From NCBI GenBank assembly GCA_964530995.1, contig CAZHCG010000001.1:14942-78941 (forward strand): 64,000 nucleotides of DNA. Direction: 5' to 3'. The stretch is from an uncultured Myxococcales bacterium (GTDB taxonomy: Bacteria; Myxococcota_A; Polyangia; JAAYKL01). The notes beneath the pieces are model-generated. The model made no database searches. It was not told the DNA's origin and saw nothing but the letters and a program-made list of their open reading frames with translations. Shown here one piece after another: positions 1 to 64,000 of this stretch; positions within the stretch are counted from its first letter, which is position 1; every line of letters starts with the position of its first letter. The position numbers were made by a program, and so were the translations under genes.

Positions 1-32
1 CAGCCGTCGTACTGGCCGCGGCCTTCAGCCTG

Positions 33-305
33 TTGGCCACCGCAACGGCCGACTGGTGCCACATGCCGTACGAGCGGCCGATGGTCGAGGTCGAGCTCGA
101 CCAGGCGCAGCAGCATCTCGATGACGCCGGGTTCTACGGCGATGACCTGCAGGAGCTCGAGGACGCCAAGCGGCACCTCGAGAACGCCCTCAACCTCGTG
201 GAAGAGGGCATTCACCAGCACTACCCGTGTCCCGAGGTCGAAGAGGAATACCCCGACCTAGGAGACGATGACGACTGGCCCGCGTCTCAGCGCCGGCGCC
301 GGTAG
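33..305 (+). CDS. hypothetical acidic protein; the start may lie upstream of the window
   Basis: 90-aa ORF whose composition looks like real coding sequence; no homology recognised. Confidence 0.4.
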   Translation: MATATADWCHMPYERPMVEVELDQAQQHLDDAGFYGDDLQELEDAKRHLENALNLVEEGIHQHYPCPEVEEEYPDLGDDDDWPASQRRRR

Positions 306-317
306 GAGACGAGTTAC

Positions 318-539
318 ATGGCAGAGCCGAAGACGAAAGAGCACCGCGTCTCTCTGACGGCCGGAGCGCTGGAAGTCGTCGCCACGACCCTCACCGCCAA
401 GTACGTCAACGTGGACGAGGTCGCCAAGCTCAAGAAGAAGCTCGAGAAGAACGGGTGGGACCTGCGCAAGCTCGCCAAGGCCGCCGAGCCGTTGGTCGAA
501 GAAGCGGAGAGGCAGAAGGTCGAACGTGCCGAGAGCTAA
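318..539 (+). CDS. hypothetical small protein
   Basis: AGGAG ribosome-binding site upstream of the ATG; coding-like composition with K/E-rich helices. Confidence 0.5.
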   Translation: MAEPKTKEHRVSLTAGALEVVATTLTAKYVNVDEVAKLKKKLEKNGWDLRKLAKAAEPLVEEAERQKVERAES

Positions 540-646
540 TCGACAGCTCGGCGACAAGTCGCCGCGACGGTGCTCTCAGTGCACCACCGTACTGGCCGAG
601 GGAGACAAGGGTCCGCGTTGCGCGGAATGCGAGGAGATTGCGAGAA

Positions 647-1051
647 ATGGGCAAGCAAAGCCGGCGCCTGTCGAGGCGCAATCGGGGCCGGGGGGTGGAC
701 ACGTCGATGGTGCCGAAGCGCCTGATGCCGGGCCAGAGGGTGGTGGATCAACAGGGTCGAAGCTACCGGGTCGCGGTGCAGAGCGACGTTCCATCCGACG
801 TGATCGACGAGATCGAGCTCCTGGTGAACGCGGCGGTGGAGACAACAACGGGGAAGGCGTCAGAGTTCAAGGCGAGGCTCGCGATCACAAGGATGCGCCG
901 TGGTCAGGACGCCGTACACGTACGTCCATTCCTGCAGAACGCCTGCGCGCTCAACGAGGCGTACAGGCCGGCGCTCGCGGCGCTGGACGTGGTGTCGCCT
1001 CCGTCGCGCAGTTCGACGACGTCACGGCGGAGCTCCTCAAGCGAGGGTTGA
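647..1051 (+). CDS. hypothetical protein, possibly frameshifted relative to the overlapping 526..1179 frame
   Basis: ATG at 647 starts a protein-like stretch (…VPSDVIDEIELLVNAAVETTTGKASEFKARLAITRM…). A zinc-ribbon-like CSQC…CAEC lies in the neighbouring frame upstream, and a protein-like C-terminus (FDDVTAELLKRGLTDKAAVRARQVLMGEAQ) in the neighbouring frame downstream. Confidence 0.35.
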   Translation: MGKQSRRLSRRNRGRGVDTSMVPKRLMPGQRVVDQQGRSYRVAVQSDVPSDVIDEIELLVNAAVETTTGKASEFKARLAITRMRRGQDAVHVRPFLQNACALNEAYRPALAALDVVSPPSRSSTTSRRSSSSEG

Positions 1052-1175
1052 CGGACAAGGCCGCCGTCAGGGCGCGCCAAGTGCTCATGGGAGAGGCTCA
1101 GGCACAGGTCGGCAGGCCCCCCGGAGCATCAGCCGTGCGCGCGATCAAGCCGAGGTCCACCAAGAGGAGGATCGC

Positions 1176-1982
1176 GTGAATCCCGACCTGATCATGAGGC
1201 GCCTCATCGACAGCGTGCGCGCCGCCGGCATCAATGTCGTCGACATGCGCGGGCAGGTCCCCGAGAACCCCAACGGCAAGAAGTTCCCGAAGTGCTCCCT
1301 CGAGGATCAGACCGGCATCGTCGTGCATCACGGCGCGGCGGAGCGCGCACGATGGGACGGCCCGACGGCGGTCGCGTCCTACGCCTCGTGGCACATCGAC
1401 CGAGGCTTCCCATCGATTGGCTACCGCTTCATGATATGGGGCGACGGCACCCTCGCCGTGCTGCACGGCCTCGACGTGGCCAGCTACGCCACGGGCACCA
1501 GCAAGCGCCCTGGCGACGAGAACGCCCAATTCTCCTCAGTGTGCCTGACGGGCAACATGAAAGGGCCGCACAACAGCGACCAAATCGACGAACCCACGGC
1601 TGCTCAGTGGATCGCGCTCAAGACGCTGTTCAACCAGCATCTGAGGCTCGGCATCTTCCCGGGCTGGAACGACAAACCGTCCCTGTACGGCCACTACCAC
1701 TTCGGCAAGGCGGCCTGCCCGGGACAAGACGTCGAGAACTGGATCGAGCGCACTCGAAAATCGATGTGGCCTCACATCCGCTACGACTGGGAGATCGTGC
1801 AAGACCGGCAGCGTGCCCTCAAGGACGCCGGCTACTACGGAGGAAAGATCGACGGAGACTGGGGACCAAAGTCGAGCACCGCACACAACTCGTTCTGCGC
1901 AGCACATGGGCTCGAGCTCGGTATGTCGTGGGACAGCTCAACGCTGCACCGCAAGCTGTTCTATGTCATTGATGGCACATAG
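1176..1982 (+). CDS. endolysin: N-acetylmuramoyl-L-alanine amidase (amidase_2/PGRP fold) with a C-terminal peptidoglycan-binding domain
   Basis: AGGAGG then GTG at 1176. Amidase_2 motifs IVVHHGAAE…GYRFMIWGDG…SVCLTGN. C-terminal PG_binding_1-like LKDAGYYGGKIDGDWGPKSSTAHNSFCAAHGLE. The upstream part of ORF 900..1982 is Arg-rich junk. Confidence 0.85.
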   Translation: MNPDLIMRRLIDSVRAAGINVVDMRGQVPENPNGKKFPKCSLEDQTGIVVHHGAAERARWDGPTAVASYASWHIDRGFPSIGYRFMIWGDGTLAVLHGLDVASYATGTSKRPGDENAQFSSVCLTGNMKGPHNSDQIDEPTAAQWIALKTLFNQHLRLGIFPGWNDKPSLYGHYHFGKAACPGQDVENWIERTRKSMWPHIRYDWEIVQDRQRALKDAGYYGGKIDGDWGPKSSTAHNSFCAAHGLELGMSWDSSTLHRKLFYVIDGT

Positions 1983-2148
1983 CGATGAAGAGCTCGACAT
2001 TGGTGACATAGTCCGAGCTCCCGTGCCGGACGGAAATGGATTTCTACTCTTCGTTGTCTCGGACACGAAGGTAGTGATACTGAAGGACGGAGAAGATGAG
2101 GGACGATTCCTCATCTTCTTTGTGTATTGGCTGGAGAGGGACGAGTGA
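1972..2148 (+). CDS. small hydrophobic protein, possibly holin-like
   Basis: ATG overlaps the endolysin stop; lower-GC codons; hydrophobic stretches FLLFVVSDTKVVIL and FLIFFVYWL. Confidence 0.35.
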   Translation: MAHSDEELDIGDIVRAPVPDGNGFLLFVVSDTKVVILKDGEDEGRFLIFFVYWLERDE

Positions 2149-2501
2149 GTCAGATCGAGGCGAGATACGAGAGGGACGCGGCGCGACGCCTGTGGGTTGG
2201 CCGCGTGTACGGGTCCGGTCACATCGTGCACGGGCGGACCGTCCGAGAGGCTCGGGAGAGGCTCCTGAGGGCCACCGGGTACGACGGTGTGGACGTGAGA
2301 GACTGCGTGGTGCTTCCAACCGTGCTGCGACAGGCGCTCAACTTCTACGCGATCGCCACGCGGCGAGGGACGCTGGTGCGCTCCACGCAGGACGCCCTCG
2401 CACGCGCCTTCATCGCCATGGGCCTCGGCGTCAGGGAGGCCGCTGCGCTGGCAGACGTCTCCGCCACCACGATGTGGCGGTGGATGAGGAGAGTTCGATG
2501 A
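2145..2501 (+). CDS. helix-turn-helix DNA-binding protein
   Basis: GTG after GGAGAGGGACGA; C-terminal HTH-like GVREAAALADVSATTMWRWMRR. Confidence 0.5.
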   Translation: MSQIEARYERDAARRLWVGRVYGSGHIVHGRTVREARERLLRATGYDGVDVRDCVVLPTVLRQALNFYAIATRRGTLVRSTQDALARAFIAMGLGVREAAALADVSATTMWRWMRRVR

Positions 2502-2716
2502 GACTGAGCGAGGTTCCCGAGGCGCCCGAGCGCTACAAGTCGATGAAGAGCCGCAACGGCGGCGACGTGATGGCCACCCCGAATCGCGAGCTCGCGTGGC
2601 GCGAGGGGTACAAGGCCGCGGTTAACGGCATCGGCAAGAACCCACACCCCGTCACGCATCCGACGCGGCACCGTGCGTGGAAGGACGGCTACCAGGCGGG
2701 GCTCGACGCGGCATGA
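2498..2716 (+). CDS. small protein with ribosome modulation factor (Rmf)-like motifs
   Basis: ATGA overlaps on both sides; motifs AWREGYKAAVNG and AWKDGYQAG resemble the Rmf RGYQAG / GWREA signature. Confidence 0.45.
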   Translation: MRLSEVPEAPERYKSMKSRNGGDVMATPNRELAWREGYKAAVNGIGKNPHPVTHPTRHRAWKDGYQAGLDAA

Positions 2717-4371
2717 CTCAGCTGGTCCTTGGCCGATATGCGCCAATGGACCACCAGGCTGAAGATGTCGAGAGGCTCTCTTCACACCCGCGAATCAACG
2801 TCTGGAACGGCCTAGGGACCGGGAAGACCGCGACTGTAGCGTGGTGGCTTCAACGGCTGTGGTGGTCCGAGGTGGTTGATGAGGCGGTGCTCGTGCTGCC
2901 GTCCATGACCGCTCGAGACTGGCGCGAAACGTTGGAATTTACGGCGTGGCCAGAGGGCCTGGTCGACTTCTGGGACTGTCGCCCGCCGCGTCACACGCTC
3001 ATAGGGGAGGCTTTCACCGAATCCGCCAGGCCGCCGGGCCATCGGTTCAGGGTCATGTGCACGACGTACGGCGGCGCCAGGGCGCTGATGGACGGCCGCA
3101 CCACCGGCAAAAGGTATCGCGTAGATGAGAGCGGCCAGCTGATGAGCTGCGTCCGAGGTAGGCGCATCGCTGCCGTCTTCGACGAGAGCCAAGGTGCCGC
3201 TCTTCAATCCTCCCAGCAGGGAATCGCCTGTCGAGCGCTCGCGTCGGCCTGCCGGTCGGTGGCGAGCGTGACGGCCACGCCTATTGGCAATCCAATCGCC
3301 ATGAGGCTCTGGGGCATGGCCAAGCTCGTCAGGCCTGACCTTCTGACGCGAGTGGTGCCGCCTCCGCTAGGATCCGTCGTCCCCAAGGTAGGGTCGTTCA
3401 ACGCCTTCAAGGCGCGCTATGGGTTCCTCAACGACCCAAGGCAGGATCAAGCCGCTCGCCAAGGGCGCACGATTCCGTTCAACATCAATCGCGCGTATCC
3501 GGTCAGCGTAGACCAGGTGAAGCTGAAGAACGAGATACTCGCGCCCATGGCACCGTTCACCACCAGGCGCGCGAAAGAGGACTGCCTAGATCTGCCGCCG
3601 AAGGTGTTCATGCGGCGCCAGTTCAGGCTCCCTGCCGCCGCTGAACGAATCATGGATGATCTTGTTGAAGAAGATCGCGCTGTCCTCGAGTCTGGCACCG
3701 TCATCGTGCCGCAGAACATCCTTGTGGAGAACCTTCGAACGTACCAATTGTGCGGGGGATGGCTCGCTGGCGAGCCGGTGCACGACGGAAAGCTGAGGCT
3801 GCTCGAGGAGGTCTTAGGTGAGATACGCGAGAACCTCGGGTCAGATGCGCCGATACTTGTTTGGGCAAGAGGTAGTCGAGAGCTTGTGGGATCGGCTCTG
3901 GTTGCGGCTGGGACTCCACCACGCGAGGCGTTCAGCAAGGTCTCTGCTTGCTATCCCCCTGGGGAATCGGCGCCCGTTCGTGCGCTGTACGTTAGGTCGG
4001 TCAAAGACGCCGAAGGAAAGGGCGTCGGACTCATCCACGGGCCGACCGCCGACTCAGAGCGCGACAGAATACAGGATGAGTGGAAGGCCGGAAGGCTACG
4101 GGTCGTTGTGGCGCACCCGGGTGTCGCGGGGGCGGGGCTGAATTGGCAGCACGTCAAGGCCAGCGTGTATTATTCGTCGCCAGGCGGGTCAATCGCGCGC
4201 AATCAATCGGAGGACAGGGTGCATCGCAAGGGCCTTGAACATACGGCCCTGTACTACGACCTGACGGTAGAGGGCGGGCCAGACGAGGCGGTCGTCATGG
4301 CCCATCGAAGGGAGATCAACGTAGAAGCGGCATTGCTTCAGTGGCTGGCGGACCGTGCTGGCCATCGGTGA
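2713..4371 (+). CDS. SNF2/DEAD-like superfamily 2 helicase
   Basis: Motif I GLGTGKTATVAWW, motif II VFDESQGA, helicase-C region GLIHGPTADSERDRIQDEWKAGRLRVVVAHPGVAGAGLNWQHV. Confidence 0.8.
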   Translation: MTQLVLGRYAPMDHQAEDVERLSSHPRINVWNGLGTGKTATVAWWLQRLWWSEVVDEAVLVLPSMTARDWRETLEFTAWPEGLVDFWDCRPPRHTLIGEAFTESARPPGHRFRVMCTTYGGARALMDGRTTGKRYRVDESGQLMSCVRGRRIAAVFDESQGAALQSSQQGIACRALASACRSVASVTATPIGNPIAMRLWGMAKLVRPDLLTRVVPPPLGSVVPKVGSFNAFKARYGFLNDPRQDQAARQGRTIPFNINRAYPVSVDQVKLKNEILAPMAPFTTRRAKEDCLDLPPKVFMRRQFRLPAAAERIMDDLVEEDRAVLESGTVIVPQNILVENLRTYQLCGGWLAGEPVHDGKLRLLEEVLGEIRENLGSDAPILVWARGSRELVGSALVAAGTPPREAFSKVSACYPPGESAPVRALYVRSVKDAEGKGVGLIHGPTADSERDRIQDEWKAGRLRVVVAHPGVAGAGLNWQHVKASVYYSSPGGSIARNQSEDRVHRKGLEHTALYYDLTVEGGPDEAVVMAHRREINVEAALLQWLADRAGHR

Positions 4372-4420
4372 GCGATGTTTTGCCTGCGGATCACCGGGGG
4401 TATCCCGCGGGGGTTCTCGG

Positions 4421-4429
4421 TGGTATAAT
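4421..4429 (+). promoter_or_regulatory. extended -10 promoter element TGGTATAAT
   Basis: One of at least ten near-identical TGnTATA(A/C)T elements, each 30-70 nt upstream of an operon start. Confidence 0.5.
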
Positions 4430-4487
4430 GGAACTATAGCATGGGGTTGCCGTACCCCCACCAAACCAACGAAGGAGACACTACGAG

Positions 4488-4775
4488 ATGGGCGACAGGA
4501 CCAAAGCAGACGAGTACCAGGCCGGGCAGCCACAGATGCACGTACCGAAGGATGCGGTGAACTGCGTCCAGGTGGTGATCTTCGACGACAACTCCATACA
4601 CGTGGCGGCGCCGCCCATCGGAGGCTTGGACGAGACCCCCATGATCCAGGCGCTCGTCGACGGCCTGGACGCGATGGGGTACGCCGCCGAGCTCACGCCG
4701 CACGACAGTGGCCCCGGCCACGTGGAACTCACGGGAATTCACACGCCCGGGACGGCGGTTCCAGGCGAGGCGTGA
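4488..4775 (+). CDS. hypothetical protein
   Basis: GAAGGAGA ribosome-binding site; promoter-like element upstream. Confidence 0.55.
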   Translation: MGDRTKADEYQAGQPQMHVPKDAVNCVQVVIFDDNSIHVAAPPIGGLDETPMIQALVDGLDAMGYAAELTPHDSGPGHVELTGIHTPGTAVPGEA

Positions 4776-4808
4776 CGGAAGTCGGCCACTGGCAGAAAGC
4801 CGAGGGCC

Positions 4809-4818
4809 TTGGTATAGT
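4809..4818 (+). promoter_or_regulatory. extended -10 promoter element TTGGTATAGT
   Basis: Same motif family; followed by the same cgaaggaga…gagatgg ribosome-binding context as at 4470. Confidence 0.45.
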
Positions 4819-4854
4819 AACGATGAAACCCACCGTTCGAAGGAGAACCAAGAG

Positions 4855-5895
4855 ATGGCAGACGAGGAAAACACGGACCTGATGGCCCCGGTAGACGCCG
4901 GGGACCTCATGGCGCCAGCGGCCGCCCCGCAGTTCAAGCGAGAGGACGCAGGCAAGGGCGCGGAGGACGTCGACTCGCACGGCGTCATCCTCCCGCGCAT
5001 CAACCTCCTGCAGGCGCTGAGCAAGCCCGTTCAGAATGGGCTCGATGGCGCGTCGCAGGGCTGCTACTGGATGGCCCCGCACAACCGACCGGTGACCCTG
5101 TCGCCCTCGGACGCGTTCAAGTTCGTGGTGGTGCGCATCTATCCGGCGCAGCGGCTGTGGACGCCCATCGACGAGGGCGGCGGCCTGGTGTGCGAGGCGG
5201 CCGGCGGCGACCTGCGCGCGACCAACCCCATGGGCAAGACCGGATGCAAGATCGTCATCGATACCGACAAGAAGGGCAACATCCGCGACATCGACTGGGA
5301 TGGCGGCGAGCCCACCGACAACTGCCGCGCGTGCGCGTACGGCCTCGGCGCCGCAGCCCTGGCCGCCAGCCGCGATCCGCTCATGTGCAAGCCCAACGCG
5401 TGGCTCCCCAAGATGATGGAGGTCGAGGGGGAGATGGTGCGCGTCCCCGACGACAAGCGCGCCCCCAAGTGCCAGTCGTCCCAGGACGTCCTGGGGCTCG
5501 TGCTGGTCCCCGAGTACGGCGGGCTGAGCGCGGAGCTCCTGCCGGCGTTCATCAGCTTCACCCGCACGGGTGAGCCCGCCGGCCGACAGCTCGCCGGCAT
5601 GATCAAGCTCGCGGCGGCCGAGCCCGCGTGGGCCAAGATCTACGAGATGAGCGCCAACCAGGTGCAGAACGACAAGGGCACCTTCTACGTCCCGCAGATC
5701 AAGACCGTCGGCTACGCGCAGGAGGGCATCCTGAAGCAGGCCTCGGACCTGTACGACCTGGCCCGCGACAAGAGCTACCGGCCGGACGTCAGCAACGGCG
5801 AGGACTCCTACGCGGCCCCGGTGAACGAGGAAGGCGCAACCGTCCCGGCGGACAAGATCAAGGACGACGAGGCGGCTCCCGAAGAGGGGTTCTAG
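4855..5895 (+). CDS. hypothetical Cys-rich protein, possibly zinc-binding
   Basis: GAAGGAGAA ribosome-binding site; cysteine cluster CEAAGG…CKIV…CRACAYG…CKPNAW…CQSS. Confidence 0.6.
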   Translation: MADEENTDLMAPVDAGDLMAPAAAPQFKREDAGKGAEDVDSHGVILPRINLLQALSKPVQNGLDGASQGCYWMAPHNRPVTLSPSDAFKFVVVRIYPAQRLWTPIDEGGGLVCEAAGGDLRATNPMGKTGCKIVIDTDKKGNIRDIDWDGGEPTDNCRACAYGLGAAALAASRDPLMCKPNAWLPKMMEVEGEMVRVPDDKRAPKCQSSQDVLGLVLVPEYGGLSAELLPAFISFTRTGEPAGRQLAGMIKLAAAEPAWAKIYEMSANQVQNDKGTFYVPQIKTVGYAQEGILKQASDLYDLARDKSYRPDVSNGEDSYAAPVNEEGATVPADKIKDDEAAPEEGF

Positions 5896-5907
5896 TCGCC
5901 ACCTGAC

Positions 5908-5948
5908 GGGCCCTGCCCCAACGGAGCGAGTTCCAGCGGGGCAGGGCC
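5908..5948 (+). terminator. GC-rich hairpin (GGGCCCTGCCCC…GGGGCAGGGCC), probable intrinsic terminator
   Basis: 11-12 bp perfect stem immediately after the stop at 5895. Confidence 0.45.
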
Positions 5949-5965
5949 GTGGTGGGCCTTGAAGA

Positions 5966-8833
5966 ATGGCTCGAAAGGCAAGCCCACAGGAGCTCAGCGC
6001 CGCCGTCGTAGCGTTGGGTATTGACGAATCGAGCGCCAATCAGCAGGGGTGGGCGACGACCACCTGCCCTGCTTGCAGCAGCGGCGGTGGTAGTCCGTCG
6101 CTTAGAGTCAATATCAATACCGGCGCATACAGGTGCTTTAGGTGCAATGCCGGCTCAGACGACGATGGCCCAACTATTTACGAGTTCGCGTCCAATCCGC
6201 GGTCCCCAACCGTCACGCGCGGCAACATCGGCAAGTCTGACATACCACCGCTGTCCGACGACCTGGTGGATCGATACCATCGGTTCTTGGTCGATTCTCC
6301 AAGCGTGGTATCTGACGTAGAGCGCGTCCGCGGTTGGACCGAAGAGACGATTAAATCGCTGAAGATCGGGTGGGACGGGAGTCACATGTGGATTCCCGTC
6401 CGAGATCCACGCGGACATCTGGTAAATGCCAGGTTGTACGATCCCTTCAAGAGGGCGCGCGCAAAATCGTACCACTACGCCAATGCCGACGGACTCAAGC
6501 GCACAACGGTGTGGCTGCCATTCGGCGTAGAGAGCCTCGAGGGGCACGACTCCATCTGGATGTTCGAAGGTGAACCCGACGGGATACTCGCCGCGCAGAT
6601 GGGGTTCCCCGCCATGCTCATTACAGGCGGTGCGGGGACGTGGACTGACGAGGTGCTGCCAGTCATAGGCTCCAGGAAAGTCGTGCTCTGCTACGACGCA
6701 GACGCGGCAGGAAGGCGCGGAGCGGCGTCCATCGCCCAGCGCCTTCGAGCGCATGACAAGCAGGTCATCGACCTAGAGATGCAGCTGTCATCGATGGAGT
6801 TGAACGACTTCACCGACGCGGTGCTCAAGGACAAGCGCAAGAGCATCTGGTTTCGCAAGATCGCCAAGGCGATGTGGGATGGCAACGTAGAGGTAGAGGG
6901 CGAGGATCCTCCAATCCCAGTGAAGCTCGGCGGCGGCGTCCCCAACGAACCGGTAGCGGTCAAAGCCCACGTGCTTGGGTCTCACACGGTGCCCGTGCTG
7001 GTGCCACAGACGATCGAGGCGACGTGCCAGATGGACTGGCAGCCAGACCGATCGTGTCGCGGATGCCCGGTGCAACGAGCAAACGGCCTGTTGCGCATAG
7101 CCATCGACCCAGAGAGTCAAGAGCTTGGCGTCATGTGCGTGACGACGGCCAAGCAGCAACCCATCGAGTTCCGGCGACTTTGTGGGATTCCGACGAGGTG
7201 TCCCCGAGCCCAATTTAACGACGGCGGAATGTGGCAGGTCCAGCACATCAAGCTCATACCGCCAATGTCGGAAAGGCATGGCGGTGACTCAACAGTCAGG
7301 TCTGGGATGTTCGTGGCGCCGGCTGACGGCCGCCCCATTCACGTCAGGTCCAATCAGCTGTACGAGTTCACCGGCAGAGTGGTTCCAGACGTCATAACCA
7401 ACGAATGGACGCTACTATCGTCGGAGGCCACGCCAGCGGAGGATGACATCGACTCCTTCGTGCTGGATGCCACGACGGCGTCTGGCATGGCCGACGCTTT
7501 TCGGCCGGCGGAATGGACGCCGGAGGCCATCGAGCGCGTATTGTCACAAGAGGAGAGATCGCTCGCCAGACACGTCACCAAGATCTATGGGCGTGACGCG
7601 CTGCTGCGCATGATAGACCTGGCGTACCACAGCGTCATTTCGTTCAAGTTCAGAGATTCGTACGTCAATCGCGGCTGGATGTCGCTGCTGGTGATCGGAG
7701 ACACACGCACCGGCAAGTCTGAGACGATTGGCGCCCTGTCCAGGCACTTCGGCGCAGGCAAGGTGGTCATCGACCCGGCGAACACCACGTTCGCAGGCTT
7801 GGTCGGCGGCCTACAGCAGATCGGACGTGGAGACAAGTCGTGGGTCATCACCTGGGGACTCATCCCGACTAACGACCGCGGATTGGTAGTGATCGATGAA
7901 ACGTCGAGCCTTCCCATCAATGACATCGCCAAAATGTCAGGCATGCGATCCGCCGGAATCGCAGAGATCACCAAGATCAGAAATGCATCGACGCCTGCTC
8001 GCACGCGACTTATTATGGCGGGAAACCCCAGAGGAATCGCTAGAACGCTTTCGTCGTATGGGACTCCGGTGGAAGCCGTCATGGATCTCATCGGCACTCC
8101 TGAAGACGTGGCTCGATTCGACGCCGCCGTCGGAGTGAAGCTCGGCCTGGACAAGGAGCGCGCAAGCGTCGAGCTGGGAGATCAGCCGCCCCCGGTTCCC
8201 ATCGAGCTGAGGCGGGCGCTGATCAAGTTCGCGTGGTCGAGGAGAGCGGAGCACATCGAGTGGGAGACAGACGCCGAGCGCGAGGCCGTGAGTGCCGCAT
8301 CAGACATGGTAAGCAAGTATCACCCGTCGGTGCCGCTCGTGGAGCCATCGGAGCAGGACCTCAAGGTGGCCCGGGTGGCAGTTGCAATGGCAGTGAGGAC
8401 GTTCAGCGTAAGAAGCGACGACCCTAATACAGTAGTAGTGCGCCCGTGTCACGTTCAATTCGCCAGGGCTAGCATCGAGATGGCGTACGACGGAGACCTC
8501 GGGTACGACAGATTCAGCGAGTACCTTGGACGCATGCGATTGGACAAGAACGCCGTATTGAAGGCGGTCATGAGCGTGCAAAAGAACGTCGCTAAGACGT
8601 GTCGCGCGCTACTATCAATCCGCAGAGTGACGCCGAATTCCATCGGCATGGCGCTCGCGCTGGACGGTAGCGAGTCCAGAGTGTTCATCGCCAACATGGC
8701 GCAGAACGGAGCGGCGTCATTTACACAGGAAGATACTCGCAACACTGCCATGTCGTGGACGCCTGGATTTGTGTCGATGCTGCGCGACATGGAGAAGAAT
8801 CCGCCCGAGGTAAAGGGCGAGGACATGTTCTAA
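5966..8833 (+). CDS. DNA primase-helicase: zinc-binding N-terminus, DnaG-type TOPRIM and P-loop NTPase
   Basis: CPACSS…CFRC zinc-binding motif; TOPRIM WMFEGEPDGILAAQ…VVLCYDADAAG; Walker A IGDTRTGKSE; Walker B VVIDETSS. Confidence 0.8.
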   Translation: MARKASPQELSAAVVALGIDESSANQQGWATTTCPACSSGGGSPSLRVNINTGAYRCFRCNAGSDDDGPTIYEFASNPRSPTVTRGNIGKSDIPPLSDDLVDRYHRFLVDSPSVVSDVERVRGWTEETIKSLKIGWDGSHMWIPVRDPRGHLVNARLYDPFKRARAKSYHYANADGLKRTTVWLPFGVESLEGHDSIWMFEGEPDGILAAQMGFPAMLITGGAGTWTDEVLPVIGSRKVVLCYDADAAGRRGAASIAQRLRAHDKQVIDLEMQLSSMELNDFTDAVLKDKRKSIWFRKIAKAMWDGNVEVEGEDPPIPVKLGGGVPNEPVAVKAHVLGSHTVPVLVPQTIEATCQMDWQPDRSCRGCPVQRANGLLRIAIDPESQELGVMCVTTAKQQPIEFRRLCGIPTRCPRAQFNDGGMWQVQHIKLIPPMSERHGGDSTVRSGMFVAPADGRPIHVRSNQLYEFTGRVVPDVITNEWTLLSSEATPAEDDIDSFVLDATTASGMADAFRPAEWTPEAIERVLSQEERSLARHVTKIYGRDALLRMIDLAYHSVISFKFRDSYVNRGWMSLLVIGDTRTGKSETIGALSRHFGAGKVVIDPANTTFAGLVGGLQQIGRGDKSWVITWGLIPTNDRGLVVIDETSSLPINDIAKMSGMRSAGIAEITKIRNASTPARTRLIMAGNPRGIARTLSSYGTPVEAVMDLIGTPEDVARFDAAVGVKLGLDKERASVELGDQPPPVPIELRRALIKFAWSRRAEHIEWETDAEREAVSAASDMVSKYHPSVPLVEPSEQDLKVARVAVAMAVRTFSVRSDDPNTVVVRPCHVQFARASIEMAYDGDLGYDRFSEYLGRMRLDKNAVLKAVMSVQKNVAKTCRALLSIRRVTPNSIGMALALDGSESRVFIANMAQNGAASFTQEDTRNTAMSWTPGFVSMLRDMEKNPPEVKGEDMF

Positions 8834-8913
8834 CGGTGACGACATGACAGCCAGTGCGCGCGACACGGCGCGACACAACGAGGACATGTGGCGTGGCCCG
8901 CCTCCATAGGTCA

Positions 8914-8922
8914 TGGTATACT
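8914..8922 (+). promoter_or_regulatory. extended -10 promoter element TGGTATACT
   Basis: Motif family member upstream of 8976. Confidence 0.45.
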
Positions 8923-8975
8923 TGAGACGTAAGCAAGGGATGGGTATCGTCTACCAAAGAAAGGAACCAGACAAC

Positions 8976-10064
8976 ATGCAGCTTCACCAGTCCACCGTGC
9001 TGATGATGCTCACCTACCTCGGCGTCGAGGCCGAGGAGGGTGAGGATCTCGACTCCACGCTCGACGAGTCGCTCGCCGAGTACAACCTCGACCGGGACCA
9101 GTTCCTCACGCGGGAGACCTGCTTCTCGCTGGGGTACCACCGCGGCCTGGCCGGGCGCCCCTTCTCCGACGAGCAGGCGCCGCAGGGCGACGACGGCCCC
9201 GACAAGGAGCTCATGGAGCTCATCGAGGACGGCTACGCCTACGGCCTGGAGGCACGGGACCTGCGCCTGTCGCCGCCGCCCAGCCTGGTGCTGACCGCCC
9301 ACGACGCCAACGAGCTCGAGGCCGGGATGCTGGCCAAGTGGGCCGAGGAGCTCGACCTCTCCGAGGGTCAGCGCCTGGCGCACGCCATCAACATCGGCAG
9401 CGGCAAGTCCGCCGTCACCGTCCCCGCCGGCACCCCGGTGGACGTCCTCGGTGAGGCCGAGAAGGACGGCGTCCCGCACACCATCGTGCTGTTCGACGGG
9501 TCGGCGCTCCTGGTCCCCAACCCCGAGGACGCCTCCAACATCGTCTCCGCGGACACGGCCGTTGCCCCGGAGAAGAAGACCCGCAAGGGCAAGAAGAAGA
9601 GCGGCGGCGCCAAGCGCGAGCGCGGTCCGACCCTCAAGCAGGGCATCATCAAGGTCATCGAGGGCGGCGACGGCGGCCCCGGCCCCCTGCAGACCAACGG
9701 GCAGTTCGCCAGCCGCGTCAAGGCCGTGTGCCGCGAGATGGGCATCGGCGACAAGGCCGGCAAGTTCGTCCAGCAGGCGGACCGGCACGTGCCCTACTAC
9801 CTCAACTGCTACCGCCCGACCAAGCAGGGTGAGCCCGGCCGCCTCGGCGTCGAGCAGCCGTTGGCCTGGGTGGTCGCCGCCACCGTGGCCCGCAAGTACT
9901 ACCTGCGCGCCGACGGCTCCCACGAGGAGCGGATGAAGGCCATCCCCGCCGACCTCATGTCCCAGATGGAGGACCGCGAGGCGCGGGTGGAGACCACCGC
10001 CCCGGCCCCGGCCGAGCCCAAGAAGAAGAGCAAGGACGACGCCAAGGACAAGTCCAAGGAGTAG
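8976..10064 (+). CDS. hypothetical protein with a basic linker
   Basis: Ribosome-binding site AAGAAAGGAAC; the upstream part of ORF 8913..10064 is unlikely to be coding. Confidence 0.55.
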   Translation: MQLHQSTVLMMLTYLGVEAEEGEDLDSTLDESLAEYNLDRDQFLTRETCFSLGYHRGLAGRPFSDEQAPQGDDGPDKELMELIEDGYAYGLEARDLRLSPPPSLVLTAHDANELEAGMLAKWAEELDLSEGQRLAHAINIGSGKSAVTVPAGTPVDVLGEAEKDGVPHTIVLFDGSALLVPNPEDASNIVSADTAVAPEKKTRKGKKKSGGAKRERGPTLKQGIIKVIEGGDGGPGPLQTNGQFASRVKAVCREMGIGDKAGKFVQQADRHVPYYLNCYRPTKQGEPGRLGVEQPLAWVVAATVARKYYLRADGSHEERMKAIPADLMSQMEDREARVETTAPAPAEPKKKSKDDAKDKSKE

Positions 10065-10139
10065 TTCATCGGCGCTGACGGCCATACCGGCCATACCGGC
10101 CAGAGCGCCTCGCCGAGGAACGACCCCCTGTCCACCGCT

Positions 10140-10418
10140 TTGAGGGAGTCACTCGGCGGGGCGCTCGCGGCGCATAGAAAGCGAGTCAAGTCCCATTCGA
10201 CGCTCACTGGCGTCATTGACTCGTCCGCCCTCAAGAAGCGCATTCTGAAGCCAAAGACCAGGACGAAGACCTACGGCGGAGAGCGACCTGAGCCCAAACG
10301 CGAGGTGAAGGTGGTGCGCCCGAAGTCAGACCGTGGAAAAAAGCTCAGTGCGTCTGAGAAACGACGTCGACGAAAACGCCGCAAAGCGGCCCAGAAATCA
10401 AAGAAGAGAAACCGATGA
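10140..10418 (+). CDS. small, highly basic K/R-rich protein, possibly nucleic-acid binding
   Basis: TTG start; its stop overlaps the next ATG (ATGA), which suggests translational coupling. Confidence 0.4.
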   Translation: MRESLGGALAAHRKRVKSHSTLTGVIDSSALKKRILKPKTRTKTYGGERPEPKREVKVVRPKSDRGKKLSASEKRRRRKRRKAAQKSKKRNR

Positions 10419-11188
10419 GAGTGCAGAAATGCGCTGAGACGGCGTTTGCTATCATCGACTGCGACTGCGACCCACAGCAGGACATGATTCAACGCCAGAT
10501 AAAGTTTCAAAAGCGCGTCGGAACCTGGGACGACTCCATCAAGGATTACGGCCCAAATCCGAAGTGTGATCCACGTAAGGTGGTGTGGATGCTCGACCTT
10601 GCCCTGCAGGAGGCCAGCGAAGCGTGGGACCTAGTCGAGGGCGGCTGGAAGGGCCACAAGCTCAACCCTGACCCGATGGACGACGGCGAGGTCCTCATGG
10701 AGCTCGTAGACGTGGCACACTACGTCTGGAACGCCTACGCCTTCGCCGGCGGGCAGCCACATCCGGACCTCGTCGCCGCCGCAGTGTGCGCATGCCGCCA
10801 GAACCTGCAGCTTCCCACGCTCAATATGTTCCTGGCGTGGCAGAAGGGCACCATGCTCTGGTCCGGTGGCAACAGCGAAGACATGGAGTTCAAGTACGGC
10901 TATCACGAATGGGCGCACGGTACGGATGCCGAGAAGGCGGTGGCCTCGCGCATCAACTGCCTGCGCGCTCAGATCGCCGGAGTGGCCGAGACTTACCGCT
11001 CTTCAATGGTCGGGTTCAGAGACCGCCTCGACAAGTACCCTGTCGCGCCTGGATTCGTGTTCGACGAGATCGTTCCTCACATGTATGCCGCTGCCGCCGC
11101 GATTCCAGGGTGTGACGAGCAGACCTTTTACTCCGCGTTCGTGCACAAGAACGACATCAACCACGGGAGGCAAGACGATGGGTACTGA
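10415..11188 (+). CDS. MazG-like all-alpha nucleoside triphosphate pyrophosphohydrolase (dUTPase/dCTPase family)
   Basis: EExxE-type helices LALQEASEAWDLVEGG and ELVDVAHYVWNAYAF. Confidence 0.65.
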   Translation: MRVQKCAETAFAIIDCDCDPQQDMIQRQIKFQKRVGTWDDSIKDYGPNPKCDPRKVVWMLDLALQEASEAWDLVEGGWKGHKLNPDPMDDGEVLMELVDVAHYVWNAYAFAGGQPHPDLVAAAVCACRQNLQLPTLNMFLAWQKGTMLWSGGNSEDMEFKYGYHEWAHGTDAEKAVASRINCLRAQIAGVAETYRSSMVGFRDRLDKYPVAPGFVFDEIVPHMYAAAAAIPGCDEQTFYSAFVHKNDINHGRQDDGY

Positions 11189-12410
11189 GGGGTACAGGGC
11201 GCTCGGCAATGAGGAACAGCTCGAGCAGATCGGCGTCAACATGGCGACGGCAGACAAATTCGATGCCGTAGGCGCGTGCATCTTCGCTGGAGGATTCAGC
11301 TTCGGCATGGAGCAGGCCGGATTCGACGTGGCCGGACATTTCGAATTCCCTGGGCTCGACCTAGGAGCCGATGTGTCGCGTCAACGCTGGCCTGTATTCA
11401 TTGGGTCGCTCGAGGAGTGGGTAGCCCCGTTCGGCAATGGCATGGACCAGCCGCACGTCCTGTTCATGAACCCACCGTGTGTCGCATACGCCGGAACGGG
11501 CAAGCACCAGGGTACATCAGACGACCGCATGTGCTACCTGCGATGGTGCGTCGAGTGGGCGATGCGCGTGCAACCGGAGGTGTGGGCGTGGGAACTCGTG
11601 CCAGGCATCTACGGCAAAGACAGGTCGTGGCTCGAGGCCATGACGTTCAGGGCTGGCAGGCTCGGCTACAAGTGCTGGGCGTTTCTGACCAGCTCGGCAC
11701 TGCACGGTGGGTACATGGACAGGCGCCGGTTCCACTTCGTGGCATCCAGAGTCGAGCTGGATTTCGAGGCCTCGTACGCCGCGGACTGGGACAGCCACAA
11801 GGGCGTCCTCACGCTCGGCGACGCCCTGGCGTCCGTCAGCCACGCGAGGGAGATGCATGGGCCGCTACCGAACGACAAGAACACCTACCACGGCGCCTTC
11901 GCGGACATCATCCCGTACTGCGCCCCGGGCATGCACCTCGGCAACCTGCCCGATGAGATCATGCACGAGCACTATCGCCCACGTGGCCGCCCATGGTCTG
12001 GCTCCGGGCGACCCGGGTTTTCGCACACTCGTGGCCGACTCGATCGTCCCAGCCCTAACGTGCTGGGAGGGCATACCATATTCCACCCCGTCGAAGACCG
12101 CTACCTGACCCCACGCGAGAAGGCTACGATCATGGGGTTCCCCACCGATTACGCCTTCAGCCGCGGCAGCAAGGCGTACCAGGAGATCGGACGCGGGCTG
12201 TGCACTCACAACGCGAGGTTCCTAGGCGTTGCCATCATGGACGGACTGAAGGCCGGACAGCCGGCAGATGTGGATCGCAAGCTGCACGCCGTGGACTGGC
12301 GCAGCAGGGCGAAGAAGCTCAATATGTCCATGACCCGCGAGGAACTGTTCGAGTGGTACCGAGGACGCCACAGAGAGGACCCGCCGGAGTCATACGGCAT
12401 GCGCCGATGA
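11178..12410 (+). CDS. DNA cytosine-C5 methyltransferase-fold protein (motif IV NPPC, catalytic Cys present)
   Basis: Motif I IFAGGFSFGMEQAGF; motif IV FMNPPCVAY; ENV-like WELVPGI; motif VIII-like GGYMDRRRFHFVAS. Confidence 0.8.
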   Translation: MGTEGYRALGNEEQLEQIGVNMATADKFDAVGACIFAGGFSFGMEQAGFDVAGHFEFPGLDLGADVSRQRWPVFIGSLEEWVAPFGNGMDQPHVLFMNPPCVAYAGTGKHQGTSDDRMCYLRWCVEWAMRVQPEVWAWELVPGIYGKDRSWLEAMTFRAGRLGYKCWAFLTSSALHGGYMDRRRFHFVASRVELDFEASYAADWDSHKGVLTLGDALASVSHAREMHGPLPNDKNTYHGAFADIIPYCAPGMHLGNLPDEIMHEHYRPRGRPWSGSGRPGFSHTRGRLDRPSPNVLGGHTIFHPVEDRYLTPREKATIMGFPTDYAFSRGSKAYQEIGRGLCTHNARFLGVAIMDGLKAGQPADVDRKLHAVDWRSRAKKLNMSMTREELFEWYRGRHREDPPESYGMRR

Positions 12411-12416
12411 AACAGT

Positions 12417-12435
12417 CCCCCCACCGCATGGGGGG
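12417..12435 (+). terminator. hairpin CCCCCC-ACCGCAT-GGGGGG between the methyltransferase paralogs
   Basis: Perfect 6-bp G/C stem; immediately followed by a -10 element. Confidence 0.35.
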
Positions 12436-12437
12436 CA

Positions 12438-12446
12438 TGGTATAAT
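12438..12446 (+). promoter_or_regulatory. extended -10 promoter element TGGTATAAT
   Basis: Motif family member; GGGAGG ribosome-binding site and ATG 12479 downstream. Confidence 0.5.
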
Positions 12447-12478
12447 GTATTCATGGACCAAGAGATGGGAGGCCCAAA

Positions 12479-14329
12479 ATGCCGAGAAACTACGGGGAGC
12501 CAAGACTTGCGCTCGATGAGATCAAGCGCAGGATTGGCGAGAGTGAGAACCTGACCGCGCTGGGAGCCTGCGTCTTCGCGGGCGGCTTCAGCTTCGGGAT
12601 GGAGGAGGCCGGCTTCGACGTCGTCGGCCACCTGGAACTGCCGGACCTGGACGTCGGAGCTGGGACCGCCAGCCAGCGATGGCCAGTGGCTGTGGCGCCG
12701 CTCGACGACGCGTACGAGCACAAGAACCGGCACGGCAACCACACGACGTGGATGAACGCCGTGGACGAGCTGCTCGAGGAGGAGCTCGTGCCCGACGTCC
12801 TCCACATGAACCCGCCCTACTCGGCGTTCGCGCAGACCGGACTGCAGCGCGGGCTGTCCGATCCGGTCATGTGCTACCTGGAGTACTGCGTGCACCGCCT
12901 GGCGCTTCGGCTGAAGCCCAAGGTGTTCGTCTGGGAGCTCGTGCCCGGCATCTGGGACCGCGAGCCGCAGTTCATCAACTCGATGGCAGCTGCCGCCGCG
13001 GAGCATGGGTACAGGACCTACTCGTTCCTGACCACCGCCGCGCTTCACGGCGGGTTCCAGAACCGCAACCGCTTCCACTTCATCGCCAGCAAGTACGCGC
13101 TGGACTTCGAGGGAGTGTACGAGAGGGAGCCCGCCGACCGCAAGGCCTGCCGGACGCTGGGCGACGTGCTCCAGATCGTGGACGACGCTCAGGCGGAGTT
13201 GGGACGGCTCCCGAACCACGAGGCGGACTACCAGTCCACCGGCGCACTGGACGCCATCCTTCCGTTCGTGCCGCCTGGCGGGTACCTCGGAGACGTGCCT
13301 GACCCCGTGCTCTACGAGCACTACAGGCCGAACGGTCAGCCGTGGAAGGGCACCGGTCGCCCCGGCGCGACGCGCGTGCGTGGGCGCATGGACCGCACCT
13401 GTCCGGTCATCATCGGCGGCGCCAGCATCGTCCACCCGGAGAAGGACCGCTGGCTGACCGTCAGGGAGTGCGCCGCGGCGCAGGGATTCCCGATGGACTA
13501 CGAGTTCCCCAACGGTGGCAACGGCTACGCCGAGGTCGGCAAGGGCCTCTGCACGCACAACGCCGCCTTCGTGGGACGGGTCATCTGGGATGCCCTGGCG
13601 AACAAGACGGACGCCGAGCCCAACGTCGTCGCTGAGCTGATCGACTGGCGCAAGCGCACCAGCGTGCCGAAGATGACGCCGAGCATCGAAGAGCGCCGGG
13701 CGTGGTTCAAGGAGAAGCACCCCGACCTTCCCATCGAGTACGCCGAACGCAAGAAGAGCGCCAAGAAGGGCGGCAAGAAGCGCTCTCGCAAGCAGGCCAC
13801 GTGCATCGCAGTCCCAGCGTACGACGGCGGCGAGAAGAGCGCGCGTGTCATGCGCATGCTGCGGCTCTGCGGCATCACGGCGATCGTCCCGCCGGACAAC
13901 GACCCCGCCGGCCGAGTGGCCGCGTTCCAGGGCAGCTCGCTGGCGCTCCTCATCGCGGAGGACCAGGCGGCCGCCTTCCAGGCGTTCATGGACGTCGGCA
14001 CGGCGCTGGGAGCCAGCAAGCCGGTCCTGACGATGTTCCCCGACGGAGTGCCCACTCCGCCCGGAGTGACCCCCATCCCGGACGAGGCTGACGCCGCGTT
14101 CGTGGTCAAGTCCATCGTGGAGAGGTCCGGAATGAACGTCGCTGACGTGGTCCAAGCGGTCATCAACCGCCTGGCCGGAGACGCCGCGTCCCTCACCACC
14201 ATCCTTAACATCGCCCTGGAGATGATCCCGGACGACGACTACGGAGAGGACGAGGTCAGCGAGGAAGACCTCGAGGACGAGGACGAGGAGAACCAGGACG
14301 CCTACGAGGTCACCGACGACGAGGACTAG
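12479..14329 (+). CDS. paralogous C5-methyltransferase-fold protein with motif IV NPPY (Cys replaced by Tyr) and a long acidic C-terminal extension
   Basis: VFAGGFSFGMEEAGF; HMNPPYSAF; WELVPGI; canonical QxRxR as FQNRNRFHFIAS; collinear with the 11178..12410 product through the target-recognition region (YEHYRPNGQPWKGTGRPG…GLCTHNAAF). Confidence 0.8.
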   Translation: MPRNYGEPRLALDEIKRRIGESENLTALGACVFAGGFSFGMEEAGFDVVGHLELPDLDVGAGTASQRWPVAVAPLDDAYEHKNRHGNHTTWMNAVDELLEEELVPDVLHMNPPYSAFAQTGLQRGLSDPVMCYLEYCVHRLALRLKPKVFVWELVPGIWDREPQFINSMAAAAAEHGYRTYSFLTTAALHGGFQNRNRFHFIASKYALDFEGVYEREPADRKACRTLGDVLQIVDDAQAELGRLPNHEADYQSTGALDAILPFVPPGGYLGDVPDPVLYEHYRPNGQPWKGTGRPGATRVRGRMDRTCPVIIGGASIVHPEKDRWLTVRECAAAQGFPMDYEFPNGGNGYAEVGKGLCTHNAAFVGRVIWDALANKTDAEPNVVAELIDWRKRTSVPKMTPSIEERRAWFKEKHPDLPIEYAERKKSAKKGGKKRSRKQATCIAVPAYDGGEKSARVMRMLRLCGITAIVPPDNDPAGRVAAFQGSSLALLIAEDQAAAFQAFMDVGTALGASKPVLTMFPDGVPTPPGVTPIPDEADAAFVVKSIVERSGMNVADVVQAVINRLAGDAASLTTILNIALEMIPDDDYGEDEVSEEDLEDEDEENQDAYEVTDDED

Positions 14330-14332
14330 AAC

Positions 14333-15322
14333 ATGGCCCTGAAGAACGAGGCGTCATACAGCGACTCACGCGCCAACATGCTCGACGCGTGTGCGAGGCA
14401 GTACTTCTACGGCGTATATCGCATGTGGAACGGGTGGTGGTACGGCAAGCGCCCTCCCGCCAGTCGAGACGCAGAGGAGGCCTACGTAGCGAAGCACGCC
14501 TCGACCGGCTCTCAGTGGGCCGGCAAGCTGGTGCACGGCTCGGCAGAACACGCGCTCAAGAGCGCGAGGCGACAGCGGGGATTCCTGCAGTCGTCTGGCG
14601 GCATGCGCGGCCTGGCCACGGCCTTGAGCCGAAGGGCGGCCGGCGAGATCGACGTCGGGCTCCGGCAGGCCAGGACGCAACGAACCGGCAACCCAAAGCA
14701 GCGGATACAACTCGTCGAGGTAACCCATGGCCTCCCCTTCGACGAGTCCCAATTCCGCAACAGGGTCAGGTCGCGCATCGCCGCCCTCTGCGCCGATGGT
14801 GACAAATGGGACGGAGACTTCGCGGGCACCAACCTGTTCGAGCGCGCCATATCAGCCAGCGATCGCATCGTGGCCGTGGAGGAGCTCGTCAGGACTGAGA
14901 TTCGCGGGGTCACGATGTTCCTCAAAGTCGACCTCCTCATGAGGTCGCCGAAGGAGAGCCGAGACTGTTCGGTCATCGACTGGAAGACCGGCAAACCTCG
15001 AGACTCGGACGTACAACAGCTCGAGCTTTACACCGTGTGGGCTCACTCCGTGGGATGGAGGCGCGTGTCCGCGTTCGACGCCTACCTCGGCGACGAGTCC
15101 ACCAACGTGGTGCGACACAACATCGACCCAGACGCCGCCGCCAAATCGGTGGGAGAGCGCGTCGCAAGGTTCAGGGACTCGTTGGCAGGCCGGCTGAATG
15201 ACGGCGACCTCGACAAGAACGTGCCAATAGAGAGCAAGTTCGAACCCACTACGAATGCCAGTCAGTGCACCCTATGCTCGTTCGCGAGACTGTGCGAGCG
15301 AGACGGCACGAAGCCACGCTAA
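14333..15322 (+). CDS. PD-(D/E)xK nuclease, Cas4/RecB-like, with a C-terminal Cys cluster
   Basis: Motifs …KVDLLMRS…VIDWKTGKP; C-terminal CTLCSFARLC plus an N-terminal Cys, consistent with Fe-S coordination. Confidence 0.7.
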   Translation: MALKNEASYSDSRANMLDACARQYFYGVYRMWNGWWYGKRPPASRDAEEAYVAKHASTGSQWAGKLVHGSAEHALKSARRQRGFLQSSGGMRGLATALSRRAAGEIDVGLRQARTQRTGNPKQRIQLVEVTHGLPFDESQFRNRVRSRIAALCADGDKWDGDFAGTNLFERAISASDRIVAVEELVRTEIRGVTMFLKVDLLMRSPKESRDCSVIDWKTGKPRDSDVQQLELYTVWAHSVGWRRVSAFDAYLGDESTNVVRHNIDPDAAAKSVGERVARFRDSLAGRLNDGDLDKNVPIESKFEPTTNASQCTLCSFARLCERDGTKPR

Positions 15323-15342
15323 AGGACAAAGTCGAACATTCG

Positions 15343-15362
15343 TGATATACGGTACTATATTA
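15343..15362 (+). promoter_or_regulatory. promoter-like element TGATATACGGTACTATATT
   Basis: Variant of the motif family, upstream of 15387. Confidence 0.4.
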
Positions 15363-15386
15363 CGGTGTAACTCTGGAGCTGGTCAA

Positions 15387-16721
15387 ATGTTCGATACGAA
15401 GCCGACTCAGCAGGGCTTTCTCGCTACGACCATGAAGAGGAACCAGTACTCACGCGACGCGATCATGGGAGTGCTGCAGAGCCTCGGAATGCCGGTGGCC
15501 CTGGACGAGTCGCACATCGTCTTCACCGACTGTGACGCCGCCATCCGATGGATGGTGGTGGCGGGCGACGACCAGATCGCGTCGCTCTTCTCGGCCTTCG
15601 AGGACCCGGACAAGTACGGCAAGGCTCGCGAGGCCTTCCGGTCGCTCGCGCCGCCCATCGCGATCAAGCACGTCATGTCCCCCGGCGTGTCCATGCGGGG
15701 AGGCGCCGCCGTCCTGGATGGGTGTGCGATGCGCGTGCGCATCAACCCGCGCGTCAATGCCAACGAGGGCCCCGAGGCCTTCGTGGTGCCGGTCCGCAAG
15801 GAGATGATGATGAGCGGGGCCGAGTGGGTGCAGATGGTCGCCCTTGTCCCCAAGGCCCAGTTGCCCGAGTGGATGGCGATCGTGCACGCCGCGCACGCCG
15901 CCGACCGCTCTTTCGACGTTCGACGCCAGGTCATGCGCGTTTACAACGGTCCCGATGTTCCGATCTCTCCCATGAGCTTGGACGGGCTGATTCTCGATGA
16001 CCGAGTGCTTCGCGAGTTTCCGGACGACATCACCGGGTTCCTGAGCCGGCGGGACTGGTACGTCAAGCGCAGCCTGCCGTGGTCTCGCAAGTACCTGCTG
16101 GATGGCCCGCCGGGCACCGGCAAGACGTCCCTTGCGAGATGGGCCGCCACCAGCCTCGGTATGCCTGCCATCTCGTTCGACTTCACGGACAAGTTGGCTG
16201 ACGGCCGAGACTTCAGCATGTGCCTGTCGTACGCCGGTCGTCGGGCGCCGTGCTTGCTGGTCCTGGACGACATCGACAAGGTGTTCGGCGGCGACAACAA
16301 GACCGGCATCACGGCTCACACCCTGCTGACGGCGTTCTCCGGCATGAGCGGCATGGACGGAGTGATCGTCATCGCCACGTCCAACTCGACCAACCCGTTC
16401 AAGCAGACGTTCAACAACGACCCGTCCACTCCCATGATGCGGCGCTTCGACCAGATCGTCAAGTTTCCGCTTCCGACTGCGGAGCATCGGCTCAGGTACC
16501 TGGAGCGGCTGCTCAACGAGGACGGAGTCGGCATGGACGCGCTCACCACCATGGCGCAGAGCTCCGATGGATGGTCATTCGATGACCTGAGGGCGGCGGT
16601 CACATCTGCCGCGAACCGCATGATCGCGAGGAAGGGCGACACCATCAACGAAGACGACCTCAACCACGGGATCCGAGCGGTCACCACGCGTCGCGACGAG
16701 TCAACTCCAATCGACGGATAG
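15387..16721 (+). CDS. AAA+ ATPase (classical clade)
   Basis: Walker A LLDGPPGTGKTSLA; Walker B CLLVLDDIDK; sensor-1 ATSNS; Arg finger MRRFD. Confidence 0.8.
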   Translation: MFDTKPTQQGFLATTMKRNQYSRDAIMGVLQSLGMPVALDESHIVFTDCDAAIRWMVVAGDDQIASLFSAFEDPDKYGKAREAFRSLAPPIAIKHVMSPGVSMRGGAAVLDGCAMRVRINPRVNANEGPEAFVVPVRKEMMMSGAEWVQMVALVPKAQLPEWMAIVHAAHAADRSFDVRRQVMRVYNGPDVPISPMSLDGLILDDRVLREFPDDITGFLSRRDWYVKRSLPWSRKYLLDGPPGTGKTSLARWAATSLGMPAISFDFTDKLADGRDFSMCLSYAGRRAPCLLVLDDIDKVFGGDNKTGITAHTLLTAFSGMSGMDGVIVIATSNSTNPFKQTFNNDPSTPMMRRFDQIVKFPLPTAEHRLRYLERLLNEDGVGMDALTTMAQSSDGWSFDDLRAAVTSAANRMIARKGDTINEDDLNHGIRAVTTRRDESTPIDG

Positions 16722-16724
16722 GGC

Positions 16725-17105
16725 ATGGACGTCTGGAACGACCAGATCGTCATACAGGGGCTCACCGCGGCATACGGCACCGGAGTCCCTCTCGACACCA
16801 TGCCCATCTACGGCGACGTGCGCCGCATGTCCGTCACTCGCCTAGGCTCCAGCAGCGGCGACATCACTGTGGAGGTATCAGCCAATAAGGACTTCACCGA
16901 CATCCTGATGGAGGTCGAATTTCAGGGCATGAACGGCGCGGGGGCGTCCAACGTGTGGGGGTGCGGATACAAGCCGACCTTCAACGCGCCTAACGGCCTG
17001 TACGTGCGGGCCAAGGACACAGCAGACGCTGGTGACGACATCTCGGTGAAGATCTCCGGCGAGGCTGGCGAGGGTGCGGGTCAGTACAGGGGGATCGGCA
17101 AATGA
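16725..17105 (+). CDS. hypothetical protein
   Basis: Ribosome-binding site GGATAGGG; ATG. Confidence 0.5.
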   Translation: MDVWNDQIVIQGLTAAYGTGVPLDTMPIYGDVRRMSVTRLGSSSGDITVEVSANKDFTDILMEVEFQGMNGAGASNVWGCGYKPTFNAPNGLYVRAKDTADAGDDISVKISGEAGEGAGQYRGIGK

Positions 17106-17440
17106 GCACCGGCGACGTCGTAGTCCTCAAGCCGCCCCCGGGGTCCTGTCCCGGCGGAGGAGGCGCGCCGACTCCGATGGACCTCAGCGTGTTCCTGGAG
17201 ATCATGCTTCAGTGGACGAAGGGCACCCTGTCCAAGGAGTTCACGTACACCGGCCTAGACCTGACGCGCATCAGCTATTTCGACGTGGACGGCGGCACGG
17301 AGCTCTACCGCGTGGAGTTCAGCTACGACGGCAGCGGCTTCCTCGACACTGAGGTCGCAACCAGGCTGGCCGACTCCGCGGCTCAGACGAAGACCTACAC
17401 TCACGCCAGCGGTGTGGTGACGAAGGTGGTAGTCACGTGA
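17102..17440 (+). CDS. hypothetical protein
   Basis: ATGA overlap with the previous gene. Confidence 0.5.
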   Translation: MSTGDVVVLKPPPGSCPGGGGAPTPMDLSVFLEIMLQWTKGTLSKEFTYTGLDLTRISYFDVDGGTELYRVEFSYDGSGFLDTEVATRLADSAAQTKTYTHASGVVTKVVVT

Positions 17441-17946
17441 GGACGACGCCAGCCACCGACGGGAAGAAGCACGCGGGCTCCAACCCGCTGCCACACGACC
17501 ACCACAACCGACCGGAGTCGTTCTCGATCAGCAGCACCGGCACACAGAGCCTGCCGCCCGGTACCACGTACGACCTCGACATCGACCTCGGGCGCACGGG
17601 GTACACCTACGGCAGGGTGTACCTGGAGGGCCCACGCACGATGTCCGGATCAGGGGTGCTGTGGCAGGAGTGCGCCGAGGTGGTCGTCACTACGGACTCC
17701 GCGGACGCCAGGTCCCACAGCGTTAGGGACTCGAACTTCAAGAAGGTGTACGCCGGCCACTACTCGAAGCCGCAGGGCGACGCGTGGCTCAGCCACAAGA
17801 TCTTCGACTCCGCCACCGGACTGACACAAAGGTACATCGCCCTGCTGGACGCATGGATCACCGGCAGCACACTGCGGCTCAGGTTCCACAACTACTTTGG
17901 CGGCTCCGCGTTCCTGTGGGTCGAGGGGCAGGCGGTGATGCGATGA
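17437..17946 (+). CDS. member A of a tandem three-gene paralog family (HDHH motif)
   Basis: GTGA overlap start; N-terminal HDHHNRPESF; C-terminal LDAWITGSTLRLRFHNY. Confidence 0.55.
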   Translation: MRTTPATDGKKHAGSNPLPHDHHNRPESFSISSTGTQSLPPGTTYDLDIDLGRTGYTYGRVYLEGPRTMSGSGVLWQECAEVVVTTDSADARSHSVRDSNFKKVYAGHYSKPQGDAWLSHKIFDSATGLTQRYIALLDAWITGSTLRLRFHNYFGGSAFLWVEGQAVMR

Positions 17947-18431
17947 GGACGTCGGTCAAAAGGAACACGACGGACCACGCCGACATCCTGGTCCAGACGG
18001 AGCACGACCACCACCCACGCGGTCAGGAGTTTCGCATCATCATCAACTCGACGTCCATCGCGCCGGGCGCCTACGAGCACCGCACCGCGCTGGGAAGGTC
18101 GGGACATCAGACGTCCCGAGGCATTCTGCGCGGCTACAAGCAAATGTCGGTTCAAGGGCATAATGGCCTCTTCTTCGTCGGAGGGCCGAGCTCGGGACAG
18201 TGCTCCGGGATCGGCATGGAACCGTACGGAGGCGGCGGATACTACTCGGCGTACATGGGCGGGTACTCGCGCCTGCACGGCGACTCGTTCCTGAGCAGAT
18301 CGTGGATGTTCGGCCCGAGCATCTACCTCCGTGACGCGTACATCGATGACGATGAATTCGTCCTCGAGTTCTACAACCAGGCCGCCTCAAACAGGAATCT
18401 CAGCTGCTACGGATCGGTGGCAGTCAAGTGA
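17943..18431 (+). CDS. member B of the tandem paralog family
   Basis: ATGA overlap; HDHHPRGQEF…; C-terminal VLEFYNQAASNRNL. Confidence 0.55.
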   Translation: MRTSVKRNTTDHADILVQTEHDHHPRGQEFRIIINSTSIAPGAYEHRTALGRSGHQTSRGILRGYKQMSVQGHNGLFFVGGPSSGQCSGIGMEPYGGGGYYSAYMGGYSRLHGDSFLSRSWMFGPSIYLRDAYIDDDEFVLEFYNQAASNRNLSCYGSVAVK

Positions 18432-18949
18432 GGACCCAGAGCCACAGGATGCACCCGGGCGGCCACGCCGGTCTGGTCAACGTCAACGCGAACGACCACC
18501 ACGAGCAGCCCACATTCGTGGAGTTCAGCGACACCACGACTGTCATCGCCCCAATGCCATTCGGCCCAGGAACCATTGACATCATCCTGCCGTGGGCGGC
18601 TGACGTGGTGCTGTTCGACCTGCGCTCCGTCAGGACCGTGGGCGAAGGGTCGCTCAAGGCTGGGGTCACCGGCATCACCGGCAGGTCCCAGTACTTCGAC
18701 GCCACTTGCGCGTCCATCGGCGGCAGAGGGACTACAGCGGCTACTGCCTACGGAGCGATATATAGCAAGGCCGCCTCGGCGCTGAACCTATCCCACAAAG
18801 TGTTCTCCTCAAGCGGCGCGGACGTCAGCCTGACGGACGCCTGGATCACGACCAGCGGGCCAAACACCGTCCTCAGGCTCGAGTTCACGAACTACAGCGC
18901 CGGCAACCGGACCCTAAACGTGTGGGGGACCGTCGAGGTGTTGGGATGA
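18428..18949 (+). CDS. member C of the tandem paralog family
   Basis: NDHHEQPTF…; C-terminal LTDAWITTSGPNTVLRLEFTNYSAGNRTL. Confidence 0.55.
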   Translation: MRTQSHRMHPGGHAGLVNVNANDHHEQPTFVEFSDTTTVIAPMPFGPGTIDIILPWAADVVLFDLRSVRTVGEGSLKAGVTGITGRSQYFDATCASIGGRGTTAATAYGAIYSKAASALNLSHKVFSSSGADVSLTDAWITTSGPNTVLRLEFTNYSAGNRTLNVWGTVEVLG

Positions 18950-20202
18950 CGCTACGAGTGCTGGCCATCTGCCAGGAGGACCCCGAGCACATCCTCGGCG
19001 GGATGGGCCGGCACGTCGGCGAGCTGTACGCGACGATGGCGCGCAGGTCTGATGTGGAAGTGGACCTGCTGACATGCGGCGTGGGCGACGAGCCCACGAC
19101 CTGGCGCGGATTCACCAAGTGGCCCGGCGACAAGCTCGTGGCGTGGAAGCCGCGCAGTCCTGACATGTCGAGCCTACTGATGAGCGACATCCAGATGCTG
19201 CGCCAGCTCACGCAGATGCTGGCCGACGGGCGCCGCTGGGACGTCGTGCACGTCCACGAGTGGAACGCCCTCCAGGTCGCCAGGGCCGCCCGGGACGCGC
19301 TTCGAGTGCCTCTGGTCGGCACGATGCACCTCTGCATCACGTACCTCATGGAGGACGGCGGTGGAATCAGCGGCGAGATGAAGGATCAGGAGATGTACCT
19401 GATGCAGATGGAGGGCCACCTCGCCGTCGACACCGACGAGTTCATCATCTGCTCGGACGCCTACCGTCGGCTCACAAGCCGGCTGTTCATGACGGACCGC
19501 GACACCAACGTGATCTACAACGGCATCGATACGCAGAGGTGGAGCCCGGAGCTGGGGGACGCCAAGAGCGCTCTCAGACGGCACGGACTGCCGTGGGATC
19601 GACCCATCTGCCTGTTCGTCGGGCGCATCGCCGAGATGAAGGGCATCCGCACGATCATGGACGCCGTCGAGCGCGAGGACAACGGCTGGTTCTACGCCCT
19701 CGCCGGCGAGATCAACGCCAACACCAAGGCGGCCCGTGACTCGTGGGACGTCACCCAGCGGCTCGAGCGCATGAACGAGGAGCTCCCGGACCGATTCAAG
19801 TGGGTCGGATTCCAGCAGGGCCAAGCGCTCAAGGACCTGTACGCCGCGGCGACGGTCGGCCTGATGCCCAGCCACCACGAGCCGTTCGGCCTGGTCGCCC
19901 TCGAGCACATGGCGATGGGCGTGCCGCTCATCAGCACGGAAGTCGACGGCCTTGGCGAGGTGGTCATGGACGAGGCCGGCGTCGAGTACGCGATGATAGT
20001 GCCGCCGCGCAGCGTTGAAGACATCCTGGAGGCCCTGGAGATCCTCAGCGACCCGAAGCCGCGCGAGGAGCTCAGGCGGCTGGGCCTTCAGCGCGCCAGT
20101 CAGTTCGACTGGCACGAAATCGCGGCTCAGACGGTTGACGTTTACCGACGAGCCGTACTGAATCACAGCCGCCCGCAGGAGGCCGCATGTTCATCATACT
20201 GA
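18946..20202 (+). CDS. GT4-family (GT-B fold) glycosyltransferase
   Basis: N-terminal GGMGRHV; C-terminal signature HHEPFGLVALEHMAMGVPLIST. Confidence 0.85.
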   Translation: MTLRVLAICQEDPEHILGGMGRHVGELYATMARRSDVEVDLLTCGVGDEPTTWRGFTKWPGDKLVAWKPRSPDMSSLLMSDIQMLRQLTQMLADGRRWDVVHVHEWNALQVARAARDALRVPLVGTMHLCITYLMEDGGGISGEMKDQEMYLMQMEGHLAVDTDEFIICSDAYRRLTSRLFMTDRDTNVIYNGIDTQRWSPELGDAKSALRRHGLPWDRPICLFVGRIAEMKGIRTIMDAVEREDNGWFYALAGEINANTKAARDSWDVTQRLERMNEELPDRFKWVGFQQGQALKDLYAAATVGLMPSHHEPFGLVALEHMAMGVPLISTEVDGLGEVVMDEAGVEYAMIVPPRSVEDILEALEILSDPKPREELRRLGLQRASQFDWHEIAAQTVDVYRRAVLNHSRPQEAACSSY

Positions 20203-20681
20203 CCGAGCCCGTGCAGGTGCCGGACCTGAACCGCATCTCCATCGCCAACATCGAGATCGAGCACAACCCTCAGCGCGGGCGCGCGTGGGCCGAGATCTGG
20301 TGCGTGTGGGGCTACCTCGAGGAGCCGGGCAACCCCATGTCATTCGTCGAGTGCAAGCACCCCGTCACCGGTGAGGACGCGACCCTCTTCAAGATCGAGG
20401 ACGGCCACCACCCCATCGCCCACGACATGGCGCTGGGCAAGTGCCCCACCTGCGGGGCGTGGCATCAGCGGATCTCGAGCGTCTGCGGGGTGGACGGGTG
20501 CGATGGGGACGTGGCGCCCTACGACGGGTTCACCCGGGTCATGGCCGAGATGACCGCGGATGGGGAAGACGTCGGCACGGCGGTTCAGCGGATCGCGTAC
20601 ACCTTCCTCCTGACCGAGGTGATCCCCGATCATAACACGTGGGAGCTGCGCCCCCTGGTGGCGGGCACGCCGGAGGTGTAG
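20187..20681 (+). CDS. hypothetical Cys/His-containing protein
   Basis: Overlaps the previous stop; CKHP…CPTCGAWH…CGVDGC. Confidence 0.5.
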   Translation: MFIILTEPVQVPDLNRISIANIEIEHNPQRGRAWAEIWCVWGYLEEPGNPMSFVECKHPVTGEDATLFKIEDGHHPIAHDMALGKCPTCGAWHQRISSVCGVDGCDGDVAPYDGFTRVMAEMTADGEDVGTAVQRIAYTFLLTEVIPDHNTWELRPLVAGTPEV

Positions 20682-20685
20682 GGCG

Positions 20686-22041
20686 ATGAACGGCAGCAGC
20701 GTCAGAATCATAGACGGAGACACCGAGCGCATCGAGACGCAGGCGCTCGACGATGCAGAGGACCCGCTCACCGGGGTCACGGACCTGCTCATCTCCATCC
20801 GTCGGGTGAGCGACGACTTCTACTACGACTTCAACGACAACACATTCAAGTCCACTGGGTGGACCACCAGGCGTCAGGCTATGACGGAGCTCGACGCCAC
20901 CAACGACCCGGGCCTGTACTACTACGACTTCGACACCTCGGCCATCACCAACGAGGCGGCAGACGACACCTACATGGTGCGCGTCGAGCAGTCCCCCGGA
21001 ACCACCGTGGAGAACCTGCCGCAGAGCGGGGAGATCAAGGTCGACCAGTGGCCGAAGGATATTATCGACGACGTTGCCACCGTAGACGGTGTCGTCGACG
21101 ACATCCTGGTAGACACCAACGAGATGCAGAGCAAGCTGCCCACGAACAACATCATGGGGAGCAGCGACAAGGCGGACCATGACGGCGAGATCGGCGACAT
21201 CCTCACTGACACCGCGGCGATGCAGCCGCTGGTCAGCGCCAACCTGGACGACTCGATCAGCAACGTCAGAGCTGACATCGCGGCTCTCAACGACATCGAT
21301 CAGGCGGGCGTCCAGGCGGCCCTGACGGCCCAGGGGTACACCTCGGTCAGGGCCGGGCTCCTGGACAACCTCGACCAGGCCATCAGCTCCTTGAACGACC
21401 TGTCCATCGCAGACGTGCAGACCGCGCTGACGAACCAGGGGTACACGGCTCTTCGGGCGGCGGCCCTGGACAACCTAGACGCCGCAATCTCGACGGTCCT
21501 CGGGGCCATCGGCGCTCTCAACGACCTGAGCCAGGCCGACGTGCAGTCCGCCATGACCTCGCAGGGCTACACGACCATCAGGGCGGCCCTGCTGGACAAC
21601 CTGGACGCGGCCATCACGGCAATCCCGGCGGCGGTTGACGTCGTCCTGTCGGCGGCTCACGGCAGCGGGAGCTGGGAGGACGCCGGGGCGATGGCCGCCG
21701 ACGTCGTGATCGAGTACATCAACGGCAACTTCAAGGTCGGCGTGACGATGATCGAGCATGGGGAGGTTGTCACGGACTTCGACTCCGTGGCCGCCGAGAT
21801 CCATGAGGTCGATGGCGCCGCGACCCTAGTGGTGGACCTCGGCACGCAGAACAGCGACAACGCCGACGGCACCTTCATCTTCACCGACACCCCGACCCTG
21901 GACTACGGGGAGGTGTACGCACTCGTCATTGTGGCAACCCGTGGCCTCGACACCTGGAACCTCCACTTCGGGTTCCCGGCAGAGCGCCTGGCCGACCAGT
22001 TCCGTGTGACGAGGAACCTGGTGGTAGGCACGGGGGTGTAG
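20686..22041 (+). CDS. repeat-containing protein, probably structural, with three 35-aa tandem repeats
   Basis: Repeats LND(I/L)xxAxVQxA(L/M)TxQGYTxxRAxLLDNLDxAI(S/T), each occurring three times. Confidence 0.55.
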   Translation: MNGSSVRIIDGDTERIETQALDDAEDPLTGVTDLLISIRRVSDDFYYDFNDNTFKSTGWTTRRQAMTELDATNDPGLYYYDFDTSAITNEAADDTYMVRVEQSPGTTVENLPQSGEIKVDQWPKDIIDDVATVDGVVDDILVDTNEMQSKLPTNNIMGSSDKADHDGEIGDILTDTAAMQPLVSANLDDSISNVRADIAALNDIDQAGVQAALTAQGYTSVRAGLLDNLDQAISSLNDLSIADVQTALTNQGYTALRAAALDNLDAAISTVLGAIGALNDLSQADVQSAMTSQGYTTIRAALLDNLDAAITAIPAAVDVVLSAAHGSGSWEDAGAMAADVVIEYINGNFKVGVTMIEHGEVVTDFDSVAAEIHEVDGAATLVVDLGTQNSDNADGTFIFTDTPTLDYGEVYALVIVATRGLDTWNLHFGFPAERLADQFRVTRNLVVGTGV

Positions 22042-22042
22042 C

Positions 22043-22561
22043 GTGTACGTCGTCGGTTTCAGCAAGAAGATGACGTTCCTCGCCAGAGCGATCATGTGGT
22101 TCACGAAGAGCCACACGAGCCACACCTACGTCCGCCAGGGCGACACGGAGACCGGGTATGTCTTCGAGTCCGACGAGCGTGGGGCCAACAACCAGTGGGC
22201 CCCCGTGTTCTACCGCGAGGGCAGCGGCAACATCATCGTCGAGGAGTACCTCATCGAACTGCCGGACGAGCTACTCAACGACGGATGGGACGTTACACAG
22301 CGACAGCACCTGAATCAAAAGTACGGATACCTACAGCTCGTCGGAGACGCCATTTCCATCCTGGTCGAGTGGGCATTCAAGAAGAAGGTCAAGAATCCGT
22401 TCGGCAACGCCTATACCGTCGTGTGCAGTGAACTGGTGCTGGCATTCCTCGTAAACTCAGACATCCCTGGCTTCGCGGACATGGACCCAGAGCTCGTTAG
22501 CCCCGAAGATCTGTTGGAAGTGATTCACACCATGCCGGCCACGTTCCAACGGTTGACTTGA
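22043..22561 (+). CDS. hypothetical protein
   Basis: GTG start; lower-GC codon usage. Confidence 0.45.
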   Translation: MYVVGFSKKMTFLARAIMWFTKSHTSHTYVRQGDTETGYVFESDERGANNQWAPVFYREGSGNIIVEEYLIELPDELLNDGWDVTQRQHLNQKYGYLQLVGDAISILVEWAFKKKVKNPFGNAYTVVCSELVLAFLVNSDIPGFADMDPELVSPEDLLEVIHTMPATFQRLT

Positions 22562-22637
22562 GGCTCGCAGCTCGACGAACTGATAGGGATGGACAGGGTG
22601 CGCGCTACAGGGCAGTATAGGGTGGACGGAGGCGTTG

Positions 22638-24410
22638 ATGTCTGACGACAACCCGGTTGTGACACAGAATCCGAGCATCATCCTCGACAAAGAGGTGATC
22701 GACGTCCCGCTGATGATCGGCGAACTTCCTGGCACGCCGGCTCAGGATACCGATCCTGACGAGATGTTCGGCGGCGGCATGGCCAAGCAGCCCGTGCCTC
22801 CCAAGGAGGCGCTGCGCCTGATGCTTCGATGCGGCGCGCTGATGGCCGTCAGCCACGCCGTGGCTGAGGGGACCGCAGGCTCCGGCTACGACATCATTCC
22901 GCGCACGCGCGGCATTGACGTCGATCATCCGGATCGCTGGCCGGCCGACGTGAATGATCAGTTCCAACGAATCCAGGCGTTCATCCAGACGGCGTTCCAC
23001 GGCGAGCAGGACATGTCACTGCGCACCGGCTTCTACCGAGAGGAGCACGACAGGTTCTCAATCGGCTGGGGAGGCGTCATCGTCCACCGTGGCATCAAGG
23101 ACGCTAACAGCGACCTTCCGCCGCCACCCAAGGGGCTCGGACGGTTCGAGGCGTGCGGCGGGAAGTTCACCAAGCCGGACCGCAAGCCGACGATGGTGCC
23201 CGTGCCCGTGGGATTGGACGACGGCTCCATCGTCTGGGTGGAGGTGCCGCGCTTCTTCCGCCGCATCAGGTACCAGTCCAGCGGCGGCGCGATCATGTGG
23301 TTCAAGGAGTACGGCGACTGGCGCAGCATGGACGCCAAGACGGGAAAGTTCTCGTCCGGCGTCACGCACACCCCACCGACCAAGGAGTGGGCGCACGGTC
23401 GATACACCGGTGGGGCGCTGCCCAAGACCGCCGTTCCGGCAGTCGAGGTTGCCCACTGGGAGACGCCGTTTCCTGGCGTGTACCCGTACGGCGTCAGCGC
23501 GTGGCACGCGGAGATGACGGCCATCAGGTCGTCGCACGAGCACGCCAGCCTGATGCTGGACTACCTCAAGTCCGGATTGCACTCGGTGATCGTTGCCGCG
23601 GCCAACAGGTCATTCGAGTCCGGCACGGCCGACGCCGCCGTGAAGAAGATCGACGAGCTGGGGCGCGGGCGCGAGGGGCTCGGCGCCCTGGTCCTCATCG
23701 AGCTGCAGCCCATCGACAGCAAGCAGACCGGGTACAACTCCATGTTCGATCAGGACAGGACCGGCGACCGCGGGCGGCTGGTGCTGCACGAGCTCCACAC
23801 CAAGCTGCCGTCCGAGCTGATGAATAACACGTTCAGCGAGGCGCTGTCCACCAGGATCTCCAACGCAGAACGCATCCCCGGGTTGCTGCTCGGCCGCTCA
23901 GAGTCCTACAACTTCGCCACTGCTGCCGCGGCTTGGATGACGGCCAACCGCTTGCGGTTCAGGCCGCACCACATGACCCGCGAGTCATTCCTCGACGCGC
24001 TGCTTATCGAGATGGGCATCACGCACTGGCGGCTTGCCGTGCGTTCGCCCGAGTGGGACGAGCAGGAGAAGATCTCCAGCGTGGTCCAGTCCATCGGCCA
24101 GATGGGCGGTATCAGCGTGAATCGAGCGCTGCAGCTGCTCGGCCGCGCGGTCGGCATCGAGACTACTCCGATCACCGAGTGGTGGGGCGACATCCCACTC
24201 GTGCTAGTTACCAAGATCCTCGAGGCCGAAGACCCGCAGGCCATGCTCGACGCGCTCAAGCTGCCCGGCGAGCCTCAGATCCCGATGGACCGGTCCAGCG
24301 TGTCAGATCCGGTGTCCAAGGCCATCGACACTTTGAACGCTGCGGCGGAGGAGGCCGCGGGTTCGCGTTCGGGCGATGGGGCGCGACCCCCTGAGGGTGG
24401 CACCGAGTAG
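22638..24410 (+). CDS. large hypothetical protein, possibly a portal or morphogenesis protein
   Basis: GGACGGAGG ribosome-binding site; roughly 590 aa; no definitive motif. Confidence 0.5.
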   Translation: MSDDNPVVTQNPSIILDKEVIDVPLMIGELPGTPAQDTDPDEMFGGGMAKQPVPPKEALRLMLRCGALMAVSHAVAEGTAGSGYDIIPRTRGIDVDHPDRWPADVNDQFQRIQAFIQTAFHGEQDMSLRTGFYREEHDRFSIGWGGVIVHRGIKDANSDLPPPPKGLGRFEACGGKFTKPDRKPTMVPVPVGLDDGSIVWVEVPRFFRRIRYQSSGGAIMWFKEYGDWRSMDAKTGKFSSGVTHTPPTKEWAHGRYTGGALPKTAVPAVEVAHWETPFPGVYPYGVSAWHAEMTAIRSSHEHASLMLDYLKSGLHSVIVAAANRSFESGTADAAVKKIDELGRGREGLGALVLIELQPIDSKQTGYNSMFDQDRTGDRGRLVLHELHTKLPSELMNNTFSEALSTRISNAERIPGLLLGRSESYNFATAAAAWMTANRLRFRPHHMTRESFLDALLIEMGITHWRLAVRSPEWDEQEKISSVVQSIGQMGGISVNRALQLLGRAVGIETTPITEWWGDIPLVLVTKILEAEDPQAMLDALKLPGEPQIPMDRSSVSDPVSKAIDTLNAAAEEAAGSRSGDGARPPEGGTE

Positions 24411-24417
24411 CACAGCT

Positions 24418-24426
24418 TGATATACT
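24418..24426 (+). promoter_or_regulatory. extended -10 promoter element TGATATACT
   Basis: Motif family member; heads the methyltransferase - kinase - ThyA-like operon. Confidence 0.5.
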
Positions 24427-24469
24427 ACAGGTAGTTAAATACGGCAACCACCGCAGCCGTGGAGACGAG

Positions 24470-25387
24470 ATGGGATCACAGAAGATGATGGCATGCATCA
24501 GGACTGGGCGCGTCTTCGCCGCAGACCAGGTGCCGGACGACACCGACGGGCTGATGCTCATGCCCGTGGAGGAGGCCGAGCCGTACTACGAGCAGTGGAC
24601 TCGCTCGGCGGCCATTCCGCATGAGCGCACGGACGATGGAAGATTCGACCGCTCCCATCTGTCCACCGAGCACGCGTACCGACTCGGTCGCGATTACTTC
24701 GCGCACTGCCTGAGGTACGGGTGGCCGATGACGCTGGTGCGCCAGCACGTCGGCCCCGGCGGCCGCATCATGGACGTGGGATGCGGCAAGGAGATCCCGT
24801 TCTTCAGGGCCCTGACGTGCGACCACTCCGCCGTGACCTACTACAAGCCGGCGTTGTACGTCGCGGCTGACCTGAACGACATCAAGTACCGGCCTCGCAT
24901 CACCGGGTGCGAGACCCACATCCTCGACCACTGCAACGCCGTTGAGGACCTGAGTCGAGTCCCGAACGAGCCGTTCGACCTCGTGGTATCCTTCGAGGTG
25001 CTCGAGCACATGGACAAGGACGACGGCCTGAGGTTTCTCGAGGCGCTGGTGGGATTCGCTCGGCGCAAGCCTGAACGAGAAGGCAAGCCCGCGATCATCG
25101 CCCTGTCCACCCCGGTCAACGGCGGCACCATCGCCAAGAACCACATCTACGAGTGGGGCCGCTCCGAGCTGCGCCGCGCGTGGTGGAAGCTCGGCTGCGA
25201 CGTCGTGCAGGAGTACGGCACCTTCGCCAACCTGCGCGACATCACTCGAATGCTTACCAGCACCGAACTCGAGGTGTGGAACTCACTCGTGGACTACCAC
25301 AGCCCGCACACCCTGACGAGCATCTTCGCCACCAAGCATCCCGAAGCCGCCAGGAACATCGCCTGGCACGTCGAGGTGAGGCCGTGA
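24470..25387 (+). CDS. class I SAM-dependent methyltransferase
   Basis: Motif I RIMDVGCGKE; post-I FDLVVSFEVLEHM. Confidence 0.8.
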   Translation: MGSQKMMACIRTGRVFAADQVPDDTDGLMLMPVEEAEPYYEQWTRSAAIPHERTDDGRFDRSHLSTEHAYRLGRDYFAHCLRYGWPMTLVRQHVGPGGRIMDVGCGKEIPFFRALTCDHSAVTYYKPALYVAADLNDIKYRPRITGCETHILDHCNAVEDLSRVPNEPFDLVVSFEVLEHMDKDDGLRFLEALVGFARRKPEREGKPAIIALSTPVNGGTIAKNHIYEWGRSELRRAWWKLGCDVVQEYGTFANLRDITRMLTSTELEVWNSLVDYHSPHTLTSIFATKHPEAARNIAWHVEVRP

Positions 25388-26262
25388 TCATAGTGCTCGA
25401 GGGCGCAGATGGCGTGGGAAAGACCACCCTCGCCGACGCCATCGAGTCTCTGAATCCCGGCAACACGGTGAGATTCAACCATGGCCCGCCTCCAGACGGC
25501 GAGTCCGCGGCGATGCACTACGAGGAGTCCATACGCGACCTCGTCAGAGCCTCTGACGCTGGAACGGTAGTCGTGTGCGACAGGCTACACGTGGGTGAGC
25601 TGGTGTATGGCGCGGTGGTGCGAGACGATCCAGGCATCACCGTAGGCGAGGCATGCGTGTTCGACCTGACGCTGGAAGGCGCCGGCGCCTTGTTAGTTCA
25701 TTGCTCCGTGCCCAAGGCCGTCGCATTTCAGCGCATGATCGGTCGTGACGGCGGCAAGCCCGACGAGAAGAGCGGCGCGAAGACGTCTCACTGGCGCGCG
25801 TTGGCCGCCGGCTTTCGGCGCTACACCGGCGGAGTACTCACCGGGCACTGGCGCGACGCAGACCTGACGGGATACCCCCTTCAGGCCGCCACTGAACTGT
25901 CCATCGAGGCGCGCATGCGCCATCGGTTCGGGCCACCGGTCCCGAAGTTCCAGCTGGCTCTGCCCGACCCAGAGCCAGGCATCAGCAACACGTCGTGGAT
26001 CTGCCACCAGATGCGAATTCTTGGACTGCACCGTCAGTTCGAGTTTGCGACACCTGGCCACGTTAGAAACAATGTCCCAATCATCGCGTTGGGTGACGCC
26101 AGCGCGTGGCTGGACGTCGCTGCCATCGCCTACGAACGCCGAGTCCCCCACCGCGAAGACGAAGAGGACTATGACGAAGAGTCGGCGTGGCGCAGTGAGG
26201 TCTTTGACGCCGTGAAATGCGTGAAACGAGAGATGGGCCATGAAGAAAGGTGCACCAGATGA
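25384..26262 (+). CDS. P-loop nucleotide or nucleoside-monophosphate kinase
   Basis: GTGA overlap start; P-loop VLEGADGVGKTTLA. Confidence 0.65.
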   Translation: MIIVLEGADGVGKTTLADAIESLNPGNTVRFNHGPPPDGESAAMHYEESIRDLVRASDAGTVVVCDRLHVGELVYGAVVRDDPGITVGEACVFDLTLEGAGALLVHCSVPKAVAFQRMIGRDGGKPDEKSGAKTSHWRALAAGFRRYTGGVLTGHWRDADLTGYPLQAATELSIEARMRHRFGPPVPKFQLALPDPEPGISNTSWICHQMRILGLHRQFEFATPGHVRNNVPIIALGDASAWLDVAAIAYERRVPHREDEEDYDEESAWRSEVFDAVKCVKREMGHEERCTR

Positions 26263-26540
26263 AGTTCGATCTCAGCGTGATCGAGGAGATGCACGAGGCG
26301 CATCAGGCGACGTTCAAGCGCCTGTGCGACAAGGCGGAGCTGGAGGTCAAGAAGACCTCGGTGACCTTCTCGGAGGAGCAGATCAAGAAGGCGTCGGAGG
26401 ACCCGGGGTTCGCCAAGGGGTTCCCGATGTTCGCGGCGGCCTACGGGAAGGCCTCCAAGAGCTCGAAGAAGCCCGACAAGAAGTCCTCCAGCGACAAGTC
26501 CGTCAAGAAGGACAAGACCGAGGACAAGCCGCAGGACTAG
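26259..26540 (+). CDS. hypothetical K-rich small protein
   Basis: GAAAGG ribosome-binding site, then ATG; C-terminal KKPDKKSSSDKSVKKDK. Confidence 0.4.
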   Translation: MKFDLSVIEEMHEAHQATFKRLCDKAELEVKKTSVTFSEEQIKKASEDPGFAKGFPMFAAAYGKASKSSKKPDKKSSSDKSVKKDKTEDKPQD

Positions 26541-26626
26541 TCGGCGAGTTCGCCACAGGCGACGACCTCTGCAGGGCCGCACTGCGGTTCTGCCTAGCAC
26601 AGGAGTCTGAGGCCGCCCCGAGAGGC

Positions 26627-27559
26627 ATGGCGGTCAAGGAGTCGCTGCTCCCATCCGTCATGGTCCTGAAGGACGTGCACAGGCCGTTCTTCCTGTCACC
26701 GACGCGCAAGGCCAACTACCGATTCGGCCTGGCAGAGGCCTGCTGGATTCTCAGCGGCTCCGACGACGCCCAGCTCATCGGCAAGTTCAACAAGAACATG
26801 CTGAAGTTCAGCGACGACGGCAAGACGCTGTGGGGCGCCTACGGCCCGAGGCTCATGGGTCAAATGCCCCACGTCCTGAACAGCCTCAGGCGGGACGGGC
26901 ACAGCAGGCAGGCGGTGAGCTGCCCGTGGAGACCGCAGGTTGGGCCACTCGAGCTGTATGGCATGGACATCGACTGGCGTGGAGACCACAGAGACAGTCT
27001 CGGACTCACACTCGACCCCAACAATCAAAATGCCGAGTGGGACGGCGACTCCTGGCGCTCGAAGGACATCCCGTGCACGATCTTCATGCACTTCCAGATG
27101 CGCGATGGTAAGCTGTGCATGACGGCGTACATGAGGTCCAACGACGCGTACCTCGGCGTGCCGTACGACATCCTATCGTTCACCACCGTGCAGCGGGCCA
27201 TCGCGTCCGCCCTCGGCGCGGAGCCCGGGTGGTACTGCCACGTGGCGAGCAACCTGCACCTATACGAGCGCAACTTCGAGGACGCGGAGCGCGCCCTGAA
27301 AGACACCAGCGGCGTGGACAATCAGGTCGAACTTCCGCCCATGGGACGGGCGCTTTACGGAACGCTAGCGCCGCAGATCTCTCGTGTCTTCGAAGACATC
27401 TTCGATGAGACCCTGGGCGCGTGTGAGCACCACGTCGACTGGATCAAGCCATTCGTCGCAGCCATGCACCGCCGTCCTGACGTGTGGGACGGATGGCCGA
27501 GGCTGCTGCGTGCGACAGGGCGAAAGCCCCGCGTGGTGGCTACGAGCACAATCACGTGA
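26627..27559 (+). CDS. thymidylate-synthase-family pyrimidine C5 hydroxymethylase/methylase with Asn-to-Asp substitution at the ThyA Asn177 position, which in ThyA-family enzymes determines substrate pyrimidine (dCMP-type)
   Basis: GAGAGG ribosome-binding site; SRQAVSCPWRP; catalytic IPCTIFMHFQ; RSNDAYLGVPYDILSF aligns with ThyA RSCDVFLGLPFNIASY, placing D where ThyA has N. Confidence 0.75.
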   Translation: MAVKESLLPSVMVLKDVHRPFFLSPTRKANYRFGLAEACWILSGSDDAQLIGKFNKNMLKFSDDGKTLWGAYGPRLMGQMPHVLNSLRRDGHSRQAVSCPWRPQVGPLELYGMDIDWRGDHRDSLGLTLDPNNQNAEWDGDSWRSKDIPCTIFMHFQMRDGKLCMTAYMRSNDAYLGVPYDILSFTTVQRAIASALGAEPGWYCHVASNLHLYERNFEDAERALKDTSGVDNQVELPPMGRALYGTLAPQISRVFEDIFDETLGACEHHVDWIKPFVAAMHRRPDVWDGWPRLLRATGRKPRVVATSTIT

Positions 27560-27586
27560 TAGGATGTAGGTGATCTTGGGAGAGGC

Positions 27587-29941
27587 ATGCACGAGACCTA
27601 TCGCATATGTTGGACGCTCGAGCAGTGGACGGAGGCTCTGAAAGAGGCGGCGGAGAGCCCACGCGTCGGGCTTGACTTCGAGACCTGCCCAGACCCTCGA
27701 CGAGAGACCACCACCGAACCTACGCGCCCTGAGGACGGCGCGAAGGTGGCTGGCACCGCGTTGGCGTGGCTCGCTGAAGATGGCGTCACCATCAAGTCAG
27801 CGTACGCCCCGTGCCGGCATCACCGGCTGTATGCCGGCGGGATGCAAATGCGTCCGAGAGAGGTCTTTGGGCCGCTCTCTGACTTCATGCGCAACCGCCC
27901 AGCCGATCAGCTCGTCGTAGTTCACAATCTGTCATTCGAGCTTGGGTTCTTGCTGGCGGAGGGGGTGCTGTGGCCCAAGCGCGGGCAGCTCCACGATACC
28001 ATGATTGCCGCGCGCGTCCTGAACAAGGGCGTTGGATTCCGCGAGCTCATCGGCCTCAAGGGGCTTCAGGCCGAGTACCTCAATCGGGATATGACGTCCA
28101 AGAACGACATGGACACGTGGCTGAAGGCGCACAACTTCAAGCCCGGACGCGACATCTGGAAGGCACCGCCAGCCATCGCCGGCGTATACGCGCAGGATGA
28201 TGCCAGAGACACGCTCGCCATCTGGCTGATGTGGGAGGAGTACGTATACCAGGAGCCGACACAGTGGTGGTGGCACAGGGGTCCGGACCGCCGGTTCCGA
28301 CACGACTTGTACGAGCTCGAGATCGAGGCGGCGATCAACGCCATCATAAACTGCCTGCGCGGCACCAGGTACGACAAAGCGCTGTGCGCCCGACAGGCAC
28401 TCGCCGCCGAGACCCTTCAAGAGGTATCGCGCCGTTGGGTTCGCAACTACCTCGAGATGCCCACCATCAACCCTGGCAGCGGACCGCAGGTGCGTGGCAT
28501 CATATTCTCAGAAGCATTCGGCGTGCAACCGTCGCTCGAGCACATGACCGACAGCTTCAACAAGCTGCCTGATCGAGAGCAGGTCAAGACCATCGAAGGC
28601 CTCGGCAAGAAGACCCTGAAAGACTACGCCTCGCTGGACATCGACGCGTTGGGATTCTACGCCGAACAGGTCCCAGAGCATGAGAGCCTGTTCTTCATGC
28701 TGGCCGTATACCGCAAGTGTCAGACGGCCATCAACTGGTTCAACGACAGGGTGCTGCAGTTCGGCACGCCAGTGGCCGCAGACCCGTGGTGGGACGGCAA
28801 CGGGTCAGCGTTGGCAGTCATCTTTCATCGCCTCTTGACGGTTGGCACAGTATCCGGGCGCATGTCATCCAGAGACTACAACGGCCAGCAGGTGCCGAAG
28901 CGGTTCAAGATGCTCTTAAACGCCAACAAGCTGCACGCCATTCTGCGAGAGTACCTGCCAGAGAATCAGTTCGAAGAGCTCCTGGATATGTTCGAGTACG
29001 CCCCCGTAAATGAGGGCGACGAAGCCAAGGTCCTGGGGCTCGAGCCCGGCGAGCCGGTCATCGACTTTTCAGTGCGCCGCATGTTCATCACGAGGCCGGA
29101 CCACGTCATGCGGCTGTGGGACCTCTCTCAGGTGGAGATGCGCGGGTTTGCGCACTATTCAGGAAACGCCCTGCTGTGCAACGGGTACGGCAGCCCGCCC
29201 AGCGACGAGGAGATCACAGACGAACTGTCCATGATCTACGAGGTAGTCGACGGGCGAGACCCTCACATGGCGTTGGCTCAAGCGTACCTCATGCGCCATG
29301 CGGACCTGGAGGCCAACCCGTTTGACATCCATGCTTTCGTCTCAGACGAACTGGACATCAACCGAAAGAAGGGCAAGGGCATCAACTTCGGCATCGTGTA
29401 TGGCATGGGCAAGCGGAAGCTCGCACGACAGCTCGGGTGGACCATCGTGGAGGGGCGCGAGTATCTGGCGAGGTACTACGCCAAGTTCCCCGAAATTCAG
29501 ACGATTCAAATGCACATCAAGCAGCGCCTACGCGAGCGTGGATACGTGTTCGATCCGTTCGGGCGCCGGTACTTCCTGCCAATGAACCGGTCGTACGTAG
29601 GATTGAACCGCCTCATTCAGGGATGGGCCGCCACCGTCATGAAGGTCGGATTCGTACGCATCAGCGAGCTGTTCGCAAGCCCGGCACTCGGCGGAGGCTC
29701 AGTGCACCCGGTCATGGGACGTCGCACCCCGGATGAGTGCCGCGGGCTTAAGATCGTTCACGATGAGATCATCGCTGAGGTGCTGCACAAGCACAACACT
29801 CAGAACCTTGACTTCATGGTCCGAAGCTGCATGACGCTCATGCACGGGCTAAACGTGCCGCTAGGCACATCGTCCGAAATGTCCGATAGGTCATGGGACG
29901 AAGCAATCAAGTACGAAGTAAAGACAGGGAGAGCGGCGTAA
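27587..29941 (+). CDS. PolA-family (DNA polymerase I-like) polymerase with 3'-5' exonuclease domain
   Basis: Exo I LDFETC; motif A DLSQVEMRGFA; motif B RKKGKGINFGIVYGMG; motif C VHDEII. Confidence 0.9.
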   Translation: MHETYRICWTLEQWTEALKEAAESPRVGLDFETCPDPRRETTTEPTRPEDGAKVAGTALAWLAEDGVTIKSAYAPCRHHRLYAGGMQMRPREVFGPLSDFMRNRPADQLVVVHNLSFELGFLLAEGVLWPKRGQLHDTMIAARVLNKGVGFRELIGLKGLQAEYLNRDMTSKNDMDTWLKAHNFKPGRDIWKAPPAIAGVYAQDDARDTLAIWLMWEEYVYQEPTQWWWHRGPDRRFRHDLYELEIEAAINAIINCLRGTRYDKALCARQALAAETLQEVSRRWVRNYLEMPTINPGSGPQVRGIIFSEAFGVQPSLEHMTDSFNKLPDREQVKTIEGLGKKTLKDYASLDIDALGFYAEQVPEHESLFFMLAVYRKCQTAINWFNDRVLQFGTPVAADPWWDGNGSALAVIFHRLLTVGTVSGRMSSRDYNGQQVPKRFKMLLNANKLHAILREYLPENQFEELLDMFEYAPVNEGDEAKVLGLEPGEPVIDFSVRRMFITRPDHVMRLWDLSQVEMRGFAHYSGNALLCNGYGSPPSDEEITDELSMIYEVVDGRDPHMALAQAYLMRHADLEANPFDIHAFVSDELDINRKKGKGINFGIVYGMGKRKLARQLGWTIVEGREYLARYYAKFPEIQTIQMHIKQRLRERGYVFDPFGRRYFLPMNRSYVGLNRLIQGWAATVMKVGFVRISELFASPALGGGSVHPVMGRRTPDECRGLKIVHDEIIAEVLHKHNTQNLDFMVRSCMTLMHGLNVPLGTSSEMSDRSWDEAIKYEVKTGRAA

Positions 29942-30282
29942 TGGCGAGGGAGAGCGCGAATCAACCGTTCGTCGGGCAGGAGGACGTCCTCCTCACGATC
30001 CCGAAGAACAACGTGACCGAGACCCGCGTGCAGTTCAAGTCGACTGCCACACGCGCCAGCGGCCAGGTTCAGCAGTTCATCGACATCCGCGAGTGGTGGT
30101 ACAAGGACGGCCCTACCAACGAGCCCATCGCCACCAGGAAGGGAGCGATGATACACCGCCACCAAGTGCCGAAGCTGATTCTGGCCATGCTGCAGCACAT
30201 GCAGCCCGGAGAGCTCGGCGACTACGGTGACAAGATCGCCATGGAAGTGGCGGCCCTCAACGACAAGGGAGTCAAACAGTAG
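29941..30282 (+). CDS. hypothetical protein, possibly PC4/YdbC-like single-stranded DNA binding
   Basis: ATG overlaps the polymerase stop; FIDIREWWYKDGPTNEPIATRKGAMI. Confidence 0.45.
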   Translation: MARESANQPFVGQEDVLLTIPKNNVTETRVQFKSTATRASGQVQQFIDIREWWYKDGPTNEPIATRKGAMIHRHQVPKLILAMLQHMQPGELGDYGDKIAMEVAALNDKGVKQ

Positions 30283-30702
30283 ATGGCCGCCAATCCCGAA
30301 ACCGTTGTAACACAGCGAGTGAGGGACGTCCTCAAAGGTGCCGGCGCGCATTTCATCAAGCTGAGCGATCAGTTCACGCGAGGCGTGCCTGATGCCCTGC
30401 TGGTGACAGACCGCATACTGTTGGTGGAGTTCAAGGTCGATCGACGAAAGCGCGACCCAAACGATTTGACGTACAAACAGCTCGGTCTGAGCGGCGCACA
30501 AGACCATCACATACGACAAATATGTCGGCGTAATACTCGTGGAGCATGCGTAGTAACCGATTCAGTCGATGGTGGAAAGCTGAGACTATGGCTTCCGCTG
30601 CGGTCGCATGGCGAGGGCGCTAAAGGGTTCGAAACATACGTCGTATACGAGTGTGACGAAAAGGTGTACGCGTGGCTTCTGGGCAAGACATACCAGACCT
30701 GA
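30283..30702 (+). CDS. VRR-NUC domain nuclease
   Basis: GVPDALLV…LLVEFK, the PD-(D/E)xK core of the VRR-NUC type. Confidence 0.7.
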   Translation: MAANPETVVTQRVRDVLKGAGAHFIKLSDQFTRGVPDALLVTDRILLVEFKVDRRKRDPNDLTYKQLGLSGAQDHHIRQICRRNTRGACVVTDSVDGGKLRLWLPLRSHGEGAKGFETYVVYECDEKVYAWLLGKTYQT

Positions 30703-31154
30703 GGCTTGTTGTCCTCGGAATCGGCGAGTGGGCGGCACGGGCTCATCCCGGACTGGTGACTGACCGCGACCTAGAGCGGGTGCGTGAGTCCAACAATGTG
30801 CTGTTGGCCACCGCGCGTCGCCTGTTGGTGATCGCTCAACGCGCTGGAATGCCAAAGTCCGAGGTCGAATCGTTGATCAGTTCGGCGAAGCCGTCGCCAG
30901 CGGTAGGCCTGATGCAGGCCAAGGGCCAGCAGGACGATGGCTCGAAGGTCACGGGACGATTCTCGCAGATGGAGGCGATAGCCGCCGTGGACGCGGCCCT
31001 GGCGCACCCCAGGACGGCTCAGAGAGTGCCCGCGTGGTTCAAGCACGACTGGTGGCCCGGCGTCCTGAGGCGCGTGGCGTCCGGCGAGTGCATGTCCGAT
31101 CGTGAGGTGGACGTCGCGGTTTACGTGGCCGCGGATGCGACGGAGGAGAGATGA
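30672..31154 (+). CDS. hypothetical protein
   Basis: ATG at 30672 overlaps the previous gene by 31 nt; its stop overlaps the next ATG. Confidence 0.45.
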   Translation: MASGQDIPDLRLVVLGIGEWAARAHPGLVTDRDLERVRESNNVLLATARRLLVIAQRAGMPKSEVESLISSAKPSPAVGLMQAKGQQDDGSKVTGRFSQMEAIAAVDAALAHPRTAQRVPAWFKHDWWPGVLRRVASGECMSDREVDVAVYVAADATEER

Positions 31155-31627
31155 GGCCCAATTGGCCCGAGTACTTCATGTGGCTTGCCGTTGTGGCAGC
31201 CACTCGCTCTACATGCAGCCGGCTCAAGGTTGGGTGCGTGATCGTCGACCGAGAGGGGTACGTCAAGTCCACCGGGTACAACGGCAGCGCTCCCGGAGCG
31301 TCGCATGACCCGCTTCTGCACGACGGGCGCAACGTCAGGACCATACACGCTGAGGCCAACGCTGTGGCGCACGCGCACTGTGACCTGAGGGGAAGCACGG
31401 CGTACGTCACGACGTTCCCTTGCCGAGAGTGCATCAAGCTGCTCGGCGCAGCCGGAGTCAAGAGCATCGTCTGGCTAGAGGCCTACGCGTCGGAGGACAA
31501 CACGATCACCGCCAAGCTGGCCATGGACGCCGGCGTCAGCATGAAGAAGTTCGAAGGGAGAGAGCCGTGGAGCGAGGACGTCTCATCGTGGTTGAAGGCA
31601 TCGACGGAAGCGGAAAGAGCACGCTGA
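31151..31627 (+). CDS. dCMP deaminase
   Basis: Zinc motifs HAEANAV and PCRECIKLL; GGAGGAGAG ribosome-binding site. Confidence 0.85.
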   Translation: MRPNWPEYFMWLAVVAATRSTCSRLKVGCVIVDREGYVKSTGYNGSAPGASHDPLLHDGRNVRTIHAEANAVAHAHCDLRGSTAYVTTFPCRECIKLLGAAGVKSIVWLEAYASEDNTITAKLAMDAGVSMKKFEGREPWSEDVSSWLKASTEAERAR

Positions 31628-32190
31628 GCAAGTCGTTAGCCCGAGCCATCGGCGCTACGTGCGTTCGTGAGCCCGGGGACACGGAGTTCGGTGAGAACAT
31701 CCGCGAAGGGGTCCTCATGAAGATGTCAGCCGAGGCTCGTCCCGGCGCCGCTGCCATGACGATGCTGTACGCAGCCGCTCGTGCGGAGCTGTTCCAGACC
31801 GTCGTTGGCCCGGAGCTCGACGCCGGACGCGACGTCGTGTCCGACCGGTCGTACATCAGCAGCCTGGCGTACAATGCCGACGAAAGCTGGAGCCGAGATG
31901 ACGTCATGAACATCAACGCCAAGCTCATGACTCGATTCAACTGCTGGCCTGACGTCATACTCATCATGGACCTGAACGAGCGCGTGGCCATGGACCGTAT
32001 CACGATGGAACGATCTGTGGGTGCGTACGAGGCCGACGGGCTGGAGGCGTTCCGCCGGCGACGCGAGTTCTACTACCTGACGGCGAGGCACTACGCCGGG
32101 ATGGACTCGCACGTCCATGTCGTCGACGCCACGCGCCCCAAGGACGAGGTCCTGGCAAACGTCGTGGGCCTGATTACATCTGGCAGATGA
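31567..32190 (+). CDS. tmk: thymidylate kinase
   Basis: GTG after GAAGGGAGAG; P-loop IVVEGIDGSGKST; DRSYISSLAY; lid region. Confidence 0.8.
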   Translation: MERGRLIVVEGIDGSGKSTLSKSLARAIGATCVREPGDTEFGENIREGVLMKMSAEARPGAAAMTMLYAAARAELFQTVVGPELDAGRDVVSDRSYISSLAYNADESWSRDDVMNINAKLMTRFNCWPDVILIMDLNERVAMDRITMERSVGAYEADGLEAFRRRREFYYLTARHYAGMDSHVHVVDATRPKDEVLANVVGLITSGR

Positions 32191-32217
32191 AATTTATTCC
32201 CCCACGTGGAGTGGGCA

Positions 32218-32226
32218 TGATATACT
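32218..32226 (+). promoter_or_regulatory. extended -10 promoter element TGATATACT
   Basis: Motif family member, preceded by the palindrome CCACGTGG. Confidence 0.5.
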
Positions 32227-32275
32227 AGGATAAAGGGCCACTGGCCAAAGAACCGCGCATCTGGGAGGCCTGCCG

Positions 32276-33019
32276 ATGAGAAAAGACGAATTGAGGGAGA
32301 GGATCTTGTCCCTCGAGCCGACCAACAAGGTCGGGCGAGACCCGAGGGCAAGTCACGACGAGCTGACACAGGAGTACCGCGCCGCGAAGCGACGCAACGC
32401 CGCCAAGCAGAAGTCCGAGTCTGTCTCGGCTGACCTCCACTACAAGCTCGAGAAGGACGTGGGCAATGAGCTCATGTCATGGAAGCTGTACGTCGACGGT
32501 GAGCCCGCCACCGGGCTCAGCTTCGGCGAGGAACTGCCGATGGAGGGCACGATCGTTCCAGACGATGGCGATGGCCCGCCGCTCATGGTCAAGGACCACG
32601 CGGAGGGCCTGGACGTCGTCACTGGTGATCTCAGCGTGCGAGAGCAGTTCGATCCACGGCGCATCTACAAGACCCCCAACGGCTCGCTCGTGACGTTCAA
32701 GCGCGAGGAGGCCGGGCGCGTGGTCCTGTGGTCGTTCAAGGTCGGCAGCGAGATCATGCTCGGCCCGCAGGTCCCCGTGTCCAGGACCAACCGAACCGCC
32801 AAGCCCGTGGCACAGCAGAACCGACGCATGACGCAGAAGCTGCTCGCCGCGTACCTCATCGCCTGCAACCCGGCGATCACCGGGTCCGAGCTGACTGAGT
32901 CGCTCAAGCAGGCCTTCCCACAGAACGCCATTGGCCCACGGCACGGCCCGCACTACCTGTCGTTGAGCCGCAACGGTCGCCTGCCGGAGCCACCGGACAG
33001 CGATCCAAGGGAGTGGTGA
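32276..33019 (+). CDS. hypothetical protein
   Basis: GGGAGG ribosome-binding site; ATG. Confidence 0.55.
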   Translation: MRKDELRERILSLEPTNKVGRDPRASHDELTQEYRAAKRRNAAKQKSESVSADLHYKLEKDVGNELMSWKLYVDGEPATGLSFGEELPMEGTIVPDDGDGPPLMVKDHAEGLDVVTGDLSVREQFDPRRIYKTPNGSLVTFKREEAGRVVLWSFKVGSEIMLGPQVPVSRTNRTAKPVAQQNRRMTQKLLAAYLIACNPAITGSELTESLKQAFPQNAIGPRHGPHYLSLSRNGRLPEPPDSDPREW

Positions 33020-33405
33020 TGCTCATCAACGATAGGACGTCCATCGACACCAGAGCCACGCACGTAGTGTTCCAGCCCGGCGACCTGACGAACTACGAGT
33101 TCCTGGTGATACCGATCGCCGGGCTTCCCGTACCCGGTACGCGTGGGTTGAAGTACGCACAGGTTGTGATGCTGAGCTGCGGTGAAGCCCACCACCAGTT
33201 CAAGTGCGGTCCCGACGCCGAGCCCCTGTCCGTGGACTACGTTGGCAGCAAGCTCAACCTTCGTGGCCCCAGCGCCGTGGCGATGACCGTGGCGCTGTGT
33301 CGAGAGCTCGATCGTGAGCCGCACGGCGTCATGGAGGACTGGATGGACGACGAGCCACACATCGAGAAGTACCGAGCCGCGTGGGAATCGTGGCAGAACG
33401 AATGA
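33019..33405 (+). CDS. hypothetical protein
   Basis: TGATG overlap with the previous gene. Confidence 0.5.
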   Translation: MLINDRTSIDTRATHVVFQPGDLTNYEFLVIPIAGLPVPGTRGLKYAQVVMLSCGEAHHQFKCGPDAEPLSVDYVGSKLNLRGPSAVAMTVALCRELDREPHGVMEDWMDDEPHIEKYRAAWESWQNE

Positions 33406-33425
33406 ACTTGATAGGAGGTCAAGAG

Positions 33426-34529
33426 ATGGGAGACCTGATCACACTGGAGGAGTTCGCCGAGCACATCGGGCACCAGCCCGTGCCGCGCGACCTCTCCGTC
33501 ACGGACGAGCGATTCGCGCTCGTTGGAACCGGACCCAGCCTGGAGGTGCAGTTCGCCGGAATGCCGGCCGGCCCGCTGCCCATGTACCAGGCGAAGTCCA
33601 TGGCCGGCGCCTCGAACATCGACCTGCGGGGGACCACCAACCACCTGCGAACCGCCAGATCCGCCAAGGCGGACGATGAGCGATACAGGGTGGCGCGCGC
33701 CACCCTGGCACGCCAAGTCAACGAGTTGAACTCGGCCATCGATGCGGCGGGGCGCGACGAGCGGTCTCCCATGATCGCTCGCATCTCGGCGGGTGACGAT
33801 GGGCGCGAGTACGTGGGTGGCCTGGTCTCCAAGGACTACGCGCCGCTCACGCACGTACAGCTCGTCGAGACCATGCTCGAGACGCCTGGCCTCGTCGACG
33901 CGCGCGTCCATCGCATGCGAGTGACCGCCGCCCGCATGGAGGCCACGCTGATGTTCAACAACAGCGAATGGAAGGTCGACGGTGGCGTCAAGGCCGGCAT
34001 TCGCATTGGCAACGGGCAGTTCGGCGACAAGGCGTTCAGCCTCGTGGCCATGCTCTTCCGACTGCTGTGCACGAACGGCATGATGGACGTCCTCGACTCT
34101 GCCACCGTGTTCAAGAGGCATGTCGGCATGGCGATCCAGCTCGAGACGAGCTTGAAGACCGTCCTGGAGAGGGCCGATGGCATGTTCCTCGACTCCACCC
34201 AGGCGATGAACGAGGAGGTCGACGTGATCGAGGGCCTAGTGGAGCTCTACCGACACGGGCTGCTCAACCGTGGGGCGTTCAAGAAGACGCTCGTGCGACG
34301 CGACGAGACCGTCGGCGGTCGGCAGGTCGAGGGCGCGACCACCACGCTGTGGGGTCTGTCCCAAGCGGTCACCGCGGCCGCGCGCGACTATGGGTTCACG
34401 CAGATGAACTCGATGGGCGTGCTCGCCGGCCGGCTGGTGCACGAGGGCATCGACGGGGTGATCTCCGGGCGCCGCGAGGTCAACGACGACCATGAGGAGA
34501 TCCTGGAAGAGTTGGGGATCGCCGCGTGA
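33426..34529 (+). CDS. hypothetical protein
   Basis: AGGAGG ribosome-binding site 7 nt before the ATG at 33426. Confidence 0.55.
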   Translation: MGDLITLEEFAEHIGHQPVPRDLSVTDERFALVGTGPSLEVQFAGMPAGPLPMYQAKSMAGASNIDLRGTTNHLRTARSAKADDERYRVARATLARQVNELNSAIDAAGRDERSPMIARISAGDDGREYVGGLVSKDYAPLTHVQLVETMLETPGLVDARVHRMRVTAARMEATLMFNNSEWKVDGGVKAGIRIGNGQFGDKAFSLVAMLFRLLCTNGMMDVLDSATVFKRHVGMAIQLETSLKTVLERADGMFLDSTQAMNEEVDVIEGLVELYRHGLLNRGAFKKTLVRRDETVGGRQVEGATTTLWGLSQAVTAAARDYGFTQMNSMGVLAGRLVHEGIDGVISGRREVNDDHEEILEELGIAA

Positions 34530-34539
34530 TCGAAGCACT

Positions 34540-34678
34540 TTTCTGGGGCCTACGACAGGGGGTCCGATCTGGGGGCATCCATCCCTACTAGACCACCCTG
34601 TCGATGGCCCCAGAAATGAACTGAAGGGGACAGAAACAAAAAACGCCCACCCCCTGGGCTCCCCTCCGGAGGGGTAAT
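34540..34678 (+). other. structured intergenic region with a nested inverted repeat and a 14-bp perfect palindrome; possible terminator, regulatory site or origin-like element
   Basis: Outer arms TTTCTGGGGCC (34540-50) and GGCCCCAGAAA (34606-16); inner arms CGACAGGGGGTC (34553-34564) and GACCACCCTGTCG (34591-34603); A-rich ACAGAAACAAAAAACG; palindrome CCCCTCCGGAGGGG at 34661-74. Confidence 0.4.
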
Positions 34679-34693
34679 GACTGGTGATTGACT

Positions 34694-37300
34694 ATGGCAC
34701 GAGCGTTCCATACCGATGACCGAACGTTCTCAAACTTCCAGCCGGCAGAACTGGTGAAGCTGTGCGGTGTGCCGATGGGTCGATGGCCACTGTACGTGAT
34801 GAAGGAGCTGCTCGACAACGCCACCGCGGCGCTGGAGGAGTTCGGGATCGATAACCCGATGGTGACGATCACCGTCAAACAGAACGAGCTGGTTGTCAGC
34901 GAAAACGGTCCCGGCATCACAGACGAGGCGCTGGATCACATCCTCGACTTCACCAAGTTCGGCGGGTCGAACCGACACCACAAGCTGCCTACCCGCGGGG
35001 CTCAGGGCAACGCTCTGATGACAATCGTCGGCATCGCTACGACGTGGGGTGGCCAGGTGGTGGTACAGCGTCCGTGTGGGCCGTCCATAGCTCTGGAGGT
35101 GACGCTCGACACGGTGAGGCAGTCTGTGGACGTAGAGCGACGAGAAGTGGGTCGCCCAGGCAGGTCATCTGTCAGCGTAACGCTTCCGGAGCTGCCATGG
35201 AAGCGTGGTGGGGCTGACCTCGATGAGATAGTCGAGCTGGTGAAGGTGTTCACTTGGTTCAATCCGCACGTGACATTCATGGTCAAGGACAAGCGCGACG
35301 GCATATCGATGGACTCGGTGCCGCGCGAGGACGGCGCCAAGCCGGCGCTGCCAGGCGGGTACGACTGCGGGCACGTCCAGTGGTTCACCACAGACGAGTT
35401 CGCCGACCGACTCGCCGCGGACGTGCGCGCCAGACCGGACACGGACCTCGGCGCCTGGATGTCCGAGTTCCTGAAGTCGAAGCAGCACCCACACAAGGGA
35501 GTGTCGATCGGCGACATGGTCAGCGACGATCGCACATCTCTGGTGAAGTTCGCCAGCGGCATCAAATCCAAGGTGGCCGACGCCAGCCAAAGCCCGAACG
35601 TGCAGTTCACGCCCATCGGGCGCAACCGGCTGGGTGACGCGCTGGAGGAGATGGGTGGAGACAAGAACTCGTACCTGGAGTATCACACCGTTCGTGGCAC
35701 GTTCAGCTGTGAGGCCGGGCACCAGGTGCCGTTCCTGGTAGAAGCCGCGCTGCTGCAGATGCCAGAAGGCGTGAGGCGCGCGCCGACCCCCGTGTTCTCG
35801 ATGAACCGCACCGTCATGTACGGATCTCCATCGTTCGATTCAATCGAATGGCGCGAGAAGGTGCGAGGCCCGTGGCACACGGCGCGCAGAGCCGAGCTCA
35901 GCTACCTCGCCAGGGCGTACCAGATCGACGTCGGGAAGACTCCCGCAGCCCTCATCGTCCACGTGACTTGTCCCAGCCCGGGATACTCCGGCTATGGCAA
36001 GCAATCGTTCGATACCACATGGCTCGCGGAACCACTCAGCGAGTGTCTCGAGAGGGTTACACTCGCCGCCAGGAAGGAGCGAGCCGGCGAAGCGCGCAGG
36101 CGCCGTGAGGCGCAGGCACCGCGTGAGAAGATCCGCACCGTGCTATTTCGCATCCTCCCCGAGATCATCGACACCAACACCGAGGGCGGACGGCTGCCGA
36201 TCATGATTCGACAGCTCTACTACGCCACCCGAGGCGTGTGGGCCGCGCACCACCACAAGCCGCTGCAGTACGGCACGTTCTGCGCGTACGTCGACCTCTA
36301 CGAACAGGCCATCGGACGCATGGTCTGCTACCGAGACCCGCGCGGCACGCTCATCGAGCCACATTCCGGCCGCGAACTAAGGCTCGGAACTGACGCCGTC
36401 AACAGGTACAATCCGAAGAAGTGGGAGGGGCACACGATTATCTTCGTCGAGAAGGAGGGCTTTGCTCACGCACTGAAGGCGTACAAAGTGACGAAGAGGT
36501 GGGACGCCATCGTCGTCGGGTCCAAGGGGTTTGCCGTCGAGTCCTGCAGGGAGGTACTGCAGAAGTACCGAAAGTTGCTCGGTGACATGGTGAAGATCAT
36601 CTGCCTGCACGACGCAGACCCCGCCGGCTACATGATCGGATACGACCTCGCCACCAACCTGCCAAGGTTCGGCGACAACGTGGACGTGCAGGTCATCGAC
36701 GTCGGGCTCACGATGGAGGACGCCTGGCAGATGGACCTGCAGGACGAGCCATTCGACCTCAAGAAGACGGTGTGGTCCATGGTTCGAAATATGCGCAAGC
36801 ACATGATCCGTGACCCCAACGGAATGAGGCGACCGCTGCTCGAGCCGCGCGCATGGGACATGTTCATGCCGAACATGTACCGCGACGACACGTACCCCCA
36901 CTGGGCGAACCGCCCGCAGGGGCGTAGGGTCGAATTGAACGCCATGCCTCCGCGGGTATTCATAGACTGGCTAGAAGAGCACCTCGAGGCCAATGAATGC
37001 CGCAAGGTGCGACCTCCCGATGACATTGTGGACGACAAACTCCGCTCTGCGCGCGAGAATGCCGTTCGCAACGAGGTGGGGCAGTTCCTCATGAAGATGA
37101 TGGGAGAGGACGCCGTCTTCGAAGTCATGAAGGAGCTCGGCGTGCCGGCGTACGACCTCGACAGCGTGCTCGAGGGCAGGCCGGAACAACACTGGGAGTA
37201 CCTAGTGAAGCGCGCCGGCGAGACTGGCGCAGACTTCAACGCAGCGGTGGAACGGGCGATGAGGCGTAAGTTCCCTGGCATGTTTGCGGGTGCGGAGTGA
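34694..37300 (+). CDS. single-chain type IIB topoisomerase-like protein (Topo VIII-like): Topo VI-B-type GHKL ATPase N-terminus fused to a Spo11/Topo VI-A-type winged-helix (YY) and TOPRIM C-terminus
   Basis: Bergerat-fold motifs ELLDNATAALEE (N box), ENGPGITDE (G1), GGSNRHHKLPTRGAQGNALMT (G2); winged-helix catalytic motif MIRQLYYATRG; TOPRIM IIFVEKEGFAHAL…VVGSKGFAV…ICLHDADPAGYMIGYDL. Confidence 0.75.
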   Translation: MARAFHTDDRTFSNFQPAELVKLCGVPMGRWPLYVMKELLDNATAALEEFGIDNPMVTITVKQNELVVSENGPGITDEALDHILDFTKFGGSNRHHKLPTRGAQGNALMTIVGIATTWGGQVVVQRPCGPSIALEVTLDTVRQSVDVERREVGRPGRSSVSVTLPELPWKRGGADLDEIVELVKVFTWFNPHVTFMVKDKRDGISMDSVPREDGAKPALPGGYDCGHVQWFTTDEFADRLAADVRARPDTDLGAWMSEFLKSKQHPHKGVSIGDMVSDDRTSLVKFASGIKSKVADASQSPNVQFTPIGRNRLGDALEEMGGDKNSYLEYHTVRGTFSCEAGHQVPFLVEAALLQMPEGVRRAPTPVFSMNRTVMYGSPSFDSIEWREKVRGPWHTARRAELSYLARAYQIDVGKTPAALIVHVTCPSPGYSGYGKQSFDTTWLAEPLSECLERVTLAARKERAGEARRRREAQAPREKIRTVLFRILPEIIDTNTEGGRLPIMIRQLYYATRGVWAAHHHKPLQYGTFCAYVDLYEQAIGRMVCYRDPRGTLIEPHSGRELRLGTDAVNRYNPKKWEGHTIIFVEKEGFAHALKAYKVTKRWDAIVVGSKGFAVESCREVLQKYRKLLGDMVKIICLHDADPAGYMIGYDLATNLPRFGDNVDVQVIDVGLTMEDAWQMDLQDEPFDLKKTVWSMVRNMRKHMIRDPNGMRRPLLEPRAWDMFMPNMYRDDTYPHWANRPQGRRVELNAMPPRVFIDWLEEHLEANECRKVRPPDDIVDDKLRSARENAVRNEVGQFLMKMMGEDAVFEVMKELGVPAYDLDSVLEGRPEQHWEYLVKRAGETGADFNAAVERAMRRKFPGMFAGAE

Positions 37301-37334
37301 TTCGACTGACAAAAGTGGACTGAGTGGAGGCAAC

Positions 37335-39020
37335 GTGGTAGAGGTGGGCAGTGACGGTGGGCACCCGGACTGGCAGAGTCTGGTACCGGAGGTGACCCTG
37401 AGGCCGCAGCAGAACGAAGCATTGCCGATGCTGTGGGAGGCCCTGTATGGAAGCGAAGCGGTTGACTTTGCGACACTCGAGGCCCCGACCGGAGTCGGCA
37501 AGAGCGTCATACTGCTCGCACTGGCGAGGTGGGTCGAACGCGAGGGAGGCCGAGCGTTCCTGGTGACGCCACAGAGGGTCCTTCAGGACCAACTGGCAGT
37601 GTGGGATGGCGTCGCCGTCATGAAGGGAAAGGGCTCATACTCGTGCAACATCGCCCCAACCACCGCGGCATCAGCGCCATGCGCCCTGAACGCCAAGGTC
37701 AGGGAGGGGCACGAAGAGTGCAGCGACAAGCTCTGCCCTTACTTCAGGGCCCTGGCCAAGGCCAAGGCGACGCCGATCGTCATTCACAATTACGCCAGCC
37801 TCATGGCTCAGTCCCACATTGGCGGCCACTTCGGACCGCGGGACCTGATGTGTCTGGACGAGGCGCACACCGCCGCATCCTGGGTGCGAAACTACATGTC
37901 GTGCGAGTTCACACTCAGCGACCTGCGCGCCATGACGGCCAAGGACCCGCCACAAGACCCGGACCTGTTCATGCCTTGGCTGAGGCTGCTCATCGGCAGG
38001 CTTGGCGACGAAATACCGAACAACTTCCCGGAGCGTGTGATCGCGCACTTGCTGAAGATCAGGGCCCACTCGGCGGCATTCGGCGTCCCGAACGTCAACG
38101 AGATGGAGGGGCAGCACGGAGACGAAATGCGCGACCTCGATCCCGAGGACCGCGTGCCGTTCGAGGCGTGGGCCATGGATCGGCTGGGAGAGTCGTGTGC
38201 CCTCGTGCCATGGGCCACGATACGCCACAACGTCGATACCGACGACGAGGAGAGCTGGGAGGTCCTGCCGCTACGAATCGCCCCACTGTCAACGGCGCTC
38301 ACCGGACTCGGCGGCAAGATCGTCATGACCACGGCCACCGTCCTGTCGCCCAAGCTGCTGGCGGCGGAGGCCGGCGTCTCGAACCACAACATCAAGAGCA
38401 TCATCATCGATTCCGCGTTCCACCCGGACTCAAGGCCGGTGTACAGACGATACGTAGGCAAGATGTCGTATGCGCACAAGAAGCGAACGCTTCCGCGCAT
38501 GATCGACGAACTGGTGGAGATCGCCGCCGAGCACAACCACGAGCAGGGGCTCGTCCATACGGTGAGCCATGCCCTCGCGTGGCAAGTATCCGATCGCCTG
38601 AGAAAGCGACTCAGAGGACGTCCCGTAGTTCAACTGCCGCGCGGGTCGGATCGAGACGTTGTCATCAAGGACTTCCTGTCAGGTACGTTTGGACCGACCG
38701 CAATACTGATCGGCCCAGGCCTGATGGAGGGCGTCGACGGCGTGGGCGACAGCTGCCGGTGGCAGGCCATGTGCAAGGCGCCGTGGCCACACCGCAAGGA
38801 CCCCGTCGTCTGTCACCTCATGGACAACAAGGACCCAAAAATCCGCCGTTGGGGCGACACCTGGTACGTATGGAAGACCGCTCAGCTTACCGTTCAAGGC
38901 ATCGGTCGCGTTTGCCGATCGAACGACGACCATGGTGTCACGTACCTGCTCGACAGCGGATTCAAGCGCATCCTCACGTCTGGCTTCGTGCCGGACTACG
39001 TCATCGACGCCGTATCCTGA
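37335..39020 (+). CDS. DinG/XPD(Rad3)-family DEAH helicase with a 4-Cys iron-sulfur domain
   Basis: Q-motif RPQQ; Walker A APTGVGKS; Fe-S cysteines YSCN…CALN…CSDKLCPYF; DEAH box CLDEAH. Start uncertain among TTG 37284, GTG 37290, GTG 37335 and GTG 37344; 37335 chosen because a GGAGG element ends 5 nt upstream. Confidence 0.75.
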   Translation: MVEVGSDGGHPDWQSLVPEVTLRPQQNEALPMLWEALYGSEAVDFATLEAPTGVGKSVILLALARWVEREGGRAFLVTPQRVLQDQLAVWDGVAVMKGKGSYSCNIAPTTAASAPCALNAKVREGHEECSDKLCPYFRALAKAKATPIVIHNYASLMAQSHIGGHFGPRDLMCLDEAHTAASWVRNYMSCEFTLSDLRAMTAKDPPQDPDLFMPWLRLLIGRLGDEIPNNFPERVIAHLLKIRAHSAAFGVPNVNEMEGQHGDEMRDLDPEDRVPFEAWAMDRLGESCALVPWATIRHNVDTDDEESWEVLPLRIAPLSTALTGLGGKIVMTTATVLSPKLLAAEAGVSNHNIKSIIIDSAFHPDSRPVYRRYVGKMSYAHKKRTLPRMIDELVEIAAEHNHEQGLVHTVSHALAWQVSDRLRKRLRGRPVVQLPRGSDRDVVIKDFLSGTFGPTAILIGPGLMEGVDGVGDSCRWQAMCKAPWPHRKDPVVCHLMDNKDPKIRRWGDTWYVWKTAQLTVQGIGRVCRSNDDHGVTYLLDSGFKRILTSGFVPDYVIDAVS

Positions 39021-39036
39021 CGGCATCATCTGGGAG

Positions 39037-39909
39037 ATGAACATGAAACTCGTCATGCACAACAACAGAATTCGTCGAGTGGTATCGACGCACGGGTCGA
39101 ACGTACCGGACTCCATCACGGCTGAGATCGTGACCGGGTACCGCCGGCGCGGCGCAACGAGCGGGCGCATGCCCGGACCCGGCTGGAAGCGCATTCCCGG
39201 CGACCCGCGCCGATGGTTCAAGCTCGAGCCGATCGTTGAAGAGGTCACCGTCCGAGTCGACCAGGCCATCGACTGCGACGACTGGCCGGAGGGCCTGGAG
39301 GGCACGCCGCTCGAGGACGAGATGACCGCCGAGATGATGGACATCATCCGCCCGCGGATGGAGAGCGCCGTGAAGTCCGGCGGAGTGGTCGCGCAGCGCG
39401 CGATGCCGCAGATCAAGATCGAGACCATCGAGTATGAGGTCAAGTCCGCCGGCCTCCCGATGCCCACCGAGGACGAGTGGATCAAGCTGCTCAATGACGC
39501 GTGGGACGAGGTCAACCCCAAGGGGCGCGCCCACAAGCGCAAGAAGGCGCCCAAGCCGAGTGGCGCGATCACGACTCCGCCGCCGGAGACCGACGACCCT
39601 GTCGAGAAGGCCGCGATGCTCGTCGGAGATGACGCCGCGGAGAAGGTCGCCGGTGAGGCCGCCCCCGACGCCGCGCAGCCCGTGGGCGACGAGCCCGAGA
39701 TCCCGGATGGCCACAAGAAGTACGAGCACCTGGGCATCGCCGAGAAGTCCAAGGACAACGACTACCGTGACGCAGCCCTCGACAACGGCTGGCCGAAGGA
39801 GATGGTCAACGACGACGAGATCGCCTGGAATCGCAAGGGATCTCACGGGATGACCCTCGCGTTCATGCGCAAGAACGCGTACGACGCCGACAAGCACGGC
39901 ACGAGCTAG
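39037..39909 (+). CDS. hypothetical protein
   Basis: GGGAG ribosome-binding site; ATG; acidic/proline-rich linker. Confidence 0.5.
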   Translation: MNMKLVMHNNRIRRVVSTHGSNVPDSITAEIVTGYRRRGATSGRMPGPGWKRIPGDPRRWFKLEPIVEEVTVRVDQAIDCDDWPEGLEGTPLEDEMTAEMMDIIRPRMESAVKSGGVVAQRAMPQIKIETIEYEVKSAGLPMPTEDEWIKLLNDAWDEVNPKGRAHKRKKAPKPSGAITTPPPETDDPVEKAAMLVGDDAAEKVAGEAAPDAAQPVGDEPEIPDGHKKYEHLGIAEKSKDNDYRDAALDNGWPKEMVNDDEIAWNRKGSHGMTLAFMRKNAYDADKHGTS

Positions 39910-39969
39910 GCCGCGCCGACCAGCGACGAACATACGACAATCGCGGCAGTGGACCGTCGCGTGGTCGCG

Positions 39970-39978
39970 TGGTAGTAT
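39970..39978 (+). promoter_or_regulatory. extended -10 promoter element TGGTAGTAT, probably giving a leaderless mRNA
   Basis: The -10 hexamer ends 6 nt before the ATG at 39985. Confidence 0.4.
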
Positions 39979-39984
39979 TCTGGT

Positions 39985-40713
39985 ATGTCGGTGGGCCTAT
40001 TCGAAGCAATCGTCGTCAATGAGGCGCCAGACCCGGAGCTTCCAGGGTACATCTCTGTGAAGATCCCGGAGCTGTTCGGCGACGCTGAAGTCCCAGAGCC
40101 CATACCGCCGCTATTCCCAGGCGGCATTAGCGGTTGGGGCGGGATCACGCCGTCTACAGCTCCTCCTGCCGACGAGACCATACCAGATAACGCAACTGAC
40201 GTCAAGGTCACCGTCATACGAATCGCTCCAGAGACGTTCAGATGGTTTGGCACGTCTCAGGGATGGAAGTTCCTGACGGACAACGCCGGCAAGGTGTGCG
40301 GAGCCAGGTCTCCCGACGGAAAGAAGCAAATCTACCTTAGTAATGACGATGGATTCTTCGCCGGAGTCACTGACGACTTCAACACGTTCCATCGAATTGC
40401 CATCGGTACAGATGGCAAGATTCAGGTGCTGAGGAACGACGACGGTGGGGGCATGGAGGCCGACTCCACCAGCACGCGCATCATCGGCACAATCGTCAAA
40501 GTGACCACAGACGCAACGGGTGCCACCACAACGGAGATGATGGTGCTCGGCGAGTCGTACATGACGGACGAACTAGCCGCCCTGACGGAGGTCATGACGG
40601 CCGTGGCGGCGCTCGGGTTCCCAGTCACAAATCTATCGTCATTCATCACAAACCTTGGAGTGTCCCTCGGCGCCGGGCCGCCCTACCTGTCAACAGTCGG
40701 GGAGGTGGAATAA
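39985..40713 (+). CDS. baseplate spike or hub-like structural protein
   Basis: Its position begins a V-W-J-I-like gene order; no specific motif. Confidence 0.45.
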   Translation: MSVGLFEAIVVNEAPDPELPGYISVKIPELFGDAEVPEPIPPLFPGGISGWGGITPSTAPPADETIPDNATDVKVTVIRIAPETFRWFGTSQGWKFLTDNAGKVCGARSPDGKKQIYLSNDDGFFAGVTDDFNTFHRIAIGTDGKIQVLRNDDGGGMEADSTSTRIIGTIVKVTTDATGATTTEMMVLGESYMTDELAALTEVMTAVAALGFPVTNLSSFITNLGVSLGAGPPYLSTVGEVE

Positions 40714-40967
40714 TGGCGATGGACGCCGCCACGTTGGCCAACCTCATTATGACGAAGATGGAGGGCAACAGCCCAGACTTCGACGCCATGGACACGGCCG
40801 ACAAGGAGGCCGTCCGAGACGCCCTGTTCCTGTCCATCGCGGAGGCGGTCGTGGAGCACTTGCAGGGCGACGCGGAGGTCGCATTTAGCGTCGGAGACTT
40901 CTCCGGCACCGACTCCAATGGCGACACGCCTGACAACATCTCAGCCTCTGGTGGGAGCATCTCGTAA
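40713..40967 (+). CDS. hypothetical small protein
   Basis: TAATG overlap with the previous gene. Confidence 0.45.
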   Translation: MAMDAATLANLIMTKMEGNSPDFDAMDTADKEAVRDALFLSIAEAVVEHLQGDAEVAFSVGDFSGTDSNGDTPDNISASGGSIS

Positions 40968-41302
40968 TGGCGAAGACGATGGTATGGCCGCCGACTCCTC
41001 GCAGCGGCAGAGTTCCCATGGTGCAGGGGGCGGAGGCCACGCGAATCCTCGTGATGGCCACGCTCAGCGACCTGCAGACCAACCCATTCAACGAAAATTC
41101 GCTCAGCCTGGGCAACATCACCTTCAGAGTAGAGAAGGCCACTCGCGCTCGTATCGAGGCGGCCCTCAAGCGACTGCGAAGCATGATCCACGTTGAAGCG
41201 ATCATCGAGTCCGACGACGATGGCGAGTCTGAAAAGACGTACACCATCAATTTCACGGACTTGGAAACACGAAAAAAGAGGAGCGTGACGGTCAATGGCT
41301 AG
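40967..41302 (+). CDS. small baseplate protein, gpW/gp25-like by position
   Basis: 111 aa, overlapping both neighbours; the call rests on position only. Confidence 0.35.
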   Translation: MAKTMVWPPTPRSGRVPMVQGAEATRILVMATLSDLQTNPFNENSLSLGNITFRVEKATRARIEAALKRLRSMIHVEAIIESDDDGESEKTYTINFTDLETRKKRSVTVNG

Positions 41303-43523
41303 AGAATCGACTGACCCACGGTGGCCGCCGAGCGCTGAGGTCGACTTCGATTCGATTATGGATCGGCTGTTCACGCTCAAGCAGCACCACTTTCCGCAAC
41401 ATACGGTTCGTGATCCGGCCGACCCGTTCGTACAGCTGCTGCGCCTGATCGGAGCCCTTGGGCAGCACGCCCTCGGGAGGGGAAACAACGCGCTGCTGCA
41501 GCTCGCGCTCAAGTACGCCACAAGCCGTAGGGCGCTGCTGTCACTCACGGAGGTAGTGTCTCGCCCGCTGCTGCCCATGCTACCCGCGAGGGGACCTGCA
41601 TACGCCAAGCTCAGCGCCGCTCCGACTGCCGACACGGTCGTCGTTGAAGCCGGCACCAAGATCGTTCAACCTGGGATTGCCGACCCGGTGTTCTCTGTCG
41701 ATGAGGCCATCACCACGGCGTCTGACGTGCTCTTTCGGATGTGGCACGAGCAGATCGGAAGCGCAACTACGCTGATTCCTCCGTCGACGCCCATCTCGTT
41801 CGGCGATGGCGACTCTCTCATCTTCGGGTTCCAAGAGCTCACGTGGGATTCCGTCGCCATCGCGTTGGCTCAAGCGTTCTCAGCGAACGATCAGCTATTC
41901 GCTCTCGAGTTCTACAACGAGGAGTGGGGCGAGCCGGATTCTGTCACGGACAGCGGCTCTCAGCTGTACCTCTACGTCGACACCTATCTGAGCCCAGAGC
42001 TCAACGCCCAGTCCATCGGTACAACGGTGACAGTGCGCCACAAGACCTCCGGCGCCGAGGAGACGGCCACCATCGACGAGGACGGCGGCAAGCTCAGAGC
42101 GATCGTCTCGTACATGGGCCAATCCTCGCCATCCACCTCGGCATACGATTACGAGGTCCTCATCGACTGGAGGCCGGTACCGGACTGGACGGACGAAACG
42201 GACATGCTATCGGCTGACGGTTCCATCTCGTTAGACATCACCGACGTGCTGTCCTTCGTAAGATGGTGGTCAGAGCACGATACGTACGGCTACGCCCTGA
42301 AGTTCCGACACTACGACGATACCACCGCGTCGCTCCCACAAACGCTCGAATTCACCTCCATGACAGGCGACGCGAACTTCTACGCCCTGTGCGACATCAC
42401 TCAGGGATACCAGTCGACCGTATCCCTCGGTCGGACTGATGGATCGTCGTTTCAGCACTTGCCCGTTCCAACCGAGCCCATCGATGAGCCAGTCAACGAG
42501 CCGGAGCAAACCCTCGTGGTTGGCAGCGACTACGACTGGTACGTCATGGAGGACTTCTCCAATAGCGGATCGTCGTCAAAGCACGCGATCTTCCGCGAGG
42601 ACGTCGATGACGGGTGGGGCATCGTATTCGGAGACGGGACCGTGGGAGCGTTGCCTACCGCCGGCGAAGCGGTGAAGCTGACGTATCGAACCGGCAGCAC
42701 ACAGCCCGGTGACCTCGACCCGGATTCCAACATCAAGGCGATCAGCGGCACCGGACTAGCCCGCGACTGGGTACTCCCAAGAGGTACGTCCGGATACGAA
42801 GAACCGGAGGCGTCTGACAAAGACTCCGTGCTGAGGTTCCGCCACGAGGTCATCCCTCAGCTCGCACTTCGGGCAGAGAGCGTCGTCTCGCCGCCGGAGA
42901 TCGTGGCCGCCCTCACAGGAGGTGCCGAGAACCGCGCCACCTTCGAGACTGAGGACGGGCGCAAGCCGTTCTCCAGAGCGCTGTACTCGACCACTGGAGC
43001 AGGGCCACGGCAGTACAGAGTCGTTGTGGTGGGCAGCGAGTCAGACGACGACGGCTCCGTCACCACTCCGGATCTAGTGGAAGCGGAGGAGTGGCTCAAC
43101 GGGGTAGAGATCGGCGTGGAAGTCATCGGCGGGCACGGCCCGCAGAACACCGAAGCCATCCTCGGGTCATTTGTCTCACGGCCCATGCTGCCAACGATCA
43201 ACCTGTACGTGACCAGCGCCACAGGAGTCAGAAGTCAAGCAGACCAAATCATTCGAGACTTCTTCAAGCCGCATTCACGCGATGAAAAAGAGGCATTCCG
43301 ATGGTCATGGGGCGGCAAGATGCCGATGGCACTGCTGTTCAGCCTGCTGTGGGAGGGCGTGCCGAACAAGTCCGTGGTGCAAGTACCGACGGTGAGCGTC
43401 ACGGACGCCTACGGCACATACGACACTGGAGATGAGATCGATCTCGATGAGTTCGAGCTTCCCATCATCAGCCCATCGTACGATGATGATGTGAACATCG
43501 TCGTAAACGTCGTCGAGGAGTGA
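41295..43523 (+). CDS. baseplate J-like large structural protein
   Basis: 742 aa, placed immediately after the W-like gene; the call rests on position and size. Confidence 0.5.
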   Translation: MARESTDPRWPPSAEVDFDSIMDRLFTLKQHHFPQHTVRDPADPFVQLLRLIGALGQHALGRGNNALLQLALKYATSRRALLSLTEVVSRPLLPMLPARGPAYAKLSAAPTADTVVVEAGTKIVQPGIADPVFSVDEAITTASDVLFRMWHEQIGSATTLIPPSTPISFGDGDSLIFGFQELTWDSVAIALAQAFSANDQLFALEFYNEEWGEPDSVTDSGSQLYLYVDTYLSPELNAQSIGTTVTVRHKTSGAEETATIDEDGGKLRAIVSYMGQSSPSTSAYDYEVLIDWRPVPDWTDETDMLSADGSISLDITDVLSFVRWWSEHDTYGYALKFRHYDDTTASLPQTLEFTSMTGDANFYALCDITQGYQSTVSLGRTDGSSFQHLPVPTEPIDEPVNEPEQTLVVGSDYDWYVMEDFSNSGSSSKHAIFREDVDDGWGIVFGDGTVGALPTAGEAVKLTYRTGSTQPGDLDPDSNIKAISGTGLARDWVLPRGTSGYEEPEASDKDSVLRFRHEVIPQLALRAESVVSPPEIVAALTGGAENRATFETEDGRKPFSRALYSTTGAGPRQYRVVVVGSESDDDGSVTTPDLVEAEEWLNGVEIGVEVIGGHGPQNTEAILGSFVSRPMLPTINLYVTSATGVRSQADQIIRDFFKPHSRDEKEAFRWSWGGKMPMALLFSLLWEGVPNKSVVQVPTVSVTDAYGTYDTGDEIDLDEFELPIISPSYDDDVNIVVNVVEE

Positions 43524-43526
43524 AGC

Positions 43527-45071
43527 ATGGCTGATCCGTACGGCGATGTTGACCGCGAGGGCCTGTCAGAGCGAGCCCGCTCGTGGACCCCCAAGGGCCT
43601 GAAGACCAATCAGGACGCGGAGGACGCGCTGGACTGCCTGGCCGACGCGCTCGCAGACGCCCTCAACCCGGTGATCGACATGGAGAACTACCTGCCGATC
43701 ATCCTCAACCCAACACGTTGCGGCGACAACGACATCAACCGCTCGCTCAACCTGACGGGCATCGAACGCAATCCGGCCCTATCCAATTCACAGGCACGGC
43801 GACTTGCCATCCTAGGCAATCAGCTTAGGGCGTGGCGCGGCGCTTTCAGATCTCATCGACCGATTGCAGGCGCACTCACAGGCGGTCCGGTGATCATCAG
43901 GCCGTACCTGCTCGATAGGTTCATTCTCGACGAAAGCTCGATGGACCTGGTGGAGTTGGACGACACGTACTCCGACCTTTCCCAGATCTTCGTTCTAGGC
44001 CAAGGTCCAAGCGGCCAAGAGTACGATGAAAGTCAGGTACGAAAACATCTCGAAAATCTAGCGATGCCGGCCCTAGACGAGGTGGAGCTCGTGCCGTGCT
44101 TCGTTCTCACAGCTTGGCGCGACGGCCTAGCGTCTGGATGGTCATCGACCGGAGAGACCCGCCTGGTCGGCTCCACGGTCTTCAACGAATACGAAGCACT
44201 TGACATCGGGCCTAACATCGACGCCGCTGCCGTACAGCAGTGGCTCACCGGCCCTACGCTGCAGCCCGACCACGAGGCGTATCAGACGATCTGGCACACC
44301 ATCTGGTTCAAGACCGGCGGCGCGACCCCCGGATCGTATTGGGAAGCACACGCGATGCTGTCAGACCCGATGACGGGATCTGGCACTGACTCTTACTGCA
44401 TCCGCGTATATTCCGGCAACTACGGAGTGGAGTTTTATCGCGTATCAGGCGGTACGTACATCCTGATGGGCAGCCACCCGTTTACCATCAGCGACGGGTT
44501 GAGCGGCACGTACCACCGGCTCGACTGGCTCATCAATACGAGCCCATCCGCGCTGAAGATGCGCGTGTACGTCGATGGCGACTCATCGTCGTGGTTCTCC
44601 GCGTTCCCAAGCGCCGGCGGGCTGCGCACGGCGTACGGCATGGACGTGGCCAACTTCCCGACGGGACTCCTCCGAGTGTCGTCATTGACTGGATCTAGGA
44701 CGTATGTCAAGGTAGGATCTTCGTTCATCGCCAGCAGCTGGGTTGTCGTGCCTACCACCGTACCTATGGCGCTGTGCTACCTAGCGGGAATGGTGAACGT
44801 TGGCCTGTGCGGCGGACTGGGCATCCCTCAAGCGGTGGCCTCTCCAACCGATTGGGTGGCCCCTGCGCCGTCATCTCACGTGTCGGCCGTCAACAGGCTC
44901 GCCTTGACGGTGAACGCCGGCCTGTGCGGCGGGCTGGGCATCCCGGTGTCCCCGTGCGCTGCGTCCGACTGGGTGGCGCCTGCTCCAACAACTGACCAAG
45001 AAGCGATCGACAGGCTGGCGGCTATCGTCAATACCGGCCTGTGCGGAGGCCTGGGGGTGCCAGAGCCGTGA
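43527..45071 (+). CDS. tail-fibre or baseplate protein with three C-terminal repeats containing CGGLG
   Basis: VNVGLCGGLGIPQAVASPTDWVAPAPSS / VNAGLCGGLGIPVSPCAASDWVAPAPTT / VNTGLCGGLGVPEP. Confidence 0.5.
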   Translation: MADPYGDVDREGLSERARSWTPKGLKTNQDAEDALDCLADALADALNPVIDMENYLPIILNPTRCGDNDINRSLNLTGIERNPALSNSQARRLAILGNQLRAWRGAFRSHRPIAGALTGGPVIIRPYLLDRFILDESSMDLVELDDTYSDLSQIFVLGQGPSGQEYDESQVRKHLENLAMPALDEVELVPCFVLTAWRDGLASGWSSTGETRLVGSTVFNEYEALDIGPNIDAAAVQQWLTGPTLQPDHEAYQTIWHTIWFKTGGATPGSYWEAHAMLSDPMTGSGTDSYCIRVYSGNYGVEFYRVSGGTYILMGSHPFTISDGLSGTYHRLDWLINTSPSALKMRVYVDGDSSSWFSAFPSAGGLRTAYGMDVANFPTGLLRVSSLTGSRTYVKVGSSFIASSWVVVPTTVPMALCYLAGMVNVGLCGGLGIPQAVASPTDWVAPAPSSHVSAVNRLALTVNAGLCGGLGIPVSPCAASDWVAPAPTTDQEAIDRLAAIVNTGLCGGLGVPEP

Positions 45072-45625
45072 GCCGATACAACTTCGAGGACCTGGGACCT
45101 TTCGTCGACGACGCCACCGCTCTGACGTTCATCAGGTCGATGAACTGGGACACCAACGAAGATGGCACCGGAGACCCCATCGCCGGAATGCGCTATTGGC
45201 GCAGTTCGACGAATAGCCGACGCCAGTGGGACGGCGCGGCGTGGGGAGACGTGGGCGGCGGTGGCGCCACCTTCGAGCCCTTCCAGTTCTGCCTGCCACT
45301 CGTGCAGAGCAACGATACGACGAGGCACGCGTGGGTGTCCGCCGACTCGACGTGCATCAAGATCTGGGCATACCTCGAGGTGCTACCGAGCGCTGGGGCT
45401 CTGACCCTGGAGGTCATCAACAAGGAGACCGGCAACACAATGCTCGTGGGGGCGAACTTCGACCTCACGACCCTGGCGGCTGGAGTCGTGACGGAACTGA
45501 CGCTCACCGGTACACCCGCCGACCTGTCATTTAGCGAGGAGGGCCGCTTCAAGGTGGTGGTCACTGCTGACGCACTGATGGCGGACGCCGAGGGCCTATA
45601 CGTGGGGCTCAAGTTCGAGACCTGA
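45068..45625 (+). CDS. hypothetical structural protein whose N-terminal domain is shared with 47981..48178
   Basis: GTGA overlap; SRYNFEDLGPFVDDATALTFIRSMNWDTNEDGTGDP… matches ARYSFEFLGEHADDTAALTFLRSKNWDTNGDGTGDP…. Confidence 0.5.
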   Translation: MSRYNFEDLGPFVDDATALTFIRSMNWDTNEDGTGDPIAGMRYWRSSTNSRRQWDGAAWGDVGGGGATFEPFQFCLPLVQSNDTTRHAWVSADSTCIKIWAYLEVLPSAGALTLEVINKETGNTMLVGANFDLTTLAAGVVTELTLTGTPADLSFSEEGRFKVVVTADALMADAEGLYVGLKFET

Positions 45626-45626
45626 T

Positions 45627-45980
45627 ATGGCATCGTTCCAGTCACCATGCGACCAGAACCTAGCCCTACGGGATGCAGACCCATACTGGGTGTTGGATCA
45701 CTACCAATCTCCCTGCGACGCGGTGGTGGCGGACCCAGACCCGTGGTGGATCATCTCATTCGGAAGCGTCGCGGCCTCAGACGACGACTCGGCCGTGTTG
45801 GACGTGTCGCTCTGGGACTGGACGGAAATTGTTACCGGATTCAGCCAGATCGTCAGCGCTGACATCATGGTCCTCGACGTATCCATATGGAACGGCACTG
45901 ACGTGATGACGACGTGGAATCAAGAAACTAGCACCAATGATGAGATCGGCGACGACATCACCGTGGAGAATCCTTTCTGA
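45627..45980 (+). CDS. hypothetical protein
   Basis: Compact ORF between two structural genes. Confidence 0.45.
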   Translation: MASFQSPCDQNLALRDADPYWVLDHYQSPCDAVVADPDPWWIISFGSVAASDDDSAVLDVSLWDWTEIVTGFSQIVSADIMVLDVSIWNGTDVMTTWNQETSTNDEIGDDITVENPF

Positions 45981-47971
45981 TGACTGCCACGACCCTACCG
46001 ACACTGACCTGGGAGCCGAGCGCCGTCACCGTGGGCGCCAACACGTCGTGGTCCAACTTCTTGGACGCAATCGCAGTGTTGGTCAACGCCTCGACGGACT
46101 GGACGGTGCTGACGGGAAGCGGCGCGGCGAGCTACCTGGAGATCGGCCCAAACTCCGTCGACCCGGACGTGGCTGACTGCCGCATCCTGGTCTGCATCGG
46201 CTCCACCCTCACTGACGACACGAGGATGCGCCAAGGCACCCGGGGCGACATGTGCATCGGCATCGACCCAACCGGAGGGTCGGGCGCCTACACGAGCTAC
46301 GACTCCACCGACCCGTACGGCACCGGGACGTTCAGCCTGTACACCAGGACGCGCGCGCTGACGCACTGGGACAGCGTGTGGCTCATCTCGTGCGAAGAGA
46401 TCTGGGGCATCCACGGCGATGACAGCGCCGACACTCAGGACGGCCAGCAGTCGTTCATCTTCGGCGCCCTCCTGGACCCGAAGGAGCAGGAGTCCGGCGT
46501 CGACAGCAACGGCCGGATGTGGGGGTACGCGGCCAGCGGCCAGAACGACCACATCAACAAGAACTTCTGGAACCTGTATTACAGCAACAGCATGTTCCAC
46601 TCGAATACCAGCAACAACCAGTTCTACATGGGCGCCTTTGACAAGGACTGGACGTGGCGGCGCTTGGCCCGAATGCAGTCGGTGGACACTCAGGAGAACG
46701 GCGCGAACACCCCGCTCAAGGACGCGTGGGGCAACTACATGGGGTTGACGTTCGACATGCGCATGTACGACAGCCCGTACAAGTACATGGGTCGCGGGCG
46801 TCAGATCAACATCTGGGATCGCGGGGGGATCAGGACTACGTACGAAACTGCCGGCGGTACCGTCCGGGCTGTGGGCCGCGGAGCGTCGAAGGACAGCCAT
46901 CAAGACACCATCGGGTTCACCAACCTGATCGGAGTCCCCACGCCGCCGGACCTGCCGCCAACCATGAACTGGCGGCGCAGCACGGATCTCAAGCAGTACG
47001 GGATCGACTTCTGGACCGGCGAGGACCAGCATATAGACGCGCTGATCGACCTCGTCGACAACTACTCGAACTACTGGATCACCGACCAGGGCAGCGGCGC
47101 ATTGGGGTACTGCATCTTCCGCCCGAGGACGGCCGGCGAGGGCAACCCGTCAGGCAGCCCCCTGTGCCCGAACATGCGCGTCGTCGTCGCCCTGTCAACG
47201 CAGATTACGAACAGCGCCTGGTGCTGGGGGAGTACGTGTAGCGACGCATTGCATTGGGGGCTCGACCCGCAGGGCGGCGCCGGAGCCTTCACGACGCACC
47301 AGAGCGCCGACCCATTCGGCACGGGGCGCTTCTCCAGGTACGTGGCAGTGCCCAAGCGTTTTGACGTCCGCGAGATGTGGCTCATCGAGAGCGAGGAGGT
47401 GCTGAGCGCGCACTTCTCCGACACTGGAGACAATGACGGCCAGACCTCCATCATCCTCGGGGCCATCTTCGAGCCGATGCATGACGACGCCGGGGAGGAC
47501 GGCGCCTCGGTCTGCACGGACAGCAAGGAGCGACTGTTCGGCATCGCCAAGAGCAACTACGGCGGCAGCTCCAACTTCATCTCTGACCGCTTCTGGCTGT
47601 TCGACAATAACTTCATGACCACGAACTACTATCGCACCACTCAGGACGCGACCGTCATCGGATTCAGACCTAACAGCGCGCCGTACGCCATGAAGAAGAT
47701 CGAGGTGATGACCATCTCCCAGCTGTCGTACCCGAATCAGGAGTTCGTCACACACGGCCTCGGGCAGTACGTCGGCATCCCGATCCACTATCGTTATCAC
47801 GAGAGCGAGAGCCCTGGGCGCGAGTTCTACGGCCGGCTGAGGCAGATGCGCGCGTGGGTTCAGGACTACCATCGCAGAGAGATCAAGGACACAGGCGGAA
47901 ACGTCAAGGTCATCCTTCGCGGTGCGTACAGAGTCGAGAAGAAGCATACGCTGGCGTTCGTGAACCCGTAG
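45980..47971 (+). CDS. tail-fibre or receptor-binding-like protein with an internal domain duplication
   Basis: Two related segments, CIGIDPTGGSGAYTSYDSTDPYGTGTFSLYTRT…WLISCEEIWG and HWGLDPQGGAGAFTTHQSADPFGTGRFSRYVAV…WLIESEEVLS. Confidence 0.5.
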   Translation: MTATTLPTLTWEPSAVTVGANTSWSNFLDAIAVLVNASTDWTVLTGSGAASYLEIGPNSVDPDVADCRILVCIGSTLTDDTRMRQGTRGDMCIGIDPTGGSGAYTSYDSTDPYGTGTFSLYTRTRALTHWDSVWLISCEEIWGIHGDDSADTQDGQQSFIFGALLDPKEQESGVDSNGRMWGYAASGQNDHINKNFWNLYYSNSMFHSNTSNNQFYMGAFDKDWTWRRLARMQSVDTQENGANTPLKDAWGNYMGLTFDMRMYDSPYKYMGRGRQINIWDRGGIRTTYETAGGTVRAVGRGASKDSHQDTIGFTNLIGVPTPPDLPPTMNWRRSTDLKQYGIDFWTGEDQHIDALIDLVDNYSNYWITDQGSGALGYCIFRPRTAGEGNPSGSPLCPNMRVVVALSTQITNSAWCWGSTCSDALHWGLDPQGGAGAFTTHQSADPFGTGRFSRYVAVPKRFDVREMWLIESEEVLSAHFSDTGDNDGQTSIILGAIFEPMHDDAGEDGASVCTDSKERLFGIAKSNYGGSSNFISDRFWLFDNNFMTTNYYRTTQDATVIGFRPNSAPYAMKKIEVMTISQLSYPNQEFVTHGLGQYVGIPIHYRYHESESPGREFYGRLRQMRAWVQDYHRREIKDTGGNVKVILRGAYRVEKKHTLAFVNP

Positions 47972-47980
47972 GAGGGGCAG

Positions 47981-48178
47981 ATGGCGCGGTATAGCTTTGA
48001 ATTTCTCGGGGAACATGCGGACGATACCGCCGCACTGACGTTCCTCAGGTCCAAGAACTGGGACACCAACGGCGATGGGACCGGCGACCCACACACCGGA
48101 GTCACATACTTTAACACGACCACAGGTGAACGTCGACAGTGGAACGGCTTCATCTGGCAAGCCTTCATCATGAGATGA
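47981..48178 (+). CDS. small paralog (65 aa) of the N-terminal domain of 45068..45625
   Basis: GGAGGGG ribosome-binding site; the paralogy is seen directly in the sequence. Confidence 0.4.
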   Translation: MARYSFEFLGEHADDTAALTFLRSKNWDTNGDGTGDPHTGVTYFNTTTGERRQWNGFIWQAFIMR

Positions 48179-48188
48179 GGAGATCGAA

Positions 48189-49922
48189 ATGACCACCGGC
48201 AGACGATACAAGGGCTTCTTCGCGAAGGCCATCCTCGGTGCCTTGGAGTTCGAGGACTGGATCTTCAACGCGCTGAGGGAGCACGTGGAGGACGTGGTCG
48301 GAAGGAGCGTCGGAGAGACGGTGCTCGACCCCACGACCACTGGGCTCGGAATCACCACCACCGAGGGTGTCGACGCGATCAACGACCGCCGCATGACCAT
48401 CACCGGCGACCTGCCATGCATGAGCAACAGTGGCCATCTGATGAGGTGTGGCGACGGCATCTCGCTGCTACAAGACATCGAGGGTTCGCGCACCATCACG
48501 CTCCAAGATCCGGCATGGTTCGAAGACCTGCCGTACGAGAATGCCGATGGCAGCACTTACTACGTCTACCTCGGACGATCCAACTACCCAATCGACGTAG
48601 GCATCGCACGTGATGGCAGCCGCGGGTACAGCGACATCGTGGACGTCCCCGGTTTTACCGTCAACCCGAACGTCGTCACGGACACCGGCACTTACCTGGA
48701 ACTGGGACTCAACGCCGTATTGACATCGCTGGGCATGCAGCAGTGGCTGACGTCCAACAACGACGATCCGGACTGGTCATACGACTGTGTGGTGTGGCTG
48801 GACACGGACCAGACCGGAGTGGAGATCGCCACTGACGATCCGGACGTGGCTATCGCGTTCTTCGCCAAGCTGGTCAGAAACGGCGTTACCGGCGCCTGGA
48901 CGATCAATCTGAACGGGTTCGGTGACGGGTACCTGGGACAGGCCACTCCCAGCACAACCCCAGCCCACTACAAGGTCTGCATCCTCGGTCCGCTGATCAC
49001 CAACACCAACGCACTGCAGAGCGACGACGATTGGGTATTCGTCGGCACCGTGGCGTCGGCCGTCGCGAGCGAGACGGAGGACACCTCAGGCCAGGTGATC
49101 ACCTCGCCGTATGCCACGTACTCGGCCGGATTCGGCGTCGAGCACAACAACACCCCCGGCGACCCGAACCTCGGCCGTCACAAGCAAGTCACTGCAGAAG
49201 CGGGCAGCCAGCTGCTGATCCGAGTCGACGACCCGGCGCTCACGGACGTCATCCTCCAGAACATCGGCGGAGGCGGCGCAAGGGTCCGTGCAGACGGCGC
49301 CAACGATCTCATCCAAGGTCGTGACGTCCGGTCGTACAACGGCTTCTTCCCAGTCGTGGGGTCCGAGTGGGACGACCACCTGACCTGGGACGCGCTCTAC
49401 ATGATGGCGTTCGCACCCAACGAGAACGCCGCGGCCGGAGGCGGGTCACTGAACTACGTGGCGTCTGGCGGCGCCGATCCGGCGCATATCCACCCGGGCA
49501 CCGGACTCGGCAACTCCATCACGTTCAGATTCCCGATCTTCCCGCCGGACCTGTTCGAGGTGGAATACGCCGCGATGCGAATCTGGGCGGCGGCCAACTA
49601 CACCCCGGGCACGCCGAACACGCTGCTCGCTCAGGTCTGGCAGTGGGATGATGGCAACGTTCTGCCGCTGGTGCTGGACATCTTCGACTTCAGCCTGATG
49701 ATTCCGCCGGCCGGAGCGTGGGTTCCACTTCAGATCCCTGCGTCGGCACCGTTCCAGATCGACCGCAGCCACACCGGCAACGAGGATCGCCACTTCTGGA
49801 TCGAGATCACCATCGTCAACGGCCCCACCACGCCGGTCACTGGGCCGTATCCGACTCTCAAGATTCATGACTTCGCCCTCGTCGGCAAGGTCCACAAGAT
49901 TCCGCAAGTCAACGAGCCGTGA
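48189..49922 (+). CDS. tail-fibre-like large structural protein
   Basis: GAGGAGATCGAAATG ribosome-binding site; 577 aa, Gly/Thr/Asn-rich. Confidence 0.5.
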   Translation: MTTGRRYKGFFAKAILGALEFEDWIFNALREHVEDVVGRSVGETVLDPTTTGLGITTTEGVDAINDRRMTITGDLPCMSNSGHLMRCGDGISLLQDIEGSRTITLQDPAWFEDLPYENADGSTYYVYLGRSNYPIDVGIARDGSRGYSDIVDVPGFTVNPNVVTDTGTYLELGLNAVLTSLGMQQWLTSNNDDPDWSYDCVVWLDTDQTGVEIATDDPDVAIAFFAKLVRNGVTGAWTINLNGFGDGYLGQATPSTTPAHYKVCILGPLITNTNALQSDDDWVFVGTVASAVASETEDTSGQVITSPYATYSAGFGVEHNNTPGDPNLGRHKQVTAEAGSQLLIRVDDPALTDVILQNIGGGGARVRADGANDLIQGRDVRSYNGFFPVVGSEWDDHLTWDALYMMAFAPNENAAAGGGSLNYVASGGADPAHIHPGTGLGNSITFRFPIFPPDLFEVEYAAMRIWAAANYTPGTPNTLLAQVWQWDDGNVLPLVLDIFDFSLMIPPAGAWVPLQIPASAPFQIDRSHTGNEDRHFWIEITIVNGPTTPVTGPYPTLKIHDFALVGKVHKIPQVNEP

Positions 49923-51937
49923 TCGATGAGCCCCAGGACCTGTACCACCGCGGCGGAAGCCCGGAGGTGCGCAAAGGCGCCACTCAGGCGCTCGCCCACA
50001 AGCTGGGGCTGGCCAGCACGGCAGACCTGCGCCGTGGATTTGACGGACTCTTGGAGAAAGCGCGAGCCGGACGCCTGACTGACACCCAGCTGAAGAAGCT
50101 CAGCGACGCCGTTGACCTGCTGCAACGCCTCGACGCCATTGACAGGCCGTGGGTATTCGGCCAGCGGTACATGTTCCATAGGTTCGTGTCCACTGACCCC
50201 ATATGCCCGGAGTGCAAAAACGCCGTACCTCACCGCACCATCCTGCTGTGCCCGGCATGTGGCGCCCCTGGGCCATGGGTGATAGTCGAAAGGCAGCTGC
50301 CGAGTTCGTACACGCACTACCTGCTGGTCGAACAGATCAGGCGCCTGTTCGGAAACGAGCTGATGCTCGGCACCGCGCACCGAGCTGACGGCATGGTGAC
50401 TGCTCTCCCTCGAGGCGGCGCCAAGTCCACGTGGCTCGCTGAAATCATCACGCTGTGGCTCATACTCACGGGGCGCAGTCGGTGCCTGCTGCTGCTGTCA
50501 AACACCATCAAGCAGGTCATCGAGCGCTCTGTAGAGATCCGAAATGAACTCGAAGTCAATGAGCTAGTCGTGAATGACTTCGGAGTGCAGTACGCTACCA
50601 GGCAAGAGAGGAGGGTGTGGACGCAGGAGGACTTCGTCCTAGCCAACAACAGCCGAGTTGTCGCCAGAGGCGCCATGCAGTCGATGCGTGGCGTGAAGAA
50701 CAACGAGTACCGACCAGACGTGGTGGTGGGGGACGACGCAGACGACGACAAGTTCCTCTCATCGCCTGACATGGCTCGCAAGCTGTGGGAGTGGTGGGAC
50801 AATCGAGTCGTCCCGGCATGCACCCCGAACGCCATCTACATGCTGCACGGCACGGTGATCGGTGAAATGGCGCTGCTCTGGCAGGCGATGAACGGACACC
50901 GCGGCATCACAATGCGCAAGAGGACGTTCCGTGCGCTGGAGGACGATCCCGGCTGCAACGTCTGTGGCATGCCGGCGCTCAACCCTGGGCCGATGGACTG
51001 CCCAGTGTGCGGTGCCAGGACTCGCGCCGTCTCACCGAGGAGCTTCTGGGGTGCCCGCTTCACCGTGGAGGCCCTCAAGACCATCAGACAGCGCATCGGC
51101 CACTGGGCATGGAACTCAGAATATCAGCAGGAGCCGCACGATGACTCGACTAGCTGGTTCGAGAAGGACTGGCTGAGCGCCGCCAAGCGCGACGACTTGG
51201 CTCCGCTGGCAGGAAACGCTCGCAGGGTCCTACCGTGGTCCGTCCTGTCAGTCTCACTGACCGGCAACGAAGCAGTCAAGCTGGCCACCATGGCAGACGA
51301 GCGATACCGACAGGCGCCAGGAGACCTCGGACCGTATCAAGTCATCCTACAGTCGTGGGACCCGGCATGGGCGCGCGCCAAGCCCAAGGACCAAAAGAGC
51401 TGCTGGATGGCCGGCATAGGCATGGGTCTGACGTGGGACGACAAGCTCGACGTCTTCTGGATCGACAGAGACCGCGGCCTGTCAAGCAATCAAGACTACC
51501 GCGACTGGATGTACAACTCGTGGACAGAGAGCATCCTGCCCAAGACCACCGTAGAGCGGCCCGGCCAGATCGGCATGATCATCGAACGCAATGGCGGTGG
51601 AATCCTGTTCCAGTTCGGCGTCGAAGAGCACTGGGGAAGCGTGCCGGTTGTCGACCACCATACCGGCACTGAGAAGCACGACCTAGTGGATGGAATCCCG
51701 GGGCTAGCGTCGTGGTTCAAGGACAATCGTGTCATCATCAGAGCGGGAGGGTCTGACAAGCAGCGCGAGCTGGCCGACGAGCTTATCTACGAGCTGAAGC
51801 ACTCGGGGCGCAGCACTCATACCGACCTGTTGATGGCTCTGTGGTTCGGCTGGGCGTACATCAATCGCTGGATGCGAGACATCAGAGACCCGGCGAGGTA
51901 CAACGAACTGGCCCGGCGCCGATCGCCCGCCGCTTGA
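49919..51937 (+). CDS. terminase large subunit (ATPase plus RNase H-like nuclease) carrying two CxxC…CxxC zinc-ribbon insertions
   Basis: P-loop-like ALPRGGAKSTWLAEI; Walker B VVVGDDADDD; nuclease acidic residues ILQSWDPAWA…IDRDRG…LVDG; CPECK…CPACG and CNVCG…CPVCG. Confidence 0.55.
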   Translation: MIDEPQDLYHRGGSPEVRKGATQALAHKLGLASTADLRRGFDGLLEKARAGRLTDTQLKKLSDAVDLLQRLDAIDRPWVFGQRYMFHRFVSTDPICPECKNAVPHRTILLCPACGAPGPWVIVERQLPSSYTHYLLVEQIRRLFGNELMLGTAHRADGMVTALPRGGAKSTWLAEIITLWLILTGRSRCLLLLSNTIKQVIERSVEIRNELEVNELVVNDFGVQYATRQERRVWTQEDFVLANNSRVVARGAMQSMRGVKNNEYRPDVVVGDDADDDKFLSSPDMARKLWEWWDNRVVPACTPNAIYMLHGTVIGEMALLWQAMNGHRGITMRKRTFRALEDDPGCNVCGMPALNPGPMDCPVCGARTRAVSPRSFWGARFTVEALKTIRQRIGHWAWNSEYQQEPHDDSTSWFEKDWLSAAKRDDLAPLAGNARRVLPWSVLSVSLTGNEAVKLATMADERYRQAPGDLGPYQVILQSWDPAWARAKPKDQKSCWMAGIGMGLTWDDKLDVFWIDRDRGLSSNQDYRDWMYNSWTESILPKTTVERPGQIGMIIERNGGGILFQFGVEEHWGSVPVVDHHTGTEKHDLVDGIPGLASWFKDNRVIIRAGGSDKQRELADELIYELKHSGRSTHTDLLMALWFGWAYINRWMRDIRDPARYNELARRRSPAA

Positions 51938-51987
51938 ACCGCACGGCCGGCGGCGGCCCACCGAGGGTTTCACAGTCACACCCACTA

Positions 51988-51996
51988 TGGTATGAT
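51988..51996 (+). promoter_or_regulatory. extended -10 promoter element TGGTATGAT, leaderless start for the ligase gene
   Basis: The -10 hexamer ends 6 nt before the ATG at 52003. Confidence 0.45.
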
Positions 51997-52002
51997 GTAA
52001 AC

Positions 52003-53919
52003 ATGGAACAAGACCAAAACATCATTGAGCTGCTGCAGGAATCGAATCGCGCGTACTATGACGACGGAGAGTCTGACCTCGATGATGAACAGTACGACGC
52101 TCTATTGGAACACGCACAGCGGCAAGGCGTCAAAATATCGACACTGACGCCACCTCCAGATGGTTCGCCGTGGCCGACGATCGCGCACAAGAGCCCGATG
52201 CTAGGCATCGACTACGTGGCCAAGAACAAGCAGGAGTGGATGGCCATCGTTGACAACGATCCACTGCTGGAGGGACACCTCAGCCTCAAATACGACGGCT
52301 TGGCACTGGAACTGCAGTACGACGACGATGGCAACCTGTGTCACTGCGTGCTGAGAGGCGACGGATTCGAGGGCGAAGACGTGTTCAATAACGCTCGCCT
52401 GGTGCGCGGTATCGCATGGAAGGTGAAGACGCCGAATCTGAACGTCTACGGCGAGGTGTGCTGTTCATTCAACAATCTGAACGCCATCAACGAACTGAGG
52501 GAGATCGACGGCGACCGCACGTACAAGACTACGCGCAGTGTGACGGCCATGGTACGCAACACTAAGGCGTGCCAGCATCAACTCGTGCTGCTCACGTTCA
52601 GACCGTACCGCACATACCCGTCGCTGAAGCCAACACAAGACGACGAGCTGAAAGCGCTTCACTTCGAGAGCGTGGGGCCCAGGAAGTTCGACCCGATCGA
52701 GGCTCACAGGGCCAGTGCCGTCACGGCATGGAAGGCGCGCATCGGAGCCAATGACTCTCGCGACAAGTGGCAATACCCGCTCGATGGCGTGGTCTTCCAA
52801 TTCGCCAACGGAGAACTCGCAAAGCTCAAGTTCCCGGCAATGTCCGCAGTCACGACTGTGACCGGCATCGCAGAGCAGCTCGGTCGCACGGGCATCGTAG
52901 CGCCAGTGCTGGAGTTCGAGACCGTGCGCCTGCTCGGCACAGAAGTGAAGCGCGCGTCGATATTCAATGCCGAACTAGCTGCCAGCCGACTGCCAGGGCT
53001 CGGCATCGGCGCGAAGGTCATCGTCTCCAAGCGCGGTGATGTCATTCCGCACGTGGAGAAGATCGTATCACCGGCTGACGTGCCATGGGTACCGCCGACG
53101 TCATGTCCGTCGTGCGGATCTCCACTCGAGGAAGACGGCGCATACTTGCGGTGTTCTGCCGATGCCGCCGACTGCCCCGGCACCACCGTCGGTCTGTTGC
53201 GCAAGTTCTGCATGGAGCTCGGCATCGATGGATTCGGTCCAGGCGTGTGTTGGGCGCTTGTCAACGCCGGCTACACGCTTCCTCACCACCTGTACCTGAT
53301 GGACTCCGCGCTGATTGAGGACATACCCACGCCGTCTGGCAGCCGACTCGGGTCCGCGGCGGCGAACCGGCTGATCGCAAGGGTACACAGGCGATCGGAA
53401 CTGACGTGGGGGGAGCTGCTCGGGTCCATCGGAGTCCAGGGGTGCGCCAAATCCGTCATGGAAGCCGTCGCGGAGAGGTTCCCGCCGGACGAATTGCAAG
53501 GAGCCACAGTACACGACCTGATGGAGGTCGACGGTGTGGGCCCAGAGCGCGCGGCGCAGATCTCAACGTTCCTCGATGAGAGGTGGTTCGAGGTCATCGC
53601 ACCGCTCCTGGAAGTCGTGAGCCTACGACGCACTGATGGCCCGTTGAACGGCAAGACCTTCTGCATCACCCTCGGACTCAAGACCGGATCGAGAACGGCC
53701 GTAGAGGGAATGATACGTGCCGCCGGCGGCGGTGTAAAGTCCTCTGTAAGTCGCAAGGTGACGCACGTCGTGTGCAACTCACCCGATGAGAACACCTCCA
53801 AGCTGAAAAAGGCGCGCGAATACGGCATCCCAATCATCAGCGAGCGTCGACTGCTCGACATGATAGGCGAAGGCACCAGTGACCTGGACGCCGAGCCCAA
53901 TCCGAACGACAACTTCTAA
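52003..53919 (+). CDS. ligA: NAD-dependent DNA ligase
   Basis: N-terminal Ia region (YYDDGES); adenylation KYDGLAL; zinc finger CPSCGSPLEEDGAYLRCSADAADC; C-terminal BRCT domain. Confidence 0.9.
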   Translation: MEQDQNIIELLQESNRAYYDDGESDLDDEQYDALLEHAQRQGVKISTLTPPPDGSPWPTIAHKSPMLGIDYVAKNKQEWMAIVDNDPLLEGHLSLKYDGLALELQYDDDGNLCHCVLRGDGFEGEDVFNNARLVRGIAWKVKTPNLNVYGEVCCSFNNLNAINELREIDGDRTYKTTRSVTAMVRNTKACQHQLVLLTFRPYRTYPSLKPTQDDELKALHFESVGPRKFDPIEAHRASAVTAWKARIGANDSRDKWQYPLDGVVFQFANGELAKLKFPAMSAVTTVTGIAEQLGRTGIVAPVLEFETVRLLGTEVKRASIFNAELAASRLPGLGIGAKVIVSKRGDVIPHVEKIVSPADVPWVPPTSCPSCGSPLEEDGAYLRCSADAADCPGTTVGLLRKFCMELGIDGFGPGVCWALVNAGYTLPHHLYLMDSALIEDIPTPSGSRLGSAAANRLIARVHRRSELTWGELLGSIGVQGCAKSVMEAVAERFPPDELQGATVHDLMEVDGVGPERAAQISTFLDERWFEVIAPLLEVVSLRRTDGPLNGKTFCITLGLKTGSRTAVEGMIRAAGGGVKSSVSRKVTHVVCNSPDENTSKLKKAREYGIPIISERRLLDMIGEGTSDLDAEPNPNDNF

Positions 53920-53944
53920 CAACCAAATAGGGAGAACCACCGCC

Positions 53945-55069
53945 ATGACCAACGCCCCTGCACTCGAGCCCGACCCGAAAAAGCCGGTAGCTCAGCGAGA
54001 GCATCGACAGTACGACGTCCTCATCGTCGATGGAGGCGGCGCCGCCGTCACGTCATGGGCCACGCACCGCAACCTGGACACCGCCGAATACCGCGTCAAG
54101 GCCGCCTTCCACGTCTTCATGATGAGCCTGTCCAGCCTGTCCCGCGTGATGTCGCCCGGGTGCCACATCATCGTGGTGTGGGACGGCCGCGACAATCGCG
54201 CGTACCGTCGTGGAATGCACCCTCACTACAAGCACGGACGAGGCTCGGTCATCAATCGTGAAGAGGTCGGATTCGTCGTGCAGCAGGCGAACGAGCTGCT
54301 CAACGCGCTGGGGGTCGACACCGTGGACCGACCCATGCACGAGGCCGACGACATGGTGGCCACGATTGCCACGGAGCTCGCCGACAACGGTCACAAGGTG
54401 ATGCTGTACTCCGACGACAAGGACTACTACCAGCTCGTGTCGCCAGACATCCACCTGCACCGTCGCAGCTTCGAAGGCGTCGTCATCACGCCGCAGCAGG
54501 CTGCCGTCATGGGCATCGAGTACGGTGAGCGCTACTTGCACGCCAAGGCGGTCATGGGCGACTCCGGAGACAACATCAAGGGCCTGAAGGGAATCGGTGA
54601 GAAGAAGGCGTTGCAACTGCTGGAAGCCAACCCCGATGCCGTGGCACAATGCCTCGCTGACCCGTCGACGGTCGACTGGTCCAACGTGCACGGAGCGCTG
54701 CGCAAGGCGTTCATCCGCGCCGGCAGCCGCCTGGTGCATCCCATGCCACTCGTCGACAAGAAGTTCGCATCTGCGTTCGCCGCAAAGCGCGGTATGAACG
54801 CGCCCACTGACTACGACCTCGGCGAGAGCGTGTACCTGGAGGCGACCGCCAAGGAGATCCGCTGGAGCCTCAAGCTCGTCACCATGAACCGAGAGCTCGA
54901 ATACGAATCGTACACCACGATTGGAAAGCGCGATGACGAGCGCGTGTACGAGATCCTCCATCGATTGGGAATAGATCGTGATGAGGATGTCACGTCTGCT
55001 GTCAACAGCATCACCATGATGATGACCGCCGGAAGAGACGACGACGCCGCGCCTAACGCAGCGTTCTGA
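53945..55069 (+). CDS. 5'-3' exonuclease / flap endonuclease (Pol I N-terminal-like)
   Basis: VLIVDGGGAA, VVWDG, HEADDM, SDDKDYYQLV; H3TH motif GIGEKKALQLL. Confidence 0.85.
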   Translation: MTNAPALEPDPKKPVAQREHRQYDVLIVDGGGAAVTSWATHRNLDTAEYRVKAAFHVFMMSLSSLSRVMSPGCHIIVVWDGRDNRAYRRGMHPHYKHGRGSVINREEVGFVVQQANELLNALGVDTVDRPMHEADDMVATIATELADNGHKVMLYSDDKDYYQLVSPDIHLHRRSFEGVVITPQQAAVMGIEYGERYLHAKAVMGDSGDNIKGLKGIGEKKALQLLEANPDAVAQCLADPSTVDWSNVHGALRKAFIRAGSRLVHPMPLVDKKFASAFAAKRGMNAPTDYDLGESVYLEATAKEIRWSLKLVTMNRELEYESYTTIGKRDDERVYEILHRLGIDRDEDVTSAVNSITMMMTAGRDDDAAPNAAF

Positions 55070-55114
55070 TAAGGTCAGTCGATGCGAATTGCTCGACACG
55101 ACCAGAACTGCGTC

Positions 55115-55149
55115 GCCACCGCCAGGGTGGCTTGATTTACCGTTTCTTG
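55115..55149 (+). terminator. intrinsic terminator: GCCACC-GCCAG-GGTGGC followed by a T-rich tract
   Basis: 6-bp stem, then TTGATTTACCGTTTCTTG. Confidence 0.55.
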
Positions 55150-55156
55150 ATATACT
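55148..55156 (+). promoter_or_regulatory. extended -10 promoter element TGATATACT
   Basis: Motif family member upstream of the ribonucleotide reductase gene. Confidence 0.5.
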
Positions 55157-55214
55157 GATAGAGTGACCCCAAGGGAAGTCAGCGACATATCCCCACCCAA
55201 CGGAGGCGACGGCA

Positions 55215-57314
55215 GTGAACAATCGGTACTTTGTCAGCGACTACGAGCAGAATTTGTTTTCGACTCGGTACCGCGACTGCGACGCCGATCCGATGGAGAT
55301 GACCTGGGAGGACCGCATACGGAACGCCGTTCACGGCGTGACCAAGGACCGCCAGAGGCGCCGCGAGTACTACCACGCCTTCTCTCACGCCCGCATGATG
55401 ATGGGCTCTCCGCAACTCTGGAACTTCGGCAGCAACAAGCGGTTCCATCTCGCCGGTGGATCGTGCTACACGCTGGACATTCAGGATAGCCTGGACTCGT
55501 TCATCCAGGCGGAGACCGACGCCGTCACCGTCTACTCAGCGAGCGGCGGGGCGGGCTTCCGGTTCGACGGCATCAGGCCGCGCGGCTGCAAGATCGCCAA
55601 CACCAACTCGCCCGGCATCGGGGTGCTCGGCCACGGCGGCCCGCTGAGGGTGCTCGAGGCGAAGACCGGCTACATCACCAATGGCGGTCGAGAGCGCGGG
55701 GCGCTCATGGCACAGGTCGGGGCACGCCATCCCGATGCCGTCGAATTCATTCTCGCCAAGGTGCCCATCGACATCGGAGGCGGCGAGTTCATGCTGCCGC
55801 TGCAGAACTGCAACATGAGCATCCGCATCCCAGACGCGCTCATGCATGCGGCAGAGGTCGACGGCCCGTGGGTATTCTCATGGTTCAGCGAAGACCGTCC
55901 GCACGACGGCGATGACCCATGGACCAACCTCAACGGCGACGCGCTCGACGATCCAGACCTGGGTTACAACACCGGGCTGAAGGTCCAGTACACCGATCAA
56001 GGCGCGTTCCTGTTCCATGACCCCGACGCCGACTACCGCTACGGCGTGGTGCTCACGACGTGGGAGGGACTCAAGCGGAATCTCGAGCCGAACCCCAACA
56101 ACTGGAAAGACCTCGAATACAGCACGTTCTGGCGGCGCACCCTGGTGCCGTGGCTCAGACCGCTGCACGGCCCCATCATGGCAAGAGAGGTGCTCGACCT
56201 CATCTACACCGCCGCCCACCACTGCGCCGATCCTGGCATCGTCTTCGAAGACACCTACGAGCGTTGGAACCCGGTTCCACAGATGGGTGAACGCCTGAGC
56301 AACCCGTGCTCCGAGTTCCTCAACCCGCCTGACGGCTCCTGCAACCTTCTATCGCTCAACCTGCGAGCGATCACCGACGACCAACTCAGCGCCATGGCCC
56401 GCTTGGCCTGTCGGTGGGGCAATGACGCGCTAGACCACAGCGTGGCTCCGGTCAAGTCAGTGGACGCCAAGAGCAGGAGCTGTTACCGCACTGTGGGCAT
56501 CGGCATCATGGGGCTCGCCGAGATGCTCATGATGAAGCGCCTGACGTACGGTTCCAACGAGGCCATCTACGAGTCAGCGCGCGTCATGAGCGAGATCGCA
56601 CTCAGCGCCTGGGAGGAGAGCTTCAAGCTTGCCGAGGCCGGCCGCAGACAGCCCACGGCGTGGAACCGCGAGGCTATGGGCGAGATCTTCGAGGGCCGCC
56701 GTCGGCTGGCGATGAAGTACGGGCTCCCGTCCGACCACGTCAGGCGCTGGAACAACCTGATGGCACGCGCCTTGCTGGGAGATGTCGCCTGCAACACGGC
56801 GGTCACCAGCGTCGCACCTACGGGGAGCATCTCAATGATCGTGTCGTGGCTGATGAGCCGCGCCGCTGGGAGCAATATCGTCGTATCTAGTGGCATCGAG
56901 CCGGTGTTCTCGTTCGTAACGGATCGGAAGGACAACTCTGGGAAGGTGGAGGTCGTTCACGACATGGCCCCCGACAACGGGCACCATCACCCGTGGTTGA
57001 TCACAGCCGGAGAGGTCAGCCCAGAGAGGCACGTCGCCATGCAGGCGGCCATCGCCTCGTTCACCTGCATGTCCGTCAGCAAGACCATCAACCTGCCCAA
57101 TGACGCCCGAATTCGTGACGTACGCCAGGCCTACAGGGCTGCCTGGAAGCTGGGAGTGCCCGGAACGACCATCTTCAGGGATGGTTCGAAGCCCATGCAG
57201 GTCCTGACGGCGAAGGAATGCCCCTCCGGAGAGTGCGCAATCCCGCTAGCTGAGGCCCTGGCGGACCACACCCATGACAACATCAAGATAGCGTCAGATC
57301 TGAACTTACTGTAG
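55215..57314 (+). CDS. nrdJ: ribonucleotide reductase, class II (adenosylcobalamin-dependent NrdJ-like)
   Basis: Active-site SNPCSEFLNPPDGSCNL; SVSKTINLPND; ACGGAGG ribosome-binding site then GTG. Confidence 0.85.
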   Translation: MNNRYFVSDYEQNLFSTRYRDCDADPMEMTWEDRIRNAVHGVTKDRQRRREYYHAFSHARMMMGSPQLWNFGSNKRFHLAGGSCYTLDIQDSLDSFIQAETDAVTVYSASGGAGFRFDGIRPRGCKIANTNSPGIGVLGHGGPLRVLEAKTGYITNGGRERGALMAQVGARHPDAVEFILAKVPIDIGGGEFMLPLQNCNMSIRIPDALMHAAEVDGPWVFSWFSEDRPHDGDDPWTNLNGDALDDPDLGYNTGLKVQYTDQGAFLFHDPDADYRYGVVLTTWEGLKRNLEPNPNNWKDLEYSTFWRRTLVPWLRPLHGPIMAREVLDLIYTAAHHCADPGIVFEDTYERWNPVPQMGERLSNPCSEFLNPPDGSCNLLSLNLRAITDDQLSAMARLACRWGNDALDHSVAPVKSVDAKSRSCYRTVGIGIMGLAEMLMMKRLTYGSNEAIYESARVMSEIALSAWEESFKLAEAGRRQPTAWNREAMGEIFEGRRRLAMKYGLPSDHVRRWNNLMARALLGDVACNTAVTSVAPTGSISMIVSWLMSRAAGSNIVVSSGIEPVFSFVTDRKDNSGKVEVVHDMAPDNGHHHPWLITAGEVSPERHVAMQAAIASFTCMSVSKTINLPNDARIRDVRQAYRAAWKLGVPGTTIFRDGSKPMQVLTAKECPSGECAIPLAEALADHTHDNIKIASDLNLL

Positions 57315-57729
57315 GCTCATCAGGCTGCTCGACTTGAATCCACTTGGTAGAAACGTTGAGCCCAGCCAGGCCTAGAACTGCTGCAACTAAGACAATAATT
57401 ACAACAATCACCCAAGCCGGAACTCGCGTGGGCTTGTTCACCCGCTCAGTTAACCCGTCTACCTTTCGACATACCGACTCGAGCTGACCCTTGATCGTGG
57501 CGTGGTCTGTCGATATCTGATCGACCTTGCCGACCATATCGATTCGACCTTCAGACGATACTCTAAGGTGGGTTGAGACAGCGGCGGTTAGTTCGCTGAC
57601 GGTTTTGACGGTCTCGCGCTCCAGATCGTCTCGCGACTGGTCGCGATCTAACAGGCGGTTGAGCAGATCCACCAAAAGGCGGTCATCTCTCGACTCCGAC
57701 GAAGGCTGATTCTCCTGGTCTTCCGGCAT
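57283..57729 (-). CDS. coiled-coil protein with a C-terminal transmembrane helix
   Basis: C-terminal WVIVVIIVLVAAVLGLAGL; AT-richer codons; its 3' end overlaps the reductase gene convergently by 32 nt. Confidence 0.4.
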   Translation of the reverse strand: MPEDQENQPSSESRDDRLLVDLLNRLLDRDQSRDDLERETVKTVSELTAAVSTHLRVSSEGRIDMVGKVDQISTDHATIKGQLESVCRKVDGLTERVNKPTRVPAWVIVVIIVLVAAVLGLAGLNVSTKWIQVEQPDEPTVSSDLTLS

Positions 57730-57871
57730 CCTCTTCCGATTCCTCGTCAGGGTCGATAGAAACGCTCTCTCGTACCCGCCTAATACGATCGATACGCTGC
57801 CGCGACTTCCTGTTACGCTGATCGATCGCCTCAGTGACCTCTTGTATCTTGGTCCTCAGCGACTCGTTCAT
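57683..57871 (-). CDS. small charged protein (62 aa)
   Basis: ATGA overlap with the upstream gene; it overlaps the downstream start, so the call is uncertain. Confidence 0.3.
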   Translation of the reverse strand: MNESLRTKIQEVTEAIDQRNRKSRQRIDRIRRVRESVSIDPDEESEEDAGRPGESAFVGVER

Positions 57872-58263
57872 TGGTCCTTGTCCACGAAGTCTTTGATCAC
57901 AGGCGCCACCGAAGCACCTAACTTGATGACCGTGCCCACGACCTCCATGACCTCGCCGAACGTCGGAGGGCTTATCCCCTGCGCCTTCCGACACTCTGAA
58001 TTGACACGAATGTTCGCCCCCGCGACGAACGCACCCATCCACTTCCAGTACCAAGTGGTCGAATTTCTGCTCGGGCGCCAAACGTAGAATCCGGCACCGT
58101 GCCAGCTCACCGTACCCCCGCCAAGGTCGCCTACGTCGTACGCGTAGGTGACACGAGCCTCTTCCCACTCGCCGCCGATGTTACGGAAGCGGGTTTCGAA
58201 ACGCCCAGCTGCGCGCTCGCGGTCGCGCACGGTGAGGCGTGGGACCTTGGCGGGGGCAGGCAC
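57868..58263 (-). CDS. hypothetical Trp-rich protein
   Basis: GTG start 4 nt after the previous stop. Confidence 0.45.
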   Translation of the reverse strand: MPAPAKVPRLTVRDRERAAGRFETRFRNIGGEWEEARVTYAYDVGDLGGGTVSWHGAGFYVWRPSRNSTTWYWKWMGAFVAGANIRVNSECRKAQGISPPTFGEVMEVVGTVIKLGASVAPVIKDFVDKDQ

Positions 58264-58267
58264 TCGA

Positions 58268-58954
58268 TCAGTTCCCGCAGTCCAGGCCGCAGCCCGAGTA
58301 CTTGACGGTGAACGTGGGCACCACGCTGGTGTCAGCGCCGTTGGCCGCGTCGATCACCGTCTGGGTCATGAGCTGCTGAAACCCTTCGTCCTCGTCTCCG
58401 AGGACCGAGATGACGATCTTTCCCGCGATGCAGCCGTCGCCCTCCTCGGGTAGGTTCTGCTCGATGAGCCCCTTGGTCGCCAGAACGCCGATCGGAACGA
58501 GTCCTTTGATCACCGCCTCGGCGTTGGGATCCGGCTCGGTGGGCGGCCACGGGTCGGGCTTGCCTTCCATCGTCATGCACCGGCTGAAGTCCAGAGGCCC
58601 ACCCTTCACGGTGAACTCGCAGTCCGGGTTCTCGGCCTCGGCGACGATCTCCGGCACGGTGGAGATCATCATGTCCAACCCCTGACGACCGCCGTCCGCG
58701 GCCATGCACGGGTGGAACCGCGGCGGCTTGTCGATGGTGCCCAGCGCCTCGGCGACGTCGATACCCGCCTTGCCGGCGTTGAACCCAGCGATCAGCGCGT
58801 CACCCACGTCCCCCGGTGCCGGGGTGGCTGGCTCCGCAGTAGGCTCCTCGGTGACCGGCTCCGTGGCATCATCGTCGTCCCCGGGGCATCCAGGGTTTCC
58901 CAATCCGAAGACTGGGACCATCATGAGCATCAAGATCAATGCGACTCGTTTCAT
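58268..58954 (-). CDS. secreted or lipoprotein-like protein
   Basis: Signal peptide MKRVALILMLMMVPVFGLGNPGC with a Cys after the hydrophobic core; Asp/Pro-rich linker. Confidence 0.55.
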   Translation of the reverse strand: MKRVALILMLMMVPVFGLGNPGCPGDDDDATEPVTEEPTAEPATPAPGDVGDALIAGFNAGKAGIDVAEALGTIDKPPRFHPCMAADGGRQGLDMMISTVPEIVAEAENPDCEFTVKGGPLDFSRCMTMEGKPDPWPPTEPDPNAEAVIKGLVPIGVLATKGLIEQNLPEEGDGCIAGKIVISVLGDEDEGFQQLMTQTVIDAANGADTSVVPTFTVKYSGCGLDCGN

Positions 58955-58984
58955 GGCGTTTGCCCTCCTCTCGTGTCGCGGTGG

Positions 58985-60175
58985 TCACGTGGCGGGAGTC
59001 ATCACAGGCTCTTCAACGATCCTGATGGATTTCAGGCTCGTGAGCCACCCGCCTGTACTCAGCTGGTGCTCGACCATTAACGGCAACCAATATCCCTTAT
59101 CGACTGCCGCCATGTTTCCTTCGAGTATCACAGCTTGGTACGGCCACAGGTCGTAATGCCCATCAACCTTAGCCGTGCAGTACCTGCTCAACTTCTCCCT
59201 AAGCTCGAACCAACGACGCGCTAAGTCCTCGGCGCTAGCCTCATCCTTGTACCTGCCGCTGGCGAGCACGTCGTGTCGTTCCTTCTTGCCATACCCGCGC
59301 TGTTCAACGACAGACAGTGTCATACCGCCGGTCGTAGACTCAGACTGAATGCCCTGCGTCGCCACCGGGCCCTCATACACCAACGTTGGGTCTCCACCGA
59401 AGGCGTCGAGTTCAAACACCTTCTCGACAAATTCGCCGAGTCCTGGGTCGAATGACGTCACCGACACCTTGGTGTTTGTCATTCCACCCTCGCGGTTGGG
59501 CTTGAACTGATGTAGGCGTCGCCAGTTGGGGCTATCGGTAGGAGACCCCCTGGTGAACGTCATGGCATTCGTCGCCTCTGGCGTAGGCATCATCAGCGTT
59601 CCACCGCCACCGTCGAAATTGAGGCGTGGTGCGCCGAGGCGAGCCTCTGTGGCGATGAGCTTGAGGAACTCCAGGTCCGATGTTCCTGCCTCTTTGAGTC
59701 GACGCGCTGGGTCAGCGAGCTCCTCCTCAATGCCGTTGCTCCAGCCGTATTCAGCGCAGAGTTCAGCGAGGATAGACGAATCGCTGCCAGAATCGAACGT
59801 CCTGGGCTCCTTATTGCGTGCGGCTCTGGCGAGGTCCGACACTCCGCGGACCGTCATCATCGCCGCACCCTTCTCAGGGTAATTGGTGCTAGTTGAAACG
59901 ATCTCGAACTTCTGAATCACTTGGACGTCATTATCGTACCCCATCCCGATGACCAATGTGCCACCTACCTGCCACACAGGCATGTCAGGGCGCCACTCTC
60001 CGTCGTCATCCTGCCGTGCCGGAAGGTTGAGGTGGAGTTCATCAGCTGACCCAAGGTTGAGGCGCAGCTTCAGACTAGTGAGGCCAGTCCAATCGACGTC
60101 TGTGGCGCCTTCGGTCTTGATAGAGACCTGAGCGTGCACCTCCTCGGTGCCGTCGCCGATGAGGACGTCGACCAT
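58985..60175 (-). CDS. tail protein, P2 gpD-like by position and size
   Basis: 396 aa, last gene of an E-E'-T-U-D order. Confidence 0.5.
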   Translation of the reverse strand: MVDVLIGDGTEEVHAQVSIKTEGATDVDWTGLTSLKLRLNLGSADELHLNLPARQDDDGEWRPDMPVWQVGGTLVIGMGYDNDVQVIQKFEIVSTSTNYPEKGAAMMTVRGVSDLARAARNKEPRTFDSGSDSSILAELCAEYGWSNGIEEELADPARRLKEAGTSDLEFLKLIATEARLGAPRLNFDGGGGTLMMPTPEATNAMTFTRGSPTDSPNWRRLHQFKPNREGGMTNTKVSVTSFDPGLGEFVEKVFELDAFGGDPTLVYEGPVATQGIQSESTTGGMTLSVVEQRGYGKKERHDVLASGRYKDEASAEDLARRWFELREKLSRYCTAKVDGHYDLWPYQAVILEGNMAAVDKGYWLPLMVEHQLSTGGWLTSLKSIRIVEEPVMTPAT

Positions 60176-60176
60176 C

Positions 60177-60899
60177 TCACAGGCCCTCTATGGCGTCTGT
60201 TGTGTCGTAGAATGGGGCGATATCGACGAGTTTGGTGATCTCTGGGTTGTAGCGCCGAGGCAGTTCGAGAGTGAAGTCCTCCTCCTCAGCGTCATCGGCA
60301 GGCTCTTCAGCCGGGAACTTCTTCGTCCCCTGGTTGTACAGCATGACGGAGTGCGCGTACCGAGCGTCGCCATACTGACGCCGACAGATGTCCTCGAACG
60401 ACAGATGCTCCGTCCACTGGACGAAGTTGGTTGACACCGGAAGTTCGAACGAGTTGGGGATGATGGTGATCTCGACCTGAACTGGACCCATCTCGCGAAC
60501 GATGCGAGTATTCTCCCAATGGTCCATTCTCGCCTTCGGGATATTGGTGATGTATCCCTCGACGATGGTCAGGCCGTGAATGAAGAAGACGCGCGGCGGG
60601 CGCCCAAGCACCGAGTCCACGCTGGCGAGCTCGTTGAGCTTCTCCCATGAAGCGCTGGGGTACAGGTCTGCGACGTTGGCTGCGATGGCGTGGTAAAGGA
60701 ACGTCAGCGTCTCATGACCCTTGCCGACATACTTCATCCATGGGTTTCCGCCGGCGATCCCAGGCTTTTTGACCCAGATCGGCTTACCACCGTCTACCGT
60801 TGGGTCAGGGTCGAACTGTCCCATGAGCGGTAGATCGAACGAGCTGTCAGCATTGATGATCATCCACGTCGGAACGCTATAGATTGGGAACGGCAGCAT
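60177..60899 (-). CDS. tail protein, gpU-like by position
   Basis: 240 aa, directly downstream of the tape measure gene. Confidence 0.45.
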   Translation of the reverse strand: MLPFPIYSVPTWMIINADSSFDLPLMGQFDPDPTVDGGKPIWVKKPGIAGGNPWMKYVGKGHETLTFLYHAIAANVADLYPSASWEKLNELASVDSVLGRPPRVFFIHGLTIVEGYITNIPKARMDHWENTRIVREMGPVQVEITIIPNSFELPVSTNFVQWTEHLSFEDICRRQYGDARYAHSVMLYNQGTKKFPAEEPADDAEEEDFTLELPRRYNPEITKLVDIAPFYDTTDAIEGL

Positions 60900-60902
60900 G
60901 CA

Positions 60903-63377
60903 TCAGCTCCTCCCGGCGACCTCAGCCAGAGTTACCGTTCGAATCCTGGAGCCCTCCATGACGAACCCCATCTCCTCCGGTGTGAGCGGGTCTCCGCCGC
61001 GTCCTGCGTTACGGCCGCGCATCTCGGTCTCAGCCAGGCCGGTGGCAATAGTCTCGCCATCCATGTTGACTTCGACCGGCTGTTCGGTCTTGATCTCGGC
61101 CTCCAGTTGAATATTGAGCGGCTTGAGGAACTCGCCTCGAGTCTCAAGGAGACCTTCATCGGTCTTGAGCTGCGCCGCACTCTCGATGAGCCCGGCACCG
61201 GCTTGACGCAATTTGGTGGCCAGCTTCTCTGACAGTGGCGCGATTTTATTGCTGAACTCGATGAGAGTTTCAGCCACCATCGTACTCAGCTGGATGATGA
61301 TGCCTTTGAATGGCGTGACGACGATATCGAACAGCCCGAGCATGAAGACCTTGAGGTTCTCCTGAGCGTCTCCCGTGCCAGACATTAGGTCCCAAAACGC
61401 CTTTGACACCCTCTTGACATCACTGATGAAGCTGTTGATGAACGTGCGGTTTCGTTTCAGGAACAGGTTCATCCTGTCGATCGCCCAGACGACGGCGTCA
61501 ACGGCAGCGAGCAGGATGGTTCCGAGTACGTTGCCCAACTTCGTGCCTATGACGATTAACTGCTCCATCGTGGGCGCGCCACCCGGCCCGGCGATGGTCG
61601 CGAACAGCTCAGCGACGGTCGGGCGCAAGCGCGCGAACGCCTCCTCGAGCGCCTCCCACGCGGGCAAGAACGCATGAGCCAGGGCATTCCAGAACGCATC
61701 CAAGAACACCTTGAACTTTTCCCACATCGGCATGAACCACGCCTTCAACGTGGCACCGAGCCGCTTCATCGTCTCGCCGACGGACTCGCCCTCCTTCCTG
61801 AAGAGCATGAACCCAAACGCCACGGTAGCAATGATCGGCAGCAGCATCAGGGCGAATGCCGCAGCAATTGCGCCGGCAATGAGGATCGCCTGGCCGCCGA
61901 TCATTGCGAGTACGATCACAATGGATAGCAGTGCACCGGCAATTGTGGCGCTGCCAATTACGAATGCTGTAGAGAGCACACCGAACCAAAGGATCGCCGT
62001 CTGAACGCCCTCTGGGATCTTGTTCCACGTGCCGAGCAGCCATTTGCCAGTATCTACGGCGATATTCTTGAACTTCACCATCAGGTCAATCGCCTGTTTG
62101 ATGAACTCCGCCAGTGCGAACATCCACGTGTCACCGATGGCCGCCTCGTCTAGGTCTCCCTTGATCGTAGCCCTGAGGATCTTGCCGAATGTCTGCAGAG
62201 ACTTGATGCCGTCGTCGAGCAGTCCCTTGATGTTGAGCCGCTCGGTGAGCACGTCGCCGATGTCCAACAGAATCTGCTCGACGTTGTCCTTGAGGGTAGA
62301 CATCTTGCCGCTGATGGTGCCAGACAATGCCTCTACGAGGTCTCGACCGCCGGTCAAACTGGTAAACTGCTTCTCGACCTCTTCCAATACGGCTTTACCG
62401 TACGCCTCTCCTCCCGGCTTCCCGAACTCTTTGAACTGCTCAGCGCGCAGTGCCAGCCCGTACTGCTTGAGCGATTCGAACTCGCCGAACGCCGCAGACA
62501 CGAATGCCCGTGACACGTCCTCCACCTTGGTGCCGGGCTTGATGGCTGCGACGTTGGACGCGAGCTTGAACAGCCGCTTGTTCTCATCGACATTTTGCTT
62601 AGTGATCGTGAGCAGACGCCTCGAGCCAGCGATGATGTCCGCCCGCTGGAAAGGAGTCCTGGCGGCGAACTCGGTGATGTCCTCGATGAGCGCTCGACTC
62701 TTCTTGGCGTCACCGAGCATGATGTCGAATGTGACCTTCGAATCCTCCATCTGGCGCGACAGGTCGAACGCGCGTTGGAACATCCCCTTCGCGCCTTCCA
62801 GCAGCTTGCCCCCGGACAGCGCGGCGAATACGCCACCGGCAGCAAATGCGAGACTAGACAGCGCACCACCTACGGATCTGGCTGCAGTACCGATCTTCCT
62901 CAAGCCCGCTACGGCGCGCTGAGTGCGCATCCTGACAGGCTTATTGGATGACCGACGGAACATGCGAATCCAGCCGCGAGCCTCCTTCAGAGCCGCTGTG
63001 AAGGCATTGACAGCGCGAATCTGCATCATCCGCTTTTGGCGCTGCTGCTGCATCGCCTTTGCCTCGAGCCGAGTTTGAAGCCTACTCGCTCGAATTGCAT
63101 CAGCTTTCTTCTGAAGAGCAACGCGACTGATTGTAAGCTGGTTGTGTTCCTCCTTGGTGATTGAGACGATCTTGCCCTTGCCATTGATCAACTTCCGCAT
63201 CTTGGTGCTGTTAATCTCGGCAGCTTTGGCTTCCTTCAAGATGGCGTCTTCGGCCTTATGTGTCGCCAGCTGATCCTGCGCCATCTTGGCGGCTTTGGCC
63301 TTCTTGCGGTACTGCGCGAGCCCCCTAATCGCGTTGGAGGTCGACAGAACCACTTTTCCGACGATTGAAAACGCCAT
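60903..63377 (-). CDS. tail tape measure protein
   Basis: 824 aa; long alpha-helical K/A/Q-rich regions plus a central cluster of hydrophobic helices (ILWFGVLSTAFVIGSATIAGALLSIVIVLAMIGGQAILIAGAIAAAFALMLLPII). Confidence 0.85.
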   Translation of the reverse strand: MAFSIVGKVVLSTSNAIRGLAQYRKKAKAAKMAQDQLATHKAEDAILKEAKAAEINSTKMRKLINGKGKIVSITKEEHNQLTISRVALQKKADAIRASRLQTRLEAKAMQQQRQKRMMQIRAVNAFTAALKEARGWIRMFRRSSNKPVRMRTQRAVAGLRKIGTAARSVGGALSSLAFAAGGVFAALSGGKLLEGAKGMFQRAFDLSRQMEDSKVTFDIMLGDAKKSRALIEDITEFAARTPFQRADIIAGSRRLLTITKQNVDENKRLFKLASNVAAIKPGTKVEDVSRAFVSAAFGEFESLKQYGLALRAEQFKEFGKPGGEAYGKAVLEEVEKQFTSLTGGRDLVEALSGTISGKMSTLKDNVEQILLDIGDVLTERLNIKGLLDDGIKSLQTFGKILRATIKGDLDEAAIGDTWMFALAEFIKQAIDLMVKFKNIAVDTGKWLLGTWNKIPEGVQTAILWFGVLSTAFVIGSATIAGALLSIVIVLAMIGGQAILIAGAIAAAFALMLLPIIATVAFGFMLFRKEGESVGETMKRLGATLKAWFMPMWEKFKVFLDAFWNALAHAFLPAWEALEEAFARLRPTVAELFATIAGPGGAPTMEQLIVIGTKLGNVLGTILLAAVDAVVWAIDRMNLFLKRNRTFINSFISDVKRVSKAFWDLMSGTGDAQENLKVFMLGLFDIVVTPFKGIIIQLSTMVAETLIEFSNKIAPLSEKLATKLRQAGAGLIESAAQLKTDEGLLETRGEFLKPLNIQLEAEIKTEQPVEVNMDGETIATGLAETEMRGRNAGRGGDPLTPEEMGFVMEGSRIRTVTLAEVAGRS

Positions 63378-63641
63378 CTAAATATCGTCCAAAGCCCTCT
63401 TCACTGACTGTATGTCCCTCGACAGCTTGCGCAGCCAGTATCGGACGAATGTGAGGCGCTGCCTCTTGAGCTCTTCTGGCCCCATCATACAGAACCCCGC
63501 CGAACCCTGGCTGGGGATGCCGGTCATGAACTGATACGCTATCCCTGCATAGTCCTCCAACTCCAACCGGTAAACCGGCGGATCGGCTATGACGTTCAGC
63601 CCGCTACCTGCTCGAAAGGGACTTCGGACTCCGAGCCACAC
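63378..63641 (-). CDS. tail assembly chaperone, -1 frameshift extension (E'-like, expressed as a fusion with 63596..63955)
   Basis: Overlaps the upstream chaperone ORF in the -1 frame; slippery CCCTTTC lies in the overlap; directly upstream of the tape measure gene. Confidence 0.6.
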   Translation of the reverse strand: MWLGVRSPFRAGSGLNVIADPPVYRLELEDYAGIAYQFMTGIPSQGSAGFCMMGPEELKRQRLTFVRYWLRKLSRDIQSVKRALDDI

Positions 63642-63955
63642 TCAGAGCACGTGATCACCATCGAGCTGTCAATGCTCGGCACGTTGTCGTCCAGGCACTG
63701 GGCGATGGCGTGGACGCCTCGCATCTTGATCTTGACCGCCTCGGTGCGTGAGACCTGCCGTGGCGCCTTGCCCTCCTTGTTCTGGGCGTACAGCGCGCAC
63801 AGCGAACGGTAGATCCGAATCGCATCCGGCTTGTCCCACGAGTTCTCCGGGATGTTCTTGCGCGCGGCGATCCACGTCGGCTCTCCCACCAGGATCGTGT
63901 TGCCCTTGAGGCTGGTGGGAAGCATGTCGTCGTTCAGGCCGTCGACTTCAAACAT
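63596..63955 (-). CDS. tail assembly chaperone (gpE/gpG-like)
   Basis: Position upstream of the tape measure gene; overlapping frameshift partner. Confidence 0.65.
   Translation of the reverse strand: MFEVDGLNDDMLPTSLKGNTILVGEPTWIAARKNIPENSWDKPDAIRIYRSLCALYAQNKEGKAPRQVSRTEAVKIKMRGVHAIAQCLDDNVPSIDSSMVITCSECGSESEVPFEQVAG
63614..63620 (-). promoter_or_regulatory. -1 programmed ribosomal frameshift slippery heptamer C CCT TTC
   Basis: X XXY YYZ pattern in the 0 frame, within the 46-nt overlap of the two chaperone ORFs. Confidence 0.55.
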
Positions 63956-64000
63956 CGGGAACGGGCCAGACGGCTTCGACTCACGGCGCGATACCCCGAT

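Follow-up and report, generated by a model that had tools for sequence, protein, structure and literature searches.

The 64-kb stretch of DNA that was analysed as a whole (hereafter the window) contains two neighbouring open reading frames, MT-short (11178-12410; 410 aa) and MT-long (12479-14329; 616 aa), both on the forward strand, as are the features placed within or between them below unless stated otherwise. The start of MT-short overlaps the stop codon of the gene upstream. BLASTP showed that the two proteins are 44% identical over 409 aa (E = 1e-124), and in a Pfam scan both matched PF00145 (E = 6.6e-14 for MT-short and 1.9e-17 for MT-long), with no other methyltransferase family, amino-methyltransferase profiles included, detected for either copy at E≤1. 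The PHROGs families matched by MT-long were only those that MT-short also matches. MT-short and MT-long are paralogs with a C5-methyltransferase fold, as the initial annotation of this locus had described. Just 3' of the MT-short stop codon lies a G+C-rich hairpin of 8 pairs (12417-12435), the stem of which is listed on the reverse strand and has no T-run on the forward strand. It is followed by the extended -10 promoter-like element TGGTATAAT (12438-12446), a putative promoter 33 nt upstream of the MT-long start, and by a Shine-Dalgarno-like GGGAGG (12467-12472) 6 nt before the MT-long ATG. Extended -10 elements of the TGGTATAAT type occurred just twice in 64 kb, here and at 4421, where 0.10 matches were expected.

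The sequences FAGGFSFG (motif I cofactor loop) and ELVPG were found in both proteins, and motif VIII reads MDRRR in MT-short and QNRNR in MT-long; these motifs had been noted at first inspection and are present as described. Motif IV is NPPC in MT-short (aa 98-101; 11469-11480), within NPPCVAYAGT and with Cys101 encoded by TGT at 11478-11480, and NPPY in MT-long (aa 111-114; 12809-12820), with Tyr114 encoded by TAC at 12818-12820. In a family profile alignment, Tyr114 fell in the column of M.HaeIII Cys71, ELV corresponded to ENV, and Q(D/N)RxR corresponded to QDRKR, bearing out the proposal that Cys has been replaced by Tyr at the catalytic-loop position. MT-short has the Pro-Cys nucleophile (Cys101) and MT-long has lost it, so that MT-long should be incapable of cysteine-dependent C5 transfer. 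The Glu and both motif VIII Arg residues (E153, R196, and R198) were invariant in alignment A1. An AF2 model of MT-long (pLDDT 87.4) adopted the C5-methyltransferase fold, a class I fold made up of a large domain and a small recognition domain, and a Foldseek search with it retrieved 3g7u (E = 2.6e-13), M.HaeIII (1dct; 3.7e-13), M.HhaI, MET1, and DNMT1, with E-values ranging from about 1e-13 to 1e-10. Motif X reads IGRGL in MT-short (12186-12200; aligned to the ZMET2/MET1 'vGNAV') and VGKGL in MT-long (13535-13549), Arg and Lys, respectively, replacing the canonical GN asparagine. Canonical Gly-Asn is absent from both copies, and Lys or Arg occupied this Asn column in 49 of 52 family sequences.

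MT-long carries a C-terminal extension of 193 aa, close to the roughly 200 aa first reported, which starts with a basic linker, continues into a folded domain, and ends in an acidic tail. The linker, RKKSAKKGGKKRSRKQ (13748-13795), was delimited with alignment A1, in which the linkers of relatives at this location are GRP-rich and AT-hook-like; the pLDDT of the model was below 50 at residues 430-439. The folded part is a flavodoxin-like alpha/beta domain with three helices (13796-14233) that is specific to the long subfamily. The tail (14234-14326) holds 20 Asp/Glu in 31 residues and is predicted to be disordered. Elsewhere in the long subfamily, an acidic end was seen in alignment A1 only in P0042 and P0045, and each of these is much shorter.

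Sequence comparison indicates that the duplication into short and long forms is old and that the two subfamilies are spread over many uncultured phages. Members of the short subfamily are about 410-450 aa long, and those of the long subfamily, which add the basic linker and the flavodoxin-like C-terminal domain, are about 550-616 aa. The family is small, phage-only, uncharacterised, and divergent; it is clearly set apart from ordinary C5 enzymes by score (339 bits versus 206 bits or less) and falls below the NCBIfam dcm cut-off. MT-short is syntenic with the MT-short genes of L004, L006, and L007, lying between MazG-like and PD-(D/E)XK nuclease genes, and in these three relatives the PD-(D/E)XK gene directly follows MT-short. 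The long copy on the L004 contig (L005) is about 40 kb from the short copy, and in L009, L010, and L012 a divergent intergenic gap is followed immediately by the long copy. On the 91.9-kb contig from which L006 comes, search patterns able to match either subfamily picked up a short copy and no long one. The tandem arrangement is thus derived, the long copy being located elsewhere in relatives.

Cys occupied the nucleophile column in 181 of 182 aligned relatives, the sole Tyr being that of MT-long. The same column held Cys in 29 of the 30 sequences of alignment A1, including all 14 other members of the long subfamily, and a catalytic loss conserved across an ortholog clade was absent from the 182-protein census. 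NPPC was found in 171 of 185 clade proteins, with the NPP context invariant across the whole clade, and is the normal motif IV of a large phage and metagenome clade. Of 58 columns that are otherwise invariant, MT-long keeps 57, and C114Y is the one at which it alone departs; for the rest of the family, 0-3 such departures were counted per member, and MT-short showed none. MT-long is the one member of its 90%-identity cluster. Its nearest relative is about 55% identical, leaving a long terminal branch, and its mean identity to the long subfamily, 0.51, falls inside a range of 0.45-0.56, indicating ordinary divergence. No sign of gene conversion between MT-long and the neighbouring MT-short was seen. 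Four contigs, which were assembled from three sequencing runs, encode the identical 616-aa protein, so the Tyr is not a read error; one of the contigs represents a distinct genotype that differs elsewhere by 5 SNPs in 13.8 kb. The Tyr allele is genuine and has reached fixation in three metagenomes.

The phage also encodes a thymidylate-synthase (ThyA) homolog with a dCMP-hydroxymethylase signature, a MazG-like NTPase, and a dTMP-kinase homolog. These genes support the earlier suspicion that the phage replaces cytosine: judged from its gene content, the phage appears to do so at the nucleotide level, and its DNA probably carries 5-hydroxymethylcytosine.

C5 transfer requires the attack of a thiolate on C6 of the flipped cytosine. 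Because the Cys that would supply this thiolate is replaced, we predict that MT-long has lost all or almost all capacity for covalent C5 catalysis. We consider it reasonably probable that MT-long is a variant confined to one lineage that is dead for covalent C5 catalysis but intact in the rest of the protein, and that it is either tolerated or kept for DNA binding; most likely, it is not a new kind of methylase but a one-off dead enzyme. In this phage lineage, the nucleophilic Cys codon would have become the Tyr codon TAC by one transition from TGC. Motif I, the ENV-type Glu, the QxRxR Arg, the family-specific recognition region, and the C-terminal domain show no damage. The protein should still fold, and it probably retains cofactor and DNA binding. 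Catalytic modification in this phage would then be left to MT-short. The loss was most likely tolerated, because MT-short remains and cytosine appears to be replaced at the nucleotide level. As cited in PMC4437897, substitutions of the active-site Cys in M.EcoRII and M.HhaI abolish methyl transfer. A Cys-to-Ser Dcm mutant is described as partially active in the title of reference 17 of PMC4437897, and by analogy MT-long could conceivably keep some residual activity with an oxygen nucleophile.

Two further observations stand against the reading of MT-long as a dead variant. Firstly, 57 of 58 invariant residues are kept on a long branch, where a fully unconstrained gene should show further decay; either Cys gave way to Tyr only very recently, or selection still acts on the protein for some function. 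Secondly, the Tyr coincides with a new position beside MT-short, a private promoter-like element, and a uniquely long acidic tail; these three lineage-specific features could reflect a changed role.

Such a role might be a selected, non-catalytic one, which we regard as a minority possibility with perhaps a one-in-several claim on the data. MT-long would bind DNA, flip the target cytosine, and stay in place without covalent turnover. On unmodified (host) DNA it would form a roadblock or serve as a decoy, or else it would protect sites against nucleases, with the 5-substituted cytosines of the phage left unbound. The retention of all other invariant residues at an ordinary evolutionary rate, the fixation of the Tyr allele in three samples, the promoter-like element of its own, and the unique acidic tail are consistent with this role, and the probable 5-hydroxymethylcytosine of the phage would spare its own DNA. 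However, MT-long is a singleton, and since none of 181 relatives has adopted the Tyr, there is no evolutionary replication of such a role. Furthermore, tight binding is known for small substitutions (Ala), and reportedly, in older literature, also for Gly in place of the active-site Cys, whereas a bulky Tyr may hinder closure of the catalytic loop. The precedent is M.EcoRII C186A, whose tight non-covalent complexes halt replication forks, obstruct transcription, and are lethal to E. coli (PMC4437897). A more elaborate form of this idea is improbable: MT-long would be a selected weapon or shield, a tight non-covalent base-flipper on unmodified cytosine sites that stalls host replication or transcription or masks nuclease sites, with the hydroxymethylated phage DNA invisible to it and the private promoter and acidic tail tuning its timing and DNA affinity.

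DNMT3L and plant DRM3 are C5-methyltransferase paralogs without catalytic activity that help active paralogs, and MT-long resembles them in being a predicted inactive paralog encoded alongside an active copy. The initial annotation had raised the DNMT3L analogy; MT-long would then pair with MT-short and stimulate or retarget it. The tandem position in this phage, the related recognition regions of the two copies, and the retained cofactor motif of MT-long would fit such pairing. Yet the analogy implies a conserved inactive partner, and all 14 other long members in A1 keep the Cys and resemble autonomous enzymes; moreover, the subfamilies are unlinked in relatives, and the contig behind L006 yielded only a short copy. 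In DNMT3L and DRM3, which clades as a whole conserve, several of the catalytic or cofactor motifs are gone, whereas MT-long has lost one residue in one lineage, its cofactor-binding and other catalytic motifs being intact, unlike those of DNMT3L. The analogy therefore fares poorly, and we think such a partnership quite unlikely.

A switch to methylation of an exocyclic amine (N4-cytosine or N6-adenine) through NPPY, also proposed initially, is even less likely than the weapon or shield and, in our estimate, very improbable. The loop after strand 4 that carries PC in C5 enzymes holds motif IV, (D/N/S)PP(Y/F/W), in amino-methyltransferases, and NPPY is literally present in this topologically equivalent loop of MT-long. 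Against this, MT-long showed no similarity to amino-methyltransferase profiles (Pfam, E≤1), the NPP context is shared with Cys by 171 of 185 C5-type relatives, and there is no change in the Glu of the ENV type or the Arg of QxRxR, both specific to C5 enzymes, which keep C5 of the cytosine facing the cofactor; one substitution in one lineage is unlikely to reorient the base. MT-long shares only a Rossmann-like fold with amino-methyltransferases, NPPY is not conserved in the family, and the other motifs are of the C5 type. Because the Tyr is the sole departure (1 of 182) in an NPP-invariant, Cys-bearing family, the likeness is most likely coincidental, a chance look-alike produced by the NPPC context of the family, and not a feature of the paralog lineage. 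The least credible explanation, given the identical protein from four independently assembled contigs of three runs, one of a distinguishable genotype, and its attribution to an NCBI source as well in the protein collection, is that sequencing or assembly introduced the Tyr codon by mistake and that the phage itself carries Cys, only one base away.

As found, a dead variant matters little: one phage lineage carries a methyltransferase-type copy that is predicted to be dead at the active site. It serves as a caution that a motif look-alike such as NPPY can arise from one base change. Laboratory mutants of the catalytic Cys of C5 methyltransferases can become lethal DNA roadblocks (PMC4437897), and if MT-long does act as a roadblock, a cytosine-replacing phage would be the one setting in which such a protein can be used safely.

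M.HaeIII, M.HhaI, and 3g7u (the CP-933R prophage enzyme) have the same fold and the same order of motifs I, IV, VI, VIII, IX, and X as the family described here, and MT-short has, like known C5 enzymes, PC as nucleophile, a Glu of the ENV type, and the arginines of motif VIII. The family differs from them in that motif IV is NPPC with PC not followed by Gln, ENV is replaced by ELV, and the GN of motif X is replaced by G(K/R)G; its recognition region is of its own type and could not be aligned to solved structures. A further difference of the long subfamily is its extra flavodoxin-like domain, and one of MT-long is its lack of the Cys. M.EcoRII C186A and the M.HhaI C81 variants parallel MT-long in that this residue is exchanged while the enzyme is otherwise left intact. 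According to PMC4437897 and its references 16-18, such mutants no longer transfer methyl groups, and some of them are toxic and have very tight DNA binding. Those mutants are engineered and mostly carry small residues, whereas MT-long is natural, phage-borne, and carries Tyr.

CmoX, a phage DNA cytosine C5-carboxymethyltransferase (PDB 8yf3; PMC12783734), resembles the family in being a phage protein of the C5-methyltransferase fold with a basic residue in place of the motif X Asn; 8yf3 matched the family profile with E = 8.8e-11 and was ranked 22 by Foldseek. It differs in motif IV (SPPC, versus NPPC in MT-short and NPPY in MT-long), it stands no nearer to the family than M.HaeIII does, and Arg, Lys, or Gln at the motif X Asn column is general in the surrounding NPPC clade. 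CmoX-type enzymes are co-encoded with the carboxy-SAM synthase CmoA and often with a CmoY ligase. Scanned proteins of the window, which covers all but about 36 kb of the 100.7-kb genome, included neither CmoA nor a ligase of the CmoY type; the only other SAM-fold protein in the window (24470-25387) showed a weak HEN1/UbiG-type resemblance and no resemblance to CmoA. The carboxy-SAM cofactor could come from the host. A basic residue at the HhaI N304 position (R350 in SpCmoX; N374K in engineered M.MpeI) binds the carboxylate of carboxy-SAM (PMC12783734), and the motif X Arg of MT-short corresponds to CmoX R350 and the Lys of MT-long to M.MpeI N374K. Because the family carries this basic residue and co-occurs with a predicted dCMP hydroxymethylase, it may install something other than a methyl group.

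MT-short (11178–12410, forward strand, 410 aa) and MT-long (12479–14329, forward strand, 616 aa) are neighboring C5-methyltransferase-fold genes; the ATG of the former overlaps the stop codon of the gene directly upstream, which encodes a MazG/dUTPase_2-like NTP pyrophosphatase (10415–11188, forward strand). As proposed in the initial annotation, the two proteins are paralogs: they were 44% identical across 409 residues (E 1e-124), both matched PF00145 (E 6.6e-14 for MT-short and 1.9e-17 for MT-long), with nothing else of note in Pfam at E<=1, and both matched PHROG 116 "DNA methyltransferase". The motifs read from the sequence were found in both proteins, namely FAGGFSFG, ELVPG and a QxRxR-like motif (MDRRR in MT-short and QNRNR in MT-long). 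Motif IV differed between them as described, reading NPPC in MT-short (Cys101, codon TGT) and NPPY in MT-long (Tyr114, codon TAC at 12818–12820). The extension with an acidic tail attributed to MT-long was also observed; it runs 193 residues past the end of MT-short, with a basic linker leading into a domain modelled with confidence and then 31 tail residues, 20 of them Asp/Glu.

A 30-member family profile aligned the Tyr column to Cys71 in the PPC of M.HaeIII and paired the family's ELV and Q(D/N)RxR with the ENV and QDRKR of that enzyme, indicating that the Tyr occupies the catalytic position. MT-long was modelled with AlphaFold2 at a mean pLDDT of 87.4, and the best structural matches of this model were 3g7u, M.HaeIII, M.HhaI, MET1, ZMET2 and DNMT1 (Foldseek E ~1e-13 to 1e-10). 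This structure prediction, set beforehand as the test able to overturn the assignment, returned a C5-type fold, and Tyr114 sits on the catalytic loop. Sequencing error as the source of the Tyr was ruled out, because the identical 616-aa protein was present on four contigs from three sequencing runs, one of these contigs representing a genotype that differs by five SNPs elsewhere across 13.8 kb.

The substitution was found in MT-long only. All 45 homologs retrieved by a word-indexed search of 5.8 billion proteins carried Cys. When 1.84 billion cluster representatives were searched exhaustively with an HMM, a compact family emerged, with ~17 representatives scoring >338 bits, followed by a gap down to the ordinary C5 enzymes at 206 bits. 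In a census of 182 proteins covering the nucleophile column, Cys was present in 181 and Tyr in one, MT-long; the motif read NPPC in 171 of the 185 proteins of the full set. Thus, a large clade ordinarily has NPP at this site, and one substitution completes the amino-methyltransferase tetrapeptide, and the TAC codon of MT-long is one transition away from TGC. The 90%-identity cluster of MT-long has a single member, so that no close Cys-bearing sister is known, and the literature searched held nothing relevant on naturally occurring phage C5-methyltransferase paralogs that are inactive or carry a Cys-to-Tyr change. The NPPY paralog reflects a single nucleotide change at the active site, confined to one lineage, in what is otherwise an ordinary member of a phage-only, uncharacterised family.

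MT-long showed no sign of accelerated evolution or decay: it retained 57 of 58 invariant residues (other members showed 0–3 such departures) and its mean identity to the long subfamily was ordinary (0.51, compared with 0.45–0.56 for other members). C114Y was the sole column in which MT-long alone departed from a residue common to the 29 other aligned sequences; its reading frame was intact, with a GC3 of 0.91. From the lack of any other loss among the 57 invariant sites, we infer that a period without constraint, if there was one, amounts to less than ~5% replacement per site, which would be short relative to the ~45% divergence of MT-long from its nearest relative. Either the Cys-to-Tyr change is recent or MT-long is still under selection.

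The duplication itself is old. Members of the short subfamily carry NPPCVAYAGT and GRGL or GKGL in motif X, whereas those of the long subfamily carry NPPC[SA]A[YF]A[KQ][QN], mostly GKGL in motif X, and a C-terminal extension. At the 14 subfamily-diagnostic columns, eight of which lie in the recognition region (residues 257–325), MT-long matched the long subfamily at six and the short subfamily at two, and carried a residue of its own at the remaining six. We rejected gene conversion between the neighboring genes, because in no 40-residue window was MT-long closer to MT-short than to other short-subfamily members.

The tandem arrangement is derived. In relatives L004 and L006, the gene order was Pam3-gp34-like, primase/helicase, unknown, MazG-like, MT-short, PD-(D/E)XK, AAA, unknown, SAM-fold protein, ThyA homolog and polymerase, and the long copy was absent from this row; the short contig L007 covered only MT-short through the SAM-fold protein, in the same order. 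One long copy (L005) was located ~40 kb from L004 on the same contig, and those of L009, L010 and L012 were the first gene past a divergent intergenic gap, in neighborhoods unrelated to the window. In the window, MT-long lies between MT-short and the nuclease gene, behind a 68-bp spacer that contains a G+C-rich hairpin (12417–12435), an extended -10-like element TGGTATAAT (12438–12446, forward strand) and a ribosome-binding site, GGGAGG. The element occurred twice in the 64 kb (63% G+C), compared with 0.1 expected, and was not found upstream of the long copy in relatives. Its second occurrence (4421–4429, forward strand) is ahead of a gene starting at 4488. The PD-(D/E)XK nuclease (14333–15322, forward strand), which is the conserved gene directly downstream of MT-short in relatives, is Cas4/RecB-like and has a C-terminal Cys cluster, CTLCSFARLC.

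The initial annotation had noted that the pair would matter especially if the phage replaces cytosine, and the gene content lends some support to that possibility. The thymidylate-synthase (ThyA) homolog at 26240–27559 (forward strand) shows homology from near residue 106, and the ~100 codons at the start of the ORF as listed probably do not code for protein. Its best solved relative was MilA, a CMP 5-hydroxymethylase (E 1e-28; genuine thymidylate synthases matched at ~1e-13). The homolog contains DIPCT and YMRSNDAYLGVPYD, corresponding to L143D, retained D169 and N177D in E. coli ThyA numbering, a combination described for dCMP/CMP hydroxymethylases, and it is missing the D169N mark of 5-hydroxy-dCMP synthases (PMC13326640). 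The same signature was present in the ThyA homologs of L004 and L006. These residues predict a dCMP hydroxymethylase, and together with it the MazG-like gene, a dTMP-kinase homolog (31420–32190, forward strand) and a GT4 glycosyltransferase (18922–20202, forward strand; also matching "GT4-conflict") look like a cytosine-replacement and glycosylation pathway. This set of genes suggests that the virion DNA contains 5-hydroxymethylcytosine, possibly glycosylated.

The GT4 gene belongs to a block of about eight genes (16725–22561, forward strand) that was missing from L004, L006 and L007, where a homolog of 22635–24410 comes straight after the AAA ATPase gene; the block looks like a lineage-specific insertion. 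The product of 22635–24410 (forward strand, 591 aa) had no family match, and that of 24470–25387 (forward strand) is a class I SAM-fold protein (Methyltransf_23) with weak likeness to HEN1 2'-O-methyltransferase and UbiG. Both are conserved (47–62% identity) beside the ThyA homolog in relatives.

The phage has no cultured relative. Megablast of 10000–15500 against 50,697 phage records gave no match, tblastn of MT-long gave three weak matches only (25–36% identity), and the primase/helicase was at most 30% identical to those of Arthrobacter, Microbacterium and Bacillus phages. No family relative was found in the 185,579 bacterial and archaeal genomes scanned, so that there was no hint of a prophage or of a host. 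A contractile tail is probable, as structural genes, among them one for a T4 gp19-like tail tube, lie beyond the window end on L015, a contig of the same phage; genes turn to the reverse strand near 57.5 kb (~57500–64000), with a tape-measure-like protein at 60903–63377. The part of L015 within the window also carries the ribonucleotide reductase large subunit (55215–57314), a 5'-3' exonuclease and an NAD-type DNA ligase, and no tRNA genes were found in the window. An 870-aa fused Topo VI-like enzyme (34688–37300, forward strand) has a GHKL ATPase domain (HATPase_c) and a Topo VI-A/Spo11 Toprim domain; an XPD/DinG-type helicase (37284–39020, forward strand; Helicase_C_2, DEAD_2) comes after it. 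The gene at 2713–4371 (forward strand, 552 aa), called on contig L014, had a weak Helicase_C match and a third-position G+C below that of its neighbours. The 383-aa product of 8913–10064 (forward strand; 362 aa as called on contig L001) is encoded at a GC3 of 0.95, contains Lys-rich stretches, matched no family and is conserved (50–57% identity) between the primase/helicase and MazG-like gene in relatives.

C5 transfer depends on a thiolate that attacks C6 of the cytosine once the base is flipped. In M.EcoRII and M.HhaI, methyl transfer is abolished when the catalytic Cys is replaced, according to work cited in PMC4437897, and on that basis MT-long is taken to have lost all, or nearly all, covalent catalysis. 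It should still fold, and probably binds cofactor and DNA. The most economical account is a lineage-specific loss of the nucleophile that does little harm, because MT-short is still there and cytosine seems to be replaced by the phage ahead of replication.

As the main rival reading, the Tyr protein may have been kept for DNA binding. M.EcoRII C186A provides a roadblock precedent: bound very tightly but non-covalently, it stalls forks, blocks transcription and is lethal to E. coli (PMC4437897). The intact conservation and fixation of MT-long are compatible with such a role, as are its private promoter-like element and unique acidic tail; however, MT-long is the only such case, and Tyr is bulky where the residue in those studies was small. 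We consider it improbable that selection has made MT-long a roadblock or decoy that binds tightly in a phage replacing its own cytosine. A DNMT3L-type partnership with MT-short, also raised initially, is unlikely: the two genes are adjacent here, but every other long-subfamily member looks catalytically competent, the short and long subfamilies are unlinked elsewhere, and a 91.9-kb relative gave the short copy only, with search patterns fitting both subfamilies. A switch to amino-methylation, suggested by NPPY, is very unlikely, because NPP is common to the C5-type clade, no amino-methyltransferase homology was detected in Pfam at E<=1, and the C5-specific Glu and Arg residues of MT-long are unchanged. 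The observation in the initial annotation was borne out, and its interpretation only in part.

Besides the nucleophile loss in MT-long, both paralogs depart from classical enzymes in motif X, where the Asn (HhaI N304) is replaced by Arg in MT-short (12186–12200) and Lys in MT-long (13535–13549). Of 52 family sequences, 49 had K or R in this column, and the surrounding NPPC/ESV clade had R, K or Q. The lead that it offers leaves the verdict on the Tyr unchanged. In CmoX, a phage DNA cytosine C5-carboxymethyltransferase, R350 at the same position contacts the carboxylate of carboxy-SAM, and engineered M.MpeI N374K gains carboxymethyl-transfer activity like that of CmoX (PMC12783734). Because MT-short and MT-long share this basic residue with both proteins, the family may transfer a carboxymethyl group instead of methyl, which we treat as a lead only. 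Against this reading, the carboxy-SAM synthase CmoA and the ligase CmoY were not found among the window proteins scanned (the sequence recovered beyond the window added only ~2 kb upstream and ~7 kb of tail genes downstream), motif IV is SPPC in CmoX versus NPPC in the family, and the family profile is no nearer to CmoX than to M.HaeIII.

What the first reader, a model, noticed from the sequence alone, without database searches (positions are those of the whole stretch)
18946..20202. GT4 glycosyltransferase among early/middle genes, a candidate DNA or virion glycosylation enzyme
A canonical GT-B/GT4 enzyme (EX7E-type HHEPFGLVALEHMAMGVP) sits far from the tail-fibre genes. In a genome that appears to make hydroxymethylated pyrimidine it is a candidate DNA (5hm-base) glycosyltransferase analogous to T4 alpha/beta-gt, though it belongs to a different GT family. 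Alternatively it glycosylates capsid proteins (as in some mycobacteriophages) or host surface polymers to exclude superinfection.
Basis: inference. Interest (0 to 1): 0.6.

Follow-up and report, generated by a model that had tools for sequence, protein, structure and literature searches.

The report
Phage glycosyltransferase inside a virion-appendage gene cassette
The gene is a real, catalytically intact sugar-transferring enzyme, but it travels everywhere with three small beta-sandwich proteins and a fibre gene inside phage head/neck gene modules, so it more likely sugar-coats a virion part than the phage DNA.

Summary
The ORF at 18946-20202 (+) is a genuine GT-B/GT4 glycosyltransferase. Pfam gives Glycos_transf_1 at 4e-25. 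The AlphaFold model has pLDDT 94.5, and the best fold match is MshA (TM 0.81). The EX7E, Arg/Lys and Gly-loop residues are invariant in 40 homologues.

The gene is the fourth member of a tightly packed cassette: pA-pB-pC (three paralogous ~165-aa beta-sandwich proteins), GT4, a Cys-rich 164-aa protein, then a fibre-like protein. This order is the same in every one of about 40 metagenomic phage loci that carry a relative. In those loci the cassette lies between the major capsid protein and the head-tail adaptor and sheath genes.

Two close replication-module relatives are collinear with the window over more than 22 kb. They have the complete C5-MTase ... TS-homologue-PolA region but lack the 5.9-kb cassette block. 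The TS homologue does look like a dCMP hydroxymethylase, so the hydroxymethyl-base premise holds. However, it co-occurs with a SAM-MTase and a dCMP deaminase in other phages, never with this GT.

GT4-like DNA glycosyltransferases do exist (RB69, DLP3), so DNA glycosylation is not excluded. Virion-protein glycosylation is the better-supported reading, at about 0.5.

The parts
18946..20202 (+). GT4 (GT-B, retaining-type) glycosyltransferase, 418 aa; EX7E motif at aa 312-320
   Evidence: Pfam matches. NCBIfam best matches are the GlgM-type glgA_Coryne (7.5e-38) and MshA (1e-32), both below their equivalog cut-offs. Model pLDDT 94.5. Foldseek hits MshA/SPS/GlgM/BshA. 40-sequence alignment with invariant G21, H128, R227, K232, E312, E320.
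17437..17946 (+). pA, first of three paralogous ~165-aa beta-sandwich proteins (invariant MR..H..DHH N-terminus and a Y-x3-Y-S-K/R loop)
   Evidence: Paralogy and orthology alignment A1. Present upstream of the GT in every relative locus.
17943..18431 (+). pB, second paralogue
   Evidence: the ATGA start-stop overlap with pA
18428..18949 (+). pC, third paralogue; its stop overlaps the GT start (ATGA)
   Evidence: AlphaFold model pLDDT 71, a beta-sandwich with a disordered conserved loop at 99-117. Weak Foldseek similarity to phage tail-fibre, tailspike and T4 gp9 domains and to viral jelly rolls.
20187..20681 (+). d1, acidic 164-aa protein with a CxxC...C...C zinc-ribbon-like motif; always directly downstream of the GT
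   Evidence: Conserved position in relatives. Only sub-threshold Zn-ribbon hits. Its start overlaps the GT end by 16 nt.
20686..22041 (+). Fibre-like protein, 451 aa. The N-terminal ~120 aa are conserved (50-63% id). The rest is variable in length (130-1025 aa in relatives). Three QGYT...LDNLD repeats lie at aa 216-310. pI 4.05.
22043..22561 (+). 172-aa protein ending the inserted block; membership of the cassette is uncertain
   Evidence: Only PHROG 1128 at 4e-8. It is inside the block that is absent from L121/L122. It is not clustered with neighbours in relatives.
16725..17440 (+). Two small ORFs (126 and 112 aa) that open the inserted block; not conserved in other cassette loci
22635..24410 (+). 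Portal protein (context; not part of the cassette)
   Evidence: 23% identical to the L037/L015 proteins. The L037 protein matches Pfam Phage_portal and PHROG 12. It directly follows the AAA gene in L121/L122.
24470..27559 (+). Separate nucleotide/DNA-modification module (context): SAM-MTase 24470-25387, thymidylate-kinase-like P-loop protein 25384-26262, dCMP-hydroxymethylase-like TS homologue 26627-27559

Best explanation
The GT4 is the enzymatic member of a self-contained, horizontally mobile virion-appendage cassette. The order is pA-pB-pC (three paralogous beta-sandwich proteins), GT4, a small Cys-rich protein, then a fibre with a conserved N-terminal anchor and a variable distal part.

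In most carriers the cassette sits between the major capsid protein and the head-tail adaptor, which is the place where head-decoration and neck-fibre genes normally lie. I infer the following. The enzyme is expressed with these proteins through translationally coupled, overlapping genes. It uses a common host NDP-sugar. It O-glycosylates one of the cassette proteins, either pA/pB/pC (for example at the invariant Y-x3-Y-S-K/R motif in a predicted flexible loop) or the fibre. The virion would then carry a glycan-decorated appendage.

Shown: enzyme class and intact catalytic residues; cassette conservation and position; independence from the TS-homologue module in the sampled relatives. Inferred: the acceptor, the donor, and the location of pA/pB/pC on the virion.
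For: (1) Catalytic competence. G21, H128, R227, K232, E312 and E320 are invariant across 40 homologues with 51% mean column identity. The model is high-confidence and superposes on MshA.

(2) Cassette conservation. pA-pB-pC-GT4-d1 occurs in the same order in all loci with enough flank: 39 loci, and 33 motif-found loci plus one GTDB contig. No family member was found outside the cassette.

(3) Position. The order TerL-portal-protease-MCP-small genes-pABC-GT4-d1-fibre-head-tail adaptor-...-sheath is seen in L037. The same layout occurs in L015, L018, L026, L038, L039 and L002.

(4) Coupling. There are four consecutive ATGA/GTGA start-stop overlaps from s2 to the GT.

(5) Module behaviour. Cassette proteins are 45-58% identical to relatives, whereas the portal is only 23% identical. 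MCP, TerL, adaptor and sheath of those relatives have no hit in the window at E<1e-4. Carriers span 43-69% GC.

(6) Many invariant N-domain (acceptor-side) residues (D81, D99, H102, H104, W106, H128, E156) point to one conserved acceptor, as a cassette protein would be.

(7) The family is phage-restricted. Among 185,579 species genomes there is one true member, on a phage-like contig.

(8) The fibre has a conserved N-terminus and a variable remainder. pC has weak fold similarity to fibre, tailspike and gp9 domains.

(9) Phage virion glycosylation has precedent in mycobacteriophages (Freeman et al. 2023, as cited in PMC12619734).
Against: - No direct evidence identifies any acceptor.
- The fold matches of pC are weak (TM about 0.3, best E 7e-4 to 1e-2), so 'structural protein' rests mainly on gene position.
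- The nearest solved GT4s all use small soluble acceptors (inositol-P, fructose-6-P, glucose-1-P, malate), not proteins.
- Validated phage DNA glycosyltransferases have the same structural neighbours.
- This particular phage does carry a dCMP-hydroxymethylase-like gene 6.4 kb away.
- Genome-wide absence of hydroxylated-base pathways in the other cassette carriers could not be verified. Only +/-10 kb flanks and top-N lists were accessible.
Confidence: 0.5

Rival explanations
1. DNA glycosyltransferase. The phage replaces dC by 5-hydroxymethyl-dC (TS homologue + kinase + dCTPase-like + deaminase), and the GT4 transfers a hexose from a UDP-sugar onto the 5hmC hydroxyl in DNA late in infection. 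This would be analogous to T4 alpha/beta-gt and to the GT-B arabinosyltransferases of RB69 and DLP3.
For: - The TS homologue is MilA-like and has the N177D cytosine-specificity change, D at the L143 position as in MilA, and D169 retained (so not the 5-hydroxy-dCMP type).
- An adjacent thymidylate-kinase-like protein is weakly similar to RB69 gp45.
- A dCMP deaminase and a dUTPase_2-like gene are present.
- Validated DNA GTs of RB69, DLP3 and RL38J1 have MshA, SPS and BshA as best structural matches, as does this GT.
- Some of those DNA GTs (RB69 gp3, RL38J1 gp151/gp237) are also encoded away from the TS cluster.
- The protein matches Pfam GT4-conflict above its cut-off.
Against: - There is no sequence similarity to RB69 gp3. 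No RB69, DLP3, RL38J1 or T4 hit appears in tblastn against 50,697 phage records. No T4 alpha/beta-gt is in the top 50 fold hits.
- In about 40 relatives the GT is never near nucleotide-modification genes; it is always in the structural cassette.
- L121/L122 keep the collinear C5MT...SAM-MT-kinase-TS-PolA region without the cassette, and their contigs lack the family's invariant WDxxHxHEW motif.
- The TS homologue's recurrent partners in 80 other phage loci are the SAM-MTase (48/80) and the dCMP deaminase (60/80), not a GT.
- No contig name or longest-contig length is shared between the GT and TS-homologue hit lists, except the window's own contig.
Confidence: 0.2
2. Metabolic or host-directed enzyme. 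The GT makes a small soluble glycoside or alpha-glucan precursor (GlgM/SPS/MshA-like chemistry), or modifies a host envelope polymer during infection. Its place in the structural module would then be incidental (a moron).
For: The best NCBIfam, PDB and fold matches are GlgM-type 'glgA_Coryne' (7.5e-38), MshA, SPS and BshA, all enzymes with small soluble acceptors. JGI pipelines name relatives 'glycogen synthase' or 'cell wall biosynthesis'.
Against: - All NCBIfam scores are far below the equivalog cut-offs (130 against 302 bits for the best).
- Strict five-gene synteny with translational coupling across phages of 43-69% GC is not how sporadic auxiliary metabolic genes behave.
- The family is absent from cellular genomes; the next best cellular GT4 is 22-27% identical.
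- There are no membrane segments, flippase or Gtr partners, no sugar-nucleotide genes nearby, and no PADLOC match.
Confidence: 0.12
3. The GT-B protein serves mainly as an assembly factor or virion component (scaffold or chaperone for the pABC/fibre complex), with catalysis secondary or lost.
For: Obligate linkage with structural-type genes, and a conserved small Cys-rich partner that could be a chaperone.
Against: All donor-binding and catalytic residues are invariant, which argues for retained enzymatic activity.
Confidence: 0.05

Closest known systems
Mycobacteriophage virion glycosylation systems (Che8-type; Freeman et al. 2023, cited in PMC12619734)
   Same: Phage-encoded glycosyltransferase(s) proposed or shown to decorate virion proteins. 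A lytic-cycle function that is neither DNA nor host-surface modification.
   Different: No sequence relation was tested or found. Here a single GT4 is hard-wired into a five/six-gene cassette with three jelly-roll paralogues and a fibre, inside the head-neck module of myovirus-like phages with very different GC contents. The acceptor is unknown.
GT-B DNA glycosyl/arabinosyltransferases of RB69 (gp3, gp46:47), DLP3 (gp76/77/79) and RL38J1 (gp237) (PMC13326640), and the GT-B DNA GTs of Pyle et al. (bioRxiv 10.1101/2023.12.21.572611)
   Same: GT-B fold with MshA, SPS and BshA as nearest solved structures. Encoded by phages that also carry a MilA-like TS homologue and a thymidylate-kinase-like kinase.
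   Different: No detectable sequence similarity. Not clustered with the TS homologue or with sugar-nucleotide genes. The family's invariant partners are structural-type proteins. The TS homologue here keeps D169, so it is the hydroxymethyl type rather than the 5-hydroxy type.
T4 alpha- and beta-glucosyltransferases (CAZy GT72, GT63)
   Same: GT-B fold, and a phage with a dCMP-hydroxymethylase-like gene.
   Different: Different GT families. No sequence or top-50 fold match. The T4 enzymes are early genes among nucleotide-metabolism genes.
Cellular soluble GT4 enzymes MshA, GlgM, cyanobacterial SPS and BshA
   Same: Best sequence and structure matches (22-26% identity, TM 0.73-0.81). The same Gly loop, His, Arg/Lys and EX7E catalytic set.
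   Different: Far below the equivalog thresholds. A phage-restricted clade. The acceptor-side residues are family-specific (WDxxHxHEW, TMHLC).

Membership tests
CAZy GT4 / Pfam Glycos_transf_1 + Glyco_trans_4 (GT-B, retaining) | Two Rossmann-like domains with the donor site in the C-terminal domain | tested here: met
   Model pLDDT 94.5. Foldseek to MshA 3c4q E 2e-24, TM 0.81. Pfam N- and C-domain models are both above their cut-offs.
CAZy GT4 / Pfam Glycos_transf_1 + Glyco_trans_4 (GT-B, retaining) | EX7E motif plus the Arg/Lys pair that binds the diphosphate, and an N-terminal Gly-rich loop | tested here: met
   E312...E320, R227, K232 and G21 (GGMG) are invariant in 40 homologues. The motif is at nt 19873-19926.
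CAZy GT4 / Pfam Glycos_transf_1 + Glyco_trans_4 (GT-B, retaining) | Retention of anomeric configuration; NDP-sugar donor | not testable with these tools
   Needs an enzymatic assay.
T4-type DNA glucosyltransferases (alpha-gt GT72, beta-gt GT63) | Sequence or close fold membership of those families | tested here: not met
   No such Pfam family among the hits. No T4-like phage hit in tblastn. Not in the top 50 Foldseek PDB hits.
RB69/DLP3-type GT-B DNA glycosyltransferases | GT-B fold whose nearest solved structures are MshA, SPS and BshA | tested here: met
   one search compared with Table 1 of PMC13326640. This feature is shared by many GT4s and is not specific.
RB69/DLP3-type GT-B DNA glycosyltransferases | Homology to a validated member | tested here: not met
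   BLASTP against RB69 gp3 gave no meaningful alignment. No RB69, DLP3 or RL38J1 record in the tblastn hits. gp46:47 and the DLP3 proteins were not compared directly.
RB69/DLP3-type GT-B DNA glycosyltransferases | Gene clustered or co-inherited with a base-hydroxylating TS homologue (and usually a kinase and sugar-nucleotide genes) | tested here: not met
   No TS, kinase or MTase within +/-10 kb in 39 relatives. The collinear relatives L121/L122 have the TS module without the GT. The hit lists share no contig except the window's own. Caveat: whole genomes could not be read.
Phage virion-protein glycosylation systems | GT encoded with, and co-inherited with, virion structural genes | tested here: met
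   The cassette lies between the MCP and the head-tail adaptor/sheath. It is adjacent to a fibre gene and the portal gene in the window.
Phage virion-protein glycosylation systems | Glycan demonstrably attached to a virion protein | not testable with these tools
   Needs mass spectrometry or glycostaining of virions.
dCMP hydroxymethylase (TS-fold) for the neighbouring gene 26627-27559 | Catalytic Cys; Asp instead of Asn177 (cytosine specificity); D169 retained (not a 5-hydroxy-dCMP synthase) | tested here: met
   The protein has DIPCT and MRSNDAYLGVPYD. RB69 gp48 has RSQN, i.e. D169N. The signature is defined in PMC13326640. The product (hydroxymethyl versus methyl) is inferred only from similarity to MilA.

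The most novel reading that the evidence does not exclude
The cassette encodes a portable, glycan-decorated head/neck appendage. A heterotrimer-type adaptor is built from three jelly-roll paralogues, and its invariant, disordered Y-x3-Y-S-K/R loop is O-glycosylated by the dedicated GT4. This adaptor anchors a fibre with a swappable distal part. It would be a virion-glycosylation system hard-wired into the morphogenesis module and exchanged as a unit among uncultivated myovirus-like phages of very different hosts.
Probability: 0.25. Interest if true: 0.7.

Novelty: new variant of a known kind. Interest (0 to 1): 0.45.

Why it matters
Phage glycosyltransferases are usually assigned to DNA protection or lysogenic serotype conversion. 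Virion glycosylation has been demonstrated essentially only in mycobacteriophages.

A phage-restricted GT4 clade that is always co-inherited with a fibre and three paralogous beta-sandwich proteins, across phages of 43-69% GC, would suggest two things. Glycan-decorated virion appendages may be more widespread than thought, and they may be modular. That bears on host recognition, immune or defence evasion, and phage engineering.

The finding is also a caution. A GT4 near a hydroxymethylase gene is not automatically a DNA glycosyltransferase, even though GT4-like DNA GTs exist.

Tried and rejected
- Megablast of 16-26 kb against GenBank phages gave no match. tblastn of pC gave none. TerL gave only about 25% hits to Mu-like and other phages. 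There is therefore no cultured relative.
- The isoelectric point was tested as a discriminator for DNA binding. It is uninformative, because the GT family is acidic (median 5.7) and so are RB69's DNA GTs.
- The promoter/terminator scan of 14-28 kb found nothing above shuffled expectation, so 'early/middle' timing cannot be assessed.
- PADLOC gave no defence-system match for any cassette protein.
- Genome-level co-occurrence could not be settled. A PolA-based search returned only the two collinear relatives. A single-protein TS search found nothing.
- TRF found no DNA-level repeats in the fibre gene; the repeats are visible only at protein level.
- A cupin/RmlC-like sugar-nucleotide enzyme role for pA/pB/pC was considered. 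It was dropped because no such enzyme appeared among the listed fold hits (top 50 of each search), which were viral jelly rolls, lectin-type sandwiches and fibre domains.
Full report
**Observation**

The + strand ORF from the ATG at 18946 to the stop ending at 20202 encodes 418 aa. The public gene call on the source contig (NCBI/Logan, 100.7 kb) uses the same start. It matches both halves of the GT4 architecture: Glyco_trans_4_4 at 4e-21, Glyco_transf_4 at 2e-19, Glycos_transf_1 at 4e-25 and Glyco_trans_1_4 at 6e-22. The quoted motif lies at aa 310-327, nt 19873-19926.

An AlphaFold model built on 40 homologues has pLDDT 94.5. It superposes on MshA, cyanobacterial sucrose-phosphate synthase, GlgM and BshA at E about 1e-24 to 1e-20, with TM up to 0.81. 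These are the same proteins found by sequence. In the 40-sequence alignment (51% mean column identity) the Gly loop (G21), H128, R227, K232, E312 and E320 are invariant. The protein is therefore a real, catalytically intact GT4.

**What surrounds it**

The whole window is a GC-rich (about 63%) phage genome segment with replication and structural genes intermixed. It includes:
- a primase-MCM helicase, two C5 DNA methylases, a PD-(D/E)XK nuclease and an AAA ATPase;
- PolA, a TopoVI-like B+A fusion and an XPD-type helicase;
- TerL, an NAD ligase, RNR and a tape-measure protein.

No cultured phage is related.

Immediately upstream of the GT are three ~165-aa ORFs (17437-17946, 17943-18431, 18428-18949). 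They are paralogues of each other. Each has orthologues in other phages with invariant M1-R2, H12, D-H-H and Y-x3-Y-S residues. The junctions s2/pA/pB/pC/GT are GTGA, ATGA, GTGA and ATGA overlaps. Downstream come:
- a Cys-rich acidic 164-aa protein (d1);
- a 451-aa acidic protein with three QGYT...LDNLD repeats;
- a 172-aa protein;
- the portal homologue at 22635-24410.

**Comparative evidence**

The GT has a large family of metagenomic relatives (47-59% identity) on contigs up to 127-149 kb. I examined several sets of loci:
- 39 loci fetched through the protein;
- 33 found independently with the family-specific WDxxHxHEW motif;
- the single GTDB hit, a phage-like contig binned with a MAG.

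In all of them the order pA-pB-pC-GT4-d1 is invariant wherever the flank is present. No family member was found outside that cassette. The next gene is usually a homologue of the fibre-like protein. Its N-terminal ~120 aa are conserved at 50-63% identity, while its total length ranges from 130 to 1025 aa. That is the signature of an anchored fibre with an exchangeable distal part.

Clustering and annotating the flanks shows a recurrent order. It runs TerL, portal, S78-type protease, a ~500-aa protein, major capsid protein, two or three small genes, pA-pB-pC, GT4, d1, fibre, head-tail adaptor, several genes, then tail sheath. L002 has Mu_F/protease/Phage_capsid upstream and T4 gp19/baseplate downstream. 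The cassette therefore sits in the morphogenesis module, where head-decoration or neck-fibre genes usually lie.

The cassette proteins are 45-58% identical to the window's. The portal is only 23% identical, and the relatives' MCP, TerL, adaptor and sheath do not hit the window at all. Carriers span 43-69% GC. The cassette behaves as a mobile unit.

**Relation to the hydroxymethyl-pyrimidine genes**

The TS homologue at 26627-27559 is closest to the CMP hydroxymethylase MilA (4e-26, against about 1e-13 for ThyA). It has DIPCT and MRSNDAYLGVPYD, i.e. the catalytic Cys, Asp at the N177 position (cytosine specificity) and Asp at the L143 position as in MilA.

The 2026 NAR paper on RB69 and DLP3 defines 5-hydroxy-dCMP synthases by a D169N change. 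RB69 gp48 shows it (RSQN). The window protein keeps D169, so a hydroxymethyl-dCMP product is the best guess. A thymidylate-kinase-like P-loop protein lies next to it and is weakly similar to RB69 gp45. A dCMP deaminase and a dUTPase_2-like protein complete a plausible dC-replacement pathway.

The closest relatives of this region are L041/L121 (108-kb contig) and L042/L122 (92-kb contig). They are collinear with the window for more than 22 kb: dUTPase_2, C5MT, PD-(D/E)XK, AAA, portal, SAM-MTase, kinase, TS, PolA..., deaminase..., TopoVI-like, XPD. They differ in having one C5MT instead of two and in lacking the 5.9-kb block 16725-22561 between AAA and portal. Their contigs were also not hit by the GT motif scan.

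Across 80 other phage loci, the TS homologue's recurrent neighbours are the SAM-MTase (48/80) and the deaminase (60/80), never a GT. Conversely, no relative of the GT has a TS homologue, kinase or MTase within 10 kb. The GT and TS hit lists share neither IMG/VR contig names nor longest-contig lengths, except for the window's own 100,715-bp contig.

This test has limits.

**Interpretation**

The best-supported reading is that the GT4 works on a component of its own cassette, i.e. virion-protein glycosylation. pA/pB/pC or the fibre would be the acceptor.

The pC model is a beta-sandwich (pLDDT 71). Its conserved Y-x3-Y-S-K motif lies in a low-confidence loop at 99-117. Its fold matches are weak (TM about 0.3) but dominated by phage tail-fibre, tailspike and T4 gp9 domains, lectin-type sandwiches and viral jelly rolls. 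The many invariant acceptor-side residues of the GT fit one conserved acceptor. I put this reading at about 0.5. The acceptor, the donor and the virion location are inferred, not shown.

The DNA-glycosyltransferase reading stays alive at about 0.2. Validated GT-B DNA glycosyltransferases of RB69, DLP3 and RL38J1 have the same structural neighbours, and some of them are encoded away from the TS cluster. Against it are the lack of sequence similarity and the comparative genomics above.

A metabolic or host-envelope role (about 0.12) is suggested only by the nature of the nearest cellular enzymes. It fits poorly with obligate synteny and with phage restriction of the family. A purely structural role (about 0.05) is contradicted by the invariant catalytic residues.

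**Novelty**

The enzyme class is known, phage DNA GTs with this fold are known, and phage virion glycosylation is known. What appears undescribed is this phage-restricted GT4 clade locked into a pA-pB-pC-GT4-d1-fibre cassette within morphogenesis modules. I rate it a new variant of a known kind, of moderate interest, pending any biochemical evidence.

Noticed in passing
window 24470-27559 and 31151-31627; loci L041-L120: The MilA-like TS homologue recurs in 80 IMG/VR phage loci together with a class-I SAM methyltransferase (48/80), a dCMP deaminase (60/80) and sometimes the thymidylate-kinase-like P-loop protein (14/80). The conserved SAM-MTase partner suggests a further step on the modified pyrimidine, or a nucleotide methylation, that I could not assign. 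Its only PDB similarity is marginal, to small-RNA 2'-O-methyltransferases.
   Followed up: partly
window 34688-37300 (+): An 870-aa single polypeptide combines a GHKL ATPase (HATPase_c) with a TopoVI-A/Spo11 Toprim domain, i.e. a fused B+A type IIB topoisomerase resembling the 'Topo VIII' type. It is conserved at 49-57% identity in L121/L122. It has no PDB sequence match.
   Followed up: partly
window 16725-22561 versus L121 3594-6537 and L122 3237-6136: A clean 5.9-kb, nine-gene presence/absence polymorphism lies between the AAA ATPase and the portal gene in otherwise collinear genomes. The direction (insertion or deletion) and any boundary repeats were not examined.
   Followed up: partly
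window 10866-12410 and 12479-14329 (+): Two tandem C5 cytosine DNA methyltransferase paralogues (about 44% identical), where the relatives L121/L122 have one. This is odd in a phage that may replace dC by a 5-substituted dC.
   Followed up: no
window 5966-8833 (+): A 955-aa Toprim primase fused to an MCM-type P-loop helicase domain.
   Followed up: no
window 17437-18949 (pA/pB/pC N-termini): M1-R2, H12 and a D-H-H triplet at positions 21-23 are invariant in all three paralogue lineages across phages. This could be a metal site or a processing/recognition signal. It is unexplained.
   Followed up: no
window 15255/15387-16721 (+): The AAA+ ATPase upstream of the block matches PADLOC IetA models (4.8e-14). 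It is conserved next to the portal gene in L121/L122.
   Followed up: no
window 4708-5895 (+): A protein matches Pfam Pam3_Gp34 (2e-21), a family named after cyanophage Pam3.
   Followed up: no

Follow-up and report, generated by a model that had tools for sequence, protein, structure and literature searches.

A thymidylate synthase (ThyA)-family gene adjoining a DNA polymerase gene, and encoding Asp where thymidylate synthases have Asn177, raises the question of which nucleotide its product modifies and how the surrounding genes relate to that activity. The window, by which we mean the whole analysed stretch of 64,000 nucleotides, belongs to a phage of about 100 kb that has not been cultured. 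Its attribution to an actinobacterial phage in the initial annotation is unproven; relatives range from 49–63% in GC and include one marine contig. The pertinent features, with all functions predicted from sequence, are the following.

10415..11188, + strand: all-alpha NTP pyrophosphohydrolase (MazG/dUTPase_2-like), candidate dCTPase; PHROG 173, 2.8e-11
11178..12410 (start provisional), + strand: C5-cytosine-methylase-like M1; PF00145, 1e-13
12479..14329, + strand: M2, paralog of M1; PF00145, 2e-17
18922..20202, + strand: GT4 (GT-B fold) glycosyltransferase; Pfam Glycos_transf_1 4e-25, GT4-conflict 3e-13
24397..24426, + strand: promoter-like site, extended -10 (GTGGCA-18-TG-TATACT), upstream of the methyltransferase gene
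24470..25387, + strand: class-I SAM methyltransferase; Pfam Methyltransf_23, 7e-8
25384..26262, + strand: Tmk-like P-loop kinase; weak Pfam Thymidylate_kin match at the N-terminus, PHROG 761
26259..26540, + strand: small conserved ORF, 93 aa, Lys/Ser-rich tail; GC3 0.98
26540..27559, + strand: ThyA-family gene, annotated ATG 26627; Pfam Thymidylat_synt PF00303, 7e-20
27587..29941, + strand: PolA, family A DNA polymerase with 3'-5' exonuclease domain; DNA_pol_A 2e-33, DNA_pol_A_exo1 4e-7
31151..31627, + strand: dCMP deaminase; Pfam dCMP_cyt_deam_1, 3e-23, HAE and PCxxC motifs in the translation
31567..32190, + strand: canonical dTMP kinase (Tmk); Pfam Thymidylate_kin, 5e-28

The polymerase neighbour noted initially is confirmed by its Pfam match, and the PolA gene lies directly 3' of the ThyA homolog in all relatives. 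Likewise, PHROG, Pfam and NCBIfam matches bear out the earlier assignment of a MazG-like pyrophosphatase, a dCMP deaminase and Tmk, the last scoring 121.5 bits against a TIGR00041 cut-off of 83.25. The pyrophosphohydrolase, which is kept at the same position in relatives, has a weak and partial Pfam dUTPase_2 match (2.7e-6) and found no match in a PDB sequence search. The kinase gene overlaps the methyltransferase gene by 4 nt, and the 93-aa ORF, with homologs in three relatives (L012, L013, L074) and no family found in Pfam and PHROG searches, stops right where the N-terminus of the ThyA homolog starts, its reading frame being +1 relative to the latter. The extended -10 site proposed to drive the operon is present, yet as a single sigma-70-like match in 24300-27700, against 0.6 +/- 0.8 expected by chance, it is weak evidence, such that co-transcription is plausible only. 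The 93-aa ORF, the two C5-methylase-like genes, GT4 and the missing start codon described below had been overlooked.

The substitution of Asp for Asn177 holds in every alignment made. In alignment, the motif PYDILSF is the counterpart of PFNIASY in solved thymidylate synthases, of VSDVFSF in MilA and of FRNDYAW in T4 gp42, the MAFFT alignments concurring, and Asp rather than Asn occupies this specificity position in 120 of the 120 closest homologs. The catalytic PC and the RSxD...LGxP core are retained, as previously read, in the form of the PC nucleophile and RSND...LGVP. The functional meaning of several positions is documented, for 177 and 147 in PMC8670742, for 143 in PMC6400193 and PMC13326640, for 169 in PMC13326640, and for 167 and 126 in PMC5175136. 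At the six diagnostic positions (143/146/147/167/169/177, E. coli numbering) the protein has the signature D-C-T-S-D-D, identical to T4 gp42 throughout and common to all 120 nearest homologs. The corresponding signature of ThyA is L-C-H-S-D-N, that of the dUMP hydroxymethylases SPO1-like gp29 and M6 gp58 is D-C-N-S-D-N, that of the 5-hydroxy-dCMP synthase RB69 gp48 is E-C-T-S-N-D, and that of AXL1 gp63, a probable dCMP methylase adjoined by a DHFR gene, is N-C-P-S-D-D. The comparison tells against an ordinary ThyA and against a dUMP hydroxymethylase, each of which has Asn177. The best PDB match is MilA, the CMP 5-hydroxymethylase of mildiomycin biosynthesis (4e-26, vs about 1e-13 for thymidylate synthases), which has Asp at the 143 and 177 equivalents; its ribonucleotide preference, linked to Ala176 and Lys133, is not expected here, as Ser and Arg replace these residues in the window protein and all homologs (PMC5175136). 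Both the window protein and T4 gp42 score far below all NCBIfam ThyA equivalog cut-offs.

On this signature the protein is predicted to be a dCMP hydroxymethylase yielding 5hm-dCMP, not 5mC. Of the two products originally envisaged for a T-even-like toolkit, the T-even logic is thus borne out in favour of 5hmC, because of the combination of Asp143, Thr147 and Asp169 and because the window ORFs scanned yielded no DHFR gene. A dCMP methylase substituting 5mC for C, as in XP-12-type phages, would be in keeping with the report, cited in PMC8670742, that the Asn177-to-Asp change alone converts thymidylate synthase, and AXL1 gp63 shows that phages have such enzymes. We nevertheless judge it very unlikely: position 143 is Asp and not a water-excluding hydrophobic residue, the T4 D145N substitution abolishes hydroxymethylation (PMC6400193), the C-terminal tail with which thymidylate synthases close off the active site gives way to an unrelated extension, and AXL1 gp63, from which the protein differs, combines Asn143 with an adjacent DHFR gene. 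More improbable still is a flavin-dependent 5-hydroxy-dCMP synthase of the kind found in RB69, DLP3 and RL38J1, with GT4 glycosylating 5-hydroxycytosine; the clusters correspond in a MilA-like ThyA homolog, a YorR/Tmk-like kinase and an MshA/BshA-like GT4, but all tested 5hodCMP synthases carry D169N (PMC13326640), as confirmed for RB69 gp48, whereas Asp169 is kept here and in 120/120 homologs. One residue does count against the hydroxymethylase assignment, namely the one two positions ahead of the catalytic Tyr (the Ser94 equivalent), which is Ser/Thr in the T4 signature but Gly in this protein and all homologs.

A further difficulty for the preferred reading concerns the N-terminus. ATG 26627 very probably does not mark the true start, since the conserved coding sequence begins at ~26540 and the upstream part encodes an N-terminal helix and the phosphate-binding arginine of APRG, while no ATG, GTG or TTG is available for the ThyA homolog between 26324 and 26627. 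The missing start, identical across four independent assemblies, may mean impaired expression or activity, or an unusual mode of translation. In this context one could suppose that cytosine is replaced partly or not at all, the ThyA homolog being poorly expressed or inactive, and that the C5-methylase-like enzymes protect the DNA by site-specific methylation. M1, which is conserved across the phage family, keeps the catalytic Cys in motif IV (NPPC), the Glu of motif VI (ELV) and the motif VIII arginines, as read directly and against HhaI, and a gene of this kind would serve no purpose in DNA whose cytosines all carry a C5 substituent, a point against our best reading. We consider this supposition unlikely all the same, for the active-site residues of the ThyA homolog are fully intact, the 87 nt upstream of ATG 26627 display protein-level conservation and coding-like GC3, and the relatives L074 and L075 likewise lack a proximal canonical start, which argues for a conserved unusual initiation and not for decay. 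M1, moreover, has in motif X an Arg at the position of M.HhaI Asn304, the SAM-contacting Asn of canonical enzymes. The same Arg occurs in CmoX of the CmoA/CmoX/CmoY 5-carboxymethylcytosine system, where it binds the carboxyl of Cx-SAM (PMC12783734), and the xPPC motif is also common to both, as SPPC in CmoX and NPPC in M1; the similarity of M1 to CmoX, however, does not exceed that to M.HaeIII (family profile 2e-24 for M.HaeIII, 2e-18 for CmoX 8yf3), and neither CmoA nor CmoY was detected in the window. M2 has lost the catalytic Cys (NPPY), carries Lys at the Asn304 position and ends in an acidic extension.

The P-loop kinase was proposed to act on a modified dNMP, and its relationships are consistent with this, although 5hm-dCMP as the substrate is inferred only. 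The AF2 model (pLDDT 92.8) matches Mtb Tmk and YorR 3kb2 in Foldseek at TM 0.81, the assignment to PHROG 761 'thymidylate kinase' has an E-value of 4e-16, and the score against the NCBIfam dTMP-kinase model is below its cut-off (23.9 vs 83.25 bits). The protein is homologous to AXL3 gp29 (6e-7) and to RB69 gp45 (hhalign 94%), called 'nucleotide kinase' in the cytosine-modification cluster of RB69, and the window encodes a bona fide Tmk separately; the protein is a candidate 5hm-dCMP kinase. Its degenerate, UDG-family-4-like C-terminal domain invites a different idea, that of a DNA nucleobase kinase acting, like 5-HMUDK, on 5hmC in DNA, with the UDG-like domain flipping the base and phosphorylation priming a substitution. 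The lid motif R-x-GGKP, common to the kinase and M6 gp54 (BLASTP 0.004; hhalign 91%, 38 columns), and the kinship with UDG family 4 in AXL3 gp29 and distant homologs would suit such an activity. It appears improbable in view of the Tmk-like motifs (P-loop EGxDGxGKTT and DR-x-H-x-GE-x-x-Y), of the membership in PHROG 761 and not, when tested, in the 5-HMUDK family phrog_800, and of the degeneracy of the UDG-like domain, which several family members, about 180 aa long, lack altogether; a search for an aGPT-Pplase-like transferase detected none.

Taken as a dCMP hydroxymethylase pathway, the locus suggests to us, with somewhat better than even confidence, that the phage replaces deoxycytidine before replication with 5hm-dCMP as T-even phages do. 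The MazG-like pyrophosphatase (10415-11188) would convert dCTP to dCMP, which the ThyA homolog (~26540-27559) is predicted to convert with methylene-tetrahydrofolate to 5-hydroxymethyl-dCMP, water adding to the exocyclic methylene intermediate and no hydride being transferred. The Tmk-like kinase (25384-26262), placed at this step on account of its adjacency and the same arrangement in characterised clusters, would form the diphosphate and host NDK the triphosphate, to be incorporated by the adjacent PolA, while dCMP deaminase and canonical Tmk would supply the dTTP branch and deplete dCMP. Decoration of the 5-hydroxymethyl group after replication is probable, GT4 (18922-20202) and the conserved O-methyltransferase-like enzyme (24470-25387) both being speculative candidates. 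The logic of the enzyme roles is that of the T4 pathway (gp56 dCTPase, gp42, gp1 dNMP kinase, cd and glucosyltransferases), and the GT4 candidate would parallel the T4 glycosyltransferases. The window differs from T4 in its Tmk-like rather than gp1-like kinase, its family A polymerase, the Gly at the Ser94 equivalent and the additional conserved methyltransferase and C5-methylase-like genes; identity to T4 gp42 is about 29% over 78 residues, the window protein being closer to MilA.

The methyltransferase is the component whose role is least evident. A class-I SAM enzyme is indeed encoded, as first described, whereas a part in the nucleotide pathway is not obvious, given the C5-methylase fusions and terminase neighbours of its family. 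The only PDB sequence matches are HENMT1 and bacterial Hen1 (E 0.004-0.013), whose metal ligands (E176, E179, H180, H225) are invariant across the family; the only NCBIfam match is UbiG (2e-4), and the AF2 model (pLDDT 85.7) has CmoM as its best structural match, a second resemblance to the Cmo system. The active site is O-methyltransferase-like and the target probably a C5-substituted cytosine in DNA, so that the enzyme would act on the C5 substituent at the DNA level and not on the nucleotide, as suggested by frequent fusion to C5-methylase-like domains. It is possible, if doubtful, that the enzyme is unrelated to the ThyA homolog and serves, with M1/M2 or alone, a separate modification or anti-restriction system, its adjacency to the kinase reflecting mere clustering of replication modules. 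Consistent with this, a PF00145 domain is fused in 9 of 10 long relatives tested, a C5-methylase-like domain of M1's NPPC/HPPC subfamily is present in at least 25 of 37 long representatives, and a C5-methylase-like gene is directly adjacent in 10 of the 60 IMG/VR loci that hold the methyltransferase. Some members also directly precede the large terminase gene and have no ThyA homolog within 6 kb, which tells against the replacement pathway as we prefer it. Against separation, 36 of the same 60 loci have a ThyA homolog within 6 kb, with Asp177 in 36/36, accompanied by the pyrophosphatase in 30, the deaminase in 24 and the kinase in 22; the usual arrangement is fixed, running methyltransferase, pyrophosphatase, kinase, ThyA homolog, deaminase. 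Similarly, all four methyltransferase-bearing phages in INPHARED carry an Asp-type ThyA homolog and none an M1-like gene at E<=1e-8. The two associations can also be reconciled, since the C5 of cytosine is what each partner functionalises.

The combination, initially thought unfamiliar, is not novel, the same genes being found in the 36 IMG/VR loci and, as a five-gene module, in a Manatee Spring podovirus and, in the same order, in the cultured Stenotrophomonas phage AXL3 and Pseudoxanthomonas phage PW916. The last two are unrelated 47-kb siphoviruses whose gp27-gp31 share with the window, at protein identities of 28-35%, the methyltransferase, an NTP pyrophosphatase, a Tmk-like kinase with UDG-like domain, a D-C-T-S-D-D ThyA homolog and dCMP deaminase. 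They differ in having no M1-like gene and in their adjacent pyrophosphatase, that of the window being 13 kb away and of another family, with no detectable similarity to AXL3's, which weighs against the replacement reading. We found no identification of the modified base of either phage in the literature; 35 of 37 restriction enzymes fail on AXL3 DNA, the two that cut having A/T-only sites (PMC7504290), and Asp-type ThyA homologs are the Pfam family most strongly tied to modified cytosine in viromes (PMC8670742). Replacement of cytosine being already known, what stands out is the conserved companion methyltransferase, on whose function we can only speculate.

GT4 lies in a 6-kb insertion missing from relatives, and genes for NDP-sugar synthesis were not detected in the window. 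Its best NCBIfam matches are glgA_Coryne, MshA and BshA, and the RB69 and DLP3 DNA arabinosyltransferases have the same structural neighbours (Table 1 of PMC13326640). The glycosylated 5-hydroxycytosine clusters of RB69, DLP3 and RL38J1 (PMC13326640) also contain a dCTPase, for which the window has a candidate. Since GT4 resembles the proven DNA arabinosyltransferases in being MshA/BshA-like, it may be the DNA glycosyltransferase that acts on the 5-hydroxymethyl group.

The core of the locus is a run of five closely spaced genes on the + strand, encoding a methyltransferase, a kinase, a 93-aa protein, a ThyA-family protein (here the TS homolog) and a family A polymerase. These and the other genes of nucleotide metabolism are as follows:

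24470-25387, + strand, class-I methyltransferase
25384-26262, + strand, P-loop kinase, overlapping the methyltransferase gene by 4 nt
26259-26540, + strand, 93-aa ORF, absent from the initial annotation
26627-27559 as annotated, + strand, ThyA-family gene (Pfam)
27587-29941, + strand, family A polymerase (Pfam)
31151-31627, dCMP deaminase (Pfam)
about 31567-32190, thymidylate kinase (Pfam)
10415-11188, match to an NTP pyrophosphohydrolase PHROG (2.8e-11)

Pfam bears out the families assigned in the initial annotation to the ThyA homolog, methyltransferase, polymerase, dCMP deaminase and thymidylate kinase. The same annotation had described one operon read from an extended -10 promoter; the genes are indeed tightly packed and a promoter-like site with an extended -10 is present at 24397-24426, but this is one match against 0.6 expected by chance, and co-transcription is therefore only plausible. 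Neither ThyX, nor a canonical ThyA, nor DHFR was detected within the 64 kb.

The TS homolog has the ThyA fold (PF00303, 7e-20) and keeps the catalytic Cys146 together with Glu58, Arg166, Asp169, His207 and Tyr209 (E. coli ThyA numbering), while Asn177, His147 and Leu143 of ThyA are replaced by Asp, Thr and Asp. In ThyA, Asn177 confers uracil specificity and Leu143 is hydrophobic. The Asp at the specificity position had been read from the sequence, with alignment to ThyA and T4 gp42 named as the check, and it is Asp, not Asn, that is found there: PYDILSF pairs with PFNIASY of thymidylate synthases and VSDVFSF of MilA in HMMER alignments to solved structures, and with FRNDYAW of T4 gp42 in BLASTP; MAFFT alignments concur. 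Asp177 is present in 120/120 of the best homologs (the best 120 of 1846 with E<=1e-5), as are the Asp three residues before the catalytic Cys (motif KDIPCT) and Ser167 and Arg126' (motifs MRSND and HSRQ); indeed, positions 143, 146, 147, 167, 169 and 177 and Arg126 are invariant across this set. The E. coli ThyA numbering used in two of the residue analyses was cross-checked against solved thymidylate synthases and against record-derived T4, RB69, SPO1-like and M6 sequences.

Residues at positions 143/146/147/167/169/177, from aligned sequences drawn from database records
Window protein: D-C-T-S-D-D
T4 gp42: D-C-T-S-D-D
RB69 gp48: E-C-T-S-N-D
SPO1-like gp29 and M6 gp58 (dUMP hydroxymethylases): D-C-N-S-D-N
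AXL1 gp63 (adjoins a DHFR gene): N-C-P-S-D-D

In viromes, enzymes that modify cytosine are told apart from uracil enzymes by positions 177 and 147 (PMC8670742). The acidic residue at 143 (Asp145 of T4) activates the water that gives the hydroxymethyl group, and in T4 the D145N change abolishes activity (PMC6400193); the position is interpreted alike in PMC13326640. On these residues we read the TS homolog as a predicted 5hm-dCMP synthase, using dCMP and CH2-THF. An ordinary, dTMP-forming ThyA is disfavoured by Asp177, Thr147 and Asp143 and by NCBIfam scores below the equivalog cut-offs (best model 61 bits vs 327; TIGR03284, 55.8 bits vs 108); T4 gp42 likewise falls far under all NCBIfam ThyA cut-offs. 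A change of Asp169 to Asn marks the flavin-dependent 5-hydroxy-dCMP synthases of RB69, DLP3 and RL38J1 (PMC13326640), and a synthase of the RB69 gp48 type is disfavoured since the TS homolog keeps Asp169 where aligned RB69 gp48 has Asn. Among solved structures MilA, a hydroxymethylase, is the closest (4e-26, vs about 1e-13 for thymidylate synthases), and a CMP hydroxymethylase of the MilA/BcmA type was considered; Ser167 with Arg126' indicates deoxyribonucleotide, and Ala with Lys ribonucleotide substrates (PMC5175136), and Ala176 and Lys133' are replaced by Ser and Arg in the TS homolog. As products, 5mC, 5hoC, dTMP and hm-CMP are each disfavoured by a tested residue. One part of the proposed T4 signature is missing, Gly standing clade-wide where a Ser/Thr is expected two residues ahead of the catalytic Tyr: at the site of T4 Ser94-x-Tyr96, the TS homolog and all 120 best homologs have Gly-Ala-Tyr, and MilA has Thr. 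The core of the earlier proposal, a dCMP-derived toolkit for base replacement, is right, with its choice of 5hmC or 5mC narrowed to 5hmC.

The N-terminus of the TS homolog is unusual. The 29 codons before the annotated ATG at 26627 encode a conserved N-terminal helix (helix A) and the phosphate-binding Arg of the APRG motif (EFATGDDLCRAALRFCLAQESEAAPRG), so that the conserved N-terminus lies upstream of that start. Between 26324 and 26627 there is no ATG, GTG or TTG in frame, identically in four assemblies, and a proximal canonical start is likewise absent from the TS homologs of two related viral contigs (L074 and L075) and, judged by aberrant gene calls, from about ten further close homologs. 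The small upstream ORF (26259-26540; GC3 0.98, with a Lys/Ser-rich tail and homologous in relatives) lies in the +1 frame and always stops a few codons short of the conserved F-x-T-G-D motif, and the junction reads GAC TAG|TC, with GTC in place of the expected stop-overlapping GTG. Unusual initiation or reinitiation is likely. The small ORF and the TS homolog could alternatively be fused by a frameshift; visual inspection of the final ~100 nt showed no slippery heptamer for a -1 shift.

For the kinase, the best reading is that of a modified-dNMP kinase. Its AF2 model (pLDDT 92.8) resembles thymidylate kinases and YorR, and its only PHROG match is the Tmk family phrog_761; it nevertheless fails the TIGR00041 dTMP-kinase cut-off (23.9 bits vs 83.25), which the second kinase at 31567-32190 passes (121.5 bits vs 83.25). 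A homolog, RB69 gp45, is listed as the "nucleotide kinase" in the cytosine-modification cluster of that phage and has the same structural neighbours (PMC13326640). Action at the DNA level is a minority rival: similarity to the DNA nucleobase kinase M6 gp54 is confined to a 38-column lid motif, and membership of its 5-HMUDK family was rejected, M6 gp54 matching phrog_800 (2e-39) and the kinase only phrog_761. The C-terminal domain (residues ~185-292, 25930-26262) has a degenerate UDG-family-4-like fold. This fold is intact in AXL3 gp29, which, like distant homologs, keeps the VGE/LLVGD and HPQ motifs; several members of the kinase family lack the domain.

The window also encodes two C5-cytosine-methylase-like paralogs:

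11178-12410, M1, motif IV NPPC, ELV replacing ENV, Arg at the M.HhaI Asn304 position
12479-14329, M2, NPPY, catalytic Cys lost, Lys at the HhaI Asn304 position, long acidic tail

If the prediction of 5hm-dCMP synthesis is right, this phage family and AXL3-like phages would have fully substituted cytosine, which would affect the sequencing, cloning and restriction of such DNA and also which host defences see it. M1 counts against complete replacement, its catalytic Cys being kept and its conservation family-wide. M1 shares the Arg at the Asn304 position with the carboxymethyltransferase CmoX (PMC12783734), differing from it in motif (NPPC vs SPPC); the window yielded no CmoA, its sole class-I methyltransferase giving no CmoA match in NCBIfam. 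Only one M1-type copy is present in relatives. A search of INPHARED phages gave no M1-like C5-methylase, and AXL3, PW916 and the Manatee phages have the methyltransferase without any M1-like gene.

The window is from an uncultured phage. Among 50,697 phage records, Megablast found no close relative of the locus; PolA shows at most about 24% identity to any record, and cluster look-ups returned no protein names. Four Logan assemblies (runs SRR7048218-24) contain identical genes, on contigs of up to 100 kb. Four related viral contigs (L012, L013, L074, L075) share the gene order pyrophosphatase, C5-methylase-like, PD-(D/E)XK, AAA and 590-aa protein, then methyltransferase, kinase, small ORF, TS homolog and PolA, and later deaminase and Tmk. 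The actinobacterial host suggested earlier is not established, these contigs having 49-63% GC and one of them being a 108-kb marine contig. The phage is rich in genes for replication and nucleotide metabolism. An 870-aa protein (34688-37300), found in all relatives, joins a GHKL ATPase (HATPase_c) to a TOP6A/Spo11 Toprim domain and is a fused topoisomerase-VI-like enzyme. A 955-aa protein (5966-8833) has a Toprim primase domain and an MCM-type P-loop helicase domain, and 51841-57314 encodes an NAD-dependent DNA ligase with BRCT, a 5'-3' exonuclease and a ribonucleotide reductase barrel domain.

A compact module of methyltransferase, pyrophosphatase, kinase, TS homolog and deaminase recurs in unrelated phages, namely a Manatee Spring podovirus, Stenotrophomonas phage AXL3 and Pseudoxanthomonas phage PW916. 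Their methyltransferases (1e-24) and kinases (2e-7 and 6e-7) are homologous to those of the window; the pyrophosphatase of AXL3 has no detectable similarity to that of the window. The initial annotation's remark that this was not a known combination was fair as a personal one, yet the gene set is not rare and its novelty was overstated. On AXL3 DNA 35/37 restriction enzymes failed, only two with A/T-only sites cutting; gp28 was annotated as an ordinary thymidylate synthase and the authors left the modification unidentified (PMC7504290).

Replacement derived from dCMP is already known. The methyltransferase is encoded at 60 loci in IMG/VR, in 36 of which a TS homolog lies within 6 kb; Asp177 is present in all 36 linked homologs, and in at least 28 an Asp stands three residues ahead of the Cys. 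The tie to the TS-homolog pathway is more complicated than the initial annotation assumed: a C5-methylase-like gene adjoins the methyltransferase at 10/60 loci, and a terminase does so at others. On a low-GC viral contig (L038:5650-7908) the gene after the methyltransferase encodes a ThyX-like (Thy1) protein instead of a ThyA-family homolog.

A profile search of 1.84 billion representatives gave 206 clusters (at 50% identity) with E<=1e-30. Among the 148 top representatives that this search added, 37 are long fusion proteins; nine of ten tested have a C5-cytosine DNA methylase domain, and at least 25 of the 37 the NPPC/HPPC motif-IV subtype, to which M1 and M2 also belong. Among these methyltransferase-family proteins (P0201-P0305) the fusion occurs in either order, and three of the fusions also contain an intein with a LAGLIDADG endonuclease. 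The family is essentially absent from cellular genomes; a scan of genomes from 185,579 species gave one weak partial match, in a Planctomycetia MAG, and no clue to the host.

Structure searches with the methyltransferase gave generic matches, and sequence profiles match only Hen1-type 2'-O-methyltransferases, weakly (E 0.004-0.013). We know of no pathway that assigns this family a role. Its sole NCBIfam match is the O-methyltransferase UbiG, which carries a motif similar to that of the Hen1 metal ligands. The four metal ligands of Hen1 (E-x-x-E-H and the distal His in H-x-[FY]-E-W; PMC10781085) pair with E176, E179, H180 and H225 of the methyltransferase, which do not vary within its family. 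The trait shared by both types of partner with which this virus-restricted family travels, Asp-type TS homologs and C5-methylase-like domains, is cytosine C5 chemistry, and because both act there we infer a DNA-level O-methyltransferase working on a substituent at C5 of cytosine. Less probably, it may serve a function independent of the TS homolog.

More specifically, though we think it unlikely, the methyltransferase might convert 5hmC from the Asp-type TS homolog to an undescribed base, for example 5-methoxymethylcytosine, and in the fusions methylate the group installed by the NPPC-type domains. We found nothing in the literature on methoxymethylcytosine in phages, and the text of the MetaGPA paper names no methyltransferase or kinase Pfams. 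Were 5hmC decorated in this way, a widespread viral module (at least 206 methyltransferase clusters) would make a new hypermodified cytosine, and the restriction resistance of AXL3 would be the phenotype of this module, which PW916 also carries. The methyltransferase role is the more useful lead, two cultured phages carrying the enzyme.

Lastly, 16725-22561 is a 6-kb insertion without counterpart in relatives, where the AAA ATPase gene directly precedes that of the 590-aa protein. It encodes a GT4 glycosyltransferase (18922-20202), whose nearest families (MshA, BshA and glycogen synthase) are those listed for the RB69 and DLP3 enzymes proven to be DNA arabinosyltransferases (PMC13326640); in viromes, GT-B enzymes are frequently linked with TS homologs (bioRxiv 10.1101/2023.12.21.572611). 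The insertion also has five small ORFs without a Pfam match, a 164-aa ORF, a 172-aa ORF and a 451-aa protein with tandem ~30-aa repeats (QADVQ...GYT..RAALLDNLDAAI).
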